From an uncultured Alphaproteobacteria bacterium (GTDB lineage Bacteria > Pseudomonadota > Alphaproteobacteria > CAAHEQ01 > UBA3637): a stretch of DNA of 64,000 bases. Both the position numbers and the translations under genes were made by a program. The notes beneath the pieces are model-generated. The model was not told where the DNA came from. It made no database searches and worked only from the letters and a program-made list of their open reading frames with translations. Of this stretch, positions 1-64,000 are shown in pieces. Every line of letters begins with the position of its first letter. Position 1 is the first letter of the stretch. The DNA lies in assembly GCA_944392125.1 (NCBI GenBank), contig CALXVP010000002.1:27207-91206 (forward strand), written 5' to 3'.

Positions 1-225
1 TAATGCCACTTTCTCTGCTTGATTTTCTACCAATTGACATGGATATCTGCGCGAAAATTTCCTGTTCTCATGAATATAAACTTGTGTGGGTGTAATTTGA
101 GCATAAAATTCCGGATACATGACTGATGTCATTCTCTTATAAAAAATGGGGTTTACAAATTCTTCCGGCTGAAAAACGGAACAACCGCCCATCAATAAAA
201 ATATTCCTATCAGATATAGTTTCAT
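1..225 (-). CDS. Putative lipoprotein, N-terminal part (ORF runs off the left edge of the window)
   Basis: The minus-strand ATG at 225 opens a frame with no stop before position 1. Translation begins MKLYLIGIFLLMGGCSVFQPEEF, a signal peptide with a lipobox-like LMGGC. It is absent from the ORF track because it is truncated at the window edge. Confidence 0.45.
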   Translation of the reverse strand, partial: MKLYLIGIFLLMGGCSVFQPEEFVNPIFYKRMTSVMYPEFYAQITPTQVYIHENRKFSRRYPCQLVENQAEKVAL

Positions 226-317
226 CGCAATATATCCTCTATCTATTCTTATAATTCTTAAAAAATGAAAATATCGTTAATAAATATTAAAAATAATACT
301 CCGGATTTCTAATCTTA

Positions 318-409
318 TGGCGGAGAGAGTGAGATTCGAACTCACGGTGCGAAATAAATCGCACAACAGATTTCGAGTCTGCCGCATTCGACCACTCTGC
401 CATCTCTCC
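318..409 (-). tRNA. tRNA-Ser (anticodon CGA)
   Basis: The reverse complement reads GGAGAGATGGCAGAGTGGTCGAATGCGGCAGACTCGAAATCTGTTGTGCGATTTATTTCGCACCGTGAGTTCGAATCTCACTCTCTCCGCCA. It has a 7-bp acceptor stem (GGAGAGA/TCTCTCC), anticodon loop CTCGAAA, a long variable arm, a GTTCGAATC T-loop and an encoded CCA. Confidence 0.9.
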
Positions 410-476
410 GCAATGCTCTTGCTTATACACTATTTTGAATTTGATTGCAAGTATTTTTTTTCTTTTCTCTTTTTTA

Positions 477-1226
477 CTATTCGGTCGCAAGTTGTTCCGC
501 TTCCGCCTGCGCAACCGTATCTTCCGTCAAATCGGCATCCGTATCATTAAAATCAATCGCATATCCTGCTGAACGCACCGTTCGCACAATATCTTTTTCT
601 CCCCCCTCATTCAACGCCCGCCGTAATCGCCGAATATGCACGTCCACCGTTCGTAACTCTACATGGATTGACCCGCCCCATACCAATTTTAAAAGCGTTT
701 CGCGCGATAAAACATGCCCCGGCTTTTCCATTAAGTATTGTAGCAGACGAAACTCCGTCGGTCCCAGATGAACGCGTCGCTCCCCACGCATAACCCACCG
801 CTTTGAAAAATCCATCGTTATATCGCCGTAGGTGATATTTTCCTGCGGTTGAGCCGGACTCACCCGTCGCATTAACGCCACAATTCGCGCCATCAATTCG
901 GGAACGGAAAACGGCTTCGTCACATAATCATCCGCTCCGAACGAAAGCCCCTTCACTTTGTCTGCCTCATCACTGCGCGCCGTCAACATAATAATCGGCG
1001 TTGTGCGCAATTCATACGTCTTGCGGATTTCACGGCATAAATCAATCCCCGATACATTCGGCAACATCCAGTCTAATAAAATCAAATCAGGCCGTTCTGC
1101 CATGGCTTCGGACATCACATCTTTCCCATCCATCACCACAACGGTTTCATACCCTTGTTTTTCAAGATTATATTTCAGTAAGGTGACAAGCCCGATTTCA
1201 TCTTCAACAATCATTACTTTTGTCAT
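477..1226 (-). CDS. phoB: Phosphate-regulon response regulator PhoB (OmpR family)
   Basis: Receiver domain MIVEDE...LLDWMLPNVSGIDL followed by a winged-helix domain RTVDVHIRRLRRAL...GYAI, typical of PhoB. It carries an acidic C-terminal tail. Confidence 0.8.
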   Translation of the reverse strand: MTKVMIVEDEIGLVTLLKYNLEKQGYETVVVMDGKDVMSEAMAERPDLILLDWMLPNVSGIDLCREIRKTYELRTTPIIMLTARSDEADKVKGLSFGADDYVTKPFSVPELMARIVALMRRVSPAQPQENITYGDITMDFSKRWVMRGERRVHLGPTEFRLLQYLMEKPGHVLSRETLLKLVWGGSIHVELRTVDVHIRRLRRALNEGGEKDIVRTVRSAGYAIDFNDTDADLTEDTVAQAEAEQLATE

Positions 1227-1227
1227 A

Positions 1228-1878
1228 TCAACCCTCGCTTGATTGTTTCAGTTGCCTAATTTGGCGTTCATACAGTTTATGCTTAAAAACATAACTGCCG
1301 GCAACCAATATATCCGCTCCTGCCAAAATACACGCCGGTGCCGTTATATTGTTAATACCTCCATCTACCGAAATTTGCACCGGTTTCCGCCCGATTAACG
1401 CTTTCAATTCTACAATTTTTTCCAATGAGTGCTTAATGAACGGCTGTCCGCCAAAGCCCGGCTCTACCGACATTACCAAAACCAAATCAATCATCGGCAA
1501 ATACGGAAGTAATTTAGAAACAGATGTTTTCGGACGAATGGAAATGCCCGCCTTTTTCTTTTCTTTTTTTATCAGTGCAATTAAATCGGCTATATCCGCA
1601 TCGGATTCTAAATGAACGGTTATCATATCCGCTCCTGCCCGTGCAAATTCTGCGATAAAGGGCGCGGGATTCGTCATCATCAAATGCACGTCAAACGGCA
1701 AGGTTGTGTATGGACGAATCGCCTTTACAAGCATCGGGCCAAACGTTAAATTCGGCACAAAATGCCCGTCCATCACGTCTAAATGAATCAAATCGGCACC
1801 CGCTTTTTCAAGCGCCCTGACTTCTGCTCCTAATTTGGCAAAATCAGCCGATAAAATGCTGGGTGCAATTTGAACCAT
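1228..1878 (-). CDS. rpe: Ribulose-phosphate 3-epimerase
   Basis: Begins IAPSILSADFAKLGAEV...HLDVMDGHFVPNLTFG and continues ...VMSVEPGFGGQ...SVDGG. This is full-length Rpe signature sequence. Confidence 0.9.
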   Translation of the reverse strand: MVQIAPSILSADFAKLGAEVRALEKAGADLIHLDVMDGHFVPNLTFGPMLVKAIRPYTTLPFDVHLMMTNPAPFIAEFARAGADMITVHLESDADIADLIALIKKEKKKAGISIRPKTSVSKLLPYLPMIDLVLVMSVEPGFGGQPFIKHSLEKIVELKALIGRKPVQISVDGGINNITAPACILAGADILVAGSYVFKHKLYERQIRQLKQSSEG

Positions 1879-1922
1879 TTATTCCCCTCCCGAATTTTTG
1901 TTTCACCAAAGAATGGCGCTTA

Positions 1923-2414
1923 TTACCGTTGATGTTGCTCTTGCGATGCAACCATTCCCTGCTGTTCCGTAATTTTAACGGGTTCGGCAACGGAAACAAC
2001 TTCGGGATACTGCCGTTTAATCACGCGCGAGAAAGCATCTCTTTCTTTCCGTTCGCAGTAATCATATACCTCTTTCGGCGTTCTCGGGGCAATCATTTTG
2101 CCACGCCGAATTAAAATGATAAATTCACGATACGTTTCATCAATTTCCCGTCTGGCGCGTGCCATCACACGTTCTTTGGCTTCTTGACGCATATCGCCGA
2201 TTGTGTAAACCATCGGCTCTTTACCTTGTGGCACATACACCGGATTTTCATACGGAATGGCTTTTGTGTATTCTCTGTATGATGCCACTTCTTTTTCAAT
2301 TTGCAACAACCATTCAGCTCGTTGAATGCGTGCCATATCTGCTTCTTTGGCGCGATTCAATAAGGTAGCGCGTTCTGCTTCTGCCGATGTCATTGTTTCT
2401 TGTTCTTTTTCCAT
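1923..2414 (-). CDS. Hypothetical charged protein (163 aa), no recognised family
   Basis: Long ORF co-oriented with rpe and fba, with no signal peptide or TM segment. I do not recognise any motif. Confidence 0.45.
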   Translation of the reverse strand: MEKEQETMTSAEAERATLLNRAKEADMARIQRAEWLLQIEKEVASYREYTKAIPYENPVYVPQGKEPMVYTIGDMRQEAKERVMARARREIDETYREFIILIRRGKMIAPRTPKEVYDYCERKERDAFSRVIKRQYPEVVSVAEPVKITEQQGMVASQEQHQR

Positions 2415-2462
2415 TATTCTTCCTTTTTTTGTTTGCTTCGTTTTTTCAGAGCCGTGAGCGGG

Positions 2463-2696
2463 TTAATCCCGTTCGCGCCCTTGTTCTTCTTTGAATCTTT
2501 TGAAGACAATGCCCGATTGGCCTTTGATTTTTTTCACAATCAGATTGCCTCGTTGCACTTGAATGGCAACATTGAGAGAGACAATATCGCCTCTCTCAAA
2601 ATAAATACCGACAACTCCGGTTTTTGTTGATTGTATCGGGCTGTTCGGATGTGTTGCCGTCAGCCGTGTGCGAAAAGATTTTGGACCTTTTTGCAT
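2463..2696 (-). CDS. Hypothetical small protein (77 aa)
   Basis: ORF that fits the gap between fba and the 163-aa ORF on the same strand. It looks beta-rich, but I cannot support a family. Confidence 0.3.
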   Translation of the reverse strand: MQKGPKSFRTRLTATHPNSPIQSTKTGVVGIYFERGDIVSLNVAIQVQRGNLIVKKIKGQSGIVFKRFKEEQGRERD

Positions 2697-2710
2697 AAGA
2701 CTGACTCTCC

Positions 2711-3775
2711 TTATTTCACGATTTTCGGATCTAATTCGCCGGATTTATAGCGCTTTGCCATTTCTGCCAACGAAATCGGTTTAATATGCGAGGCTTGACC
2801 TGCCGCACCGAATTCTTGATAACGGGCTTCGCAAACGGCTTGCATGGCGTCCATTGCCGGTTTCAAGTATTTCCGCGGGTCAAATTCTGCCGGTTTTTCC
2901 ACAAATACTTTCCGAATGGCTCCCGTCATCGCCATGCGCAAATCCGTATCAACGTTTACTTTACGCACACCGTGTTTAATGGCCTCTTGGATTTCCTCCA
3001 CGGGCACACCGTATGTTTGTGGCATTTTTCCGCCATACGCATTGATGATATCTTGCAATTCTTGCGGAACGGATGAAGATCCGTGCATCACCAAGTGTGT
3101 ATACGGTAATTTTTGGTGAATCTTCTTAATCGTATCAATTGAAAGAATAGCACCGTCGGGCTTACGCGTAAATTTATAAGCACCGTGTGATGTGCCGATG
3201 GCAACCGCCAACGCATCCACTTTCGTTTCTTCTACAAAACGCACAGCATCATCCGGATCCGTTAACAATTTGGATTTATCAATAGCGCCCTCAAAACCGT
3301 GCCCGTCTTCTTTCTCGCCTTTTCCCGTTTCCAAAGAACCGATGCAACCGAGTTCCCCTTCAACCGATACACCCACTTGATGTGCCACATTGGCCACTTC
3401 GCTTGTTACCTTGGCATTGTATTCGTGCGTTGCCGGTTTTCCGTCGGGAGTCAAAGACCCATCCATCATGACAGATGTAAATCCGTTCATCATGGCCGAA
3501 AAGCAAACTTCCGGACTTGAGCCGTGGTCTTGGTGCACGCAAATCGGCAAATCGGGATACATTTCCACACCCGCCATCATCAAGTGTTTTAAAACAGCGT
3601 CATTCGCATAACCGCGAGCGCCTTTACTGGCTTGAATAATCACCGGCGCATCTACTTTCTTTGCCGCTGCCAAAATTGCCAACACTTGTTCCATATTGTT
3701 GACGTTAAATGCCGGAATACCGTAACCGTGTTCGGCGGCATCATCTAATAATTGTCTTAATGATATAAGTGCCAT
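2711..3775 (-). CDS. fba: Fructose-bisphosphate aldolase, class II (354-aa long form)
   Basis: [30 protein letters not shown] and [10 protein letters not shown] are class II FBA metal- and substrate-binding motifs. Confidence 0.9.
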
Positions 3776-3793
3776 TTTTCTTTCCTTTCTTTT

Positions 3794-4240
3794 TTATTTT
3801 TTGTTGTTCATTAAGTATTGTTGCCATTCTTGATTGTTAATCAAAAGGGCGCGTGCAATCGGCGCACGATTTTGTTCGTATGCAAATATGATTTCAAATT
3901 GCACATTGTTTTGATCAGCCGAAAGCAATAGCTGATTCAACCTATCGGCTTCTTGCTGAGGAATATAATAGCGGTGCGGAATGTTATCAAAGTCTCGTCT
4001 GGGGCAAATACCGCCGATAAACTGGTTGCAATCTGTTTTTCCCCAATCAATCTGATATTGAATATAATGACCCGAAAGTAAACTGCGCGGATCATATCCT
4101 TGAATGGCAATCACAACATCCCTTGCCGAACGCATCTGAAAAGCCAAAAACAGTGTATAAATCAAAATGGCCGAAAAAGGCAAAACCCACCCCAGCCAAC
4201 GCAACCACTTACCGTTTTGCCCGTTTTTATTTTGAATCAT
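3794..4240 (-). CDS. GDYXXLXY-domain membrane-anchored protein
   Basis: N-terminal TM helix, then YDPRSLLSGHYIQYQIDW and RYYIPQQEA, which align with the GDYXXLXY family pattern (DPRDLFRGDYVxLxY ... YFVPEG). It overlaps the upstream membrane gene by 14 nt. Confidence 0.55.
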   Translation of the reverse strand: MIQNKNGQNGKWLRWLGWVLPFSAILIYTLFLAFQMRSARDVVIAIQGYDPRSLLSGHYIQYQIDWGKTDCNQFIGGICPRRDFDNIPHRYYIPQQEADRLNQLLLSADQNNVQFEIIFAYEQNRAPIARALLINNQEWQQYLMNNKK

Positions 4241-5768
4241 GCAACCGATCTCCTTTCATCAAGCGCACGAGCGCCGGATACCCTTTCACATAAACCCAAA
4301 TCCCGAGCAGTAAAACGGCGCCGATGGCAATCAGGCCGATACCTGTTGACATCAAAGATAAAATGTATCCCATATAAGCAATGCCCACGCGCACAATCAT
4401 TCCGAGCAAGCATACATTAAATAGCCACGTATTGCCCCGATGAACGGCAAAAATACTTACCCCGAGTAAGCAAATCAATGTGAAAATCATTCCGAAAATC
4501 GTTTCGCTAACAAACAAATAACCGAACGAAACCAAAAATGCCCAAAAGAAAACTTGCAGAGCCGTCCGCCGACTGCCTTGTGGCACAAGCCAACCGATGA
4601 AGCCCAATCCGGCAATCGCACCGCCCGCCAATCCAATAAAAGAAGGCGTTAAAGAGACAACCGTTTTTGCAAAACCGTTTTCCGTATACATCGCATCCAC
4701 AAAAATAACCGTTAATATGCCGATAACGATGCCGATAATCTGCAACGTGCTCGTAAAGCCCGTATGGCTCCCCACATATCGGCGTGCCAAGCCGACTAAT
4801 CCGAGCAACACAACGCCGGTCAAAGCAAAACACGCCGTCGGCATTAAATAATCGTAAAAATCGGATAAGGCGGTTAAAAACCAATTTGCTTCCATCAACG
4901 AACCGCAAAAAGCAATCCACCAAAAAACACTCACAATGGCTTGCTTGCGCTTCCATAAGACAATCGGCAAAACGGCTACCGTCCAAAGTGGCACAAATGC
5001 GTTTCCGATACCTAGTAGAGCGCCCAGTCCGTAAGAGGCCATCCAAATCGGTAAACTCACGCGTAATTGAGAACTCAATATATACGGGATTGCCAAAATA
5101 CTGCCCGCCAATAAGGCGTTCCAAAATGAATCCGAAAGATGATAAATTTGCCCGATTAAACCCAGTCCGGCAAAAATCCACCCGATATTGCCCCAAATCA
5201 AACATTCGCGCACCCATTTTTTCTGCTTCGCGTCTGCCACAAACAAACTGCCGATAAGAGCCACAAAGCCGACAAAATAGCCTCCGAGTTTAACCATATC
5301 GGGAATACCCTGCCAATTTGCGGAAATCACGGCAATCACGCCGAGAATAATACACAAAACGGCAAACAAGCTCATGCGTTTTGCCCAAATCTTCGTTTTT
5401 TCCGCAAACAAAGAGCCCTGTTCCGCATGAGTCGCTACGTCGGCGGACGTTATTTTTTTTACCGCTTGAGGCACGCCTGCCAATCGGTATAACTGTTGCC
5501 GTTGTTTGGCATCAATTAAGCCGTTCATAGCCCATTCATCAATACGTTTAACCGATTCAAAACGCCGAATTAACGTTGCTTGTTGCTCGGATAAAGAGCC
5601 TTCTTTTTCGGCGCGGGCAATCAGTGAAGCCGGTTGCTTTTGATTCGAGTGCATCCGTTCGGAACGGGATTGATAGACTTCTTTGTTTCGTGTGCGTTTA
5701 TCCGATGATTTTCCGGAAAACGCAAAATCATCCTTATATTCTTTTTTATTCTTCGCAACAGTTACCAT
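4227..5768 (-). CDS. Polytopic membrane protein, DUF4401/DUF2157-like
   Basis: About 130 aa of soluble N-terminus followed by about 10 or more hydrophobic helices. Its position between a DUF2157-like gene and a GDYXXLXY gene matches a known conserved trio. Confidence 0.5.
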   Translation of the reverse strand: MVTVAKNKKEYKDDFAFSGKSSDKRTRNKEVYQSRSERMHSNQKQPASLIARAEKEGSLSEQQATLIRRFESVKRIDEWAMNGLIDAKQRQQLYRLAGVPQAVKKITSADVATHAEQGSLFAEKTKIWAKRMSLFAVLCIILGVIAVISANWQGIPDMVKLGGYFVGFVALIGSLFVADAKQKKWVRECLIWGNIGWIFAGLGLIGQIYHLSDSFWNALLAGSILAIPYILSSQLRVSLPIWMASYGLGALLGIGNAFVPLWTVAVLPIVLWKRKQAIVSVFWWIAFCGSLMEANWFLTALSDFYDYLMPTACFALTGVVLLGLVGLARRYVGSHTGFTSTLQIIGIVIGILTVIFVDAMYTENGFAKTVVSLTPSFIGLAGGAIAGLGFIGWLVPQGSRRTALQVFFWAFLVSFGYLFVSETIFGMIFTLICLLGVSIFAVHRGNTWLFNVCLLGMIVRVGIAYMGYILSLMSTGIGLIAIGAVLLLGIWVYVKGYPALVRLMKGDRLHDSK

Positions 5769-5818
5769 GCGGTTTTCCTCTTCAAATAATATTGTTATAC
5801 CCGCATCTTATGCAAAAA

Positions 5819-6784
5819 TCAACGATTTTTTTCAAGAATCCCCTTTTTACGTTGACTTCCCTGTTTAAACATTTTGCGCTTGCGCCACAAAACAAATCCG
5901 CCCGCACCCAACAAAACAACCGCACCCGCGCTTAAAAAAACGATACCGGCATGCACGGGATTATACGCCATCTGAAAATAAAAAATCAAAATACGCACCA
6001 CAATAAAGAATCCCGTTACGTTAAACAAAACCGAACGCCGTGCCGATATGGCGAACAAAAGCAACAACGCCAAAAAGCCGAGCGACATAAAAAAGCCCTG
6101 CACCGGTTCCCGCATGGCAATATCGCCCAAAAAGACGATCGGGAAATACAAAATAATGGACCAGTGATATAAACTCACGGCAAATTTATCCGTAAAAAAA
6201 TGCGATAAATAAATAAAGCATAGCAATACGCCCCCGATAAGGCCCGTTGCAAACAGCGGACTTTGCTCAAAAAACAAGAGCAATAATTCAATTTTCATAT
6301 ATCCGATGATACCGCCGAAAAAGAGCGGTATCCATAAAAAAGCCAACCACTTGCGTTTACTCACGGCCACAATACCGAACGATAATATCAACCACAAAAA
6401 CAAACCGGAAGCCCCTTGCATCGGCAAATTAAAAATCTGCGCCACCAGTCCGATACCGCCACCAATCATAAAAAAAGCCACAAACAAGGCTATTTCCGCC
6501 AATTTCGTTTTTTGCTTTTGAACGGCAAAAAAAGCCAGCGTTAAACTGCCGACCAAACAAATGCCCGCTACCAACAATTTAACACTTTCCGGAATCACTG
6601 CCCACGAAGCCTCAATAAAAGCCGTTATTCCGAGAAGCCCGAGCAAAATACCGAGCCAGACAATACTTGATAACAGAAACGGCTTATGCGCAATGTTTTC
6701 CTGCGCCAGAATTTGCTCGCGTTGTGCCATAGAGATAATGTTTTGCTTTACCCAGTTTTGCGATTTTTTTTCAAGACTCATCAT
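5819..6784 (-). CDS. Polytopic membrane protein, DUF2157-like
   Basis: Short soluble N-terminus (WVKQNIISMAQREQILAQE) followed by about 8-9 TM helices. It is the first gene of the three-gene membrane operon. Confidence 0.5.
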   Translation of the reverse strand: MMSLEKKSQNWVKQNIISMAQREQILAQENIAHKPFLLSSIVWLGILLGLLGITAFIEASWAVIPESVKLLVAGICLVGSLTLAFFAVQKQKTKLAEIALFVAFFMIGGGIGLVAQIFNLPMQGASGLFLWLILSFGIVAVSKRKWLAFLWIPLFFGGIIGYMKIELLLLFFEQSPLFATGLIGGVLLCFIYLSHFFTDKFAVSLYHWSIILYFPIVFLGDIAMREPVQGFFMSLGFLALLLLFAISARRSVLFNVTGFFIVVRILIFYFQMAYNPVHAGIVFLSAGAVVLLGAGGFVLWRKRKMFKQGSQRKKGILEKNR

Positions 6785-6937
6785 CTAACCCTCCCGTTTT
6801 ATTCAAATCAGATACCGTATAAATAAGGCGCCGATATGCGTATCTCAATAACCGTATTCTTTCGTATAATCAATCGGATATATCGGATAATTCAGCGGGT
6901 CGCTACTCGGGTAATATCGGGAGAATTATCGGTTATA

Positions 6938-7050
6938 GGGAGATTGACGGTGATTAACAGGAAGATTTAGCGAGAGATTTGCAGGGAGATTTATAGAGTG
7001 ATTTAGAGGGAGGATTTATAGGGAAGATTTGGAGAAGGATTTATAGAAGA
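6938..7050. repeat. Degenerate tandem array, about 9 copies of a 12-13 nt unit (consensus GATTTAnAGGGA)
   Basis: GATT recurs at 6942, 6952, 6964, 6976, 6988, 7000, 7013, 7026 and 7038, giving spacings of 10, 12, 12, 12, 12, 13, 13 and 12 nt. The plus strand has no C from about 6985 to 7052. In-frame stops on both strands rule out coding. Confidence 0.75.
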
Positions 7051-7315
7051 TGAACCGCAAAAATTCTCGGCGGATTTTGCGGGCTCTGTATCAGCGGATT
7101 AACAGAATGGTGTATTAAAGTGTTTCCCTGTGAATTTTTCGGGGACTTTGCCGAACGATTAACGCAAAGGAAGCCCGTAAAAACACCTTTAAAAAAAGCA
7201 CCCTTAAAACCCAACCGAAAAAGGCATCTAAAAAAGCGCTCCCGAAAGCAAATGATTTTTTCAAGAAAGCATACACCCTTGCCCTATTGGCATAGAGATA
7301 CCGAAACCTATCGGA

Positions 7316-7346
7316 CAAAACACCCACCCTCTTTTCGTCGGGTGAC
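7316..7346 (-). terminator. Possible ctrA terminator
   Basis: The minus strand reads CACCC-gacgaaaaga-GGGTG followed by GGTGTTTTG, about 30 nt after the ctrA stop. The stem is short. Confidence 0.35.
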
Positions 7347-7371
7347 CAAATTGCAACACAAATGCCTGCGG

Positions 7372-8073
7372 TTAAACGGTTTGTTTTTTCTCTTTTACGG
7401 GCAAATCCTTTAAAATGTAGCCCCTGCCCCACACGGTTTGAATATAACTTTCCGTTTTGGTAATTTTTTCAATCTTCCGACGGATTTTACATAAAAACAC
7501 ATCAATGATTTTCATTTCCGGTTCATCCATACCGCCGTAAAGATGATTTAAAAATTGCTCTTTATTGATGGTTGTTCCCTTGCGCAAAGCCAATAACTCA
7601 AACAGCGCATATTCTTTGCTCGTTAAATTCAAAACTTTCCCGTCAATGGTCACAACTTTGGAATTTAAATTGATTTCCATCCCGCCCGTTCGCACAATCG
7701 GATCGGCATGCCCCTTAGAGCGACGCACAATCGCATTCACGCGGGCAATCAACTCCGTTCTGTCAAACGGTTTCGTTAAATAATCGTCCGCCCCGTATCC
7801 GAAACCTTTTACCTTTTTATCGGGGGCCGATAAGCCTGATAAAATTAATACGGGCGTATCGTTATGCACCGAACGCAACCGCTTTAAAACTTCGTATCCC
7901 TCCATATCGGGCAATAATAAATCCAAAATGATAATATCGTATTCATACAACTTCGCTACTTCAAGCCCGTCTTCTCCCAAATACGACGTATCAACAACCA
8001 TTCCTTCTTTTTGCAAAATTAAAGCGATATTCTGGCTAACCGTTTTATCATCTTCAATCAATAATACGCGCAT
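7372..8073 (-). CDS. ctrA: Cell-cycle master response regulator CtrA
   Basis: MRVLLIEDD...DLLLPDMEGYEVL...GADDYLTKPF...LTSKEYALFELLALRKGTTINKEQFLNHLYGGMDEPEMKIIDVFLCKIRRKI...TVWGRGYIL is nearly collinear with Caulobacter CtrA. I moved the start to the internal ATG at 8073, which has AAGGG upstream; the ORF track extends to 8109. Confidence 0.9.
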   Translation of the reverse strand: MRVLLIEDDKTVSQNIALILQKEGMVVDTSYLGEDGLEVAKLYEYDIIILDLLLPDMEGYEVLKRLRSVHNDTPVLILSGLSAPDKKVKGFGYGADDYLTKPFDRTELIARVNAIVRRSKGHADPIVRTGGMEINLNSKVVTIDGKVLNLTSKEYALFELLALRKGTTINKEQFLNHLYGGMDEPEMKIIDVFLCKIRRKIEKITKTESYIQTVWGRGYILKDLPVKEKKQTV

Positions 8074-8126
8074 GGCTCTACCCTTTTGTTGAGAACTCTC
8101 TATTAACAAAATCTTTTCTGCTTTTA

Positions 8127-8141
8127 TTAACTTTATGTTAA
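8127..8141. promoter_or_regulatory. CtrA-type box TTAA-N7-TTAA upstream of ctrA
   Basis: TTAACTTTATGTTAA lies about 55-70 nt upstream of the ctrA start codon. Confidence 0.45.
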
Positions 8142-8252
8142 TTTTTTCTTTTTTGCAAGCATAACTTTCCGTTCCCCATACTTTTTTTATTCCTTTTTCT
8201 CTTCCGCTTCTCTTTTTAAATTTATTTTTATTTTAAAAATCAATTTATTAAA

Positions 8253-8295
8253 GCAAAAAAAGAGAGTTGTTTTTAAGCAACTCTCTTTTTCTTTT
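8253..8295. terminator. Intrinsic terminator downstream of ileS (bidirectional shape)
   Basis: Perfect 8-bp stem GAGAGTTG/CAACTCTC (8262-8285), flanked by an A-run and a T-run. Read on the minus strand, the stem is followed by TTTTTTT. Confidence 0.7.
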
Positions 8296-8316
8296 CACCT
8301 CACAGCTTGCGTTTTT

Positions 8317-11300
8317 CTATGCTTTCACCAAATCATAGTAAACCGTGGCATCTCCGAGTTCATCCGTATGTGCCGATGAGGTATCCGCCAAATTATCCGA
8401 TAAAGCCGTTGCCAACACTTGCTCGCAAATATACGTTTTATGCTCGGCAATCGCTTCTTGCACCAAAGCGGAATCGGAGCGGAAAGAAACATGGATTCTA
8501 TCCGATACATCCAAACCTTTCTCTTTGCGCAAGGATTGAATCATCCGCACAAAGTCGCGCGCAATACCCTCTTTTTCCAATTCGGGTAAAATCTCGGTAT
8601 CCAGTTGAATAACGGCCGTATTATCCGGCAACGGTTGCCCGTCAAAGCCCGCTTTCATCATAAGCCGTAATTCATACTCCTCCGGCAACAATGTTTGCCC
8701 GGCAATGGAAAGCGTGCCGTCCGGATTTTGTTTCCACTCATTCCCCTTGGAGGCACTCATAATATCTTTCATATACCGACCGAGCCGTTTACCGATAAGC
8801 GGGGTTTTTAAATAAAGGAATGTATCCGCAATTTGATGAATATCCGCCGTTAATTCCACGTTTTTCACGTTGACTTCATCTTTTAACACTTCAACAAAAT
8901 CATATAAATCCGTTGCTTTTTCACCGGCAACCGTCATTGTTTTTAACGGCAACCGATTGCGCAATTTATGTTCTTCACGGATGGATTTCACCGTTGAGGA
9001 AATCATCCGCACCAAATCCATCTGCGCCATCAGTTTTTCATCAACCGTCAAAGCCGATACATCCGGATAATCTTGCAAATGCACCGATTCTTTGCCCGTT
9101 AATCCCCGATAGACGAATTCCGCCGTCATCGGCATCAACGGAGCAAGCACGCGTGCAACGGTTTCCAACACGGTATATAAAACGTTAAACGCATTTAAAT
9201 CTTCTCCGTCCCAGAAACGCGCCCGTGAACGGCGAATATACCAGTTATTTAAAATATCCAAAAATTCGGCACATTCGGCACAGGCTTGATTCAAATCATA
9301 ATCCACCATGTGGGCGCGCACCCGTTCCGTCAACAGCCGTAATTTAGAAAGAATGTATTTATCCAACACATCGGGTGAATCAACCGTCTTCGTTGCTTTA
9401 ATTCCTTCGGCATTCGCATACAGGCAGAAGAAATAATACGCATTCCAGAACGGCATCAATGCCTTTCTGGCACTCTTGGCAACTTCTTTTCCTTCTTGGT
9501 CAAGCGCCACATTACCGCCTTTAATCACCGGCGAGGAAATAAAGAACCAACGCAACGCATCCGAGCCCATTGTTTCCAAAATAATGTTCGGATCCGGATA
9601 GTTCTTCAATTTCTTGGATAACTTCACACCGCCTTCTGCCATAATTAAGCCCGTGCAAAGGCAATTTTTAAAGGCCGGTTTGTGATGCAATGCCGTGCCG
9701 AGAACGTGTAAGGTATAGAACCACCCGCGTGTTTGGTCAATGGCTTCAATAATAAAGTCGGCCGGAAAATGGCTTTCAAACCAACTCTTATTTTCAAACG
9801 GATAATGGATTTGCCCTTCCGGCATAGAGCCTGATTCAAACCAGCAGTCAAACACGTCCGATACCCGACGCATCATTGTTTTGCCCGACGGATCATCCGG
9901 ATTGGGATACACCACCTCATCAATCAGCGGGCGGTGTAAATCTTTCACTAAAATGCCCGTTTTTTCATAAATTTCCTGAACGGAGCCAAACACATCAATC
10001 CGCGGGAATTTCGGGTTATCCGACTTCCACACCGGAATCGGCGTTCCCCAGAACCGATTACGCGAAATAGACCAATCGCGCGCGCCTTCCAACCATTTGC
10101 CGAAGCGACCGTGTTTAATATGTTCGGGCACCCAGTTAATCTGTTCGTTTAAAGCAACCATTTCATCTCTGAAATCGGAAACTTTCACAAACCACCCGCT
10201 CATCGCTTTATAGATAAGCGGTTTATCCGTGCGCCAACAATAAGGATAACTGTGCGTGAGTTGTTCTTTTTTCACAAGCAAGCGTTTTTCTTTGAGCCAT
10301 GCCATAATATCTTCGTTCGTATCAAATACTTGACGACCTTGATAATCCGGCACTTCCGCCGTAAAACAACCGGCTTCATCCACCGGGCAGACAACCGGAA
10401 AATCTTTATCCAGTGCACGGCATACTTCAAAGTCATCCTGCCCAAAGCCCGGCGCGATATGCACGATACCCGTTCCGTCTTCGGTTGAAACGAACTCTCC
10501 GCCCAAAACTTTAAAACACCCTTTTTCTTTCAGGTTTTTAAAATACGGGAACATCGGTGTATAAGATTCACCGATTAAATCACGGCCTTTCAGTGTGCCG
10601 ACAGGCGTTGCGTGTTGTAATTGTTGCTTATACCGCCCGAGCAATGCCGTTGCCAACACATATTTTTCATCGCCCTCTTGCATAATCGTGTATTCAATTT
10701 CGGGGCCGACGGCAATCATTAAGTTTGAGGGCAGTGTCCAGGGTGTTGTTGTCCAAACAAGTAAATTTAATCCGTTATCCAACTTAAATAAGACGGTAAT
10801 TGCCGTATCCGTTTTATCCCGATAGCCCAAATTCACTTCAAAGTTGGAAACGGGTGTTTGTGCGCTCCAAGAATACGGTTGCACCCGATAATCTTCATAA
10901 ACCAACCCTTTTTCATAAAGTGATTTAAAGTTGTGAATAATGGATTCCATAAACGGCAAATCCATTGTTTTATAATCATGATTAAAATCAACCCAGCGAC
11001 CGATACGGCGGAATAAATCCGTCCAAATCGTTGAGTATTTTAATACGTTTTGACGGCAATAATCATTAAATTTTTGCATGCCGTATTCTTCAATGGCTTT
11101 ATGCCCCGATACGCCGAGTTCTTTTTCGGCAGCCATTTCGGCGGGCAACCCGTGGCAATCCCACCCCAGCCGACGCTCCACACGTTTGCCATTCATCGTT
11201 TGAAACCGCGCAATCGTATCTTTCACATACGAAATCATAATGTGGCCGAAATGCGGTAATCCGTTGGCAAACGGAGGGCCGTCGTAAAAGACAAATTCCT

Positions 11301-11430
11301 CAGCCGTCCGACGAATTTCAAGCGATTTTTCAAAGGTTTTTTGTTCTTCCCAAGAACGAATAATATCATGTTCCATTTCGGGGAAACTGATTTTAGAAGA
11401 TAATTCGGGATAATATTTTGTTTGTGCCAT
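8317..11430 (-). CDS. ileS: Isoleucine--tRNA ligase, type 2 (eukaryote-like) form
   Basis: 1037 aa. FVFYDGPPFANGLPHFGHI (HIGH region) and KLSKKLKN (KMSKS region); the length and N-terminal motif fit type 2 IleRS. Confidence 0.95.
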   Translation of the reverse strand: MAQTKYYPELSSKISFPEMEHDIIRSWEEQKTFEKSLEIRRTAEEFVFYDGPPFANGLPHFGHIMISYVKDTIARFQTMNGKRVERRLGWDCHGLPAEMAAEKELGVSGHKAIEEYGMQKFNDYCRQNVLKYSTIWTDLFRRIGRWVDFNHDYKTMDLPFMESIIHNFKSLYEKGLVYEDYRVQPYSWSAQTPVSNFEVNLGYRDKTDTAITVLFKLDNGLNLLVWTTTPWTLPSNLMIAVGPEIEYTIMQEGDEKYVLATALLGRYKQQLQHATPVGTLKGRDLIGESYTPMFPYFKNLKEKGCFKVLGGEFVSTEDGTGIVHIAPGFGQDDFEVCRALDKDFPVVCPVDEAGCFTAEVPDYQGRQVFDTNEDIMAWLKEKRLLVKKEQLTHSYPYCWRTDKPLIYKAMSGWFVKVSDFRDEMVALNEQINWVPEHIKHGRFGKWLEGARDWSISRNRFWGTPIPVWKSDNPKFPRIDVFGSVQEIYEKTGILVKDLHRPLIDEVVYPNPDDPSGKTMMRRVSDVFDCWFESGSMPEGQIHYPFENKSWFESHFPADFIIEAIDQTRGWFYTLHVLGTALHHKPAFKNCLCTGLIMAEGGVKLSKKLKNYPDPNIILETMGSDALRWFFISSPVIKGGNVALDQEGKEVAKSARKALMPFWNAYYFFCLYANAEGIKATKTVDSPDVLDKYILSKLRLLTERVRAHMVDYDLNQACAECAEFLDILNNWYIRRSRARFWDGEDLNAFNVLYTVLETVARVLAPLMPMTAEFVYRGLTGKESVHLQDYPDVSALTVDEKLMAQMDLVRMISSTVKSIREEHKLRNRLPLKTMTVAGEKATDLYDFVEVLKDEVNVKNVELTADIHQIADTFLYLKTPLIGKRLGRYMKDIMSASKGNEWKQNPDGTLSIAGQTLLPEEYELRLMMKAGFDGQPLPDNTAVIQLDTEILPELEKEGIARDFVRMIQSLRKEKGLDVSDRIHVSFRSDSALVQEAIAEHKTYICEQVLATALSDNLADTSSAHTDELGDATVYYDLVKA

Positions 11431-11562
11431 TTTTTCCTCTCTTTTTTTATGTGCGCACAGTATGTCAGCATTTTCTCAAAAAATCAAGTAAAAATCTTGA
11501 AATGTCAAAATCTTGATTCTGCGGTTTGGTTAAAAATCTTTAAAAAGATGTATTGATACGTT

Positions 11563-12108
11563 CTAATCCCCCGAGGGGATAATTCGGAAAATGATTGCAT
11601 CATCCGTTTGAGTAATCGAAACGGTTTGTTTATGATGCGATAAATAATCACATATCCACAACACCGCCATATATTGCGGTTTTAAAATTTGCGTCTGCCC
11701 AAGCAAAATGGCGCGTTTTTCCGCATCCAACAAAATTTTATCGCCCGAGCATTTCATCCCGTCGGGCAATAACGTAATCACGCCCCCGCGAATTAAAATC
11801 TCGGAAGCCAGCAGTAAAAAGGCCAACTGCAACCGTGTTGAAACAACGCCGTTAATCGTAAACAAAGGCGCCGTTGTTTTTAAATAATCATCACCGATTT
11901 TAGTTGTAATTTCGGTATCCAACCCCAACAACGCCCGAAAAAATTTAAGGCGAGCACTTAATACACGTGCCGAATTTTTTAAAAGCGACGTTCCCTCTTT
12001 CACGAATGACGGGTCAATCTCAAACAATTCTACGGTATTACCGAGCGTTCCGATTGTTCCCGCTAAATCATGACACATCTTCGTTACGTAAACTTCATTT
12101 AACGTCAT
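11563..12108 (-). CDS. chpT: Histidine phosphotransferase ChpT-like protein
   Basis: The MCHDLAGTIGTLGNTVEL motif (phospho-His in an HDL context) is followed by a degenerate kinase-like fold, about 3.5 kb from ctrA. The start is set at the internal ATG at 12108, preceded by GAGGAAAG. Confidence 0.55.
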   Translation of the reverse strand: MTLNEVYVTKMCHDLAGTIGTLGNTVELFEIDPSFVKEGTSLLKNSARVLSARLKFFRALLGLDTEITTKIGDDYLKTTAPLFTINGVVSTRLQLAFLLLASEILIRGGVITLLPDGMKCSGDKILLDAEKRAILLGQTQILKPQYMAVLWICDYLSHHKQTVSITQTDDAIIFRIIPSGD

Positions 12109-12348
12109 TACACTTTCCTCAAATTCGGCGTTCTTTATAGCAGAAAGAAACACCCCCGTCAAGCATAACTTTTGCATTTTTTAACGAACGCCGTATGAAT
12201 AATGCCGTATCCGTTATATCAAACCGAATACGGCATGTCGTTCAAAAATACTTCTTATCCGCACAGATAAAATCCGCCCGCACAACACCCGACTGCCCGA
12301 GCAGATAATCTGCCCGAGCATTCATTTCGGTTGACGCATTTTTCTATA

Positions 12349-12705
12349 TCAGTGCTTCATTTTTGGCTTATCTTCATCCAAAATTCTGGGGTTAATTTTA
12401 CCTTCATCCATTTTCTTGGCATCAAACGTTGCTCCCCCGTATTGTGCGCCATAACCTTCATTCGGTGCTTCTTTATCAATTCTGGAGAAGTTGATTAAAC
12501 TTTTACTGTCGGATTTATACGTTTTCACCGTTCTCTCATCCATTTTTTTGGCATCAAACGTAGCCCCCCCGTATTGTGCACCATATCCTTCATTCGGCGC
12601 CTCGTTATCAATTCTGGAAAAATCAATCGCATGCGAAGGCGTTGAAAACAATCCCGCTCCCAAAACAGCCATCCCCGCCAAAGCGCAAATCATTATTTTT
12701 TTCAT
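12349..12705 (-). CDS. Small secreted protein with an internal duplication
   Basis: Signal peptide MKKIMICALAGMAVLGAGLFSTPSHA, then two copies of FSRID(N/K)EAPNEGYGAQYGGATFDAKKMDE. The start is set at the internal ATG at 12705, preceded by GGAGA. Confidence 0.6.
   Translation of the reverse strand: MKKIMICALAGMAVLGAGLFSTPSHAIDFSRIDNEAPNEGYGAQYGGATFDAKKMDERTVKTYKSDSKSLINFSRIDKEAPNEGYGAQYGGATFDAKKMDEGKINPRILDEDKPKMKH
12403..12628. repeat. Two direct copies of about 90 nt (about 12403-12496 and 12535-12628) inside the small secreted-protein gene
   Basis: GGCATCAAACGTTGCTCCCCCGTATTGTGCGCCATAACCTTCATTCGG... compared with GGCATCAAACGTAGCCCCCCCGTATTGTGCACCATATCCTTCATTCGG...; about 80% identical by eye. 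Confidence 0.7.
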
Positions 12706-12847
12706 TTTCGTCTCTCCTTCTGTTTCTTCGGTCTGTTTCAATTCGTTTCCGTTACTCTTTTATTATACCAAAAGCCGGCATTTCAAGCAACAGTTTTTTA
12801 TTTCTTTCGTTCCGGTCAGTGCGCTTTCGCTTTTTGGGCAACCCGTT

Positions 12848-14248
12848 TCATAAATCAATCGGCAGATAAACGTTAAACGAGGTTCCTTTGGCGGGCGAAC
12901 TTTGAATATCAATCATACCGTCATGCTCCGTAATGATTTGTTGCGCAATGCTGAGGCCCAACCCCGTTCCCTCCGTTGACTTTGTCCGAAACGTATCCAC
13001 CCGATAAAAGCGTTCAAATAAGCGGGTAATATCGCGCGGTGCAATCGGATTGCCCATATTATGCACACGCACCAAAACCACTTGTCTTAAATCCGTATAA
13101 TACTTATCGGATGTTTGCGGAAAGCCGTTGCACAGTTGAACAGTTATCGTAATAACCGTCTGCGGGGCACCGTATTTAATTGCGTTATCAATTAAATTTT
13201 GAAACACTTGAACCAACTGCGTTTGATTACCCTTTAACCGCGGAATATCATGCACAAGATTCAACTTTAATTCTTTCTGATTATGTTTTGCTTTAAGAGT
13301 TAATCCGTCAATCACGCCCTTTAACAACGTCGGCAACAAAATCACATCCGTTTGCGGTGCTTTTTGTTCCATCTGTAAGCGCGATAACGCCAATAAATTT
13401 TGCACCAACTCCGTCATACGGTGTGTTTGTTCCGCCATCAAGCCCAAAAATTTTTCCCGCGCCGTTTCATCATCTTTCGCCGGGCCTTGCAGTGTTTCGA
13501 TAAATCCCGAAATAATACTGAGCGGTGTTTTCAGTTCGTGACTGGCATTGGCAAAAAAATCCGCTTGCTGTTGTTTAAATAATTTTAATTGCGTAATATC
13601 GTGCAACACAATCACAATCGTTGCGCCGTTTTTGGCCGGTGCGGGCAACTGTTCTATGCGTGCTTGGAATGTATAGGCCTGCGTTTCGGTATAGTTTAAT
13701 TCAAACCATTCTCTTTTTGATTTGCCCGCCGTAATTTGATGAAAAGCTTGTGTAAAGTTGTCATCCGATAAAATATCGCCGATGGGTTGACGCAACAAAT
13801 TCTCTCCGAAAAACATACCGGCCGACTGATTGGCAAACACAATCACACCGCCCTCATTCACCATCAACAGCGGATCGGGCAGATTATCCAAAATGCTGGC
13901 ATCGGACATCGTTTGTGCCGACCATAAATTTTTAACCGCCAAAAAGGCATCCACCATCCGAAATGAGCCAAAAATCCCTTTATGAAAACGCGGAGTTTCA
14001 ATCTCCCGCCCTTGCGCCAATGATCGCAAATACGCCGTAAATTTTTCGGATTCATGAAAAACAAACCCGGCAATCAGCGCCGTTGCGATGAATACCCCGC
14101 AAAAAATCAAACACGCCGTCACCCAAGTAATTCGTTCGGTGAATACGAGCAAAATCAATAACAAAATAATCGGCAACATGAGCACAACCGTGCGTGCAAA
14201 AAAGCGAAAGATGCCGAAAATTATTTTTTGTGCTTTCTTTTTTATCAT
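12848..14248 (-). CDS. PAS-domain sensor histidine kinase, PhoR-like
   Basis: Two N-terminal TM helices, a PAS-like region, H-box DFFANASHELKTPLS, and N/G boxes (NLIDNAIKY, GTGLGLSI). The start is moved to ATG 14248 because the longer ORF (to 14380) overlaps the mutS start. Confidence 0.7.
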   Translation of the reverse strand: MIKKKAQKIIFGIFRFFARTVVLMLPIILLLILLVFTERITWVTACLIFCGVFIATALIAGFVFHESEKFTAYLRSLAQGREIETPRFHKGIFGSFRMVDAFLAVKNLWSAQTMSDASILDNLPDPLLMVNEGGVIVFANQSAGMFFGENLLRQPIGDILSDDNFTQAFHQITAGKSKREWFELNYTETQAYTFQARIEQLPAPAKNGATIVIVLHDITQLKLFKQQQADFFANASHELKTPLSIISGFIETLQGPAKDDETAREKFLGLMAEQTHRMTELVQNLLALSRLQMEQKAPQTDVILLPTLLKGVIDGLTLKAKHNQKELKLNLVHDIPRLKGNQTQLVQVFQNLIDNAIKYGAPQTVITITVQLCNGFPQTSDKYYTDLRQVVLVRVHNMGNPIAPRDITRLFERFYRVDTFRTKSTEGTGLGLSIAQQIITEHDGMIDIQSSPAKGTSFNVYLPIDL

Positions 14249-14288
14249 AATACGATTATAATACCGAAAAAGAATAAAGGAAAGTAAA

Positions 14289-16988
14289 ATGAGCAGTGAA
14301 CAGATAAAAAACGAAAAAAGCGATAAAATTGAAAAAAATGAAAAAACAACCCCGATGATGGTGCAATACCTGGAAACCAAAAAGCAATATCCCGATTGTT
14401 TATTATTTTACCGCTTGGGCGATTTTTACGAACTTTTTTTTGAAGATGCCAAAATTGCTTCGCAAATTCTCAATATTCAATTAACGGAACGCAATCGTGC
14501 CAAAGGCGGAAACATTCCGATGTGCGGTGTGCCGTTTCATGCGTATGAAAATTATTTGGTGCGGTTAGTTAAAGCCGGATATAAAGTTGCCATCTGCGAA
14601 CAAACCGAAGACCCTGCCGAGGCAAAAAAGAGAGGCGCGACAGCCATTGTAAAACGCGATGTTATCCGAATTGTAACGGCCGGCACATTAACGGAAGATT
14701 CTTTATTGAATGCGCGCCGTCATAATTTCTTAACGGCCATCGTACCGGGGGCAACCGAATACGGTGTGGCTTGGGCGGATATGTCAACCGGTAATTTTTA
14801 CACACAAACCGCTTCCGCGCAAACGTTAAATGCCGTATTGGCACGCGTTGAATCTTCCGAAATTTTGGTTGCGGAAACATTTGATGCCGTGCATGCGGGG
14901 TTGCTGGACGAAAATTTGCAAAATATAACGAAGCAACCGGCCGTTTCGTTTGATTATGCCGAAAATAAAAATGTTTTTTGCGAATTTTTTAATCTCTCGC
15001 CCGATGAAATTCCGGCTTATTTTACCAAAAGCGAGTTGATTGCCGCCGGCGTTATTCTGAACTATGTGTTGCAAACGCAAAAAGGGGAGTGCCCCAACTT
15101 ATTGATGCCCCAAAAAATCAATATCAATACGTTTATGGAAATTGATGTGGCAACACGTAACAGTTTGGAACTGACGCGGTCGCAAAGTCGGGATAAAAAC
15201 GCCGGCAGTTTATTAAGTAATATTGACTTTACCGTTACGGGTGCCGGAGCGCGGATGCTTGCCATGCAGTTGGCGGCCCCGCTCGTCAATCCCGATGAAA
15301 TTAACTTGCGGTATGATCGGATTGATTACTTTTTGCAATACCCCGAGCAACGCGAAAACACGCGCGCCGTTTTAAAGAAAATCGGCGATATTGAACGCGC
15401 CGTTTCAAGACTTTCGGTCGGGCGCGGTGGTCCGCGCGACTTATATGCCGTGGGCTACGGCTTATCGCTTATCCCCGAATTACGCACACAAATTAACGGC
15501 GCCATGATTCCCTCCGCCTTAATGGACGATTTATATAAATTGGGCAATCACTCGGAATTAACGGAAGAAATTTTACACGCATTAAGAGAGCCCTCTCCTG
15601 CCACGGATAGCGATGAGGGGTATAATTTACCCATGCTTGTGCGCGAAGGCGGATTTATTCGAAAAGGCTATCACGGGGAATTAGATCGGCTGATGAACTT
15701 AAAAGACGGGAAAAAACGCGAGCGTGCGATTTTACAGCAAAAATACATTGCCGAAACGGGAATCAATAATTTAAAAATTTCATATAATAAACTGGTGGGC
15801 TTTTTTATTGAAGTGCCGTTAAAGCAAGCCGAACACTTATTAGCCAATCCGCAAGCCGGTTTTATCCATCGGCAAACGCTGACAAACAACGTGCGTTTTA
15901 CAACGGCGGAACTCATCAATTTAGAAACAACGGTTGCGCATGTTGATGATGAAATCGCGCGTATGGAAGAAGAAATATTTAATCAGTTGTGCAACATGTT
16001 GGCGTCTCAAAATAAAGAAATAAAAGAAACATGTATGGCGATTGCGCGCATTGATATTGCCTCTGCTTCGGCAACGGGCGCCGAAAAATATCATTGGGTG
16101 CGTCCCGTTCTCACAACGGATACAACATTTGATATTAAAGGCGGACGACACCCCGTTGTTGAAAAAGCGCTGATGAAAAATCATCAAACTTTCGTGCCGA
16201 ATGATTGTAATATGAGCGAGGGGCGCAATAAACTTTGGATATTAACCGGCCCGAATATGGCGGGGAAAAGCACATTTTTACGCCAAAACGCCATTATTGC
16301 CATTATGGCGCAAGCCGGTTTCTTTGTGCCGGCCGATAGTGCACATATCGGTATTATTGATAAAGTATTTTCGCGTGTGGGCGCCAGTGATGATTTAGCG
16401 CGCGGACGCTCCACTTTTATGGTTGAAATGGTGGAAGTTGCCGATATTTTAAAAAATGCCACACCGAAATCGTTGGTGATTTTAGATGAAGTCGGGCGTG
16501 GCACGGCCACGTATGACGGCTTATCCATTGCATGGGCGGTGGTGGAGTATTTGCATGATAAATGTCGGTGTCGGGGATTATTTGCAACGCACTATCACGA
16601 ATTAACGGCCTTGGTCAATCGGTTGGATAATATCTCACTGCACACCATACGCGTGAAAGAATGGCACGGTGATATTGTTTTTATGCACGAAATAACCGAT
16701 GGCGCCATTGATCGCTCGTATGGGATTCACGTGGCTAAACTGGCGGGATTACCGGAATCGGTTATAGCCCGCGCCGAACAAATTTTAGAGCAGTTGGAAG
16801 AAAAACGCCAACATCAAAAACCGTTATTTGATGATTTGCCCTTGTTTTCGCAGATTCAAAAAACTACATCTATACCAAAAGAGAGTGAAGTTGAGAAGCA
16901 AGTGCGCAGTGTAGATGTAGATGCTTTATCGCCACGAGAGGCGCTTGACTTTATTTATCGTTTAAAACGACTGACGGAGGAAAATTAA
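14289..16988 (+). CDS. mutS: DNA mismatch repair protein MutS
   Basis: TPMMVQYLETKKQYPDCLLFYRLGDFYELFFEDA, Walker A GPNMAGKSTFLRQ, and DEVGRGTATYDG. Confidence 0.95.
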   Translation: MSSEQIKNEKSDKIEKNEKTTPMMVQYLETKKQYPDCLLFYRLGDFYELFFEDAKIASQILNIQLTERNRAKGGNIPMCGVPFHAYENYLVRLVKAGYKVAICEQTEDPAEAKKRGATAIVKRDVIRIVTAGTLTEDSLLNARRHNFLTAIVPGATEYGVAWADMSTGNFYTQTASAQTLNAVLARVESSEILVAETFDAVHAGLLDENLQNITKQPAVSFDYAENKNVFCEFFNLSPDEIPAYFTKSELIAAGVILNYVLQTQKGECPNLLMPQKININTFMEIDVATRNSLELTRSQSRDKNAGSLLSNIDFTVTGAGARMLAMQLAAPLVNPDEINLRYDRIDYFLQYPEQRENTRAVLKKIGDIERAVSRLSVGRGGPRDLYAVGYGLSLIPELRTQINGAMIPSALMDDLYKLGNHSELTEEILHALREPSPATDSDEGYNLPMLVREGGFIRKGYHGELDRLMNLKDGKKRERAILQQKYIAETGINNLKISYNKLVGFFIEVPLKQAEHLLANPQAGFIHRQTLTNNVRFTTAELINLETTVAHVDDEIARMEEEIFNQLCNMLASQNKEIKETCMAIARIDIASASATGAEKYHWVRPVLTTDTTFDIKGGRHPVVEKALMKNHQTFVPNDCNMSEGRNKLWILTGPNMAGKSTFLRQNAIIAIMAQAGFFVPADSAHIGIIDKVFSRVGASDDLARGRSTFMVEMVEVADILKNATPKSLVILDEVGRGTATYDGLSIAWAVVEYLHDKCRCRGLFATHYHELTALVNRLDNISLHTIRVKEWHGDIVFMHEITDGAIDRSYGIHVAKLAGLPESVIARAEQILEQLEEKRQHQKPLFDDLPLFSQIQKTTSIPKESEVEKQVRSVDVDALSPREALDFIYRLKRLTEEN

Positions 16989-17261
16989 ATGGGTTTATTA
17001 CCGAGTATTATCAGTGTGATTTTTTCCATGGGATTTTTAGTTTTGCTGTTTTTGTTTGCCTGGTATATTGCTTTACCGCTGGTATTGATTATGCTGGTGA
17101 TCGGGCTGTTCAATTTTTTCAGCGGGCGTCCGTTTTTATATCGGATGGATAAGTTTACGAATATCATGTCCGACTATCGGCATCGGAATCGGAACCAAAC
17201 CGATTCATCTCGTCCGCGTGATGAAAAAATTATTGATGTGGAATACACCGAATTACCGTAA
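16989..17261 (+). CDS. Small membrane protein (90 aa), hypothetical
   Basis: The ATG directly abuts the mutS stop (TAAATG). Two hydrophobic helices are followed by a basic tail. Confidence 0.4.
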   Translation: MGLLPSIISVIFSMGFLVLLFLFAWYIALPLVLIMLVIGLFNFFSGRPFLYRMDKFTNIMSDYRHRNRNQTDSSRPRDEKIIDVEYTELP

Positions 17262-17590
17262 ATTAAAGCGAGTTCCAAACATTGACTAATTAAACCTGCC
17301 GAATTATCGGCAAGGATAACGGGATATTGGGTTGCTGTTTGGCATCAGAGGAAGCTGATTTATTTTGAAGTGGTTTTTTAAAAACACACAAATCAGTTAA
17401 AAACTTCTCTTATTCATCTCTGCCAACGCAGGCTCCCGCCATTCTCCGAATACTTAACGGCGTATATGTGTCTGATTATATATGTATTCATAACAAAGCA
17501 ACGGCATCCATACTGCTATCCGCATTTTTGATTCACAAAATGCGCGCTGAATTTTCTGTTTATTCTTCAAAGACAAAAATACATAAACTA

Positions 17591-17630
17591 TCGGACGGAA
17601 TCCGTAAAATATATACGTCGTTCCGTCCGA
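17591..17630 (-). terminator. Hairpin downstream of the flavoprotein gene
   Basis: Perfect 10-bp stem TCGGACGGAA/TTCCGTCCGA with a 20-nt loop, about 35 nt past the stop at 17666. The T-run is weak. Confidence 0.45.
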
Positions 17631-17665
17631 TAAATTTTAAAACAATAGATGAAAAGAACTAACTG

Positions 17666-19222
17666 TTATTTCCCTGCCAACAAGGCGTCAATTAATTCTT
17701 GCACCGTCGGGATATTGCCGTCTTTATACATCGGATCCGTTCCGAACCGATAAGCTAAATGTCCGGCAAACATTAAATTATTATCAATGCTTTCTCCATG
17801 GGCAATGGCCGTTAATGTTTTCGTAATACAGAAAGAACGCGAATCGGGTAATCTGTCTAAATGTCCGTTCGCTTGCGACCAGCCCGAAAAGGCGCAAGCC
17901 GATAAACAGCCAACGCAATTCGTTCTATCGTGTTTGATTTGCTCATCTTCTTCTTTAGTTAAGAAGATAAGGGATTTATCAGGCGTGCGCACGGCAACGG
18001 GCCTTTCCCCTTTCAGGTATTCATTGGCTCGTTTAAAATCGTGCTCCGTTAAATAAACCGTGTGCGCCGCCGATACCACAAACGGCTTCACGAAAATACC
18101 TTCCGGTTTTTCCACATACGGCATTTCCGTATCTTTTCGATCAATCAACGTTTGCATAAATTTATTGCGCACGGCCGATGAATAAAAACCCGTCGGCGAA
18201 AATTGTTGCAAAACAACATCTTCCGGCTTTAATGCCCGCAAACACCCTTGCCAGGCTTTGGCAACCGGGCTTTCTTGCGTTAATAACGGACGCGTTCCCA
18301 ATTGGAAAGCAATCGGTCCGAGTTCGGGATTATCAATAAAATCTTCAAATTCTTTTAAATTCCAAACACCGCCCGCCATAATAATCGGCACGTTATCTAA
18401 TTTATATTCGCGCATTTGTTTGCGCAAAGCGACCAACCGCGGATAGGGATTTTCAGGTTTTGTCGGGTCTTCCGAGTTAGATAAGCCGTTGTGTCCGCCC
18501 GCCAACCAAGGATCTTCATACACAACACCGCCCAAATACTCGGGGCAGTTTTTATAACTGCGCAACCACAAGGCTCTGAATGCCCGTGCCGACGAAATAA
18601 TCGGATAATAAAACAACCCGTATTTAGAGGCAATTTCCGCTAATTTATACGGCATACCCGCTCCGCAGGTAATACCGTGCACCAATTTATGCACCTCGCC
18701 CAACATGCCGTCTACCACGGGAACGGCCTCACCCATTCGTTTTTGATATTGAAAACGAATTTTACCGAGCGTTTGTTGCACTTTTTCACCCACGGCTTCC
18801 AATTTTTCTTGATACTTCTCCGGTGCTTTTTGCTTTAAATTACCGACCAATGTTTCGCAGGAATTCATCACGCCTTCCAAAATCGGAATACTGCCACCCA
18901 TTTCCCATAAAACATTCATGTGAATCCGGCCGTTTCCGCCCGAAATTTCATGCGCGATTTTGGCTTGCGAAATACCGCCTTTAATTGACATTTCAATCAG
19001 TTCGTTATGGCGTTCCGCCCGTGTGCGACGCGTATAAACTTTCGGAACGATTTTGCCTTGTTCATCCACAATATCCGCAAACACACCCGAAATTGTACCC
19101 ACGGCTCCCGCTTTTGCCCAAGCGCCCGATGAATGACCGTCCGAAACGGCAATGCCTTTTCCACCTTCAACCAACGGGATAACTTCTTTACCGGAAATCA
19201 CAATCGGATTTAATTTTTTCAT
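17666..19222 (-). CDS. Nitronate monooxygenase / FabK-like FMN oxidoreductase family protein (long form)
   Basis: PLVEGGKGIAVS...AGAVGTISG, GAGMP and PIIMAGGVWN resemble TIM-barrel NMO family motifs. The start is set at ATG 19222, preceded by AAGAGG. Confidence 0.55.
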   Translation of the reverse strand: MKKLNPIVISGKEVIPLVEGGKGIAVSDGHSSGAWAKAGAVGTISGVFADIVDEQGKIVPKVYTRRTRAERHNELIEMSIKGGISQAKIAHEISGGNGRIHMNVLWEMGGSIPILEGVMNSCETLVGNLKQKAPEKYQEKLEAVGEKVQQTLGKIRFQYQKRMGEAVPVVDGMLGEVHKLVHGITCGAGMPYKLAEIASKYGLFYYPIISSARAFRALWLRSYKNCPEYLGGVVYEDPWLAGGHNGLSNSEDPTKPENPYPRLVALRKQMREYKLDNVPIIMAGGVWNLKEFEDFIDNPELGPIAFQLGTRPLLTQESPVAKAWQGCLRALKPEDVVLQQFSPTGFYSSAVRNKFMQTLIDRKDTEMPYVEKPEGIFVKPFVVSAAHTVYLTEHDFKRANEYLKGERPVAVRTPDKSLIFLTKEEDEQIKHDRTNCVGCLSACAFSGWSQANGHLDRLPDSRSFCITKTLTAIAHGESIDNNLMFAGHLAYRFGTDPMYKDGNIPTVQELIDALLAGK

Positions 19223-19404
19223 ACAAACCTCTTTCATCAAAGTTAAAATTATGAGGAGAGTCTAGCAATCTTTTTCAAAAAACGCAACGAAAAAACGATT
19301 TTTTGTGTATTTTGTTAAAAAAAACAAACAGAATGCTTGTAATTTTCGGAAAATCGGGCAATATTGAAAATAAAAGAGGGCAAAGAAAGCTGATAGGAGA
19401 AATA

Positions 19405-21396
19405 ATGTTTTACTTAACCGGGGATGAGATTTCAAAAAATAAGTTAATTAAAATTGCCCGCAAATGTCGCCTACCGTTATGGCCGAATGAAGAAGAACCA
19501 TTTCTGCGTCAAACGGATTACCGCACAATACCCGATTCCGTTTGCGTTTTAACGGAAGATTTTACCAACACTCGGTTACAAGCCTTATTTCAGATGAAAA
19601 TAACGGCATTGATTGATGCCAACGCTTCCCAAAAAAGTATTCTTGATTTTATTGAAAGACACAAAAACCGATCATTTAACAACGGTCTCGGATTTTTATT
19701 AACGGGTCCCGTTATTTACCAATTTGATATTGCCCAGGTATTTGCAACCGCGCTCAAAGAGCGATTCCATTTTTCGGATTTTCGGTTTGATTCCATTCAT
19801 CTGGCTTTGCACGAAGCACTGGTGAACGGATTGATTCACGGAAATTTACATCTTACCAGTAAAATGCGTCAATCGGCCGATTCTTATGTTTCCTATACGG
19901 AACTTTTACGCAAACGACTTAACTCGCCCGCTTTTGCACGCAAAGCCATTGATATTTCTGCCGAATGGTCCAGCACGAAAATGAAAATCGTGATTCGTGA
20001 TGAGGGCATGGGATATTCTTTATCCGAGATTTTAAAAAATCCGCCGTCGGTTGAATCCAAAACCGGGCGCGGGTTGCGCATTATTGCCAGTGCCGCCGAT
20101 TCATGCACGATTGATAATTACGGCCGAGAAATTGCATTATCCTTTTTAAAGGAAACAAAAACAAAACCCGATACCGTTTCGCCCGTTGCCGCGGTTGAGC
20201 ACCAAGTCGCTTCAACAAAAGAAAATCTTTCTTGTTGCAAAGTGCTGATTGTGGAAGATGATGAGAGTAATCAAGCATTGGTTGCCGGATTGTTGGCACA
20301 AATCGGGATTGTGCAAATTGAAGTTGCCAAAGACGGCGTGGAGGGTTTAAATAAAGTGCTTTCTTTTGAGCCCGACTTAATCATATTGGATATTACCATG
20401 CCGAAACTGGATGGATTTGAAGTGTTATGGCGTTTAAAATCGGTTGAAAGCACGCGCACCATTCCCGTTTTAATTCAAACGGCGTCCGATACGCGGGAAG
20501 CCCGCGATAAAACTTTTAAAGCCGGCGCTTCCGATTTTATTACCAAGCCCGTTAATCCGCTGGAATTTTTTGCCCGCGTGCGCATTCATCTGGAAAACAG
20601 ACTGCTCGTGAAACGCTTGCAAAAGCGTTTAAAACAAATTCAAACGGAATTGGCAACGGCGCAAAACATGCAAATCAGTTTACTGCCCTGCCCGACAACC
20701 ATTCAAGATATTCGCAATCGCTATCGGCTTAACATTGTTTCGCACTTTGAGCCTTCCGATAAACTCGGGGGCGATTTTTGGCAAACCATTCCGCTTTCAA
20801 ACAATCGTATCGGTATTTATCTATGCGATTTTTCGGGGCACGGATTGGCGACGGCTTTAAATACGTTTCGTTTGCATACACTGATTTTCCAAATGCGCAT
20901 GATTATTCAAAAACCGTCGGACTTTTTAGACGAATTGAATCGTCAACTGTGTGCCTTGTTGCAACGCGGACAATTTGCCACCTTTTTCTTCGGCATTTTT
21001 GATGCCGAGCAACAAACGCTGACATACGCCGGTGCCGGCAGTCCACCCCCGTTCGGGTGGAACGGAAAACGCGTTGTATCGCTTTCCACAAAAGGATTAC
21101 CGCTCGGTATTTCGGAAAAAGCCACGTATAAAAATCATACCTGCACGTTCAAGCCGGGCTATCGCCTGTTTTTATACAGCGATGCTCTGACGGAAAACCC
21201 GAACGCCAAAGGCGAACGGCTCGGCAAAAAGGGGCTGTTACCGCTTGCCAAAAAAGCATTTAAAACACCTGATTTAAAAGAGGGCATGCAAGAATTAACC
21301 GATCGCTTTTTTGCCTTTGCGCCACCGCCACTGCAAGATGATATTACCATTGTGTTTATTGAGGGTCTTTCATTAGAGGGGAGCAAAACCGCATGA
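19405..21396 (+). CDS. Multidomain signalling protein: unknown N-terminal domain, RsbW-like HATPase, receiver domain, PP2C (SpoIIE) phosphatase
   Basis: HEALVNGLIHGN...IRDEGMGY...GRGLRII (anti-sigma-type Ser kinase fold); KVLIVEDDESN...DLIILDITMPKLDG...KP (REC); GGDFW...DFSGHGLATA...LYSDAL...DDITIV (PP2C). The start is set at ATG 19405, preceded by GGAG. Confidence 0.7.
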   Translation: MFYLTGDEISKNKLIKIARKCRLPLWPNEEEPFLRQTDYRTIPDSVCVLTEDFTNTRLQALFQMKITALIDANASQKSILDFIERHKNRSFNNGLGFLLTGPVIYQFDIAQVFATALKERFHFSDFRFDSIHLALHEALVNGLIHGNLHLTSKMRQSADSYVSYTELLRKRLNSPAFARKAIDISAEWSSTKMKIVIRDEGMGYSLSEILKNPPSVESKTGRGLRIIASAADSCTIDNYGREIALSFLKETKTKPDTVSPVAAVEHQVASTKENLSCCKVLIVEDDESNQALVAGLLAQIGIVQIEVAKDGVEGLNKVLSFEPDLIILDITMPKLDGFEVLWRLKSVESTRTIPVLIQTASDTREARDKTFKAGASDFITKPVNPLEFFARVRIHLENRLLVKRLQKRLKQIQTELATAQNMQISLLPCPTTIQDIRNRYRLNIVSHFEPSDKLGGDFWQTIPLSNNRIGIYLCDFSGHGLATALNTFRLHTLIFQMRMIIQKPSDFLDELNRQLCALLQRGQFATFFFGIFDAEQQTLTYAGAGSPPPFGWNGKRVVSLSTKGLPLGISEKATYKNHTCTFKPGYRLFLYSDALTENPNAKGERLGKKGLLPLAKKAFKTPDLKEGMQELTDRFFAFAPPPLQDDITIVFIEGLSLEGSKTA

Positions 21397-22088
21397 TTCG
21401 CTTATTCACACCGCATTGCTTAACGGCCGACACGCTCATTTCCCCCGATGAAAAGCAAATCCATTATTTGAAACACGTGATGCGTCTGCAAGAAGGGGCG
21501 TGCGTGGCTTTGTTTAACGGCAAAGACGGCACATGGAGTGCCCGTTATCACACCGTCGGGAAAAAAGGAGCGCAACTGATCGTTACTGAACAAATAGCCG
21601 ATCAACAAAGCCGAGAGAGATGTATTCTATGTCCGGCGCTGATTAAAAAAGAAAATATGGATTTGGTGCTTCAAAAGGCAACGGAGTTGGGCGTTACGGA
21701 AATTCGCCCCGTTATTACGACACGCACGGTCGTGCGTCAACTAAACACGGCGCGCGGAGAAGCCATTATCACCGAGGCTTGCGAACAATGCGAACGCAAC
21801 GATATACCTTTGCTTTATCCGCCTCAAACACTCCCTGCCTTGCTATCGGCCCTCACACCGGATATAACGGTTATTCATCTGGCGGAAAGAGAATCTTCCT
21901 CGGCCAAACTGTCGCCCGATATGATTCCGGCGTTTATTGTCGGACCCGAAGGCGGGTTTACGCCGGAAGAAAATGCTTTGATACAAGCGCACCCTACAAC
22001 GCGCGTTATTCATTTAGGCACAACCGTCTTGCGCGCCGAAACAGCCTCACTGGCCGTATTATCGGCATGGCAATTTCGCTTGTTTTAA
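21393..22088 (+). CDS. rsmE: 16S rRNA (uracil1498-N3)-methyltransferase RsmE
   Basis: HYLKHVMRLQEG...K.ENMDLVLQKATELGV..I.P and IVGPEGGFTPEE...LG..VLRAETA. It overlaps the previous gene by 4 nt (ATGA). Confidence 0.85.
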   Translation: MIRLFTPHCLTADTLISPDEKQIHYLKHVMRLQEGACVALFNGKDGTWSARYHTVGKKGAQLIVTEQIADQQSRERCILCPALIKKENMDLVLQKATELGVTEIRPVITTRTVVRQLNTARGEAIITEACEQCERNDIPLLYPPQTLPALLSALTPDITVIHLAERESSSAKLSPDMIPAFIVGPEGGFTPEENALIQAHPTTRVIHLGTTVLRAETASLAVLSAWQFRLF

Positions 22089-22205
22089 CGCAATTTCCGA
22101 ATATAAAAAAATTCAATTTATGCAATTTTTTTGCAAATTTTGTTTGCAATTCGGCTTTTTTTTCCGTAAAATGAAAGCACTTTATGGATGAATGAAAGGA
22201 AAAAA

Positions 22206-24011
22206 ATGCAATTACGTTCTTTTTTGCTGACAGCCGTTTGTTGCCTATGGGCAATCAATACCAACGCTCAAACGGCGCAAATTTTGCCCTCGGATTTTAA
22301 TGCACAAAACGTATTGGCGGAAGCGCTCGGAAAAGGAAGTATTCTTGTTTGCAAAGCGGGGCAATGCGTTCAAACAAATCATAACATGAGCCGTGAATAT
22401 CTGTTCAATCAGCTTAAAGAATTGGTGGATGCCAATATCGGGCAAGATATTGAAATTTGCGAAGGGGATTCGGCCCGTCGGCAATGTATTCAAAACGGAA
22501 TTTCTTTATTGGTTGCTTCTCCTGCCATTCAAACGATTGTGCAAATACCGAAAGCGCGGTTAATTGATGCGCGCCCCGTTGAAGATACGCCGGGAATTGA
22601 TTTAATTATTGATTACAAGATGAAAGCGGGCGGAACGTTTCCGCATTGCCAAACAACCTTATCTCGGCTCGGCACAAGGCATGCCGGTTCATCGGAGTTA
22701 ATGTCGCCACACTTTAATTGTGCATTAACCGAAACGGGAAAAACATTATTCAGTCTTGCTTATCACATTGACTACATTGATTTTGACCAAGGCATTATCG
22801 GCGCACAATACACGATTGCCGCCGATAACGTATTAACGGGAGCCAATGCGGGCTATATCTTAATGGATTTTGCCAAAGGCGTTAAAATGGAACCGGGTGA
22901 AACGTATCCGTATCCCGAACAGCTGGCCGCTTTGGAAAGCGGTGAAGTGGCAACGTTTGATACCCCGATGGATATGGAAGCCGTCTGGTTAAAACCAACC
23001 CCGTTCTTAAATTTATTAACGCCGACTTTTGCCCCGAATGATTGCTATACGTTTGAGGGCGGTTGTTCGGCGCAAATGTTAAACAATCCGGCAAGAGCCG
23101 TGCAACCGACAAATACATCTGCCGGTGTCCGTTCGGGCAATCGCAATGTTCCGCCGGCGCAGGCAAAGTTAGATGCACTCACACCGCCGAACGTGGCCTC
23201 CACAACCGGTTTAATTCAACAGACGATGACGGTTACACCCGTTTCGCCTGCCGAACGTCAAACAATTACCACGAAAACAAAGGTCGCCGAAAACGGGAAA
23301 ATTATTTACAGCGAAGAAGCCACACGGCATTATGTGCGCGAAACGGCAAACGGTCCGCTGGTGGAAGATAAATCCAAAGCCGTTGTGCAATCAAGCGGTC
23401 AAATGCCGAATGAAGAAACGGTTAAAAATGCCGAAAAAGAATATGCGGCCATGAAGCAATTTGAAGCGCAAACGCAACAAGCAACAACCTCCGATAAGAC
23501 GGCTATTGCCAAGTCGACACAAACGGCTACCGCAGGAGTGAACACCGCACGCACGGCCACATCCGCCGATGCAATACAACCAACATCACCGCGCCCGCTC
23601 GGGCAACCGATTACCCAAACAAATGTGGAAGTTATCGTGCCGAACGGCGTGGTGTTAACGGAAGCGGAACGGGCATATATTGAACAACTGGCGACATCTG
23701 CGGAAGGACAATCCATTCAACTGCCAACCGGCAATACTGCGCAACAAAACGTGATGCCTGGGAACGGGCAAGCACCCGTTATGGCACAACCGCAAAATGC
23801 GTTGCCCCAAAATGCGCAAATGCAACCCATACCCGCACAAGGCGCAATGCAACCGATGGGACAACCGATGATACCCGTTATCGGCCCGAACGGCTCTGCC
23901 GTTGCCGGTCAGCCGATTACGATAACGCCTGATGCGACTCCCGTTAAAGAAGAACAAACGTCTTGGTGGGATAACATTACGAATCATGTTAATAAATGGC
24001 TTTACTTTTAA
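22206..24011 (+). CDS. Secreted protein with a Q/P/A/T-rich C-terminal half, hypothetical
   Basis: Signal peptide MQLRSFLLTAVCCLWAINTNAQT, a Cys-containing globular N-terminal half, then low-complexity sequence (QPQNALPQNAQMQPIPAQGAMQPMGQP). Confidence 0.6.
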   Translation: MQLRSFLLTAVCCLWAINTNAQTAQILPSDFNAQNVLAEALGKGSILVCKAGQCVQTNHNMSREYLFNQLKELVDANIGQDIEICEGDSARRQCIQNGISLLVASPAIQTIVQIPKARLIDARPVEDTPGIDLIIDYKMKAGGTFPHCQTTLSRLGTRHAGSSELMSPHFNCALTETGKTLFSLAYHIDYIDFDQGIIGAQYTIAADNVLTGANAGYILMDFAKGVKMEPGETYPYPEQLAALESGEVATFDTPMDMEAVWLKPTPFLNLLTPTFAPNDCYTFEGGCSAQMLNNPARAVQPTNTSAGVRSGNRNVPPAQAKLDALTPPNVASTTGLIQQTMTVTPVSPAERQTITTKTKVAENGKIIYSEEATRHYVRETANGPLVEDKSKAVVQSSGQMPNEETVKNAEKEYAAMKQFEAQTQQATTSDKTAIAKSTQTATAGVNTARTATSADAIQPTSPRPLGQPITQTNVEVIVPNGVVLTEAERAYIEQLATSAEGQSIQLPTGNTAQQNVMPGNGQAPVMAQPQNALPQNAQMQPIPAQGAMQPMGQPMIPVIGPNGSAVAGQPITITPDATPVKEEQTSWWDNITNHVNKWLYF

Positions 24012-24023
24012 GGACGCAACTCA

Positions 24024-25349
24024 ATGATTAACACTACCACCTTATCCAACGGTGTTCGGGTGATTGTCGAATCGGTTGCAAACGCTGGCAAAACATCTTT
24101 GGAATGTTCTTTCGGGGTCGGTTCGCAAAATGAACCGCGCGAATTAAACGGATTGGCTCACCTGACCGAACACGCTTTTTTTCTCGGCACGAAAAATCGC
24201 TCACAAAAAGAAATCCGCAACATTGAAAACCAGCTGGGCATTACGCTTAATGCTGAAACAACGCAAGAAAGCACGCGCTTTATTGCCGATGTTTTACCCG
24301 AGGATTTATCAACCGTGTTGACTGTTTTTGCCGATATGATTCAAAATCCCGCTTTTCCGAAAGATTCATTACAAAAGGAAAAGAAAATCATTTTAACGGA
24401 AATTAAAGAAGTGCAGGAAGATGATGAAAACACGGCCGATAATTTGCTCTATAATGCTTCATTTAAAAGAAATCCGCTCGGATTACCCACGGAAGGAAGC
24501 GTCAAAACAATTAAAGACATTACCGAGCAAGACGTGCAAGATTTTTATCAGCGCTTCTTTTGCCCCGAGGATTTAATTATCAGTGTGGCGGGCGAAGTAG
24601 ATTTTGAACCGTTTGCCAAGCAATGCGAACGCTTATTCGGACAATTTGAGAAAGGAACTGCACAACCTATTGTTTCTCCCTCTCCGTATTTGGGCGGTGA
24701 TCGGCGCATTGAATTGGCCGGAGAAACCGATTTATTCCGTATGGGCTTTCAAAGTGTGCCGTTAAAAGACGTGCGCTCATTTGCCGTTGCCGAAATTTGC
24801 TCCGATATACTGGAAGAAAATCTTTTTGAAGAAATCCGCGAGAATAAAGGGCTGTTATATGCCATTCATGCCGATAATTGGTTTCACGGGCAAAACTCCG
24901 TTTTATGTGTTTCCGCTTCATGCGAATCACAAAAAACACAAACGGTATTGCACGAAGTATGCACCGTTTTAAATCACTTTGAGCAAAAAATCACGCCCGA
25001 GCAAGTTGAAATTGCCAAAAAGCGCATTAAATTAGATTTTGTGGCCAATAAAGAAACACTGGCGGACAAAGCCGAATCAAATTGTTTTGATTTACGGTAT
25101 TTCGGGAAAATCGTATCGGCCAAAGAATTTTATCATGTATTGGAAACCGTAACGGCTCAAGAAGTTGTCCAAACCATGCAACAAATGCTTTCATCACGGC
25201 TTTCTTTTGCCGGTATCGGCTATACGCGCAAAATGCCCTCTTATGATCAACTCAATCAATGGTTGCGGGGGAAAGAAGCACAAACAAGAGTAAAACAACA
25301 GTCTGCTTTTCCCGTTTGTCAATTCAAAAAAGTAAATGTAAAAGAATAG
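24024..25349 (+). CDS. M16-family zinc peptidase (pitrilysin-like), subunit 1
   Basis: HxxEH motif in GLAHLTEHAFFLGT; two-domain M16 length. Confidence 0.8.
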   Translation: MINTTTLSNGVRVIVESVANAGKTSLECSFGVGSQNEPRELNGLAHLTEHAFFLGTKNRSQKEIRNIENQLGITLNAETTQESTRFIADVLPEDLSTVLTVFADMIQNPAFPKDSLQKEKKIILTEIKEVQEDDENTADNLLYNASFKRNPLGLPTEGSVKTIKDITEQDVQDFYQRFFCPEDLIISVAGEVDFEPFAKQCERLFGQFEKGTAQPIVSPSPYLGGDRRIELAGETDLFRMGFQSVPLKDVRSFAVAEICSDILEENLFEEIRENKGLLYAIHADNWFHGQNSVLCVSASCESQKTQTVLHEVCTVLNHFEQKITPEQVEIAKKRIKLDFVANKETLADKAESNCFDLRYFGKIVSAKEFYHVLETVTAQEVVQTMQQMLSSRLSFAGIGYTRKMPSYDQLNQWLRGKEAQTRVKQQSAFPVCQFKKVNVKE

Positions 25350-25368
25350 GTGAAGGAAGGAGAGAACG

Positions 25369-26622
25369 ATGCTTCGTCAATCAACATTATCCAATGGTAT
25401 TCGGGTTATTACGGATTCATCCGATACGGCGGAAAGCGTCTCGCTCGGAATTTGGGTTTCCGTCGGCGCCCGATATGAAACAGCCGAAAACAACGGCATT
25501 TCGCATTGTTTGGAACACATGGCTTTTAAAGGCACGACAACACGTTCGGCTTTTCAAATTTCAAAAGAAATAGAAGATGTGGGCGGTATAATCAATGCTT
25601 ACACGGGGAAAAACGTAACGGCTTACTATCTGCGTGTATTAAAAGAGCATCAAGCACTCGGCTTGGATATTATTACCGATATTGTTCAAAATTCCGTAAT
25701 GGATAAAAATGAATTAGCCAAAGAACAAGGGGTAATTATTCAAGAAATCAATATGCAAAATGATACACCCGATGATTTAGTCTTTGATTATTTCAGCGAA
25801 ACGGCTTATCCCAATCAACCGCTCGGACGCGCTATTTTGGGCACGGTGGATACCGTGCGTCAAATCACGGGTGAGAAATTGCTGGACTATATGCACACGC
25901 AATACACAACGAATCGGTTAATCGTCAGCGCGTCGGGAGCCGTTAATCATGACGATTTTGTATCTGCCTGCGAAAAGAAGCTCACTAAAATCAGCACGCA
26001 TACCATGCCCGATGCCGAACCTGCCCACTATCAAGGGGGCGAAAAACGCGTAATTAAACCCCACGAACAAGTCAATTTGGTATTAGGATTTGAAAGTTTT
26101 TCGTATGAACACCCCGATCATGATACCGCGAATTTGCTGGCGGCTATTTTGGGCGGAGGTATGTCATCACGGTTATTCCAGGAAATTCGCGAAAAACGCG
26201 GGTTAGTTTATTCCATTTATGCGTATGATTCGGCCGAAACGGATACGGGCACTTTCGGTATCTATGCCGGCACGGGTGAAAAAGAAGTGTCGGAGTTGAT
26301 GCCCGTGTTGTGTGATGAATTAGTCAAATTGCCCGATACAATCACGGAAGAAGAAATCAACCGCGCCAAAGCGCGCGTGCGTTCCGCTCTTTTAATGCGT
26401 GCCGAAAATATTTCTTCTCATGCCGAATCCAATGCGTTGGATTTAATCGTGCATCATCGGATTCGCTCCAAAGAGGAACGGATAGAACGCGTGAACCAAA
26501 TTACAAAAGAAGATTTAGCGCGCGTGGCCAAAACCATTCTTGCCGGAAAGCCCACGCTTTCCGCCTTGGGGCCGATTCAACACGTTATGCCTTATGAGGA
26601 AGTCATCAATCGGTTAAAATAA
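25369..26622 (+). CDS. M16-family zinc peptidase (mitochondrial-processing-peptidase-like), subunit 2
   Basis: GISHCLEHMAFKGT (HxxEH), then ...NAYT...T.YY. Adjacent to its paralogue. Confidence 0.85.
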   Translation: MLRQSTLSNGIRVITDSSDTAESVSLGIWVSVGARYETAENNGISHCLEHMAFKGTTTRSAFQISKEIEDVGGIINAYTGKNVTAYYLRVLKEHQALGLDIITDIVQNSVMDKNELAKEQGVIIQEINMQNDTPDDLVFDYFSETAYPNQPLGRAILGTVDTVRQITGEKLLDYMHTQYTTNRLIVSASGAVNHDDFVSACEKKLTKISTHTMPDAEPAHYQGGEKRVIKPHEQVNLVLGFESFSYEHPDHDTANLLAAILGGGMSSRLFQEIREKRGLVYSIYAYDSAETDTGTFGIYAGTGEKEVSELMPVLCDELVKLPDTITEEEINRAKARVRSALLMRAENISSHAESNALDLIVHHRIRSKEERIERVNQITKEDLARVAKTILAGKPTLSALGPIQHVMPYEEVINRLK

Positions 26623-26662
26623 CGGATTGATTGAGAGTTATCATTCGCCAAAGGATAAGAAA

Positions 26663-27307
26663 ATGCCTGACTTTCAAATAGAAAAAAGTCTGAATATACA
26701 AGGGCCGATTTTCGGGTTGGATGAAGCCGGCCGAGGCCCTTGGTGCGGACCTGTTGTGGCGGCGTGCGCCTACTGGCCGGATTATCAAATTCCCATGTAT
26801 TTGGCGGAACAAATTGACGATTCCAAAAAGTTAACGCCTAAAAAACGGGAAAAATTGTATGGCGAAATTTTAAAAACATCTTGCGTTTACGGTATCGGTT
26901 TTGCTTCGGCCGATGAAATTGATGAATTGAATATTTTAAATGCTACTTTTTTAGCCATGCAGCGCGCGTTGGAACAAGCATATAAAAATACAACTCTGCA
27001 ACCCGCGTATGCCCTGATTGACGGGAATCGCACGCCGAAAAATTGGTCAATCCCGACGCAATCCGTGATAAAAGGCGATCACCTTTCGCTTTCCATTGCT
27101 ACCGCCTCCATTTTGGCAAAAGTAACGCGGGATAACTTTATGAAAGAATTATCCGCCCATTTTCCGCAATACGGATGGGATAAGAATATGGGATACGGCA
27201 CGCAGGAACATATTGAAGCAATCCGCCGGTATGGTATCACACCGTATCATCGTCGCTCTTATGCCCCCATACAAGCCTATCTGGCTTTGCATCCGAGCGA
27301 TAAATAA
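26663..27307 (+). CDS. rnhB: Ribonuclease HII
   Basis: GLDEAGRGPWCGPVVAA, DDSKKLTPKKRE and GDHLSLSIATASILAKVTRD. The start is set at ATG 26663, preceded by AAGGA. Confidence 0.9.
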   Translation: MPDFQIEKSLNIQGPIFGLDEAGRGPWCGPVVAACAYWPDYQIPMYLAEQIDDSKKLTPKKREKLYGEILKTSCVYGIGFASADEIDELNILNATFLAMQRALEQAYKNTTLQPAYALIDGNRTPKNWSIPTQSVIKGDHLSLSIATASILAKVTRDNFMKELSAHFPQYGWDKNMGYGTQEHIEAIRRYGITPYHRRSYAPIQAYLALHPSDK

Positions 27308-27505
27308 CATTACATATACTGCCAAAAAATATAGAAATGGCTCCGCAGTGTCTGCAACGCGTTATCCGCCGTTTATTTATTCATAACTGATAAACCGAGC
27401 ACCAAACCGCATACCTTGATTGCCGTCAAAGAAAACGGCTATGAAAAAAAATAACCCCACTGTCAGATATTGTTTTAATCATCAAAATGTGGCTATCGGT
27501 TTTGC

Positions 27506-28486
27506 TTACGAAGCGTTGTGTTTTAAACGTTCATGCACCTGCCGTAAATGATAACCGCGGATTCCTTCATACGTGAATAACGCAATACCTGAAATAATGA
27601 GCGGTAATACATAGTAAATAATCCGATAAGCGATTAGCGCTCCGAATAAATGGGCCGTATTGGCATCATTCGGCAAAATCGCCAAAAACAAGCCCTCAAA
27701 TACACCCAATCCGCCCGGCACTTGACTGAATACGCCTAAAACCTGCGCAATAATAAAGACGCCGATAAAAATATCAAACGGAATCTGCACAAACGGCATT
27801 AAACAAAAATACAACACAAAAGAGGCCATTAAAATATCGCATCCGCCGATAAATACCTGCGCCAACGCCATTTTGACACTCGGCATTTTAAACGGGATTT
27901 CCCGAATTTCAACCGTTTTTTTGTAAAACCGACATAAGCCGAAATACCCGAGCAATCCGATAAATGAAATCAATGCGACCAAATTGGTTGTCCATTGCGA
28001 GGCATCAGCACCTTCAAAAGCGTGGTCAGGCGTTAAAATCCAGCCGAGATCACTTAAAAAGAAACAGGCAATCAAATACGTAAAGCCCGAAAAAGTAACC
28101 ATACGCACGATTTCATTCGGGCGAAAGCGCCACCGCGTGTAAAGCCGATACCGCACTGCACCGCCCGATACAACGGCATGCCCCGCATTATTGCTGATGG
28201 AAAATCCGATAAATCCAACGAAAATCCACTTCCACGCTTCTAATTTGCGCCCGATATATTTCAACGCCAAATAGTCATACGAAGAAAGCGCCACGTATCC
28301 CAAGAACGAAGCACCGCACGCCAATAAAATATTCGTCATCGGAATAGCGAACAAGGCATTTTTAATTTCTTCCGGCTCGTATTTTGAGAGTTGCATATAC
28401 AGCATAACCGCCGCTATTACAAAGAAAAACAATCCCGCCCAAGATATGGCTTTTTTAATCACACGTTTAATACGTACGCTTTCCAC
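27506..28486 (-). CDS. Polytopic membrane protein, UPF0104 / lysyl-phosphatidylglycerol-synthase-TM-like
   Basis: About 8 TM helices with the overall pattern of flippase-like LPG_synthase_TM proteins. The assignment is from recollection only. Confidence 0.5.
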   Translation of the reverse strand: MESVRIKRVIKKAISWAGLFFFVIAAVMLYMQLSKYEPEEIKNALFAIPMTNILLACGASFLGYVALSSYDYLALKYIGRKLEAWKWIFVGFIGFSISNNAGHAVVSGGAVRYRLYTRWRFRPNEIVRMVTFSGFTYLIACFFLSDLGWILTPDHAFEGADASQWTTNLVALISFIGLLGYFGLCRFYKKTVEIREIPFKMPSVKMALAQVFIGGCDILMASFVLYFCLMPFVQIPFDIFIGVFIIAQVLGVFSQVPGGLGVFEGLFLAILPNDANTAHLFGALIAYRIIYYVLPLIISGIALFTYEGIRGYHLRQVHERLKHNAS

Positions 28487-28804
28487 CGTTCACACTCCTT
28501 TATATTGAATAGATAGAGCATAGGAATTTTTCCGAAAAATAGCAAGTTATTTTTTTTCATTTTTCAAAAATAATCTTGCTTTAAAATATAGGGTGTAGGG
28601 GTATTTTTGAAAACAGAATAAATTAAGAAACAATATTTAATCCAATCAGTTAAAAAATTTCAGACAGCACGAAAAAAATAAAAACATAAAATATCCGCGC
28701 ACTTGTTTCATAGCGGTATGGTTCGTTTTAAGCACAAAAAAAGGCACACCTGATTTTATTTGCGATTCGTTCTTGCCGTTTCCATGCGCAATCTATCGAT
28801 TGTT

Positions 28805-29800
28805 TTAATTTTTTTTAATAAAAACCGTTGCGTCTTTATACGATAAATTTTCTTTTGGAAAAGACCCGTGTTTCATTTGCTCGGAGGCTTTCACATATTC
28901 TTTTAATACATCTATGCCGAAATCATGCAAGGTATGCCTTATCGCGCGCAACACAGGAAACCGCGCCCCGTAGTAGCGCTCAAATTTACCTTTGATATGC
29001 CGATTACCGGCACGAAACGTTAATGATCCGAGAGGGCGAAAGAGTAATCGGTTAATTGTTGCTTCCAAATGCATCTGTCGCCACTCGCGAAAATGCGGAT
29101 TATCAGCCGAAAAATCAAGTAAATTTAAGGCAAACACGGCGTTGACGGCTGTTTCGCCATCCACCATATCGACCGAATCGGGATGCGTAAGCAAAGCCCC
29201 TTCGCAAGCCAAATAGTGCATTAAAAATGGATCATGAAAAGCCTGCAAGCCATCTTCAAAAGAAAGCAACATTTCTCGCAAAAATCTGGCTTTAACCAAT
29301 TCGGAATCCACGTCGGCCAACAAATCAAATAAAACGGCATCAATTAAATTGATACAACGCACATGTCGCACCAATAAGCCACGCGTATCCAGCGAGGCTT
29401 TATTCAGCGCCATGATAAGTTGACCCAAAAACACATAAATTTCGGTATTTTCCCATCCGCTTGTTGCTAATCGGCTCACATACGATTTTTGCAACAATAC
29501 TTCTTGTTTTTCGGCATCATACTGCACGGTTTGCACGGCATTATTTTCCGTTATCACAAACCGAACATGAAAAGAAATATGTGTCAGCATATCACGAACA
29601 AACGAATCTTGCACGTAATTCAAAACACTGATAACCGTTTGAAGAAATGATAATGCCGAGGGCAATGCTTCGCCTGCTTGCGCAGTCCATTGTGCCGTTA
29701 AAAAGGCGACGGAGGGATATTTTTCGCCGGCCGTTTTTTCTGACCGGATTTTGATTTTATGATTATTTTTTAAAATGATATTTTTTTTATGAGTCGTCAT
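28805..29800 (-). CDS. Hypothetical cytoplasmic protein (about 331 aa), no recognised family
   Basis: Long ORF flanked by intergenic gaps of 318 nt on the downstream side and about 130 nt on the upstream side. The start is set at ATG 29800, preceded by GGGGGATGG. Confidence 0.55.
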   Translation of the reverse strand: MTTHKKNIILKNNHKIKIRSEKTAGEKYPSVAFLTAQWTAQAGEALPSALSFLQTVISVLNYVQDSFVRDMLTHISFHVRFVITENNAVQTVQYDAEKQEVLLQKSYVSRLATSGWENTEIYVFLGQLIMALNKASLDTRGLLVRHVRCINLIDAVLFDLLADVDSELVKARFLREMLLSFEDGLQAFHDPFLMHYLACEGALLTHPDSVDMVDGETAVNAVFALNLLDFSADNPHFREWRQMHLEATINRLLFRPLGSLTFRAGNRHIKGKFERYYGARFPVLRAIRHTLHDFGIDVLKEYVKASEQMKHGSFPKENLSYKDATVFIKKN

Positions 29801-29930
29801 TCGGTTCCATCCCCCGATTTCGGATATTAGCATAATCCGTTCGTCTTGTCAAATCAAGAAAGGTTTTCATTTCTTTTTGAAAACCACTTGACCCGCTATT
29901 TAAAAAGCGATAAAATACGTCAAATTTTCA

Positions 29931-30857
29931 ATGGAGGAAACAATGGTTGAAGAGCAAAAAAATAAACTTATGCGGTTGGCAAGTGTGCTTTCCGTGGCAA
30001 CGGCTTTATTTTTGGCCGCTTTAAAAGCTATTACTTTTTTCGTAACGGGGTCGGTTGCTATTCTATCCGGCTTATTTGATTCCGTGCAGGATATGATGAC
30101 TTCCGTTGTCAACTTAATTGCCGTGCGGGAAGCAACTTCACCTGCCGATAAGCAACACCGATTCGGGCACGGCAAAGCCCAGGCACTCGGGGGCTTGTTT
30201 CAAGGCTTGATTATTACGGGCGCTTCTTTGATTTTGCTCAAAGAATCCGTTTTGCGCTTTTTTAATCCGCAACCGGTTAATGAAGTGAATTTCGGCTTGA
30301 TTATTACGGGAATTGCAATTTTGTTAACATTGGCCTTGGTGCAATTTCAAAATTATGTTATCAAAAAAACAAATTCTCTTTCCATTCGGGCAGATAGAGC
30401 ACATTACGCCGGCGATATTATGATGAATGTGGGTATCGGGGTTTCCATTTTGGTTTCTTATTTTGCAAAATGGTATTTCGTGGACGCTCTGTTCGGTATT
30501 TTTGTGGCGATTTATTTAATTTACACCGTTTTCGGTGTATTTAAGGAATCGTTGAATATGTTGATGGATGCCGAAATTTCTCCGGAAGTGCGCAAACAAA
30601 TTAAGCGCTTAACGTGTTCCGTTGAGGGTGTATATGATTGTTTTGATTTAAAAACACGTCTTTCCGGAAATGAAATGTTTGCGCAGTTTTCCGTTTCGTT
30701 GGATGACGATTTAACCTTAACGCAAGCGCATGATAAAATTGATGTGATTGAAGAAACAATTCATCGGCAATTCCCCGAGATGCATTTAATCGTTCATCCC
30801 GAACCGCTTTCGCTGAATACACGGCGCAAATTTCAAAAATCTAAAAAGAAAAATTAA
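29931..30857 (+). CDS. Cation diffusion facilitator (CDF) family metal efflux transporter
   Basis: Six TM helices with SVAILSGLFDSVQDM and HYAGDIMMN motifs, plus a C-terminal cytoplasmic domain. Confidence 0.85.
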   Translation: MEETMVEEQKNKLMRLASVLSVATALFLAALKAITFFVTGSVAILSGLFDSVQDMMTSVVNLIAVREATSPADKQHRFGHGKAQALGGLFQGLIITGASLILLKESVLRFFNPQPVNEVNFGLIITGIAILLTLALVQFQNYVIKKTNSLSIRADRAHYAGDIMMNVGIGVSILVSYFAKWYFVDALFGIFVAIYLIYTVFGVFKESLNMLMDAEISPEVRKQIKRLTCSVEGVYDCFDLKTRLSGNEMFAQFSVSLDDDLTLTQAHDKIDVIEETIHRQFPEMHLIVHPEPLSLNTRRKFQKSKKKN

Positions 30858-31128
30858 ACTGCGTTTATATAAATGCGTATATTGGAGCAATGTGGTAATC
30901 AGCATTAAAAAGTTCGTTGATAAACAAGGCTCGGGGTCTTTTGCACAAACCCGAGCCATTATTTTTCCGTATACCAAAACGGCTACGAAGAAGAAAGAAA
31001 CACCTTTCAGACGTAATTCATATATGGTGTAATCGGTGGTATGCCGTGCCGTATTGCAAAAGAGAAGCATTATACCGCAATGCCTCTAACAAATCGCGCA
31101 CGCAACCTTCAACACAAAAAATAATAAC

Positions 31129-31623
31129 TTACTGCACCACTTCATGCGGATAGACGCCGTAAAAACTGCTTTTTTCCAGCCAACCTTGGTATTTTTTATC
31201 ATTAAATACAAATAATACTTCGCAAAAATCCGAATGTGGCGGACATTCTTCTAACTTCGCTAACGAGCCCTTTTGCACATAAGCAACCGTGGCCGATGTG
31301 TTATCCGGTTTTTTATACAACACACCGTTCTTCGTTGTAATAATATAACGCACACCGCTCAACAACCGCCGATGAACCCACCCGACCGTGCCGTCCACTT
31401 CACGAATTTGGCGCCACAATTCATATTCATCAATTACTTCCACCGGATAATTTTGAACGTAATATACATACTTTATCGGATATCGATTACCGGGGCCCGT
31501 TCGCAAGTTCACTTCACTGCGTCGGAAAGAAACAAAACGCGGAATTGCCAATTCTTGCGCCACAACGGGCAACGCAGTTATCAAACCAAGGCCGATTGTG
31601 ATAAGACATAATTTTTTAAACAT
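31129..31623 (-). CDS. Secreted SH3-like (DUF1058-type) domain protein
   Basis: Signal peptide MFKKLCLITIGLGLITALPVVAQE, then RFVSFRRSEVNLRTGPGNRYPI...YPVEVIDEYELWRQIREVDGTVGWVHRRLL. The start ATG at 31623 overlaps the stop of the upstream gene (ATGTTTAA). Confidence 0.65.
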   Translation of the reverse strand: MFKKLCLITIGLGLITALPVVAQELAIPRFVSFRRSEVNLRTGPGNRYPIKYVYYVQNYPVEVIDEYELWRQIREVDGTVGWVHRRLLSGVRYIITTKNGVLYKKPDNTSATVAYVQKGSLAKLEECPPHSDFCEVLFVFNDKKYQGWLEKSSFYGVYPHEVVQ

Positions 31624-32188
31624 TATCTGCCGCCTTTGTTCTTTCTCGCACACTTTTGACAACGCGCTTACCGGCTTCCTTCGGTGCCGTATTTTGTTGT
31701 TCCGGCTGGGCATTTTCATGATCGCCGTCATTATACAAAATATATTTTAAATCCGTTTTGGGAGCCCGCAACGTCTTCCCCGCCATTTCATCCCAACAAA
31801 CTTGATAAACCGGCATAATCAAGAGTTGCGCTATCGGATCGCCCCGTCGCAATATCAGTTGCTGACGCGATGAATTTTGCAACAACACAAACAAAGCATC
31901 TCTATCGGCCGGATTCACGATTTGAGGCCCGTCCAATACAATCAATCCGATTTCTTTTGCCACATCCGGCAAAGAAACTATCTGCCCGCACAAACCATCG
32001 GGAATGCCGATTCCGAACCCGACCGGCACAAGCGCTCTTTCATGCGAATCTAATTTTAAGACGCTCGGAATTGCCGCGCACAACACCAACCCCACGTGAT
32101 GCTTGGAAGCATACGTCGGTAACGGGAAATCCACACCGTCCGAAGTGCGAATGATATGTATTTTCGGTATCATCATTCTTTCTGCCAA
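31616..32188 (-). CDS. dUTPase-fold protein with degenerate catalytic motifs
   Basis: FPLPTYASKHHVGLVL (compare FPLPTYATxGSAGLDL), ALVPVGFGIGIPDG and RGDPIAQLLI (motif IV) align with trimeric Dut. Motif III (IDSDYRG) and motif V (RGxGGFGSTG) are not recognisable, and the protein has a basic C-terminal tail. Confidence 0.6.
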   Translation of the reverse strand: MAERMMIPKIHIIRTSDGVDFPLPTYASKHHVGLVLCAAIPSVLKLDSHERALVPVGFGIGIPDGLCGQIVSLPDVAKEIGLIVLDGPQIVNPADRDALFVLLQNSSRQQLILRRGDPIAQLLIMPVYQVCWDEMAGKTLRAPKTDLKYILYNDGDHENAQPEQQNTAPKEAGKRVVKSVRERTKAADNV

Positions 32189-32271
32189 TTTATTGTTTTA
32201 TACTCGCAAATCCACGCTTGTTTGTCAAGTATGTTTTTTTATTTTCGGGAAGAAGTTATCTTTTTCTTTTT

Positions 32272-33945
32272 TTAACGAGCCGTAGCGGAGGGCGTTAATT
32301 GGCTTTTCACTTGTTGCCGAACAGGGGCCAAACTCTCCTCATACGCTTTTAAGAGCAATCGGAAATAAAGGCGCATCAGCCCGATGGATTGGCTGTTTGC
32401 CTGTATGCGTGCCTGTGATAAATAAGCACCGTATGTATCACTCCGCACGGCGGGCGTGATATACTCGGCCAAAATCGGAGCCAGTTCTTCATCAGTGAGC
32501 GTGCGTTTTTGCCCACTGCTTTTTTCTACCGAAACGTGATTCGTTTTATCGGCAAAATAAATATCCGCATATTGGTTATCCGTGTCAAAAACACGCAGAT
32601 TACCGAATATATCGCCTTGTTGAGACGAATCTTGTCGCCACCCGATTTGAGGGGCGTGTAAAATAAGGCGATGGCGCACATCATACCATTTAATGTTTTT
32701 AAAGAGAATCGTTTCCAATCCGTTCGCCATATTCGCTTGTTCGGCTTGAATGGATAATAAAGCCGATAAATAAGCATTAAAATGTGTGATATTATTCAAT
32801 GCTTCTTGCGTTTTTTGAAGTCGGGCACTATCAATCACCAAATCAAAAGAGAGCATTTCCTCCCCGCTTGTCGGGTATGAGAGGATAAACCGCGCCCCGT
32901 CTTGCGTTTTCAAAATACGCATAACGCTTTGTTGCGTATCGTTATAACCCTCTAAAACATTTTCACCGACCGGCAATCCCGCAATCAATACCACATTGCC
33001 GACAAAATCAATATCTTTCCGTCCGTCGGATTTAAACAACGTTGTTTCTTCTAACCGAAGATCCTTCCAAATTCGAAACAACTCATCGGATAGTTTTTCT
33101 TGTTCAACAAGATCCGTTGTTTCTTCCCTTTGCGCCCAAAGCGATAACAACTCGGAAATGCGATTCATTGTTAATTTTGATATGTAAAATGTTTGCTGTT
33201 TGTTATTTTTAAGCTCTGTTTGAAAATGAATATCATCCGCTTGAACAATTAAGTCAAATTGCGTCGGGGCATAATAAGAAATTTCTTCGGAGAAAGAGGT
33301 GGCCAAATCCGGCTCATCACTGTTGCCCGTTACAAAGGAACGCACCAGCGTTTCGACAAAATGTGTTTTATCCGTTAATCGCAGAGAGGAGGTTTCCAAA
33401 AATTTCGGAAATTGAAATGCGCCGTCAAAAGCAAAGGCATATTGGGGCGTTTCGGCATCTATGTGCTCCAACACCGTGCACTTTGCCAACGCCGTTTTTT
33501 GTTTTGCGCGCGTGGGTTGCGTTAAAATATCAACCAACTGTTCCGAGGAACAAACAAATCGTCCCGTTATCGTGCCTGTTGCTCCCGTGGAAATCGGGCA
33601 GGTAAAATTTCCCGCCGAATCAATCGTGCCGTTTATATTGTCAAACAAATGAAATGCACCGCTCAACACGCCGTTTTGATAATGCCAAGAATAAACTTCC
33701 GTCGGCGTTACATAAAGTTGTGTTTCCCCGTGTGGCTTCCCGTTCAGATAATTGCTTTCCAGTTTGGCACCGTTCGGTAAAGTTTCTTGATACAATCCGT
33801 TTTGAGGTATCGTTGACGATATTGCTTGATTACTGCGTATTTGAGTATTGCCCGAATTTCCTTGCACGGGTGCTTCGGCATAGCCTGCCAGTGAAAAACC
33901 CGCCATAGTGGCACAAAGTATCGCTCTTGATAAAAAATGTTGCAT
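32272..33945 (-). CDS. Secreted hypothetical protein (557 aa) with N-terminal MORN/YwqK-like repeats
   Basis: Signal peptide MQHFLSRAILCATMAGFSLAGYAEA, then YLNGKPHGETQLY...WHYQNGVLSGAFHLF, a MORN-variant-like pattern. I do not recognise the remainder. Confidence 0.55.
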   Translation of the reverse strand: MQHFLSRAILCATMAGFSLAGYAEAPVQGNSGNTQIRSNQAISSTIPQNGLYQETLPNGAKLESNYLNGKPHGETQLYVTPTEVYSWHYQNGVLSGAFHLFDNINGTIDSAGNFTCPISTGATGTITGRFVCSSEQLVDILTQPTRAKQKTALAKCTVLEHIDAETPQYAFAFDGAFQFPKFLETSSLRLTDKTHFVETLVRSFVTGNSDEPDLATSFSEEISYYAPTQFDLIVQADDIHFQTELKNNKQQTFYISKLTMNRISELLSLWAQREETTDLVEQEKLSDELFRIWKDLRLEETTLFKSDGRKDIDFVGNVVLIAGLPVGENVLEGYNDTQQSVMRILKTQDGARFILSYPTSGEEMLSFDLVIDSARLQKTQEALNNITHFNAYLSALLSIQAEQANMANGLETILFKNIKWYDVRHRLILHAPQIGWRQDSSQQGDIFGNLRVFDTDNQYADIYFADKTNHVSVEKSSGQKRTLTDEELAPILAEYITPAVRSDTYGAYLSQARIQANSQSIGLMRLYFRLLLKAYEESLAPVRQQVKSQLTPSATAR

Positions 33946-34194
33946 AACTTGCTCCCTTGTTTGACTTTTTTATTTATTTATTCCCCAACGAATAAGCACG
34001 CCGACCACGCCGACATGGACTGATTCAAGTGTATTGAGTGTATCAACATTCTTTGGAATACGCAAGGAAAAAGTAAGTGTCCGACACGCTGTCTTTTATT
34101 CGAAAGAAACCGTTAACCGCTCCCGACGACCGTTGCCGACAATGGGTATCTCCCCGCCGTAAACAACAATCATACCGCAACTTATTCCCTTAAC

Positions 34195-35424
34195 TTATTT
34201 CCTTTGTTCCGTGCAAAGACAATTATCGGGCAATATTTTGTGCGCCAACAAATCGCCGGCCGTTTTGCCCGACGCCACGGCCTCTACCACCGTAGACCCG
34301 CCCGTCTTGCAATCGCCGGCATAGATAATGCGTTCATGCACTATCGGCGTATCGGCCCGACTACCCACGGCCCCAATCACATAATCAAACCCGCCGAGAG
34401 CAACACACGTTTGCGGTATGGGTTGCCATTTGCCATCCACATATTGATTTTTCTGCACGAAAATCGTTAATTTTTCATTTTGTTGCGTCAAATCCGATGA
34501 ATGTGATAAATCGGCAGATGCTCGTTCTATTTTAACAATGCTTGATTGTGCCGAGATATTGATTTCGTGTTGCAACAACGCCACATACTCCTGCGATGAA
34601 ATCCGCATATCACACAACCGACGACGCACAAACATTTCCACATACTCGGCGCCGTTGGCATGCGCCGTCAGCGCACAATCGGTTGCCACATTACCGCCCC
34701 CGATAATCGCTACTTTCCCCTTTGTTGCATAACGCGTCGGATTCAATAAATATGTATTATACGGCAAAGCCAACGCTTCTCCCTCAATGTGAAGCGGTAT
34801 TATATGCGGTTCTCCGGTTGCAACAATCACGCCGTCAAAGCGGTCCAATAAATCAAGCGGATTTTTTATGTGCGTTTGATACGTTATATGCACGTTCGGG
34901 CGTGATAAAACATATTCGGCATCCCGTTGCACGGCGCATATCGGCAACCGCGTTTCGGGAATCATATTCAGCGCTCCGCCACACCGATTCAATGCTTCAA
35001 ATATCTCTACCGTAAATCCCTGACGTGATAAAACATCAACCGCACCCAATCCGGCAGGTCCCGCACCGATAACGGCAACGCGATACCCGTTTGCCCGCAC
35101 CGAAACGGGCGTTAAAAGCGTATGCGCGTTTTTGACCAATGTTGCTTGAATTTTAGGAATATTCACGGGAAAATCCAATTTTGCCCGCGTGCAGGCTTTC
35201 ATACAAAATTTATCGGGGCAAATCAAACCGCACGTTTCGCCCAGCGGATTATCCGCCATAACCGTTTCCGCTCCGGCAAGAACGTTACCCTCTTTGGCTT
35301 GTTGAATAAATGTTTGCGGTCGACACCGCACCGGGCATGCGTGCATACACGGCTTATTGACACACTGCAAACACCGTTCCAGTTCTGCTTTTAATTGTGC
35401 ATGATTTAAATAGTGCTCCGCCAT
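34195..35424 (-). CDS. GltD/PreT-like NAD(P)H-dependent FAD oxidoreductase with an N-terminal Fe-S region
   Basis: Cys cluster CLQCVNKPCMHACPVRC and two dinucleotide-binding motifs, VAVIGAGPAGLGA and VAIIGGGNVATDCA. Confidence 0.7.
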   Translation of the reverse strand: MAEHYLNHAQLKAELERCLQCVNKPCMHACPVRCRPQTFIQQAKEGNVLAGAETVMADNPLGETCGLICPDKFCMKACTRAKLDFPVNIPKIQATLVKNAHTLLTPVSVRANGYRVAVIGAGPAGLGAVDVLSRQGFTVEIFEALNRCGGALNMIPETRLPICAVQRDAEYVLSRPNVHITYQTHIKNPLDLLDRFDGVIVATGEPHIIPLHIEGEALALPYNTYLLNPTRYATKGKVAIIGGGNVATDCALTAHANGAEYVEMFVRRRLCDMRISSQEYVALLQHEINISAQSSIVKIERASADLSHSSDLTQQNEKLTIFVQKNQYVDGKWQPIPQTCVALGGFDYVIGAVGSRADTPIVHERIIYAGDCKTGGSTVVEAVASGKTAGDLLAHKILPDNCLCTEQRK

Positions 35425-35689
35425 TCAAAAATACTCCGTCCGAATGGAATTTTCCTCAAAAAATTCGATTGATTTTTGCATTATTTTAAAACGAGATGGC
35501 TTAAATGTCAATTTGAAAAATACCGTTTTGCACTTCTGATAGGTAATTCTTATTCTTCCCAAATTCAACCGCGCTGAATTGCAAACCGCCGTATCGGATT
35601 TACTCAATCACCTTGCCGTTCGGGCATAAAAAAAACACTGTGGATTAAATCGACTTGTTTTTAAGAAAAAAACGGATTATACTCACCGC

Positions 35690-36799
35690 ATGAGATTGTT
35701 TAAAGGGGATTTTAGTAAAATGACTTTCTTGTTACTGCTTATTCTTTTCATCATCGGATGCGCACTGTATGCCAAACGCGAAATAGGCGATATGCCCTCG
35801 CCAGATGAATTAAAATCGTATGAATCGTTGCCTTATTTTCATAACGGCACCTTTCAAAGCATTCGTCCGCAAGAAGTAGATTTTAAAAACGTGCGGAATG
35901 CAAAAAATAATCAATTCAGTTTTATGCACTTTTTTTTAAAATCAAAGTTCGCACCCGAAAGACCCCTGCCCTGCGAACCCTTGAACCGTGAAAGTTTTGC
36001 CAAACAACCTGAGGCATTCGGTTTTTATTGGTTGGGGCACTCCTCCGTTATTTTAGAACTCAACGGTAAGCGGATTTTTTTTGATCCCGTTTTTGAAAAC
36101 GCCGCCCCGTTACCGCTCCTCGTCCCCCGATACGGCGATTCACCGCTTTCGCTTACCGACTTACCGCCGATTGACTTGGTTATCATTACACATAATCACT
36201 ATGACCATCTGGAAAGAAAAGCCATACAGGCCTTAAAAGATGCACTGTTTGTTGTGCCGTTGGGTGTCGGCTCGGCATTGCGGGGTTGGGGTGTTGATCC
36301 CGCGCACATTACGGAACTCGGCTGGGGCGAAGTGGCCGAGGGCGACGGTTTAACCATCATGGCGGAACGCACATCTCATTTTTCGGGTCGCGGGTTATCC
36401 GATAAGAATAAAACGCTCTGCAATTCGTATATTCTTCAATCCGGAGAGAAACGCATTTTCTGGGCCGGTGATACGGGCTACGCATCGCACTTTGCCGAAA
36501 TCGGCGCTCAATACGGACCGTTTGATTTAGTCGCGCTTGAAATAGACGGCTGGAATACCGGTTGGCGCAACACGCACTTATTTCCGCACGAAGTAATTCA
36601 AGCCATGCAGGATTTAAAATCCGTCAATTTATTACCCGTGCATTGGGGTGTGTTTGATTTAGCGTTTCATCCGTGGACAGAATCGATTGAAATGGTAATG
36701 AATGAAGCGCAAAAAACAGATATTCGGCCGATAACGCCCATTATGGGGCAATGGACCGATTTAAATACCGAAACAACGGATTGGTGGCGCACGAAATAA
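35690..36799 (+). CDS. MBL-fold metallo-hydrolase (NAPE-PLD-like)
   Basis: N-terminal TM anchor, HNHYDH (HxHxDH) motif, and downstream GDTGY and H residues. Confidence 0.75.
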   Translation: MRLFKGDFSKMTFLLLLILFIIGCALYAKREIGDMPSPDELKSYESLPYFHNGTFQSIRPQEVDFKNVRNAKNNQFSFMHFFLKSKFAPERPLPCEPLNRESFAKQPEAFGFYWLGHSSVILELNGKRIFFDPVFENAAPLPLLVPRYGDSPLSLTDLPPIDLVIITHNHYDHLERKAIQALKDALFVVPLGVGSALRGWGVDPAHITELGWGEVAEGDGLTIMAERTSHFSGRGLSDKNKTLCNSYILQSGEKRIFWAGDTGYASHFAEIGAQYGPFDLVALEIDGWNTGWRNTHLFPHEVIQAMQDLKSVNLLPVHWGVFDLAFHPWTESIEMVMNEAQKTDIRPITPIMGQWTDLNTETTDWWRTK

Positions 36800-37180
36800 C
36801 ATTGTATTTTTTGCTCAAGCAAGCGGTTGCAAGCAGGCGTTTTTAATCCAAAACAAAACCGAAAAAAGACGAAAGAAAAAATAAGAGAGAAAAAGAAGAA
36901 AAAGAAGAGTCAATATAAAAAATAAACAGGGAGAAAAAAATTCAATCAACCAAATGAAAGGAGGCAAAAAAAGAATATATGTTCCCCAAAAATCAAACGG
37001 CTTTATCGGATGAGGAAATCGTCTTTCAATCTGCAATTTCCCTATCATCGTAAATTCTGATTTGGTGGCAAATATATTCAAGATATATTTTCAAAATCAA
37101 TTAACAACCATAGCATTTAGGTGATAAAATCCTTTATTTTTCATCAATGCATTCTTACATCATTTCAATCGGAGGGGGAT

Positions 37181-38362
37181 ATGACTTTTTTTAAACATGT
37201 ACCATTTGTTATTTTAGCTTTAACGTTTGCCGCATTCGGCATCAGCACGGGCGAATTCGTGATGCCCGGACTGCTTGTTCAAATTGCCGAAGAGTTCGGT
37301 ATCGGCATTGATAAGACGGGGCTGTTGGTTTCGGCTTATGCATTCGGCGTTGTCTTCGGCGCGCCGACGGTTGCGGCGTTATGCTTAAAATTTAATCGCA
37401 AATATGTTTTGCTTTTTTTAATCGGAATGTTTTTGCTCGGTAATTTATTATGCGCGTTATCCGTGAATTACACAATGCTCTTGACGGCACGTATTTTAAC
37501 GGCACTCTGCCCGGGCGCGTTCTTTGGTTTTGCCACCGTAACGGCAGCCGAACTTTCTTCACCGGCGTATCGCACACGTGCCGTAGCATTGGTGTTTGTC
37601 GGAACCACATTGGCAAATATGCTCGGCGTTCCGCTCGGCGCTGCGCTCGGACACTTTTTCACCTGGCGCGCCGTATTTTGGATTGTTGTGCTTATTTCAG
37701 CCTGTGCCATGGTGGCCATTGCTCGCAAATTGCCGAATAGTGCCCGTGTTGATAAACAATTTAACACAAAAGACGAATTTATTGTTTTCAAGCGACCGCT
37801 CGTGTTAATCTCGTTCTTGCTTTCCGCTTTACTCAACGCGGGATTCTTCGTGATTTATACTTATATTACGCCGATTTTAACCGATTTAATCGGTGTGCCG
37901 ATGGCATCGGTCAGTCTTGTGTTGTTTATGCTGGGAATTGCGTTGCCGATTGGGACATTCGTCGGCGGAAAATTGGGCGATAAGAATCAATCGGCAGCCC
38001 TCATCGGTTTGTTTAGTGCGTTAATCGTGCTTTCCATCGGGCTATATTACGGGTTAGGTTCGGCCGTAGTCAGTCTGATTTTATTATTTTGCTGGAATAC
38101 ACTGGTGTTTACCACCACACCGATTTTGCAAACAATGGCGATTGATAATGCCTATGAAGCCCCGCACCTTTCGTCCACGTTTAATCAAAGTGCGTTTAAC
38201 GTTGGGGTTGTGGTGGCATCGGCTTGTGGCAGTTTGTTGCTTCAATCCGGTATGGCCTTACAATATCTGCCGATTATCGGGGCGGGCTTTTTAGCCATCG
38301 GATTATGCTTTGTTTTGCTTTACATTCATCTGAAAAAGAAAAGCATTCAAACGCATTCATAA
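37181..38362 (+). CDS. MFS transporter
   Basis: About 12 TM helices. The start is set at ATG 37181, preceded by GGAGGGGG. Confidence 0.8.
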   Translation: MTFFKHVPFVILALTFAAFGISTGEFVMPGLLVQIAEEFGIGIDKTGLLVSAYAFGVVFGAPTVAALCLKFNRKYVLLFLIGMFLLGNLLCALSVNYTMLLTARILTALCPGAFFGFATVTAAELSSPAYRTRAVALVFVGTTLANMLGVPLGAALGHFFTWRAVFWIVVLISACAMVAIARKLPNSARVDKQFNTKDEFIVFKRPLVLISFLLSALLNAGFFVIYTYITPILTDLIGVPMASVSLVLFMLGIALPIGTFVGGKLGDKNQSAALIGLFSALIVLSIGLYYGLGSAVVSLILLFCWNTLVFTTTPILQTMAIDNAYEAPHLSSTFNQSAFNVGVVVASACGSLLLQSGMALQYLPIIGAGFLAIGLCFVLLYIHLKKKSIQTHS

Positions 38363-38646
38363 TTTATAACAAAAAAGAAATACAATGCAAGAAAAACGGA
38401 TATGTCGGCAAATCACGGTTATTACGCTCAAAGTGCTTTACATATCCGTTTTAGCATTGGTTCAGTTTTGGTTTATTCTGGAAAGTTGATGCGTTCACAC
38501 GCCTCTTTAATCACTTCAACCGTTTTTATCCTCTCTGCGCATAAACAGGATTACGCAGGCAAATTATTGCCGATTGTTGCAAAACACAGGCATAAACCCG
38601 TTTGTAGTTATCTCTCACGCAACAAATCACCGTCAAGGCTCATCAT

Positions 38647-38952
38647 CTACGGCGCAAAAAACTTTTGCAAAACGGTTAAAATCTGCGTATGCGTTTGCTC
38701 GGGCAACAAACCGATTTTAGAAACCAATTGCGTTTGATTTACCGGTTGAATTAAATCCATGGCAATCCACGCTTTTTTCCCTTTAAGTCCGATACCGATT
38801 CGGCAGGGCAATAAATACCCGCTCGTGGTAATCGGCGCAATCAAAACATACGGGAGCGACTCATTCAACTCGTCGGGAGAAATCACCAATCCCGGGCGTT
38901 CCTTGCCGTTCATGGCGCACATATAAACTTCAAATCGTTTTACCATTGCCAT
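38647..38952 (-). CDS. mazF: Type II toxin, PemK/MazF family endoribonuclease
   Basis: VYMCAMNGKERPGLVISPDELNESLPYVLIAPITT is the typical PemK/MazF core. It overlaps the antitoxin gene by 13 nt. Confidence 0.75.
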   Translation of the reverse strand: MAMVKRFEVYMCAMNGKERPGLVISPDELNESLPYVLIAPITTSGYLLPCRIGIGLKGKKAWIAMDLIQPVNQTQLVSKIGLLPEQTHTQILTVLQKFFAP

Positions 38953-39158
38953 TCCTCCTCACATCCCGCACATTTATTCTCGCCGTTTTCGGCTATCTTT
39001 TCGCGCCAGCCGGCACGCTCTTGATGAATTGCCGTTAAAATCACGCGTTTTTGCTCCACGCTTAAATTCAATTCATTTTTAAATTCGCATTCGTTAATCA
39101 CGTTTTTCGGAAGCCGAATCCCCCATGAATTGCCGATTTTGGTTAGTTTAATCCGCAT
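38940..39158 (-). CDS. mazE: Type II antitoxin, AbrB/MazE/SpoVT family
   Basis: MRIKLTKIGNSWGIRLPKNVI is the swapped-hairpin AbrB/MazE N-terminus. The acidic and Trp-rich C-terminus would bind the toxin. Confidence 0.75.
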   Translation of the reverse strand: MRIKLTKIGNSWGIRLPKNVINECEFKNELNLSVEQKRVILTAIHQERAGWREKIAENGENKCAGCEEEWQW

Positions 39159-40700
39159 CTATTTCGCCTCCTCTTTTAACACATCCGCCAGCACCATATA
39201 TAACCGCCCCACATCGGACCCGATTAACACGCTCATAAGCAGTTTATTTTCTTCTCCCTCCTGCGCTTTTTTCGTCATACCCTCAAACTCCGCCATATAG
39301 CGCGTAACGGCCATTCTGAAATCTTCATTGTTTTCGTATAAGTTCACGATTTTTTTATGCTGGGAATTGCTGATCATTTTTGTAATATGACGCATAAAAG
39401 CGGCTTTATCGCCGTCATAATACTTCTTCCACAAGGCATCTTCCGCTTTGGGTGTAAAAATATGCGCCATATCCACCGAAAAGCCCTGCAATCTATCTAA
39501 AATCACCGTGGCATCTTGCAATAAATCTGTTTGCGATTGATGACGCGCCGTCGGGAATACGGCGGTGGCCTTTTTAATGTTTTCATCCATTTCCTGACGC
39601 ACGGTTTCCACATCTTGCTTGACCTGCGTCATCACCTTTTGCACTTTTTCGGCAGAAGTTTCAAAACGTTTATCAATGCCGTCCAATTCCCGAATGGCGC
39701 TTGCCGTTGTTTGCATCATGCCTTTTGTATTGCCACTGAGCGAATCTGCCAACACGCCGATACGGTTCGTCATTTTTTGCACTTCCGAATCCAGCAATGT
39801 GCCTTGTTTTTTAAAGACGGCCAACACTTTTTCCAAATTGCCGAAGAGGCGCGCATTATGCTTGCTCATCTCTTTTTCATATTGCTCAATCGCGGATTCC
39901 ATTTTCTTGCCGGACATATCCATTTGCATCACGATTTCACCAGCCGTATTCAAGGCGCCCGCCGTTCTTTCGTTTGCCGTTTCCAACGCGTGGCTCATAT
40001 TTTGAACATCGCTCGTATGGTTTGATAACACGCCCGACAAAGCCCGCATTTTATCATCGGCCTGAGCCACCACCTGCGCCAATAAATCGGCTTGTTCAAT
40101 AAAGAGTTGTGCTGTTTTGGCCGATTGTTGATTTGCTTGTTCCGTCATGGTTGTTAAATTTTGGATATGCCCCGCCACTTCCCGAACGGATTCCATTGTT
40201 TGCGTATCAACACGTTTCATAATTTGGCTTAAATCGTTAATCCATTGTTTTAATTCATCACGCACCGTTTGCGTTTCGCGGTTCACTTGTGAAAACACCG
40301 TCCGAAATTCTTTAATTTGTGCCCGCAAGGCATCTGTCAGCGATTTGGTATAGACAGCACCCTCCTCGGTGGGATAGACTAATTCATTTAAATACGATTG
40401 TAATTGTTTGGATTCATCTGCCAGCTGAGCCGAGCGATCAAAATACGCCGTCACCAAAAACATGACCACAATCGGAAGCAACAGTCCGCTAAAACTACCA
40501 ATCAACTCAGCCGGCGATAAATCATACCGACTTCCCCACCAGCCCGAGGCAGCCAGATAGTCCCAAATAAACGCCAGCCAAACCGCTGCAAATAAGCAAG
40601 AGAGAATAAAACCTTTCTTTTCCCAAAAAGCCTTGGTCTTCATTTTTTCCATATCCGCAAAAACAACCTCAGGCCTATCCGGCGATTGATGTGTGAACAT
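39159..40700 (-). CDS. Two-TM membrane-anchored coiled-coil protein (513 aa), hypothetical
   Basis: AGGAGG RBS; two N-terminal hydrophobic helices; about 300 aa of heptad-like Q/E/K/T-rich sequence; conserved-looking C-terminal domain (LWKKYYDGDKAAFMRH...FRMAVTRYMAEFE). It lacks the MCP signalling hairpin. Confidence 0.65.
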   Translation of the reverse strand: MFTHQSPDRPEVVFADMEKMKTKAFWEKKGFILSCLFAAVWLAFIWDYLAASGWWGSRYDLSPAELIGSFSGLLLPIVVMFLVTAYFDRSAQLADESKQLQSYLNELVYPTEEGAVYTKSLTDALRAQIKEFRTVFSQVNRETQTVRDELKQWINDLSQIMKRVDTQTMESVREVAGHIQNLTTMTEQANQQSAKTAQLFIEQADLLAQVVAQADDKMRALSGVLSNHTSDVQNMSHALETANERTAGALNTAGEIVMQMDMSGKKMESAIEQYEKEMSKHNARLFGNLEKVLAVFKKQGTLLDSEVQKMTNRIGVLADSLSGNTKGMMQTTASAIRELDGIDKRFETSAEKVQKVMTQVKQDVETVRQEMDENIKKATAVFPTARHQSQTDLLQDATVILDRLQGFSVDMAHIFTPKAEDALWKKYYDGDKAAFMRHITKMISNSQHKKIVNLYENNEDFRMAVTRYMAEFEGMTKKAQEGEENKLLMSVLIGSDVGRLYMVLADVLKEEAK

Positions 40701-40727
40701 TGTGCCTCCTTTCGTAAAATGATAACA

Positions 40728-40742
40728 TTAAATAGCCATTAA
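40728..40742. promoter_or_regulatory. CtrA-type box TTAA-N7-TTAA upstream of the coiled-coil gene
   Basis: TTAAATAGCCATTAA lies 28-42 nt upstream of the ATG at 40700. Confidence 0.3.
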
Positions 40743-40934
40743 AGAATTACTTTGTTTATACAAGTTATATAGGCAATTCGCCCACGCGTCAACACTTATT
40801 TCACAACAGAACGCAAAAATTTTTATTCCCCTGCCTATTATGGCAAAAAAGATTTGCGGGAACCAATTTAACTTAATATAATTACAAAGGATTTACAAAT
40901 GAACCTAATCTACGCAAAAAATCCAAAAACATAA

Positions 40935-41783
40935 TTACACTGTAAATACAAAATTTTGAGGATGAACGATTTCTTCCGCCCCGAGGAGTTGATGCCGAAA
41001 CCACGTGCATTGCCGTTTGGCATAATGACGGGTTGATAGTTGAATGGCGGTAACCATCTCATCATAAGTTAATTCCTTGCGCAAGTAAGCGCAAATTTCA
41101 GGCACACCGATGGCTTTCATCACACCTCCCGTTGCCCCCATATCCATTAAGCGACGCACTTCCTCAATCGCTCCGTTTTGCAACATTTGTATCAATCTAT
41201 TATTACATTGTGCATACAACTCGGCGCGCGGTGGGTGAACAAAGAACACTTTAAAATCAGCCTCAACTAATTTTCGTTTCGGAAGTTGTTGAAAATAAGC
41301 CAACGGTTTGCCGGTTGAAAGTTGCACTTCAAGGGCACGGCGCAAACGTTGCGGATCGGTAGCCGAGCAATCTTGCACGCGAGCTTTCACTTCCTCAATC
41401 GGCATGGCGCGCACCAAAGCCCGCACACCCTCATCAACGTCCGGGATCGGCGAAAGTCCCTGCATTAATGCATTTAAATACATACCCGTCCCACCCGTAA
41501 AAATCGGCGTTTTATCGCAGTTTTTTAACGCGTCAACCGCTCGTTGCAACCAATCTTGCACATTATTTTCGTAAAAGGCATCGGCATATCCATAAAGCAA
41601 ATGTTCAATACCGCGCATTTCCGCATCACTCGGTCGTGCCGATAAAATCTTTAAATCCCGATAAATCTGCATGGAATCCGCATTAAATATACACCCACCC
41701 GCTTTTTCGGCGAGACGCAAGGCTAATTCAGACTTTCCGCTTGCCGTCGGGCCGGCTATCACGTATATTTTTTGCAACAACAT
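40935..41783 (-). CDS. miaA: tRNA dimethylallyltransferase
   Basis: P-loop GPTASGKS, then ...NADSMQIYRDL.I.SA.P and GGTGMY. Confidence 0.9.
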   Translation of the reverse strand: MLLQKIYVIAGPTASGKSELALRLAEKAGGCIFNADSMQIYRDLKILSARPSDAEMRGIEHLLYGYADAFYENNVQDWLQRAVDALKNCDKTPIFTGGTGMYLNALMQGLSPIPDVDEGVRALVRAMPIEEVKARVQDCSATDPQRLRRALEVQLSTGKPLAYFQQLPKRKLVEADFKVFFVHPPRAELYAQCNNRLIQMLQNGAIEEVRRLMDMGATGGVMKAIGVPEICAYLRKELTYDEMVTAIQLSTRHYAKRQCTWFRHQLLGAEEIVHPQNFVFTV

Positions 41784-41850
41784 TTAATTTCCCTTGTTTT
41801 TTGGTTAAAATATCGGTAAACTACTCACACTGATGATAAAGGATACCATA

Positions 41851-42378
41851 ATGTTTTACAAAAATCTATTCTTTTTAACATTGTTTTTTATATCGGCCTG
41901 CGGATTTTCGCCGATGCACCGATTATCGGATAATCGCCAAACAAGCAGTTTAACCGAACAAATCGGTATTGCAGGAATCCCGAATTATGAAGGGTGGCTT
42001 TTGCGACAAAACTTGCAAGATAATTTGAACCCCGAAAAAACGGGTGGCAGTAAGAAATACCTGTTAGTTGTTAACTTGCAAGCCCCCACCTATACGGACC
42101 AAAGCATTCAGGGCGATAATTTTGCCAGCCGTGAAACCGTTCGTATTTCCGCTTCATACACATTAAAAGAAACGTCAACGGGGAAAATCATCTTGAAAGA
42201 TTCTACCTCGGCAACCGGCGCTTATAACATCGTAAAAGAGCCGTATGCAACCAATGTGGCGCGAAACAGACTGCGAGAAGATTTAGTTAAAATTATCGGC
42301 GATAATATTTCTTTACGCGTTATATCATTTATGAAGTCAAACGAGGAAAAGCGTGAAAGCGAAACCGTATCAAATTGA
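41851..42378 (+). CDS. lptE: LPS-assembly lipoprotein LptE
   Basis: Lipobox FISACGFSPMH, about 170 aa in length, and the position immediately upstream of holA is the conserved lptE-holA arrangement. Confidence 0.65.
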   Translation: MFYKNLFFLTLFFISACGFSPMHRLSDNRQTSSLTEQIGIAGIPNYEGWLLRQNLQDNLNPEKTGGSKKYLLVVNLQAPTYTDQSIQGDNFASRETVRISASYTLKETSTGKIILKDSTSATGAYNIVKEPYATNVARNRLREDLVKIIGDNISLRVISFMKSNEEKRESETVSN

Positions 42379-43378
42379 AGCGTTAAAGGCTCAAATTCAA
42401 AAGCAATATAAAGGCGCTTTGATTTACGGACCCGATTTCAGCGTCACGGAAGATTGTGCAGAGCAAATCATTCCGTTTATTATTCCAAAAAAAGATGATT
42501 TTTCTTTCATTAAAATTACAAAAAGTCAGCTAAAAGAAACTCCGACTCTGTTATTAGATGAAGGCAACACGGTTTCGCTGTTGGGTGGGCGTAAATTAAT
42601 CTGGCTGAAAGATGCCGATAACACATTGGCACAAGCCGTTGAAGACTATATCACGTATATCAAATCAGATACATTTTTGTTAATCACGGCCGATAATCTG
42701 CTTAAATCGTCGGCATTACGCGTGTTTTGCGAAAACAATGAGTCTGTTTTAACCGTTGCCTGCTATGCCGATGAAGAAAAAGACGTTCGGTTTTTAATAC
42801 AAAATTATCTGAAAACAAAAGGGTATACCGTTTCCGAAAACGCTTTATCATTGTTGCAAAGTCGCTTAAACGAGAATCGGCAAGCTACGAAAAACGAATT
42901 AGAAAAACTGATAACCTATCTGGGCGAGCGAAAACACGTAGAAGAAAAAGATGTGGTTGAAGTTATATCCGATACATCTTCGGCAACGGCCGACATGCTT
43001 GTATTTGCCGTTGCGAACGGGCAACATAAAGAAGCGGATAATGCGCTCCGTATTTTATTTTTGAACGGGGAAAATCCCGTTAGCATTACACGCATTTTAT
43101 CGTTACACTTTAATAAATTATTGATTGGGGCAGATTTAGTTTCAAAGCGCGTATCGGGGGAAGAAATTTGCAAAAAGCTATTACGCGCCAATCAATTTCG
43201 CTTAAAAGAGCAGTTATTGCAACAAGTTTATAAATGGAAAAAAGAATATCTTTGTAAAACATTACAACTGCTTTTAGAAGCGGAGCAACAAACAAAAACA
43301 ACGGGTATGCCGGCAGAACTGATTGTAGAACGTGCCGTAACGATGATAACGGGGCTCGGCAAGCGCCTCAATCATTAA
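42353..43378 (+). CDS. holA: DNA polymerase III subunit delta
   Basis: About 340 aa; N-terminal ...YGPD... with a helical C-terminal domain. It overlaps lptE by 26 nt. Confidence 0.8.
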   Translation: MKAKPYQIEALKAQIQKQYKGALIYGPDFSVTEDCAEQIIPFIIPKKDDFSFIKITKSQLKETPTLLLDEGNTVSLLGGRKLIWLKDADNTLAQAVEDYITYIKSDTFLLITADNLLKSSALRVFCENNESVLTVACYADEEKDVRFLIQNYLKTKGYTVSENALSLLQSRLNENRQATKNELEKLITYLGERKHVEEKDVVEVISDTSSATADMLVFAVANGQHKEADNALRILFLNGENPVSITRILSLHFNKLLIGADLVSKRVSGEEICKKLLRANQFRLKEQLLQQVYKWKKEYLCKTLQLLLEAEQQTKTTGMPAELIVERAVTMITGLGKRLNH

Positions 43379-43485
43379 CCGCCAAATCTGCAATCAACGC
43401 CTCAGCAAAAAGAAAAGCCTGCCGATTATTTCTTGCAAAATAAAGAAATATACTCTCTTTGTCAGCAAACAACCACCGTTACGCT

Positions 43486-46455
43486 TTAGCTTTTTTCGCA
43501 ATAAAAGCGCCCGTCTTTTTCAACAACAGAGCGTTTTGCACCGGAGCAATTCAAGCACAAATTCCGCGCATCGTTGCTATCGGGGATTTCCGTTGATCCG
43601 CTTGTGCAACTGCTTAATCCGCCGTTGATGTTAATAAAATAGCCGTCTCTCGGTTCAGAAGAGCAATACCATTTTGTCTGATCACCGTTTACTTTGCTAT
43701 ATACAATACGGTCATAATTGCGACACATACTTTTTGATGTTTCATCACTTCCGATTTCAAAATTACCCCACGAACTGCCTCCGCATTGACCGTTCACATT
43801 TTGAAGTTGTCCGAAGCAATCATTCACGCAATAGGCTTTGGTAGCACCGCTGGTATCTTCCGCCGTCATAACGCGTTTATTATTGCATTCCGTGCAAGAA
43901 CTCCGCGAGGTAGTAATATTATCAATTTCGGTTCTTGATGATGTTGTGCAACTGATACATTGATTATTTACATTCAAGAATGTGGAGCCATCGGTACAGA
44001 GTCCGTAAGCGCAATAACCATTATCATTGCGACGATTGCCACAACTTTTGCATTGTGCCGCGCTTAAAATTTGATATGAGGCTGGATCATCACATCGTTG
44101 ACAATTTCCATAATAGTCTCTGAATAGAAAACCATCTCCGTCGGAATAATTTTTATGCTCTCCATTTTCCACACTATTACAGACACCGCTTACACCTGGA
44201 TTAATGTAGGCACACCAACTGCCTAATAGTATCCTATTTCCACACGCTTCACATTCTTTTTGCAAATTCTCACCAATACCATACACTGACCTCACATCAG
44301 CGGTATTACATAAGGCACAACCAGCAGTATTAGTATGAAATTGATTCTCGGGACACTTTAAGGGTCCACAAAAAGACTCAGATGGGACAATACGCTCATC
44401 AGGTGAGGGACATTGGGTACATAAAGTTTTTAATTCTGGACTTCTTAAAATTTGATATGTTGATGTGTCGCTACAACTCCAACATCTTCCTAAAATATCC
44501 TGAAATTCTTGTGAATCACATTTTTTTAAGCAGACATATTTAGTCCCTTTTGTATCCTGAACAGAAACAGACCACCTTGTTTGTATTCCATTTTTAGAGC
44601 ATGCAGAACAACCTGATATTTCATCAGAAGCAACATCAACAACTCCATCTGTTTCGCAATCAACACATTCACCCGTTGCGTCCATAAACTGATTTTCATT
44701 ACAAATATTGTTTTTCTTAGGAATACAATATCCGTTTGCTACTTGTCTGCCACATAACTCGCATAGATTTTCAAGAATTGGATTCGTTCCTCCTGCTAAT
44801 GACATGATACTCGTTGTAGTCCCACTATTGTTACAACTGAAACATTCCCCCTTATAATTTTGCCATTTGCGTTTGCACTTTTCATTACTTGGATCAGTTA
44901 AACAAATTATGCTTTCTTCACTGTTTTCATCAGGCTGTTCACATTTTGGATAACAATAATTATCAATCACATTTAATCCACACGATTGGCAAAGTTGATT
45001 CATTTTTTGTTGGGTTATTATACCGGAAGAATACTGTAATAACATGTCTTTACGTTCCGAAATGTTGCATGGATAACACTGTGGATAATTTTCGTTTCCT
45101 TTTCCTAAAAACTCTTTCCCTTCTTCACAATTTAAGATAGGGGAACAGTAACTGTTAAAACGTTCTCTATCTCCACATGCAACACATTGATTAACAGATT
45201 CCACACCTCCGTCAATCTTAAACACTTCCGTATTCGGAGTGCCGTCGGGATTGACACACGGATGACATTGCCCGTCTTGCCCTTGCACGCTGATTCCTTT
45301 TGTGCAGGTGTAGGAACAATACGTTGTGCTTCCTGCCGTCTCTAACTTGCGCGCCGTTCCCTCGTTCGCACAGTTCGCGCATAACTCCGCACCCGTTGCT
45401 TTATCTGCTCCGAACACCTCATCTCCGTTAATTATCACATTAGACGGATGTGAACACGGAATACACGCCCCGTTCCGACTCCGAAACTCGTTTTCCGCAC
45501 ACGCTTCGGGGATTTCTTCGCATTCATTCGTCGCTTCGTTGCAGATTTGATTGATGGGGCAATCATCGTTTACTTCGCATCGCACACATCGCCCCTGCGT
45601 GGCACTGCATATCGGCGTCGCGTCAGGACACGTGGATTCACATTTATAATCGCTTCCGCATCGTTCGCACGTCCCCGTGCAATCCCCGTCATCTAAACAA
45701 TACCGCACAGGTCGCCCGTTTTCATCTACGGCTTCTCCGCCCCCGAGTTCCGCGCCGTATTGACTTAAACTCGTTGTAAACACAATGGACACATTCTCGG
45801 CATCTTCTTCCCCATATTGGCATAATTCTTCGGCGTTTGTGCCGTCAAACAGTTGTTTTTCATCTTCTCCCGTCGGCACCCAAATCAATAACGGTCCCTC
45901 TAAATTTGTATTTAACACATTTAAACACACCCGACTCGGCACATCGTCTACCTGCACATCAAACATATCCGTTGATCGCAAATAAACCCCTATCGGAAAT
46001 CCCGTTGACGTATATTCTGCCCATTCATTCAGCCTATCTTCATTTTCGGGCAAACCGTCCAGCTGATATTTATGCCATGTATCCCGATTGCGCAGATTCA
46101 CTTCATAAATAATATCGTTGGCTCTATATTTATCCATCGCATACCGATAGCCTGCAATTCCCGCAACCGATAACACACCAATCACCGCCAACACGCCCAG
46201 CATTTCTACCATACTCCGCCCGTATTCGGCCAAACGTGCGCTTCTTAATCCACGCAATCCACACAATCCGCGACCTAATCCGCCTTGCGTTTGCGAATCT
46301 AGTAAAAATCCTGCTTTTTGATTATTTTTCAAGCGCATGAGGCGTGTTTGATTCGCTGATTTTATCTCTCGTTTTGCGCGATTCGCCTCAAATTCCCCGT
46401 TTTTTACTTTTTTTGCATAAAAAGAAGCCAAGTTAACTATTTGTTTTATATTCAT
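43486..46455 (-). CDS. Giant prepilin-type N-terminus protein with a cysteine-rich tandem repeat array (989 aa)
   Basis: RBS GGGAGAAAGAAA. Residues 79-103 read G|RSMVEMLGVLAVIGVLSVAGIAGY, with Glu at +5. About 79 Cys by hand count, mostly arranged in about ten C..CxxC..CxxC..C modules. Confidence 0.8.
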   Translation of the reverse strand: MNIKQIVNLASFYAKKVKNGEFEANRAKREIKSANQTRLMRLKNNQKAGFLLDSQTQGGLGRGLCGLRGLRSARLAEYGRSMVEMLGVLAVIGVLSVAGIAGYRYAMDKYRANDIIYEVNLRNRDTWHKYQLDGLPENEDRLNEWAEYTSTGFPIGVYLRSTDMFDVQVDDVPSRVCLNVLNTNLEGPLLIWVPTGEDEKQLFDGTNAEELCQYGEEDAENVSIVFTTSLSQYGAELGGGEAVDENGRPVRYCLDDGDCTGTCERCGSDYKCESTCPDATPICSATQGRCVRCEVNDDCPINQICNEATNECEEIPEACAENEFRSRNGACIPCSHPSNVIINGDEVFGADKATGAELCANCANEGTARKLETAGSTTYCSYTCTKGISVQGQDGQCHPCVNPDGTPNTEVFKIDGGVESVNQCVACGDRERFNSYCSPILNCEEGKEFLGKGNENYPQCYPCNISERKDMLLQYSSGIITQQKMNQLCQSCGLNVIDNYCYPKCEQPDENSEESIICLTDPSNEKCKRKWQNYKGECFSCNNSGTTTSIMSLAGGTNPILENLCELCGRQVANGYCIPKKNNICNENQFMDATGECVDCETDGVVDVASDEISGCSACSKNGIQTRWSVSVQDTKGTKYVCLKKCDSQEFQDILGRCWSCSDTSTYQILRSPELKTLCTQCPSPDERIVPSESFCGPLKCPENQFHTNTAGCALCNTADVRSVYGIGENLQKECEACGNRILLGSWCAYINPGVSGVCNSVENGEHKNYSDGDGFLFRDYYGNCQRCDDPASYQILSAAQCKSCGNRRNDNGYCAYGLCTDGSTFLNVNNQCISCTTSSRTEIDNITTSRSSCTECNNKRVMTAEDTSGATKAYCVNDCFGQLQNVNGQCGGSSWGNFEIGSDETSKSMCRNYDRIVYSKVNGDQTKWYCSSEPRDGYFININGGLSSCTSGSTEIPDSNDARNLCLNCSGAKRSVVEKDGRFYCEKS

Positions 46456-46685
46456 TTTCTTTCTCCCTATTCTTCATAAACGTCCGTTTATGTAGAGAGG
46501 AAACGAAACAAAAATGCCCCACAAAAATCAATCTTAAAAAATCATTATTTTACAAGTAGATATCCATATTTAAATTTTCACTTGATTATTTTAAAAATAC
46601 CCTTATAATCCTCTTTATACTATATCATCTAGACGGACCTTTTTGTAGAGTCCGCTTTTTTTATGCCGATGATACTCCGTTTATT

Positions 46686-46720
46686 AAAAAACCCGCCACT
46701 TACTTGTGACGGGCTTTTTT
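46686..46720. terminator. Intrinsic terminator downstream of thrS
   Basis: CCCGCCAC-ttactt-GTGACGGG (one mismatch), flanked by an A-run and a T-run. On the minus strand the stem is followed by TTTTTT. Confidence 0.55.
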
Positions 46721-46733
46721 AATTTTATACACG

Positions 46734-48659
46734 TTAATCTTCATATTCCACACTCGGGAAACGCGTGTCCAGTTTGAATTGCTTAAACGCTTCTTCAAAC
46801 GGCATCACTTCTTGCTTATCCGACCCTAAACGACGAATTGTTACCGTGCCATCAGCCGCTTCTTTCTTCCCGACAACTAAAATAACCGGTATCTTCTTCA
46901 ATGAGTGTTCACGCACTTTATAACTGATTTTTTCATTGCGTAAATCCTCTTCCGCCCGAATACCGGCTACATATAACCGATGTTGGATTTGATGCGCATA
47001 CGCATTTTGCTCCTCCGTAACAGGAACAACCATCACTTGAACCGGCGCCAACCAGAACGGTAAGTGTCCGGCACAGTTTTCCAAAAAGACGCCGACAAAC
47101 CGCTCCAATGACCCGAATAATGCTCTATGCAACATAATCGGACGATGCTTTTCTCCATCTTCCCCGATGTATGAAATATCAAAGCGTTCCGGTAAATTTA
47201 AATCGGCTTGCAATGTTCCGAGTTGCCATTCGCGCCCGATTGCATCATAAAATTTAAAGTCTAGTTTCGGCCCGTAGAATGCACCGTCGCCCGGATTGAG
47301 TTCGTATGTATATCCCATATCCGTTAACGCATCTGCCAACGAATTTTCCAATAAATCCCAAATATCATCCGTTCCGATTCTCTCATCCGGACGCGTGGAG
47401 AGTTTTATCTTCATTTCCGTTAAGCCGAAATCTTTATAAATGCTTACCATTAACTTCACAACATTTTGCAATTCTTGTTTTAATTGCTCCGGTGTGCAGA
47501 AAATATGCGCATCATCTTGCGTAAACGCCCGCACCCGCAATAAGCCGTGCAACGCGCCCGAGGCTTCATACCGATGCACACGCCCGAACTCACCGATATA
47601 CCGCGGTAAATCGCGATAGCTGGTAATGCCTTGCTTGTAAATAAGAACCGAACCCGGGCAATTCATCGGCTTGATTGCAAATTCCTTCTCTTCAATCGTT
47701 GTGGTAAACATATTATCTTTATACCAATTCCAGTGCCCCGATGTTTCCCACAAGACTCTGTTCATAATTTGCGGTGTATTCACTTCCTCATACCCGACAT
47801 CTTTTTGACGCCGACGCATATATGCAATCAATGTTTGGAAGAATGTCCAACCCCGCGGATGCCAAAATACATCGCCCGGCGCATATTCCTCAAAATGGAA
47901 TAAATCCATTTCTTTGCCGAGTTTCCGATGGTCGCGCTTTTCGGCTTCTTCCAACATCGTAAAGTAGGCTTTTAAATCTTTTTCGCTGAAAAATGCCGTG
48001 CCGTAAATCCGTTGCAAAGATTCGCGATTGCTGTCTCCCCGCCAATAGGACGCGGCAACTTTCGTTAACTTAAACGCTTTTCCGAGTTTGCCCGTTGAAG
48101 TTAAATGCGGTCCGCGACATAATTCCACATAATCATCTTGCGTATATAAAGAAACTTCCTGCACATCTTCCGGCATATCGTGCAAAATTTCCAACTTATA
48201 TTTTTCGCCCCGTTCGGTAAAAATACGCTCGGCTTCCGCCCGCGAAACCACCGACCGCACAATCGGATAATCCGCATCCACAATCTTTGCCATTTCCGCT
48301 TCAATTTGCGGTATATCGGCTTCTTTTACGATAATTCCGTAAAAGTCATAGTAAAAACCGTTTTCAATCGCCGGCCCGATTGTGACTTGCGCCTCGGGAT
48401 ATAACCGCGTAACGGCATGGGCTAAAATATGGGCCGCCGTGTGGCGCAAAATGCTCAATGCTTCGGCATCTTTTTTCGTGATAATTGAAATCGTTGAGTC
48501 GGTTGTGATGGGTGTTGTCACATCTGTCAACGTATCGTTTACCCGAACTGCGACGGCATTTTTTGCCAGTCCTTCGCTGATTTTTTGTGCAATTTCCAAC
48601 CCATTAATTCCTGAATCGACATTCATCTTCGATCCATCCGGCAACTTAATTTCAATCAT
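46734..48659 (-). CDS. thrS: Threonine--tRNA ligase
   Basis: TGS domain (MIEIKLPDGS), editing-domain HTAAHILAHAV, class II core and an anticodon-binding domain; 641 aa. Confidence 0.95.
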   Translation of the reverse strand: MIEIKLPDGSKMNVDSGINGLEIAQKISEGLAKNAVAVRVNDTLTDVTTPITTDSTISIITKKDAEALSILRHTAAHILAHAVTRLYPEAQVTIGPAIENGFYYDFYGIIVKEADIPQIEAEMAKIVDADYPIVRSVVSRAEAERIFTERGEKYKLEILHDMPEDVQEVSLYTQDDYVELCRGPHLTSTGKLGKAFKLTKVAASYWRGDSNRESLQRIYGTAFFSEKDLKAYFTMLEEAEKRDHRKLGKEMDLFHFEEYAPGDVFWHPRGWTFFQTLIAYMRRRQKDVGYEEVNTPQIMNRVLWETSGHWNWYKDNMFTTTIEEKEFAIKPMNCPGSVLIYKQGITSYRDLPRYIGEFGRVHRYEASGALHGLLRVRAFTQDDAHIFCTPEQLKQELQNVVKLMVSIYKDFGLTEMKIKLSTRPDERIGTDDIWDLLENSLADALTDMGYTYELNPGDGAFYGPKLDFKFYDAIGREWQLGTLQADLNLPERFDISYIGEDGEKHRPIMLHRALFGSLERFVGVFLENCAGHLPFWLAPVQVMVVPVTEEQNAYAHQIQHRLYVAGIRAEEDLRNEKISYKVREHSLKKIPVILVVGKKEAADGTVTIRRLGSDKQEVMPFEEAFKQFKLDTRFPSVEYED

Positions 48660-48892
48660 TTTTATTTTCCTTCTTTTCTATTAAACAAATAAACCTGTTT
48701 CGGCCATGATAAACACCCGTTTCACGGCGAAACAGAGGTCATTATACGCCGTTTTCAAACACTTGTCAAAAACATTTTAAAAAAAAGAGAAAAAACACAC
48801 CGCGAAATACCGTCAAACAATCCGTATCCGCAACGCGAATCAAAAATAACATTCCCAAAAACAATCAAAACGGTTGTTGTTATCCCCAAAAT

Positions 48893-49687
48893 TCAGTATT
48901 CCGTTCTGCGTTGCCGTTTCAATAATGATTGATGAAATTTATCGCTGTTCGTATAACTTTTGGATACGGCGGGTTCTTTCTTTTGCTGTTCCTTGGCGAT
49001 TATTTTTTGTTGCTTCTTCTGATAATGTTTCCATTCGTTTTCTTTTTGACGGATGATTTCCTGTGTCCAATTTTCCGGACGGTCCTCCGGCTTTAACGGC
49101 CGTTTACGCACCGGTTGTTGCTTTTGCCGACTTTCGGCGCGCCGTTTGGCGTGATACATTGCTTTTTGCACCCGAATTTTGATTTCCTTTTGTATCCGTT
49201 CGCATTCTTGGTCCGAAAAAAATAAACTTAAATCCTTCTTTGTGAAAAATTTTTGTTGATCCGGCACGTGTAAATAGGCATCGGGGTATGCTTCTTCATC
49301 CCACTCATTGCGGATCATATTTAAATGTTCCTTATGTAAGGCAAGGTGTAAATCCTTGTGCATAACGCATAAATTTTCTTCCGCATTACTGCCACCCAAA
49401 GCCAACGGAACTAAATGGTGCACATCATACTCCTTGGGCAAAATGCCGTTTCGTTTTGCGCGCTCAACTTCTTCCGGCGTCATCACCCCGTCAAACAATC
49501 CTTTCCGTGCACATTTTTGAACAAAGGAATTTCCTTTTTCGGATGAACCGTATTTCTTCGTAAACATGCGACGAAAATAATTCGTTTCGTCTTCCGAACG
49601 ATTGAATATTTTAACAAATCGCCCCGTATATTTTCTGGTTTGCTCATAAAAATAAAGACTGCCGTTTTTTTCTTGAAAAATAATCAT
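48893..49687 (-). CDS. HNH endonuclease-domain protein with a K/E/Q-rich tail
   Basis: EYDVHHLVPLALGGSNAEENLCVMHKDLHLALH is an HNH (His-Asn-His) motif. The C-terminal approximately 110 aa are highly charged. Confidence 0.7.
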   Translation of the reverse strand: MIIFQEKNGSLYFYEQTRKYTGRFVKIFNRSEDETNYFRRMFTKKYGSSEKGNSFVQKCARKGLFDGVMTPEEVERAKRNGILPKEYDVHHLVPLALGGSNAEENLCVMHKDLHLALHKEHLNMIRNEWDEEAYPDAYLHVPDQQKFFTKKDLSLFFSDQECERIQKEIKIRVQKAMYHAKRRAESRQKQQPVRKRPLKPEDRPENWTQEIIRQKENEWKHYQKKQQKIIAKEQQKKEPAVSKSYTNSDKFHQSLLKRQRRTEY

Positions 49688-49743
49688 CCCGACCTCACAT
49701 CAATCGTTGAATCAGGATACCACATTTTGAGCCAAAAAACAAC

Positions 49744-49941
49744 TTATTTAAGCACTTTTTCAATATCGTTTTCTTCTATTTTCGTTATCTCGTTGTGATA
49801 ATGTGTTACCACTTTATCCAACTTATGAAAAAATCCCGATTCATACACTTTAACAACGCCCGCAATCGCTGTCCACGAAACAATAATCGTAAAAAAAGCC
49901 GCCAACATATCCAAAATATCTTTTAACAATTTCATTTTCAT
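49744..49941 (-). CDS. Small single-TM protein (about 65 aa), hypothetical
   Basis: Starts at the internal ATG preceded by AAGAGGGG. Sequence MKMKLLKDILDMLAAFFTIIVSWTAIAGVV... contains one TM helix. Confidence 0.35.
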   Translation of the reverse strand: MKMKLLKDILDMLAAFFTIIVSWTAIAGVVKVYESGFFHKLDKVVTHYHNEITKIEENDIEKVLK

Positions 49942-50093
49942 CTGCACCCCTCTTTCTGTATTAAGAAAAATGAGGTGTGTATTTATATTTATCAAGAACC
50001 GACTTTTGGTCATTTTACCCGATTATTATTGATATTGGATCACTTTCTTGCGCCGGAATTTTTTTCTTCTGCCATTTGACATTTCAGATATAT

Positions 50094-50126
50094 AAAAAAA
50101 CCCGATGAACATCATCGGGTTTTCTT
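50094..50126. terminator. Intrinsic terminator downstream of gatB
   Basis: Perfect 8-bp stem CCCGATGA-aca-TCATCGGG, flanked by AAAAAAA and TTTTCTTT. On the minus strand the stem is followed by TTTTTTT. Confidence 0.75.
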
Positions 50127-50158
50127 TGTATCTTACCCCAAAGCAGGATAATATTTTT

Positions 50159-51613
50159 TTATTCAGCCAACTTCTTATCTAACAGTTGGTTGGCCAACGC
50201 CGGATTGACTTTGCCTTGCGAAGCTTTCATAATTTGCCCCACAAACCAGCCTTTCAGTTTCTCTTTACCGGCTTTAATTTCCGCAACCTTATCCGGATTT
50301 TGAGCCAAAATATCGGCAATCAACGCTTCAATCGCGCCTGTATCCGATACTTGCTTCAATCCTTTTTCTTCAATAATCACATCCGGTGCTTTGCCCGTTT
50401 CAATCATTAATTCAAACACTTCTTTTGCAATTTTGCCGGAAATTGTGCCGTCGCCGATGAAGCCGACCAAAGCCCCCAGATTTTCGGCCGAAATCGGACT
50501 TTCCGTAATCGTGAGATTTGCTTTGTTCAAATAGCCGAACAAATCACCCATAATCCAGTTGGCCACTTTCTTGGCATCGTGCCCTTGAATGGCGGTTTCA
50601 AAATAGTGCGCCGTTTCCGTATCAACCGTTAAAACGGACGCATCATAAGGCGTTAATCCCAATGTTTCAATATACCGTTTTTTCTTGGCTTCCGGTAATT
50701 CCGGTAAGTTCCGACGGATATTTTCAATATATTCATCCGTTAAAATAACGGGCAATAAATCCGGATCCGGGAAATAGCGATAATCGTTTGCATTTTCTTT
50801 GGACCGCATTAACCGCGTTTCCAAATTAACCGAGTCAAACAATCTGGTTTCTTGATCAATCATACCGCCCGATTCATAAATTTCAATTTGTCTGTTCGCT
50901 TCAATTTCAATCGCCTGCATCACAAATCGAACCGAGTTCACGTTTTTCACTTCCACCCGATTGCGCAACGCCGTCTCTCCAACCTTGCGCACCGAGACAT
51001 TCACATCGCACCGCATGGAACCTTCATCCATATTCCCGTCGCACGTGCCGAGTGCCCGCACGATGGCGCGCAGTTGACGCAAATACTCGCCCGCTTCCGC
51101 CGGTGAATGCATGTCAGGCTTGGAAACAATTTCCATTAACCCCACACCGCACCGATTTAAGTCAATAAAAGAACTGTGCGGACTCATATCGTGAATGGAT
51201 TTGCCGGCATCTTGTTCCAAATGCAACCGCTCCACGCCGATTTTGCGTGTGCCGTCATCCGTTGTTACCTCAATATACCCTTCTCCCACAATCGGGTGAT
51301 ATAATTGACTAATCTGATACCCTTGCGGTAAATCGGCGTAAAAATAATTTTTACGGTCAAAACGCGAATACTTGTTAATTTTAGCATTCAACCCTAATCC
51401 CGTTTTAACGCATTGTTCAATACATTTTTCGTTCACAACCGGCAACATGCCCGGAAATGCCGCATCCACAAATGAAACGTGTGTATTTTGCTCGGCACCG
51501 AATGTCGCCGAAGACGGTGAAAAAACCTTTGATTGTGAAATAATCTGACAGTGAACCTCTAATCCGATAACCAATTCCCAGTCGGCTGTTTTTCCTTTAA
51601 TTGTATACGTCAT
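50159..51613 (-). CDS. gatB: Asp/Glu-tRNA(Asn/Gln) amidotransferase subunit B
   Basis: [12 protein letters not shown] and ...DQDAGKSIH-like [11 protein letters not shown], with a YqeY-like C-terminal domain. Confidence 0.95.
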
Positions 51614-51616
51614 AAC

Positions 51617-53101
51617 TTATCCTTTCACATAGTGAGGCTTTTTATCAAATTCAGCAGCCGTTTCAAGCGCTTGCGCCACTTGGAACACCGTGTTTTCATC
51701 AAAGTGTTTACCGATAACCTGCAACCCGACGGGCAACCCGTTTTCCGCTAATCCGACCGGCAAGGCAAGTGACGGCACACCCGCCAGCGAACTCGGTGTT
51801 GTAAACACATCGCCCAAATACGTATCAACGGGGCTCATATTTTTCATGGCTTCGTAAGAAAGAGCTGTTGTCGGCGCTGCGGGAGCCAAAATGGCATCTA
51901 CCGATTTGAATGCTTCCACAAAATCATTGTAAATTAACCGACGCACTTTTTGTGCCCGCGTGTAGTAAGCATCATAGAAGCCGGCCGACAAAACAAATGT
52001 GCCGAGCAAAATCCGACGGATTACTTCGGGACCGAAACCGTCTGTCCGCGTATTTTCATACATCTCGTCCAGCGTTTTCCCGTCAACACGTGTGGTATAG
52101 CGCACCCCGTCATACCGCGACAAGTTGGAAGAGGCCTCCGCACACGCCACAATATAGTAAACGGGCAACGCATATTTTGTATACGGCATGGAAATTTCAA
52201 TGATTTCCGCACCGGCATCTTTTAAATACGCAATTCCTTTATCCCAAACGGCAGCCACTTGCGGATTGAGATCTTTGGAACGATATTCGCGCGGAATACC
52301 GATTTTCTTGCCTTTAATATCCCCTGTCAGCGCTTGCGTATAATCGGGGACGGGCAAATCGGCAACCGTTGAATCCTTGGCATCAAATCCCGCCATTTCA
52401 CGCAATAACAACGCGCAATCTTTCACCGAACGCGCCATCGGACCGGCCTGGTCCAATGAAGAGGCAAACGCCACAATACCGTATCGTGAGCAACGTCCGT
52501 ATGTCGGCTTAATTCCCGTAATACCGCAAAATGAGGCCGGTTGACGAATGGAACCGCCCGTATCGGAACCGGTTGCGCCCATGCACAAGCCGGCAGCCAC
52601 TGCGGCCGCCGAACCGCCCGACGAACCGCCCGGCACCAAATTATAAACGCCTGTTTCATCGGCCCACGGGTTTTTCGTTACGCCGAAATAACTTGTCATG
52701 GTTGACCCGCCCATGGCGAATTGGTCGGTATTCACTTTTCCCAACATCACCGTGCCGGCGTCTTTCAGTTGTTGCGTAACGGTTGATTCATACGGCGGAA
52801 CAAAATGTGATAAAATTTTAGAAGCTGCCGTTGTGCGCACGCCTTTTGTGCAATATAAATCTTTATTGGCAATCGGAATACCCTCTAACCGGCCGATTGT
52901 TGCCCCGGAAGCCCGTTTTTTATCTGATTCTTCCGCTGTTTTTAAGGCCAGTTCGGGTGTTTCGGTAATATACGTATTTAAAAAACGCGCCCGCTCCATT
53001 TCAGCCAAATGCGCTTTGGTTAATTCAACCGACGAGATTTCTTTTTTATTTAATAAATCCAATGCGTCGGAAATTGTTAAATCCGTTAATTTTGAAACCA
53101 T
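51617..53101 (-). CDS. gatA: Glu-tRNA(Gln) amidotransferase subunit A
   Basis: Amidase signature [14 protein letters not shown]...[12 protein letters not shown]. Confidence 0.95.
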
Positions 53102-53112
53102 GTTTAACTCCT

Positions 53113-53400
53113 TTATTCCACCATTTTGGGAACAACATAAAATCCGTGTGCCGATTCAGGGGCATTTGCCATCAATTCGGCCTGTAATCCGCCAACCGTT
53201 ACCACATCTTCTCGGATAGCGCTCTCGCGCGGTGAAACGGAGACCAACGGTTCAACTTGTGAAACGTCCACTTCCTTTAATTCTTCAACCCAATCCAGAA
53301 TACCGTTAATATCCTGCATAAACTTGGCTTCCTGTTCTTCGGGAAACCGTAACCGCGCCAAATGCGCAATATTCTTAATTGTTTTTTCGTTAAAACTCAT
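53113..53400 (-). CDS. gatC: Asp/Glu-tRNA(Asn/Gln) amidotransferase subunit C
   Basis: 95 aa; [12 protein letters not shown]...[12 protein letters not shown]; first gene of gatCAB. Confidence 0.9.
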
Positions 53401-53768
53401 CGCATTTCTCTTTAAATTAAAAAAATAGGCAGGAAAACACCTTCTGTTTTCCTTTTGAACTCGTTTTAAAGACTGCCTTTTTTTTCCTTGAAAGTCAAGT
53501 AAAATTTTTTATTGTCCCGACTTGTATTTGTCCGTAGCGGTAGAGTGTGTTATGTATTCACAACAAAGACCCGATTGTTTTTGCGGATCTCTCGCCCAAA
53601 AGCAAGTGCCGGTCGAGGACGAATGACAGACTGCCGATTGCGAAAACGAAAGCAAAAGAGTGAGTATATTTTCATAAAAAGAGATGTTTCAAGGAAGGGA
53701 ATAATGCAGGGAATAACAGCTTTTTTCAAAAAAAATCAAATAAGTTATCAAATAATGAAAAAAAGTGC

Positions 53769-53797
53769 TTGACAAGCGATTTTTTTTCAAGCATAAT
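53769..53797 (+). promoter_or_regulatory. Sigma70-type promoter for the tRNA-Tyr/tRNA-Gly/tuf unit
   Basis: TTGACA (53769-53774), a 17-nt spacer, then CATAAT (53792-53797), about 40 nt upstream of tRNA-Tyr. Confidence 0.6.
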
Positions 53798-53838
53798 GGG
53801 GCTCTCTTGTAAACAGTAGCAAGAGTGTCTGTTGGGCC

Positions 53839-53924
53839 GGAAGGGTGGCCGAGTGGTTAATGGCAGCAGACTGTAAATCTGCCGACTTATGTCTACGAAA
53901 GTTCGAATCTTTCCCCTTCCACCA
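53839..53924 (+). tRNA. tRNA-Tyr (anticodon GTA)
   Basis: GGAAGGGTGGCCGAGTGG...CAGACTGTAAATCTG...long variable arm...GTTCGAATCTTTCCCCTTCCACCA. Acceptor stem GGAAGGG/CCCTTCC. Confidence 0.9.
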
Positions 53925-53940
53925 TAAGACCCGATTATAA

Positions 53941-54014
<74 letters not shown>

Positions 54015-54073
54015 ATTCAGGGAATCCCGCAAGGGATTCATTTTTTAACACTGATCAGTTAAGGAATAAAATA

Positions 54074-55264
54074 ATGAGTAAAGAAAAATTTGAGAGAACA
54101 AAACCGCACTGCAACATCGGTACGATTGGCCACGTTGACCACGGTAAAACAACATTAACGGCTGCTATTACAAAAGTATTGGCAGAACAAGGCGGTGCTT
54201 CATTCGTTGACTATGCAAACATTGATAAAGCTCCGGAAGAACGCGCTCGCGGTATCACCATTTCAACATCACACGTTGAATACGAAACGGCAAAACGCCA
54301 CTATGCGCACGTTGACTGCCCGGGCCACGCCGACTACGTGAAAAACATGATTACGGGTGCTGCACAAATGGATGGTGCTATCTTGGTTGTTTCAGCTGCT
54401 GACGGTCCGATGCCTCAAACACGTGAACACATTTTGTTGGCTCGTCAAGTCGGTGTTCCGGCGATTGTTGTTTTCATGAACAAAGTTGATATGGTTGACG
54501 ATGAAGAATTGTTAGACCTCGTTGAAATGGAAGTTCGTGAATTATTATCTTCATATCAATTCCCGGGCGATGAAATTCCGATCATCCGCGGATCTGCAAA
54601 AGTTGCTTTGGAAGACGGCGATCCGAAAATCGGTAAAGAAGCTATTTTGAAGTTGATGGAAGCTGTTGATGATTACATTCCGCAACCGGAACGTCCGAAA
54701 GACAAACCGTTCTTGATGCCGATTGAAGACGTATTCTCAATTTCAGGTCGTGGTACGGTTGTGACGGGTCGTGTGGAACGCGGCGTATTGAAAGTCGGTG
54801 AAGAAGTTGAAATCGTTGGTTTACGTCCGACACAAAAAACAACATGCACGGGTATTGAAATGTTCCGCAAATTGTTGGATCAAGGTGAAGCCGGCGATAA
54901 CATCGGTGTCTTGCTCCGCGGTACGAAACGTGACGAAGTTGAACGTGGTCAAGTATTGGCTGCTCCGGGCACGATTACACCGCACACAGACTTTGAATCA
55001 GAAGTTTATGTATTGAGCAAAGAAGAAGGTGGACGTCATACACCGTTCTTTGCGAACTATCGTCCGCAATTCTACTTCCGCACAACAGACGTGACGGGAA
55101 CAATTGAATTGCCGGAAGGCGTTGAAATGGTTATGCCGGGCGACAACGTGAAATTAAAAGTATCGTTGATTGTGCCGGTTGCTATGGATGAAGGTTTGCG
55201 TTTTGCTATCCGTGAAGGCGGACACACAGTCGGCGCAGGCGTTGTATCCAAGATTACAAAATAA
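54074..55264 (+). CDS. tuf: Elongation factor Tu
   Basis: [28 protein letters not shown]...DCPGHADY...NKVD. The track ORF's N-terminal extension (from 53987) overlaps tRNA-Gly and was trimmed. Confidence 0.97.
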
Positions 55265-55286
55265 TCAACGTTCGGTTAGAACAAAA

Positions 55287-55317
55287 ATCCCTCGCTTTCG
55301 GCGGGGGATTTTTTTAT
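55287..55317 (+). terminator. Intrinsic terminator of tuf
   Basis: 9-bp stem ATCCCTCGC/GCGGGGGAT (one G-U pair), loop TTTCG, followed by TTTTTTT. Confidence 0.75.
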
Positions 55318-55593
55318 CTAAAAAAATGTTGATGCAGAAAAAACAGCTATCTTCGGATTAAAAATTTTTTAAGCGGAGAAAAGGTATAAAATTTTTGAAA
55401 TATCATGAGATAGAGCGTGTATAAAAAATCAACGTAAACGGCCATTTAAGAAGCCTACAAGCAAAGAAAATTGCTACACGTTCGCTAATGGGTAGAAGAT
55501 ATAAAAGGAACGTATAGCAAAAAAATCCGTTGCAAGCAAGTGGTGTTTTTTGTAGCCAACATAAAAAATCTTTTGTTGATACTCTGGTAAAAA

Positions 55594-55626
55594 AAATTCG
55601 GATTGCTTTCACAACCCGAATTTTTT
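55594..55626. terminator. Intrinsic terminator downstream of the SBP gene
   Basis: AAATTCGG-attgctttcacaac-CCGAATTT with A and T runs on either side. On the minus strand the stem is followed by a T-run. Confidence 0.55.
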
Positions 55627-55631
55627 ACGAA

Positions 55632-56885
55632 TTAAAGATTCTTAATGCGCTCTGCCGGCGTTAAGGGACGATTGGGCTTTTCCTCCGTGTTGCTATTTGT
55701 CTCTGATTGCTGTTGAATACTTTCATCCTTATCTGTTGTTTTCTGATTGTCGGTATTCACAGTCGGAGATTGATTATCCTTTTTAACGGTATCTGCATCG
55801 TTTGCTTCTTCAGTTTCCTTCTCCAATTCATCAAATGTAACGCGCTCCTCTGTCTCAATTAAATCATCCTCATCTGAAACCGTGGGTGTGCTTAACTCGG
55901 GATGTAGCGCCTTTTCTTTTTCCGCTTGCATTTCCTCAATTAAAGAGGGTTTATCTTTAAAGCGTTGCCCCCAATCATCAATATATCCGATTAACACATC
56001 CATATACGCTTTTTTATCTGCCGTTACTTTCTTTAACTCCTCTGCCAACTTTGTTTTCCATAAACGGCAATCCGTATGCGATGAAAATACAAAAAATAAT
56101 TCCGGCGAAACGAGCGATTTCGGTGAAAAATAAATCTCGTCAACCAATTTATAGCGTCTGACTTCCGACTCACCGGCATACAAGCTGGTAATCATATAAT
56201 CTGCTTCGCCCGATAATAATTTTTTAAAGGCATTCTTTGAACCGCTGACTTGCTCTATCTTTACATCTTTCGGTAACTGTTGATATATCAATGAGTAAAT
56301 CATTTCTTCTTGCCGAACAACCCCTTTTAAGCCTTTTAAATCATTCCACGAATTTACTTCTCGTTCTTTTCCTTTCACAAAAATAGGAATAATCGGGTTC
56401 GTAAAATACCCGGGGAACATTAAATTGACTCCCGTGCCCAAAACACGTTTGTCATAATAAGCCCCTACAATGACATCAACCCGACCGCGCCGTAAATCAC
56501 GCATAGCGTCTTGATAAGAAGAATAACCCACATTTGAAATTCGTAAATTTAAATTTTTGGCAAGTTGAGTAAATAAATCATACGCAAAACCGGCATTGAT
56601 ATATTGCGTTTGCTTTAAACCTGACCCAGGAATTACATTCACCCAACCAAACGGCGGATTCGTTACAAATCCCGCCACACGCATAACATCTGTTCTCCCG
56701 CATTTAATATCTGATTTAATTCTTTTTTTCTTTTTGCTTTTTGATTGTTCTTCTTCCAATACCAATTCTTTTTGTTGGGCTTCAAAACGATTTTCCGTTT
56801 TGTTTTTTTCTTTTGCCGCTTCTGCCAAATTGATATGAAACACAAAAAAACTCATACAAATAATCGTTAAAATAACTCTTTTCAT
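55632..56885 (-). CDS. Periplasmic substrate-binding protein (family 3, amino-acid-type) with an acidic C-terminal extension
   Basis: Signal peptide MKRVILTIICMSFFVFHINLAEA, an SBP_bac_3-like core (VAGFVTNPPFGW...), and about 100 aa of D/E/T/N-rich tail. The ATG lies 1 nt after the kinase stop. Confidence 0.65.
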   Translation of the reverse strand: MKRVILTIICMSFFVFHINLAEAAKEKNKTENRFEAQQKELVLEEEQSKSKKKKRIKSDIKCGRTDVMRVAGFVTNPPFGWVNVIPGSGLKQTQYINAGFAYDLFTQLAKNLNLRISNVGYSSYQDAMRDLRRGRVDVIVGAYYDKRVLGTGVNLMFPGYFTNPIIPIFVKGKEREVNSWNDLKGLKGVVRQEEMIYSLIYQQLPKDVKIEQVSGSKNAFKKLLSGEADYMITSLYAGESEVRRYKLVDEIYFSPKSLVSPELFFVFSSHTDCRLWKTKLAEELKKVTADKKAYMDVLIGYIDDWGQRFKDKPSLIEEMQAEKEKALHPELSTPTVSDEDDLIETEERVTFDELEKETEEANDADTVKKDNQSPTVNTDNQKTTDKDESIQQQSETNSNTEEKPNRPLTPAERIKNL

Positions 56886-56886
56886 C

Positions 56887-58689
56887 CTACCCGCCATCTC
56901 GGTTGTTAACAATTCTGTTCGCCGGAAAATGAATAATCAATCGGGTTCCTTTCCCCTCCTCACTTTCCAAACGCACACTCCCTTGATGTAGTATAACCAT
57001 TTTTTTGACTAATACAAGCCCTAATCCCGATCCTTGATGCGCACGCGTTAAAACATTTTCAATTTGTGTGAACGGCTGGAATAATTGCGGGATTTTATCC
57101 GCCGGAATACCGATACCGTCATCCGAAAAAGTAATGGTAGCACCCGTTGCATCACGCTGAACGGTAATGCCGATATGCCCGCCTGTTTCGGTAAATTTAA
57201 CGGAATTGGAAAGAATATTGAGCGCTATTTGTTTTAACACGCGCTCATCGGCATATAAATTAATATCTTCTTTCATATCAAATGTAAATTTTCTTTCCGA
57301 GGCGTTCGGATATTGCGAAATTAAATCCAACGATTCTTTTAAAACTTGTTTCAAGGATAGAGTTGTTTCCATCAACGTCATTTTCCCCGATTCCAAGCGG
57401 GATAAATCCAATATATCGTTAATCAATGAAAGCAAATGCGTGGCACTTTTCAAAATAAACGAAATATATTCACGATATTCTTTTTGCGCAATCGGACCAA
57501 ATGTTTCCGTTTGCATCATTTGAGCAAAACCCAAAATTGCATTCAACGGCGTGCGCAATTCATGGCTGACATTTGCCAAAAAATTCATTTTGGAGCGATT
57601 GGCCTCTTCTGCCTGATTACGGGCTAAAATCAAATCAGCAACCATTTTATTTGATTCAGCCATCTGTTTTTGCATCACGCGTTTATTTTTTTCCAACACC
57701 AGAATTTGATGTTCCAACTGTGTCTGCATGCGTTGCAACTCGCGTGCATTTTTTTGACGAATGCGATCCGCTCGCAAATAAAGGCAAATTTCGTTAATCA
57801 ACCGCGTTAATTGGCGCACAACCGATTCCGAAAAGAAAAATGGGTCATAGCTATATAAACTAATGACCCCTTCAACAACTTTGTTAACAATGACGGGAAA
57901 AGAATACGTAGCTACCCGAATATCTAAATCCTTTTCGTTTTTCAGATATTTTTGATAAAACGGGTTAGATGTAATATCCGCCGATCCAACCGGCTTTCGC
58001 TGACGCATTGCTTGATAAGCAACTGATTCTTTAATTGTTTCATCAAACGGCACATGCTCAAACCGATACGGAAAATCGGGCTGATTGCCGACGGCAAACA
58101 CATTTACCAACTCTTCCGAACGGCATGTAAAATAAAGACCGATTTTTAATTGATATTGTGCAACGATTTCTTCTAACAACCTATAAAAAATAGATTGTTT
58201 ATCCGTTTCTTGTTCATCAGATTCGCGCAACAATTCAAATAAGCGCATAGATGTTTCTTCATAATGCGTTAACTCATCTTTTTCTATTAAATTCGTTGTA
58301 TCTTGGAAAACCCAACAAACACCGGCGGACTTATTTTTAATATTCACCCAAAACGCCATAATCCTAAACAAGCGATGATTTTCTTGATGCGGAAACAATG
58401 ATTTTTGCGTTAAAAAACAGCAACATTTTGATTCATTCAATGCTGTTTGCGTCATTTCAAAGTCTAAAATCAATTTAGGATTACTTTTAAAAACAGTAGA
58501 TAACCTGCGTCCGCATATCGCTGATATTTTTCGTTTTAAATAAACACTCATTTGGTGATTGACAAATTGAATCTCATCCCCCAATGTAAACATAATTCCC
58601 ACATTCATCTGATTAAATGCTCGGCAACACGGAATCCGTCGCCAAGAATCGTGCGCAAAAAAGCGCGTAAATTCAGCCATTCTACTCAT
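56887..58689 (-). CDS. Cytoplasmic PAS/GAF-type sensor histidine kinase
   Basis: No TM segment. H-box FLANVSHELRTPLNAILGF, N box LSNSVKFT and G boxes DDGIGI, GSGLGLVLV. Confidence 0.8.
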   Translation of the reverse strand: MSRMAEFTRFFAHDSWRRIPCCRAFNQMNVGIMFTLGDEIQFVNHQMSVYLKRKISAICGRRLSTVFKSNPKLILDFEMTQTALNESKCCCFLTQKSLFPHQENHRLFRIMAFWVNIKNKSAGVCWVFQDTTNLIEKDELTHYEETSMRLFELLRESDEQETDKQSIFYRLLEEIVAQYQLKIGLYFTCRSEELVNVFAVGNQPDFPYRFEHVPFDETIKESVAYQAMRQRKPVGSADITSNPFYQKYLKNEKDLDIRVATYSFPVIVNKVVEGVISLYSYDPFFFSESVVRQLTRLINEICLYLRADRIRQKNARELQRMQTQLEHQILVLEKNKRVMQKQMAESNKMVADLILARNQAEEANRSKMNFLANVSHELRTPLNAILGFAQMMQTETFGPIAQKEYREYISFILKSATHLLSLINDILDLSRLESGKMTLMETTLSLKQVLKESLDLISQYPNASERKFTFDMKEDINLYADERVLKQIALNILSNSVKFTETGGHIGITVQRDATGATITFSDDGIGIPADKIPQLFQPFTQIENVLTRAHQGSGLGLVLVKKMVILHQGSVRLESEEGKGTRLIIHFPANRIVNNRDGG

Positions 58690-58879
58690 AAATTATTATC
58701 CTTTTTCAATATGGATAAGAAATATATAAGATTTTATTTTGAATGACACAACTCTTCTTTTGTCAGCCTTTCCAATCAAAACAAGCGCGGGGATTTTTGA
58801 TAAAAATAAGAAAAAAGTTAAAATATCGGCTTGATTTTTGTAAATTATCTGGTATATTATAAATAATTATTCAAAAGGA

Positions 58880-59353
58880 ATGAAAATGAAGAAATTTATA
58901 ATTTTTACGGGAATAATTGCCTTTATTGGTATCGGTATCTTTGCCGCAACTCGTTATGCAGAAAATTATAAACTTTCTGCACAAGAGGCGTATACGGATC
59001 GTTTTATGAAAAATAAGTTTGCACCTTTTGTAGCCACATGGGATGTTGAATCCGTTCCTTTGTTGTTTATTGAAAATGCCGAAGTAAATAACATTGCAAA
59101 ATTATTGAACCAAATAAAAGAATCTGTCGGCATTTGCAAAATGCGTGAAATTAAGAGTTGCCAATCACAAGAACGTGTTAGTAAATTAAAATCTGATATG
59201 TATTTTTCAGAAAGAGGTTATTCTGTGAGATGTCAATTTAGCATGTCTTGCGAGAAGGAAGAAAATGTGACTGGTGAAACCGTTTTCTTACCCGATAAAC
59301 ATAAAACAAAATTATTTTCATTTACGATTACTTACGGCGAAGAAGAGGAATAG
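58880..59353 (+). CDS. Membrane-anchored hypothetical protein (157 aa)
   Basis: RBS AAAGGA; N-terminal TM/signal anchor MKMKKFIIFTGIIAFIGIGIFAA; four Cys in the soluble part. Confidence 0.5.
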   Translation: MKMKKFIIFTGIIAFIGIGIFAATRYAENYKLSAQEAYTDRFMKNKFAPFVATWDVESVPLLFIENAEVNNIAKLLNQIKESVGICKMREIKSCQSQERVSKLKSDMYFSERGYSVRCQFSMSCEKEENVTGETVFLPDKHKTKLFSFTITYGEEEE

Positions 59354-59396
59354 TCCGAGTAAATATGTTCTCTGATAATCACATAAGATAAAATTT

Positions 59397-59424
59397 AAAA
59401 CCCTCCGGCAATACGGAGGGTTTT
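59397..59424. terminator. Bidirectional intrinsic terminator between the 157-aa gene and parB
   Basis: AAAACCCTCCG-gcaata-CGGAGGGTTTT, a perfect stem with A and T arms. Confidence 0.8.
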
Positions 59425-59442
59425 AAAATCGGCAAATTCATA

Positions 59443-60321
59443 TTAACAAATAGCTCCACCTGTGCTGAGGCGTTGTAAAACGGCATCTAAATAGTCCGTT
59501 GAGGCGCAATCAATCATCACGCGTCCGCTTGTGCCGTTCCATTGGATAGACACTTTTGTTTTTAAAACAGCAGATAATTGATTTTCCAAGGCTGAAATAT
59601 CTTCGTCTTTTTGATTTTTTTGAGGCTTTGGTTTTGTGCTTTGCGCGGCTAACTTTTCTGTTTGGCGCACGTTTAATCCTTTTCGCACCACTTCGCGCGC
59701 TAACTCCACCGGTTTAGACGCTGTCAGCAGTGCCCGCGCATGCCCGGCTGACAGCTCTTTTTTTTCAACCAGATTTTTAATTTCTTCGGGCAAGTCTAGT
59801 AAGCGCATCATATTTGCCAAATGACTGCGACTTTTTCCCACAACCCGTGATAATTCTTCTTGCGTATAATGAAATTCATTCACGAGTCGTTTATATGCTT
59901 CTGCTTCTTCTAAAGGATTTAAGTCTTCACGTTGCAAGTTTTCAATAATGGCAACTTCCAACGCTTCTTTATCCGTCAAATCTTTAATTAAAACGGGAAC
60001 AGCCGTTAATCCCGCCATTTTGGAGGCACGAAACCGTCGCTCCCCCGCAATAATTTCAAACATACCCGTTTTGGTGGGATGTTTACGCACTAATAACGGT
60101 TGCAACACACCCTTTTCTTTAATAGAGACCACTAAATCAGCCAAAGACTCTGTGCTAAAAACGCGTCTGGGTTGATACGTGCCGGCTTCTAAGTCGGCAA
60201 TACTCTTCATTAAAACCGTATTATGCGGTGCATTTGTGCGCGTTTCCGCCCGAACAGGCATTTCATCATCATCACCCATTAAAGCGCTCAGTCCGCGCCC
60301 TAACCCCATTGATCTATCCAT
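59443..60321 (-). CDS. parB: Chromosome partitioning protein ParB
   Basis: GLGRGLSALMG, the ParB box GERRFRASKMAG and an HTH region. Confidence 0.9.
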   Translation of the reverse strand: MDRSMGLGRGLSALMGDDDEMPVRAETRTNAPHNTVLMKSIADLEAGTYQPRRVFSTESLADLVVSIKEKGVLQPLLVRKHPTKTGMFEIIAGERRFRASKMAGLTAVPVLIKDLTDKEALEVAIIENLQREDLNPLEEAEAYKRLVNEFHYTQEELSRVVGKSRSHLANMMRLLDLPEEIKNLVEKKELSAGHARALLTASKPVELAREVVRKGLNVRQTEKLAAQSTKPKPQKNQKDEDISALENQLSAVLKTKVSIQWNGTSGRVMIDCASTDYLDAVLQRLSTGGAIC

Positions 60322-61099
60322 TTGCCAATAACTCCTTTTCTCTGTTTAAAACTTCCGCTGCCAGTCGGATATAACTTTTAGCCCCCACACTGCGCATATC
60401 GTAAATCATCACCGGTTTACCGTGCGAGGGCGCTTCCGGAATCCGCACATTTCGCGGAATCAACGTATCATATACTTGATCCTTAAAAAACTCTTTTACA
60501 TCGCTGACGATGGATTTAGATAGATTGGAACGCCCGTCAAACATGGTTAAAACAATGCCGTGTAATTGCAAACTCGGGTTAAAATTCTTTTTGACTTTTT
60601 GAATTGTTTTCATCAAATCAGCAACCCCCTCCAACGCTAAATATTCGCACTGAACGGGAATAATAACGTAATCCGAAGCCACCAATGCGTTCATTGTTAA
60701 TAATCCGACGGCCGGCGGGCAATCAACAAACACATAATCAAATGAATCCAAGTCTTTCAGGGCGGTTTTCAAATAAAATTGCGGAGCCCCCGTCGAAGCT
60801 AATTCCAAATCAACACCCAATAATTCTTTACTGGCGGGTAAAATATAAAGATACGGAATATCCGTTTCGCGCACGGCATCCATCACGTTATCGGAACCCA
60901 TCAACACCGTATAAGAGTTTTGTGCCCCTTTTGTGCGTTTTGCGCCCACGCTGACGGTTGCATTTCCCTGCGGATCCAAATCAATAATCAGCACTCGTTT
61001 TTCCATTGCGGCAAGTGCCGTGGCTAAATTGACGGTTGTTGTTGTTTTACCGACTCCCCCTTTTTGATTTGAAACAGAAAAAATACGCGGTTTTGTCAT
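60314..61099 (-). CDS. parA: Chromosome partitioning ATPase ParA
   Basis: Deviant Walker A NQKGGVGKTTT and DLDPQGNAT. Confidence 0.9.
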   Translation of the reverse strand: MTKPRIFSVSNQKGGVGKTTTTVNLATALAAMEKRVLIIDLDPQGNATVSVGAKRTKGAQNSYTVLMGSDNVMDAVRETDIPYLYILPASKELLGVDLELASTGAPQFYLKTALKDLDSFDYVFVDCPPAVGLLTMNALVASDYVIIPVQCEYLALEGVADLMKTIQKVKKNFNPSLQLHGIVLTMFDGRSNLSKSIVSDVKEFFKDQVYDTLIPRNVRIPEAPSHGKPVMIYDMRSVGAKSYIRLAAEVLNREKELLANG

Positions 61100-61696
61100 T
61101 TAATTTTCCTCCGTAATACAAACAATTTTTCCCTTTTTATCTGTTTGAGACGGATACATTTGCACCCGATAATACGGTGATAAGGCCTGCAATTCCGCTT
61201 CAACAGACTCCCCTTTTAAAAATAACATAACACTATCTTGTTTTAAAAACGGTTGTGCATAGCAAACCAAATCTTTGAGTGATGCCAGCGCGCGCGATGT
61301 AATCACGTCTGCGTGAATATCGCGAACCCGTTCAATCCGTTCATTTAAAACATGCACTTTCAGATTTAATTCGCGCGCAACTTCCGTTAAAAAAACACAT
61401 TTTTTGCTATCACTTTCTATCAAGTAAATTTCTTCCAACGGCCCGTTATTTTCTTTATTTAAAACCGCCAACACAAGCCCTGGGAATCCCCCGCCCGAGC
61501 CTAAATCAACCAGCACTTTTGCCGTATTTGGAAGGTATGGATATAATTGTGCCGAATCAAGAATATGCCGTTGCCAAATATCCGTTAAACTACCGGCGGA
61601 AACCAAATTCACGGCCTTTTGCCATTTTTGAATCAGTTGCTCATATTTTTTTAAAGAGGCAACGGCTCCTTGAGTGATAAAATGACCCTGTTCCAT
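61100..61696 (-). CDS. rsmG: 16S rRNA (guanine527-N7)-methyltransferase RsmG (GidB)
   Basis: DLGSGGGFPGLVLA SAM motif; directly abuts parA. The start is set at the internal ATG at 61696; the track ORF runs to 61777. Confidence 0.85.
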   Translation of the reverse strand: MEQGHFITQGAVASLKKYEQLIQKWQKAVNLVSAGSLTDIWQRHILDSAQLYPYLPNTAKVLVDLGSGGGFPGLVLAVLNKENNGPLEEIYLIESDSKKCVFLTEVARELNLKVHVLNERIERVRDIHADVITSRALASLKDLVCYAQPFLKQDSVMLFLKGESVEAELQALSPYYRVQMYPSQTDKKGKIVCITEEN

Positions 61697-61837
61697 GTGA
61701 AACACTTTTGCTATCCCTTTTTTGATTTTTGTGATTAACAAAACATTAACTTTTTTTATCAAAGAATGCAAGCACAATTTTAGAAAAAATCTGTTTCACG
61801 GGAAACAAAAAACAGAAAAAATCAAGAAAACAAGCGG

Positions 61838-62293
61838 TTAATCAAAAATAAATTTTACGGTATTTGTTTGCTCGCAAGCAGTTGATTCACGATTGTTAAT
61901 TAAAATACTTTTCGCATTGGAAAAAGCGTTGGTAAAGCGATAACAAGTTGATTGGTCCAGATTCTTCAATTCAATAAAAAACGCATTACTCTGAACGGGA
62001 CCGATATTCCATTCCAACGGAGCTAAATTGATTTGTGTGGACGCACGCGAAAGCCCGGTATAACGCCCGAATCTGCTTGTTTGAATCTCAACAATCATCA
62101 TATTCATTTTATTCATCAGTTCATTTTGTTGCATCATACTTAAAGCCGTTTTCACCTGCCCTGCCGACTGTGCCGACATTTGCCCTTGAATGGCTAAATT
62201 AGACATTACATCAATCAACTGCGCCTGCGCAACAGGAGCGCTCAACAACGGTATGACCGCTCCCAAAGCAATCCCAAATAACAAAAATTTCAT
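61838..62293 (-). CDS. Small secreted two-Cys protein (about 151 aa), hypothetical
   Basis: Signal peptide MKFLLFGIALGAVIPLLSAPVAQA. The ATG overlaps the dnaQ stop (ATGA). Confidence 0.55.
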   Translation of the reverse strand: MKFLLFGIALGAVIPLLSAPVAQAQLIDVMSNLAIQGQMSAQSAGQVKTALSMMQQNELMNKMNMMIVEIQTSRFGRYTGLSRASTQINLAPLEWNIGPVQSNAFFIELKNLDQSTCYRFTNAFSNAKSILINNRESTACEQTNTVKFIFD

Positions 62294-62979
62294 TCTATCC
62301 CCCACAAATTGTTTTTAATTTTCTTTACAAATTCAGTATGTTGATTAAGTTCCTCTTCCGGCACGTCAAACGTTCTCGGCGCATGAAATTCTTTAGGCGA
62401 TGCCTCTTGTAACGCACCTTGCGCTTGTGTTTCCGGTATCAATTTTTTATCCAAAAAACCGGGTTCGCGCCCACCCAATAATTCTAAATAAACATCGGCC
62501 AACAATTCACTGTCCAGCAAAGCACCGTGTACCGTTCGCGCAGAATTATCAACATTAAACCGTTTACATAATTCGTTTAAATTAACACGAGCGCCCGGAA
62601 ATTTTTGCCGAGCAATCAATAAGGTATCTATCACGCGATCATACGAAAGCGGTTCATACCCAATCCAAGACAACTCGGCATTGATAAATTTCATATCAAA
62701 TGAGGCGTTATGCGCAACCAGTTTTGAATCTTCACCGATAAACGCTAAAAAATCGTCGGCAATCTCCTTAAACGTCGGCTTATCGGCCAAAAAAGCATCC
62801 GTTAAACCGTGCACGGCAATCACTTCTGCGCTCATCGCCCGCTCAGGATTGATATATTGATGATATTTACGCCCCGTCGGCACATGATTTACCAGCTCAA
62901 CGGCGCCGATTTCAACCACACGATCACCTTGAAACGGGTCTAAACCCGTTGTTTCGGTATCAAAAACAATTTCTCTCAT
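62290..62979 (-). CDS. dnaQ: DNA polymerase III subunit epsilon (3'-5' exonuclease)
   Basis: Exo I FDTETTGLDP, Exo II LVAHNASFD and Exo III HGALLDSELLADVY. Confidence 0.9.
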   Translation of the reverse strand: MREIVFDTETTGLDPFQGDRVVEIGAVELVNHVPTGRKYHQYINPERAMSAEVIAVHGLTDAFLADKPTFKEIADDFLAFIGEDSKLVAHNASFDMKFINAELSWIGYEPLSYDRVIDTLLIARQKFPGARVNLNELCKRFNVDNSARTVHGALLDSELLADVYLELLGGREPGFLDKKLIPETQAQGALQEASPKEFHAPRTFDVPEEELNQHTEFVKKIKNNLWGIE

Positions 62980-63152
62980 TTTTCACCTATCCTTTGGGCG
63001 AAATTATACCCGACTCTGCATAAAAGCGCAAGCAAAAAGCGCTCGGCGACTCGGATAAACACGGATTATTTTCTGAATTAAAACACATATTCCGAAAATT
63101 ATTTACCCATGGCTCTTAAAATAAGACGATATCGAGGGGCAAAATCACTGAT

Positions 63153-63433
63153 TGTGGATAACTTTATTTTATGTGGATAACTCGGGAAAAACGCACAAAC
63201 GGAGAAATCCATCATCAAATTATGCACACATATAAAATTTTTATCCTACGACAAAATGCGACATAACCGCCGTTTCGGCCGAATCGCGTGTTGCAAAAAA
63301 AGAATGAAAAATAAACGAGTCGTGCTTATTCAAAAATCGTGTCAAGAAAAATAAAATTTTTTTATCCACATTATGCACAGGGTCTACCATAACAATTATT
63401 TTTTTTATTTAACAAAAAAGGATTTGGGGATAA
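63153..63433. promoter_or_regulatory. DnaA-box cluster (candidate oriC core)
   Basis: Perfect TGTGGATAA at 63153-63161 and 63172-63180; perfect TTATCCACA at 63362-63370; one-mismatch boxes at 63220-63228 and 63371-63379 (TTATGCACA) and at 63425-63433 (TGGGGATAA). An AT-rich tract lies at 63391-63420. Confidence 0.55.
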
Positions 63434-63552
63434 AATTTTGAAACCCGTCATGACGCATTTTTTTGCTTGTATTTTTTCAAAAATATGGTATGGTGAACGA
63501 AGTTGAGAAGCGGTGCATCAGGCACTGCAAAAATAATTTACGGGAGTCATTT

Positions 63553-64000
63553 ATGCTGAAACTTTTTAACACCGCCAGCCACACAACAGAAGAATTTAAA
63601 CCTATTCGGGCGGGCGAAGTCCGCTTTTACGCATGCGGGCCGACGATTTATAATTATGCCCATATCGGTAATATGCGGGCGTATATTTTTTATGATTTAA
63701 TGAACAGATATTTGCGTTATAAGGGCTATAAGGTAACCTTTGCGATGAACCTAACGGATGTGGATGATAAAACCATTCGCGATTCACGGGCGGCAGGGAA
63801 ATCACTCAGAGAATTTACCGATTTTTATGCCAAAGCGTTTTTTGAAGATTGCGCAAAACTGCATATTAAACGCCCCGATTACGTGATTCGCGCAACGGAT
63901 GAAATTGATTCAATGATTGAATTAATTACGTTATTGTTGGAAAAAGGGCATGCTTACAAAGCCAAGTCCGGCGATATCTTCTTTAAAATTTCTTCTTTTA
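63553..64000 (+). CDS. cysS: Cysteine--tRNA ligase, N-terminal part (runs off the right edge of the window)
   Basis: RBS GGGAG. MLKLFNTASHTTEEFKPIRAGEVRFYACGPTIYNYAHIGNMRAY...DVDDKTI is the class I HIGH region typical of CysRS. No stop occurs before the window ends. Confidence 0.9.
   Translation, partial: MLKLFNTASHTTEEFKPIRAGEVRFYACGPTIYNYAHIGNMRAYIFYDLMNRYLRYKGYKVTFAMNLTDVDDKTIRDSRAAGKSLREFTDFYAKAFFEDCAKLHIKRPDYVIRATDEIDSMIELITLLLEKGHAYKAKSGDIFFKISSF

Follow-up and report, generated by a model that had tools for sequence, protein, structure and literature searches.

In type IVb pilins the leader is longer than in type IVa pilins, the residue at +1 is other than Phe and the fold is of the IVb type. 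CofB (CFA/III of ETEC) and TcpB (TCP of V. cholerae) have sizes of ~420-520 aa. The PilV tip adhesins of the thin pilus of IncI plasmid R64/TP114, also of type IVb, have C-termini that are switched by a shufflon. The alternative C-terminal segments are described as setting the binding specificity of PilV (PMC9045228). CofB and TcpB carry beta-repeat and beta-sandwich domains and are thought to be located at the tip and to mediate binding, according to a survey of modular type IV pilins (PMC8179133). That survey required InterPro IPR012902 and reports >1,200 proteins in 264 architectures, for example a pilin of 860 residues in which one motif occurs 12 times (PMC8179133). At the end of the Kil (Tad) pilus of Myxococcus, several alternative sets of minor pilins, interchangeable 'Tips', present variable domains (PMC12075869). 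Modular pilins are a known route to new type IV filament functions.

We analysed a 64-kb window of DNA from an abundant, uncultured gut lineage of Alphaproteobacteria and followed up a first-pass annotation that had described a pilin-like ORF of 989 aa with about 79 Cys between holA and thrS. Coordinates, neighbours and count were verified (79 Cys and 21 CxxC motifs; Table 1). The remark that modular pilins are rare was contradicted by the figures of the survey. On balance, we favour the reading that the gene product is a modular pilin of type IVb, docked in a pilus and a candidate for an exposed, variable adhesin. Modular type IV pilins are known as a kind; what is new is the repeat family that this one carries.

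Table 1. Features of the 989-aa gene and its surroundings (positions in the window; residues of the 989-aa protein)
Feature	Residues	Position	Strand	Basis or remark
holA-like gene		42353..43378	+	flanks the 989-aa ORF
ORF	1-989	43486..46455	-	ATG start, 989 aa
Two degenerate C-terminal modules	880-986	43498..43818	-	four Cys each; HMMs, inter-allele conservation
Nine canonical six-Cys modules	319-876 (319-380, 384-437, 443-501, 505-577, 585-642, 646-696, 701-748, 759-815, 820-876)	43828..45501	-	Cys pattern, profile HMMs
Hypervariable central cassette (modules 2/3 to 8)	~401-800	44056..45255	-	identity profile
12-Cys knot-like linker	253-312	45520..45699	-	pLDDT 65-80
Globular pilin domain	131-252	45700..46065	-	invariant Cys177/Cys212 pair (D-region-like disulfide)
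Pilin alpha1 helix	80-130	46066..46218	-	R+1 S M V E+5 M L G V L A V I G V L S...
Leader peptide	1-79	46219..46455	-	ends in invariant Gly79 (-1); predicted disordered, pLDDT <50
Conserved upstream cassette with promoter and 5' UTR region of the gene		46456..46666	-	DNA homology to other copies
Terminator-like hairpin and T-run, 3' of thrS		46686..46720	-	read directly from sequence
thrS		46734..48659	-	flanks the 989-aa ORF

The ATG is preceded by a good RBS (GGGAGAAAGAAA-ATG, read directly), as had been annotated. More than 100 independent assemblies contain full-length homologues; one of these, a 93% identical copy, sits at another locus and occurs on three contigs. dN/dS of the mature part was ~0.1. 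The low dN/dS indicates that the ORF is a real gene, and together with the full-length homologues it shows that the ORF is not chimeric, a possibility raised in the first pass.

Homology at the DNA level to the 93% identical copy and to paralogues begins at 46666/46651. Within the upstream cassette two boxes, GCGGACTCTACAAAAAGGTCCGTCTAGATGATATAGTATAAAG and CTCTACATAAACGGACGTTTATG...GGGAGAAAGAAA (with the RBS at the end of the second), were invariant in five loci, even with a diverged middle. The cassette matched no Rfam family, and its RNA fold z-score was only -1.9. An invertible promoter was rejected for the two boxes, as the diverged middle in locus L127 is not the inverted form. The terminator-like hairpin lies between thrS and the cassette and was not flagged by the consensus scanner. 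A 56-bp match at 55571-55626 of the window is likewise a terminator-like hairpin and does not belong to the cassette. As noted in the first pass, Gsp, Pil and Hof homologues are absent from the window, and neither a peptidase nor pilus genes were found in it, which counts against a pilin. The phrase 'encoded alone' conceals a dispersed multigene family: the gene has several paralogues elsewhere, which have a common 5' cassette and a hypervariable, recombining central region.

Residues 79-103 read G RSMVEMLGVLAVIGVLSVAGIAGY, and the Gly at -1, the Glu at +5 and ~20 hydrophobic residues after the cleavage site, which characterize class III signals, were confirmed. In an alignment of 95 homologues, G79 and E84 were invariant, R80, S81, M82 and V83 were at least 90% conserved, and the near-invariant alpha1 helix of the family followed the motif RSMVE[MI]LGVLA[VI]IGVLS. 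The Pfam model N_methyl (PF07963) aligned with the isolated N-terminus in the correct register (12.7 bits vs a cut-off of 21.2; E = 0.096). Neither N_methyl nor NCBIfam TIGR02532 reached its curated threshold, and the whole protein gave no match to them; the sub-threshold score speaks against a pilin.

Arg at +1 and a leader of 78 aa are unusual for a prepilin and likewise count against this reading. The length of 78 aa is counted from the ATG with the good RBS; most homologues have basic leaders of 8-22 aa, and the long form is peculiar to the genus of the window. The leader contains C65, and its dN/dS was 0.57 vs ~0.1 in the mature part. In-frame TTG codons near the cleavage site could be alternative starts, which would yield short leaders. 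Phase variation by a 9-bp (Gly-Leu-x)n repeat at 46247-46269 was rejected, since the repeat is in frame and alters leader length without an on/off switch.

Structure prediction modelled the head as a pilin. The AlphaFold model has a 48-residue N-terminal helix (83-130) and a beta-sheet (154-229), a predicted pilin architecture with a helix on an antiparallel sheet and a disulfide-bounded C-terminal region. In a Foldseek search of the PDB, the only good matches were the type IVb pilins TcpA, CofA and PilS (probability up to 1.0, target TM-score 0.45-0.51). Every significant fold match is thus a IVb pilin and, as in that subclass, +1 is not Phe. By sequence, residues 80-253 matched no Pfam family at E up to 10, and the globular domain had no match among PDB sequences. 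Profile similarity of the globular domain to the major pilins of the clade was not significant (hhalign probability 3.6%), which again counts against a pilin. Taken together, the model and the N-terminal residues support a class III prepilin-type signal followed by a predicted true pilin fold of the IVb kind.

The class III assignment of the first pass gains weight from related gut MAGs, in which the same N-terminus heads two-Cys pilins of 165-207 aa of the Bundlin/PilS family. These short siblings clear the Pfam cut-offs (Bundlin, 31.9 vs 22.3 bits; PilS, 29.3 vs 22) and lie in a T2SSE-T2SSF-pilin-PilT-like operon at 8 related MAG loci, with PilB/PilC/PilT-like genes and an ATPase named bfpD by JGI. 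A type II-secretion-like system, of which the 989-aa protein would be a pseudopilin-like component or substrate, is an improbable explanation, and so is the alternative of a head that is cleaved off and a rod that is released as a secreted factor. The generic T2SSE/T2SSF type of the machinery in relatives and the absence of a secretin from the loci examined are counted in favour. Bundlin/PilS-family pilins and a second, PilT-like ATPase in one operon are, however, typical of retractile type IV pili, no GspC, GspD, GspL or GspM homologues occurred in the loci examined, and the proteins matched by fold belong to type IVb pili, as pilins.

In one related MAG, a Peptidase_A24 gene and a gene for a Cys-rich protein of the N-terminus family were 6.4 kb apart. 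The lineages in which peptidase and pilus machinery were found belong to the same clade but not to the genus of the window, a point against the pilin reading. The matches listed in the PilB search were CAG:495-like (at least 84% identity), and among the matches listed for PilB and A24 no contig was shared with the family's contigs. A metagenome scan for AEYGRSMVEML gave no match. Among the sampled loci, the pilus operon and long Cys-rich members occurred in different MAGs, which also counts against a pilin.

Class III signals are also carried by archaeal sugar-binding proteins. The pilin-type N-terminus might similarly do no more than anchor the protein in the membrane or direct its export; the protein would stay in the inner membrane or be released, and the rod would span the periplasm or decorate the surface, all without a pilus. 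We regard this as possible, at perhaps one chance in a few. It is consistent with the lack of pilus genes near any long family member at the loci examined, with lineages that are rich in Cys-rich proteins and have no pilus operon in the sampled loci, with the many scattered copies per genome, and with the occurrence of the module behind plain Sec signal peptides, which implies that the module does not need a pilus. On the other hand, the first ~25 residues of the mature protein hardly differ from their counterparts in the major pilin, a likeness far beyond what an anchor requires, and a full pilin fold is kept, with a conserved D-region Cys pair.

Behind the predicted pilin head, the knot-like stretch of the first-pass annotation was found again, with 12 Cys counted and no Pfam family matched. 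It is followed by modules of the pattern C-x(11-25)-CxxC-x(13-26)-CxxC-x(9-22)-C. The earlier count of about ten was right about the repeat but not about the number, which is nine canonical and two degenerate modules; the module at 505-577 has one additional Cys pair. A repeat HMM had been suggested and was built: profiles made from one module position across homologues found other positions in the protein, with independent E-values down to 1e-11. Nearly all Cys columns were invariant or at least 90% conserved, at a mean column identity of 21% in the 95-sequence alignment. The cross-position matches and the conservation of the Cys columns indicate that the repeat pattern is beyond chance.

In the model, the first CxxC of each module lies on a beta-hairpin, which is followed by a strand, by a helix that bears the second CxxC and by a closing hairpin (pLDDT 95.8 for a three-module model, 84 for the other model). 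The first-pass annotation had recognized no named family in the repeat, and the searches bear this out: the whole protein and its fragments had no match above threshold in Pfam or NCBIfam, and the three-module model found no structural match by Foldseek in the PDB or BFVD. By these sequence and model comparisons, the six-Cys repeat is a new, previously undescribed family without a Pfam family or solved fold, confidently modelled although it has no solved relative.

The first-pass annotation had left disulfides and zinc side by side. The Cys count was even in 111 of 118 family members and in 104 of 114 ORFs of the N-terminus family. Cys residues were lost from modules in pairs, as C1+C2 (8 cases) or C3+C5 (4 cases), and in 2 cases C1+C2+C3+C5 were lost together with C4 and C6 kept. 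Homologues carry the six-Cys module also behind ordinary Sec signal peptides. These three observations favour disulfides over zinc, and we infer from the Cys patterns that each module contains three, C1-C2, C3-C5 and C4-C6.

Giardia VSPs have been proposed as metal-binding surface proteins. A metal-binding surface rod, in which the central CxxC...CxxC would bind zinc in a treble-clef-like knuckle and the outer pair alone would form a disulfide, is nevertheless very improbable here. The module profile matched GATA zinc fingers among PDB sequences (E = 5e-5), several zinc-ribbon Pfam models matched weakly, the modelled hairpin and helix carry the first and second CxxC, respectively, and the samples that yielded the MAGs are from gut and rumen, a presumably anoxic habitat. 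Yet the GATA and zinc-ribbon matches rest on the CxxC-x17-CxxC spacing alone and lie below every curated cut-off, and the second CxxC is modelled inside the helix (helix residues 5 and 8) and not at its N-cap. Moreover, modules that lose C3+C5 but keep C2+C4, or that lose C1+C2, do not fit a four-Cys metal site, and both the protein and its homologues have signals for export. We therefore rejected a zinc-ribbon or treble-clef (GATA-like) identity, as Cys residues are lost in disulfide-like pairs and not as a four-Cys unit.

The gene has five to ten or more copies scattered over each genome, which is many for minor pilins and counts against the pilin reading. Over its last 500 bp, the gene shares 91% identity with the end of paralogue P0011. 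Compared with P0002-P0012, residues 79-400 and 800-989 were 88-100% identical, whereas residues 400-800 were 20-60% identical; pS was 0.70-0.74 centrally (saturated) vs 0.24-0.34 in the flanks. The neighbouring holA was 94.6% identical while the centre of the 989-aa protein diverged. These comparisons show the alleles to be mosaics, in which, from strain to strain, the ends are kept and central modules have been replaced, through recombination, by old, divergent cassettes. Alleles agree at the C-terminal end; in a rod with an N-terminal anchor, the most distal part would thus be the conserved and not the variable one, a further point against the pilin reading. With up to 11-13 modules, and >1,600 aa in relatives, the proteins of this family are among the largest with a pilin head.

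Our preferred reading, a modular IVb pilin, would work as follows. The class III signal would insert the protein into the inner membrane and an A24 prepilin peptidase would cut after Gly79. The alpha1 helix (RSMVE...), near-identical to that of the clade's major pilin, would dock the head into a type IV filament, most likely as a tip or low-abundance subunit, given the bulk of the protein. From sequence statistics, the remaining 735 residues would form a stiff extracytoplasmic rod of the 12-Cys knot and 11 modules, which may act as an adhesin or recognition fibre, exposed, variable and shaped by diversifying pressure in the gut. Of the pilin-anchored repeat stalk proposed in the first pass, the pilin head and the unnamed repeat have thus been retained, and the adhesin role is one that we infer. 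Conserved ends and a hypervariable centre make the protein a candidate factor in interactions of its lineage with the host, phages or the immune system.

A wider proposal, which we put forward as rather unlikely, is a surface-variation system of uncultured gut Alphaproteobacteria without a described bacterial counterpart. A constant cassette (promoter, leader and pilin helix) would head five to ten or more dispersed genes with interchangeable disulfide-ladder rods, whose central modules would be swapped by recombination. If true, it would be functionally analogous to Giardia VSPs or to Neisseria pilE/pilS variation. If display is pilus-independent in lineages without a pilus operon, it might be a new bacterial use of the class III signal.

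Giardia VSPs are CxxC-rich, multigene, variable surface proteins of an anaerobic gut organism. The 989-aa family shares the CxxC-richness, the multigene organization and the variability, but anchor and kingdom differ. Homology is not supported: 1 of 54 modules matched Pfam VSP (E = 0.0086), and the whole protein did not match. TNFR, furin-like and ephrin-receptor-like domains are also six-Cys extracellular modules stacked as rods, and the connectivity proposed here (1-2, 3-5, 4-6) equals the canonical one of TNFR CRDs. Weak per-module Pfam matches were obtained to TNFR_c6 (6/54, best E 2e-3) and Ephrin_rec_like (4/54, best E 4e-4), and weak Foldseek matches to R-spondin, IGF1R and EGFR (E at least 1.7, probability at most 0.09). 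An identity with TNFR_c6, furin-like or Ephrin_rec_like domains was rejected, as no match reached a curated cut-off and no fold match was significant. The modules differ from these domains in their Cys spacing, in the helix that carries the second CxxC and in their bacterial source.

Among pilus systems, Kil resembles the 989-aa family in its alternative minor-pilin sets with variable domains, but it is a Tad/Flp system with multi-protein tip complexes and without a Cys-rich repeat rod. PilV joins a constant type IVb pilin N-terminus to alternative C-terminal segments, and the 989-aa family resembles it in this. Unlike in PilV, no shufflon repeats or recombinase lie next to the 989-aa gene, and variation takes the form of separate paralogues and allelic central cassettes instead of site-specific inversion. 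Modular pilins such as PilB and PilC of Streptococcus sanguinis combine a pilin module with a grafted functional module, as the 989-aa protein does, whereas its own grafted module has no signature, unlike those surveyed. The family would escape the survey of PMC8179133 because it fails the Pfam model corresponding to IPR012902. It escapes signature-based surveys in general, since N-terminus and repeat both lack a database signature. In contrast to CofB and TcpB, each encoded by a single gene inside a pilus operon, the protein is a member of a multi-copy family and its gene lies apart from all pilus genes; it also differs from them in its 735 residues of Cys-rich repeats, its Arg at +1 and its 78-aa leader. 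It shares with CofB and TcpB a type IVb head with extra C-terminal domains and an N-terminal helix close to that of the major pilin, and its predicted head matches the folds of TcpA and CofA.

Length, ribosome-binding site, Cys count and prepilin-type N-terminus of the Cys-rich ORF all agreed with the first-pass annotation, as did its knot-like 12-Cys stretch (table below) and its location between a holA-like gene and thrS. The 3' end of thrS forms its own hairpin followed by a T-run, and the Cys-rich gene thus has an upstream region of its own. HMMs built across homologues for single module positions detected the other positions in the protein (independent E-values down to 1e-11), so the repeat is real and not a pattern seen by eye; the earlier count of about ten modules became nine canonical and two degenerate ones. 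Compared with a 93% identical copy at another locus (P0001), dN/dS was 0.08-0.13 in the mature protein and 0.57 in the leader.

Features of the Cys-rich ORF, other window genes and related loci (window positions unless a locus is named)
Feature	Location	Strand	Details
Cys-rich ORF	43486..46455	(-)	ATG start preceded by GGGAGAAAGAAA; 989 aa, 79 Cys, 21 CxxC motifs
Prepilin-type N-terminus	residues 79-103		G RSMVEMLGVLAVIGVLSVAGIAGY
Two-Cys region	C177, C212		after N-terminal segment
12-Cys stretch	residues 253-312		follows two-Cys region
Nine six-Cys modules	residues 319-876		C-x(11-25)-CxxC-x(13-26)-CxxC-x(9-22)-C
Two degenerate four-Cys modules	within residues 880-986		
Upstream boxes	46456-46666		GCGGACTCTACAAAAAGGTCCGTCTAGATGATATAGTATAAAG and CTCTACATAAACGGACGTTTATG; both contain CTCTACA and CGGAC/GTCCG elements
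thrS-264-aa gene-gatB/gatA-tuf block	46734-55264; L128 1-8000		inverted relative to L128
264-aa protein	48893-49687	(-)	HNH-like motif (HHLVPLALGG...N...H), lysine-rich tail, no Pfam match
607-aa protein	22188-24011	(+)	signal peptide, no Pfam match, Gln/Pro/Ala-rich low-complexity C-terminal half; upstream of two M16 peptidase genes
Two adjacent DUF2157 membrane-protein genes	4227-6784	(-)	513 and 321 aa; between aldolase and response regulator genes
Three GRSMVE-type Cys-rich paralogues	L001 4391-17149		961, 647 and 650 mature residues; 78, 44 and 70 Cys, respectively
TrbI/VirB10-like protein and VirB11-like T2SSE-family ATPase	L058 151-6219 (CAAFZY010000043.1)		former 1,431 aa, six beta-flower repeats
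A24 prepilin peptidase	L094 7342-7953		
185-aa pilus-operon protein	L034 2613-3170		

The AlphaFold2 model made with the family alignment (pLDDT 84, pTM 0.67) comprised a disordered segment (residues 1-83), a single helix (83-130) and a beta-sheet (154-229). Type IVb pilins were its only good Foldseek matches in the PDB: the TcpA filament 8uhf (E = 0.012, probability 1.0, target TM-score 0.45-0.51), the CofA filament 9iuf, TcpA 3hrv/1oqv, CofA 3s0t and S. Typhi PilS 1q5f. Pfam N_methyl aligned with the N-terminus in the right register at a sub-threshold score (12.7 vs 21.2 bits). The globular part had no significant sequence-profile similarity to other pilins, and the fold assignment therefore rests on the predicted structure, by which the head is a pilin. 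The class III signal and pilin-type anchor proposed in the first-pass annotation were thus supported, its overall interpretation only in part.

Searching 5.8 billion proteins yielded 194 relatives (about 570-1150 aa, 42-96 Cys), all unnamed or 'hypothetical protein' and none with a Pfam domain. Where an organism was named, it was always a 'MAG ... Alphaproteobacteria bacterium'. In an alignment of 95 sequences (mean column identity 21%), nearly all Cys and the motif E-x-G-R-S-M-V-E-[MI]-L-G-V-L-A were invariant or at least 90% conserved. Most relatives have 8-22 aa before the Gly (e.g. MQTKFNEIG|RSMVEIL); a leader of about 75-95 aa, carrying a variable in-frame (Gly-Leu-x)n 9-bp repeat, is limited to the closest relatives of the window protein. 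The M1 start has a good ribosome-binding site, and dozens of diverged copies keep the frame open; TTG codons in frame near the cleavage site are possible alternative starts.

The structure prediction suggested earlier places the first CxxC of a module on a hairpin, followed by a strand, a helix with the second CxxC and a closing hairpin (three-module model: pLDDT 95.8, pTM 0.86). No significant structural neighbour was found in the PDB or BFVD (best match E = 1.7), although weak matches to furin-like repeats recurred, and no Pfam family reached threshold, TNFR_c6 and Ephrin_rec_like being the commonest weak matches. The view that the repeat belongs to no named family was therefore borne out. 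The first-pass annotation had left disulfides and zinc side by side. A module profile did match GATA fingers among PDB sequences (E = 5e-5), but through the CxxC-x17-CxxC spacing only. Mature proteins had an even number of Cys in 111 of 118 family members and 104 of 114 ORFs sharing the N-terminus. Homologous modules had lost C1+C2 (n=8), C3+C5 (n=4) or all four with C4 and C6 kept (n=2), implying the pairs 1-2, 3-5 and 4-6; module 10 of the window protein, which retains C880, C891, C911 and C931, fits this pattern by eye. The same pairing is the connectivity of TNFR cysteine-rich domains. When 1.84 billion cluster representatives were searched exhaustively by HMM, the module turned up in only 354 clusters. 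Many of these begin with an ordinary Sec signal peptide and reach 2,474 aa and 275 Cys; others carry variant prepilin motifs, and the few named ones were again from alphaproteobacterial MAGs. Even counts, paired losses and Sec-exported homologues together favour disulfides over zinc. The module therefore emerges as an extracytoplasmic building block confined to this clade and joined to different export signals.

P0001 lies among unrelated genes (mfd, psd, pssA), and its DNA homology begins exactly 211 bp before the ATG and ends at the stop codon. The positional counterpart is P0002 (73% identical), beside holA-lptE-miaA. Paralogues only ~35% identical as proteins share ~560 bp at ~82% identity, covering upstream region, leader and helix. 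The five upstream regions that were aligned, from orthologues and distant paralogues alike, all keep two boxes unchanged, including those in which the intervening 120 bp had diverged; this suggests a regulator or RNA element shared by the whole family. The boxes had no Rfam match and gave no evidence of inversion. Against P0002-P0012, identity was 90-100% over residues 79-400, 20-60% over 400-800 and 88-98% over 800-989. Synonymous sites were saturated in the centre (pS 0.70-0.74; flanks 0.24-0.34), whereas the adjacent holA was 94.6% identical. The centre is therefore made up of old and divergent cassettes that recombination has swapped. Such a pattern typically marks surface structures that are exposed and under selection.

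One breakpoint of the inversion relative to L128, the contig carrying P0002, lies just upstream of the Cys-rich gene. In L128, what is left of the thrS 3' end and its terminator precedes the Cys-rich copy, although tuf is the called upstream neighbour; gatC is also called in the block. A 264-aa gene with no recorded Pfam match adjoins thrS in L128 too, in the position of the window's 264-aa gene.

At least 120 loci in GTDB genomes matched a degenerate DNA pattern for GRSMVE[MI]LGVLA. Among those listed, nearly all were gut or rumen alphaproteobacterial MAGs (including 'Proteobacteria bacterium CAG:495'), most ORFs had 120-230 aa and 2-8 Cys (upper range >1,600 aa), and single MAGs held five to nine or more copies. 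The L001 trio, within 13 kb among housekeeping genes, shows a local expansion of the Cys-rich family. At L058, the two secretion genes are convergent with and directly adjoin the gene for a GRSMVE-type protein of roughly 205 aa, so members of the pilin-like family also occur beside a type IV secretion locus.

Genuine pilus loci of the clade use this N-terminus as well: at eight loci, short two-Cys members share an operon with a T2SSE ATPase (JGI label bfpD), a T2SSF platform protein, a second pilin-like protein and a PilT-like ATPase. One such pilin (L034) scores above the Pfam cut-offs of two type IVb families, Bundlin and PilS. Between platform gene and pilin, L034 encodes a conserved 185-aa protein (equivalents in L020, L021, L031, L041, L050 and L054). 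Its N-terminal transmembrane segment is a plain one that lacks the GRSMVE motif; the protein gives a weak Bundlin-like match and may be a divergent pilin-like assembly factor. On contig L094, a Peptidase_A24 gene accompanies a 19-Cys N-terminus-family member. The A24 peptidases of the clade (L094, P0241-P0360; about 228-236 aa) have PF01478 only, with no DiS_P_DiS domain listed; they may lack the methyltransferase half, and the unusual Arg at +1 may be connected with this.

Peptidase and pilus genes thus exist in other MAGs of the clade, but among the listed PilB- and A24-type matches and in motif searches none was tied to the window's genus. As noted earlier, the 64-kb window holds no pilus or T2SS machinery, only housekeeping genes. 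Among the at least 120 loci listed, no MAG had both a pilus operon and a long Cys-rich member, and no pilus genes occurred in the neighbourhoods of five long homologues. Processing of the Cys-rich protein and its entry into a filament are therefore inferred. In the chief alternative, the class III signal would serve only for anchoring or export, with no pilus involved. The best-supported reading is a modular type IVb-class pilin presenting a disulfide-stapled rod whose central modules vary between strains while its ends are conserved.

Closest to it in kind are CofB and TcpB, which are type IVb minor pilins, the modular pilins of the PMC8179133 survey, the IncI-plasmid PilV adhesins and the interchangeable tips of the Myxococcus Kil pilus. 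It differs from all four in repeat family, size, Arg at +1 and long leader, and also in that its genes are dispersed in several copies that have a 5' cassette in common. The Cys-rich protein is of a known kind, the modular type IV pilin, carrying a new repeat family.
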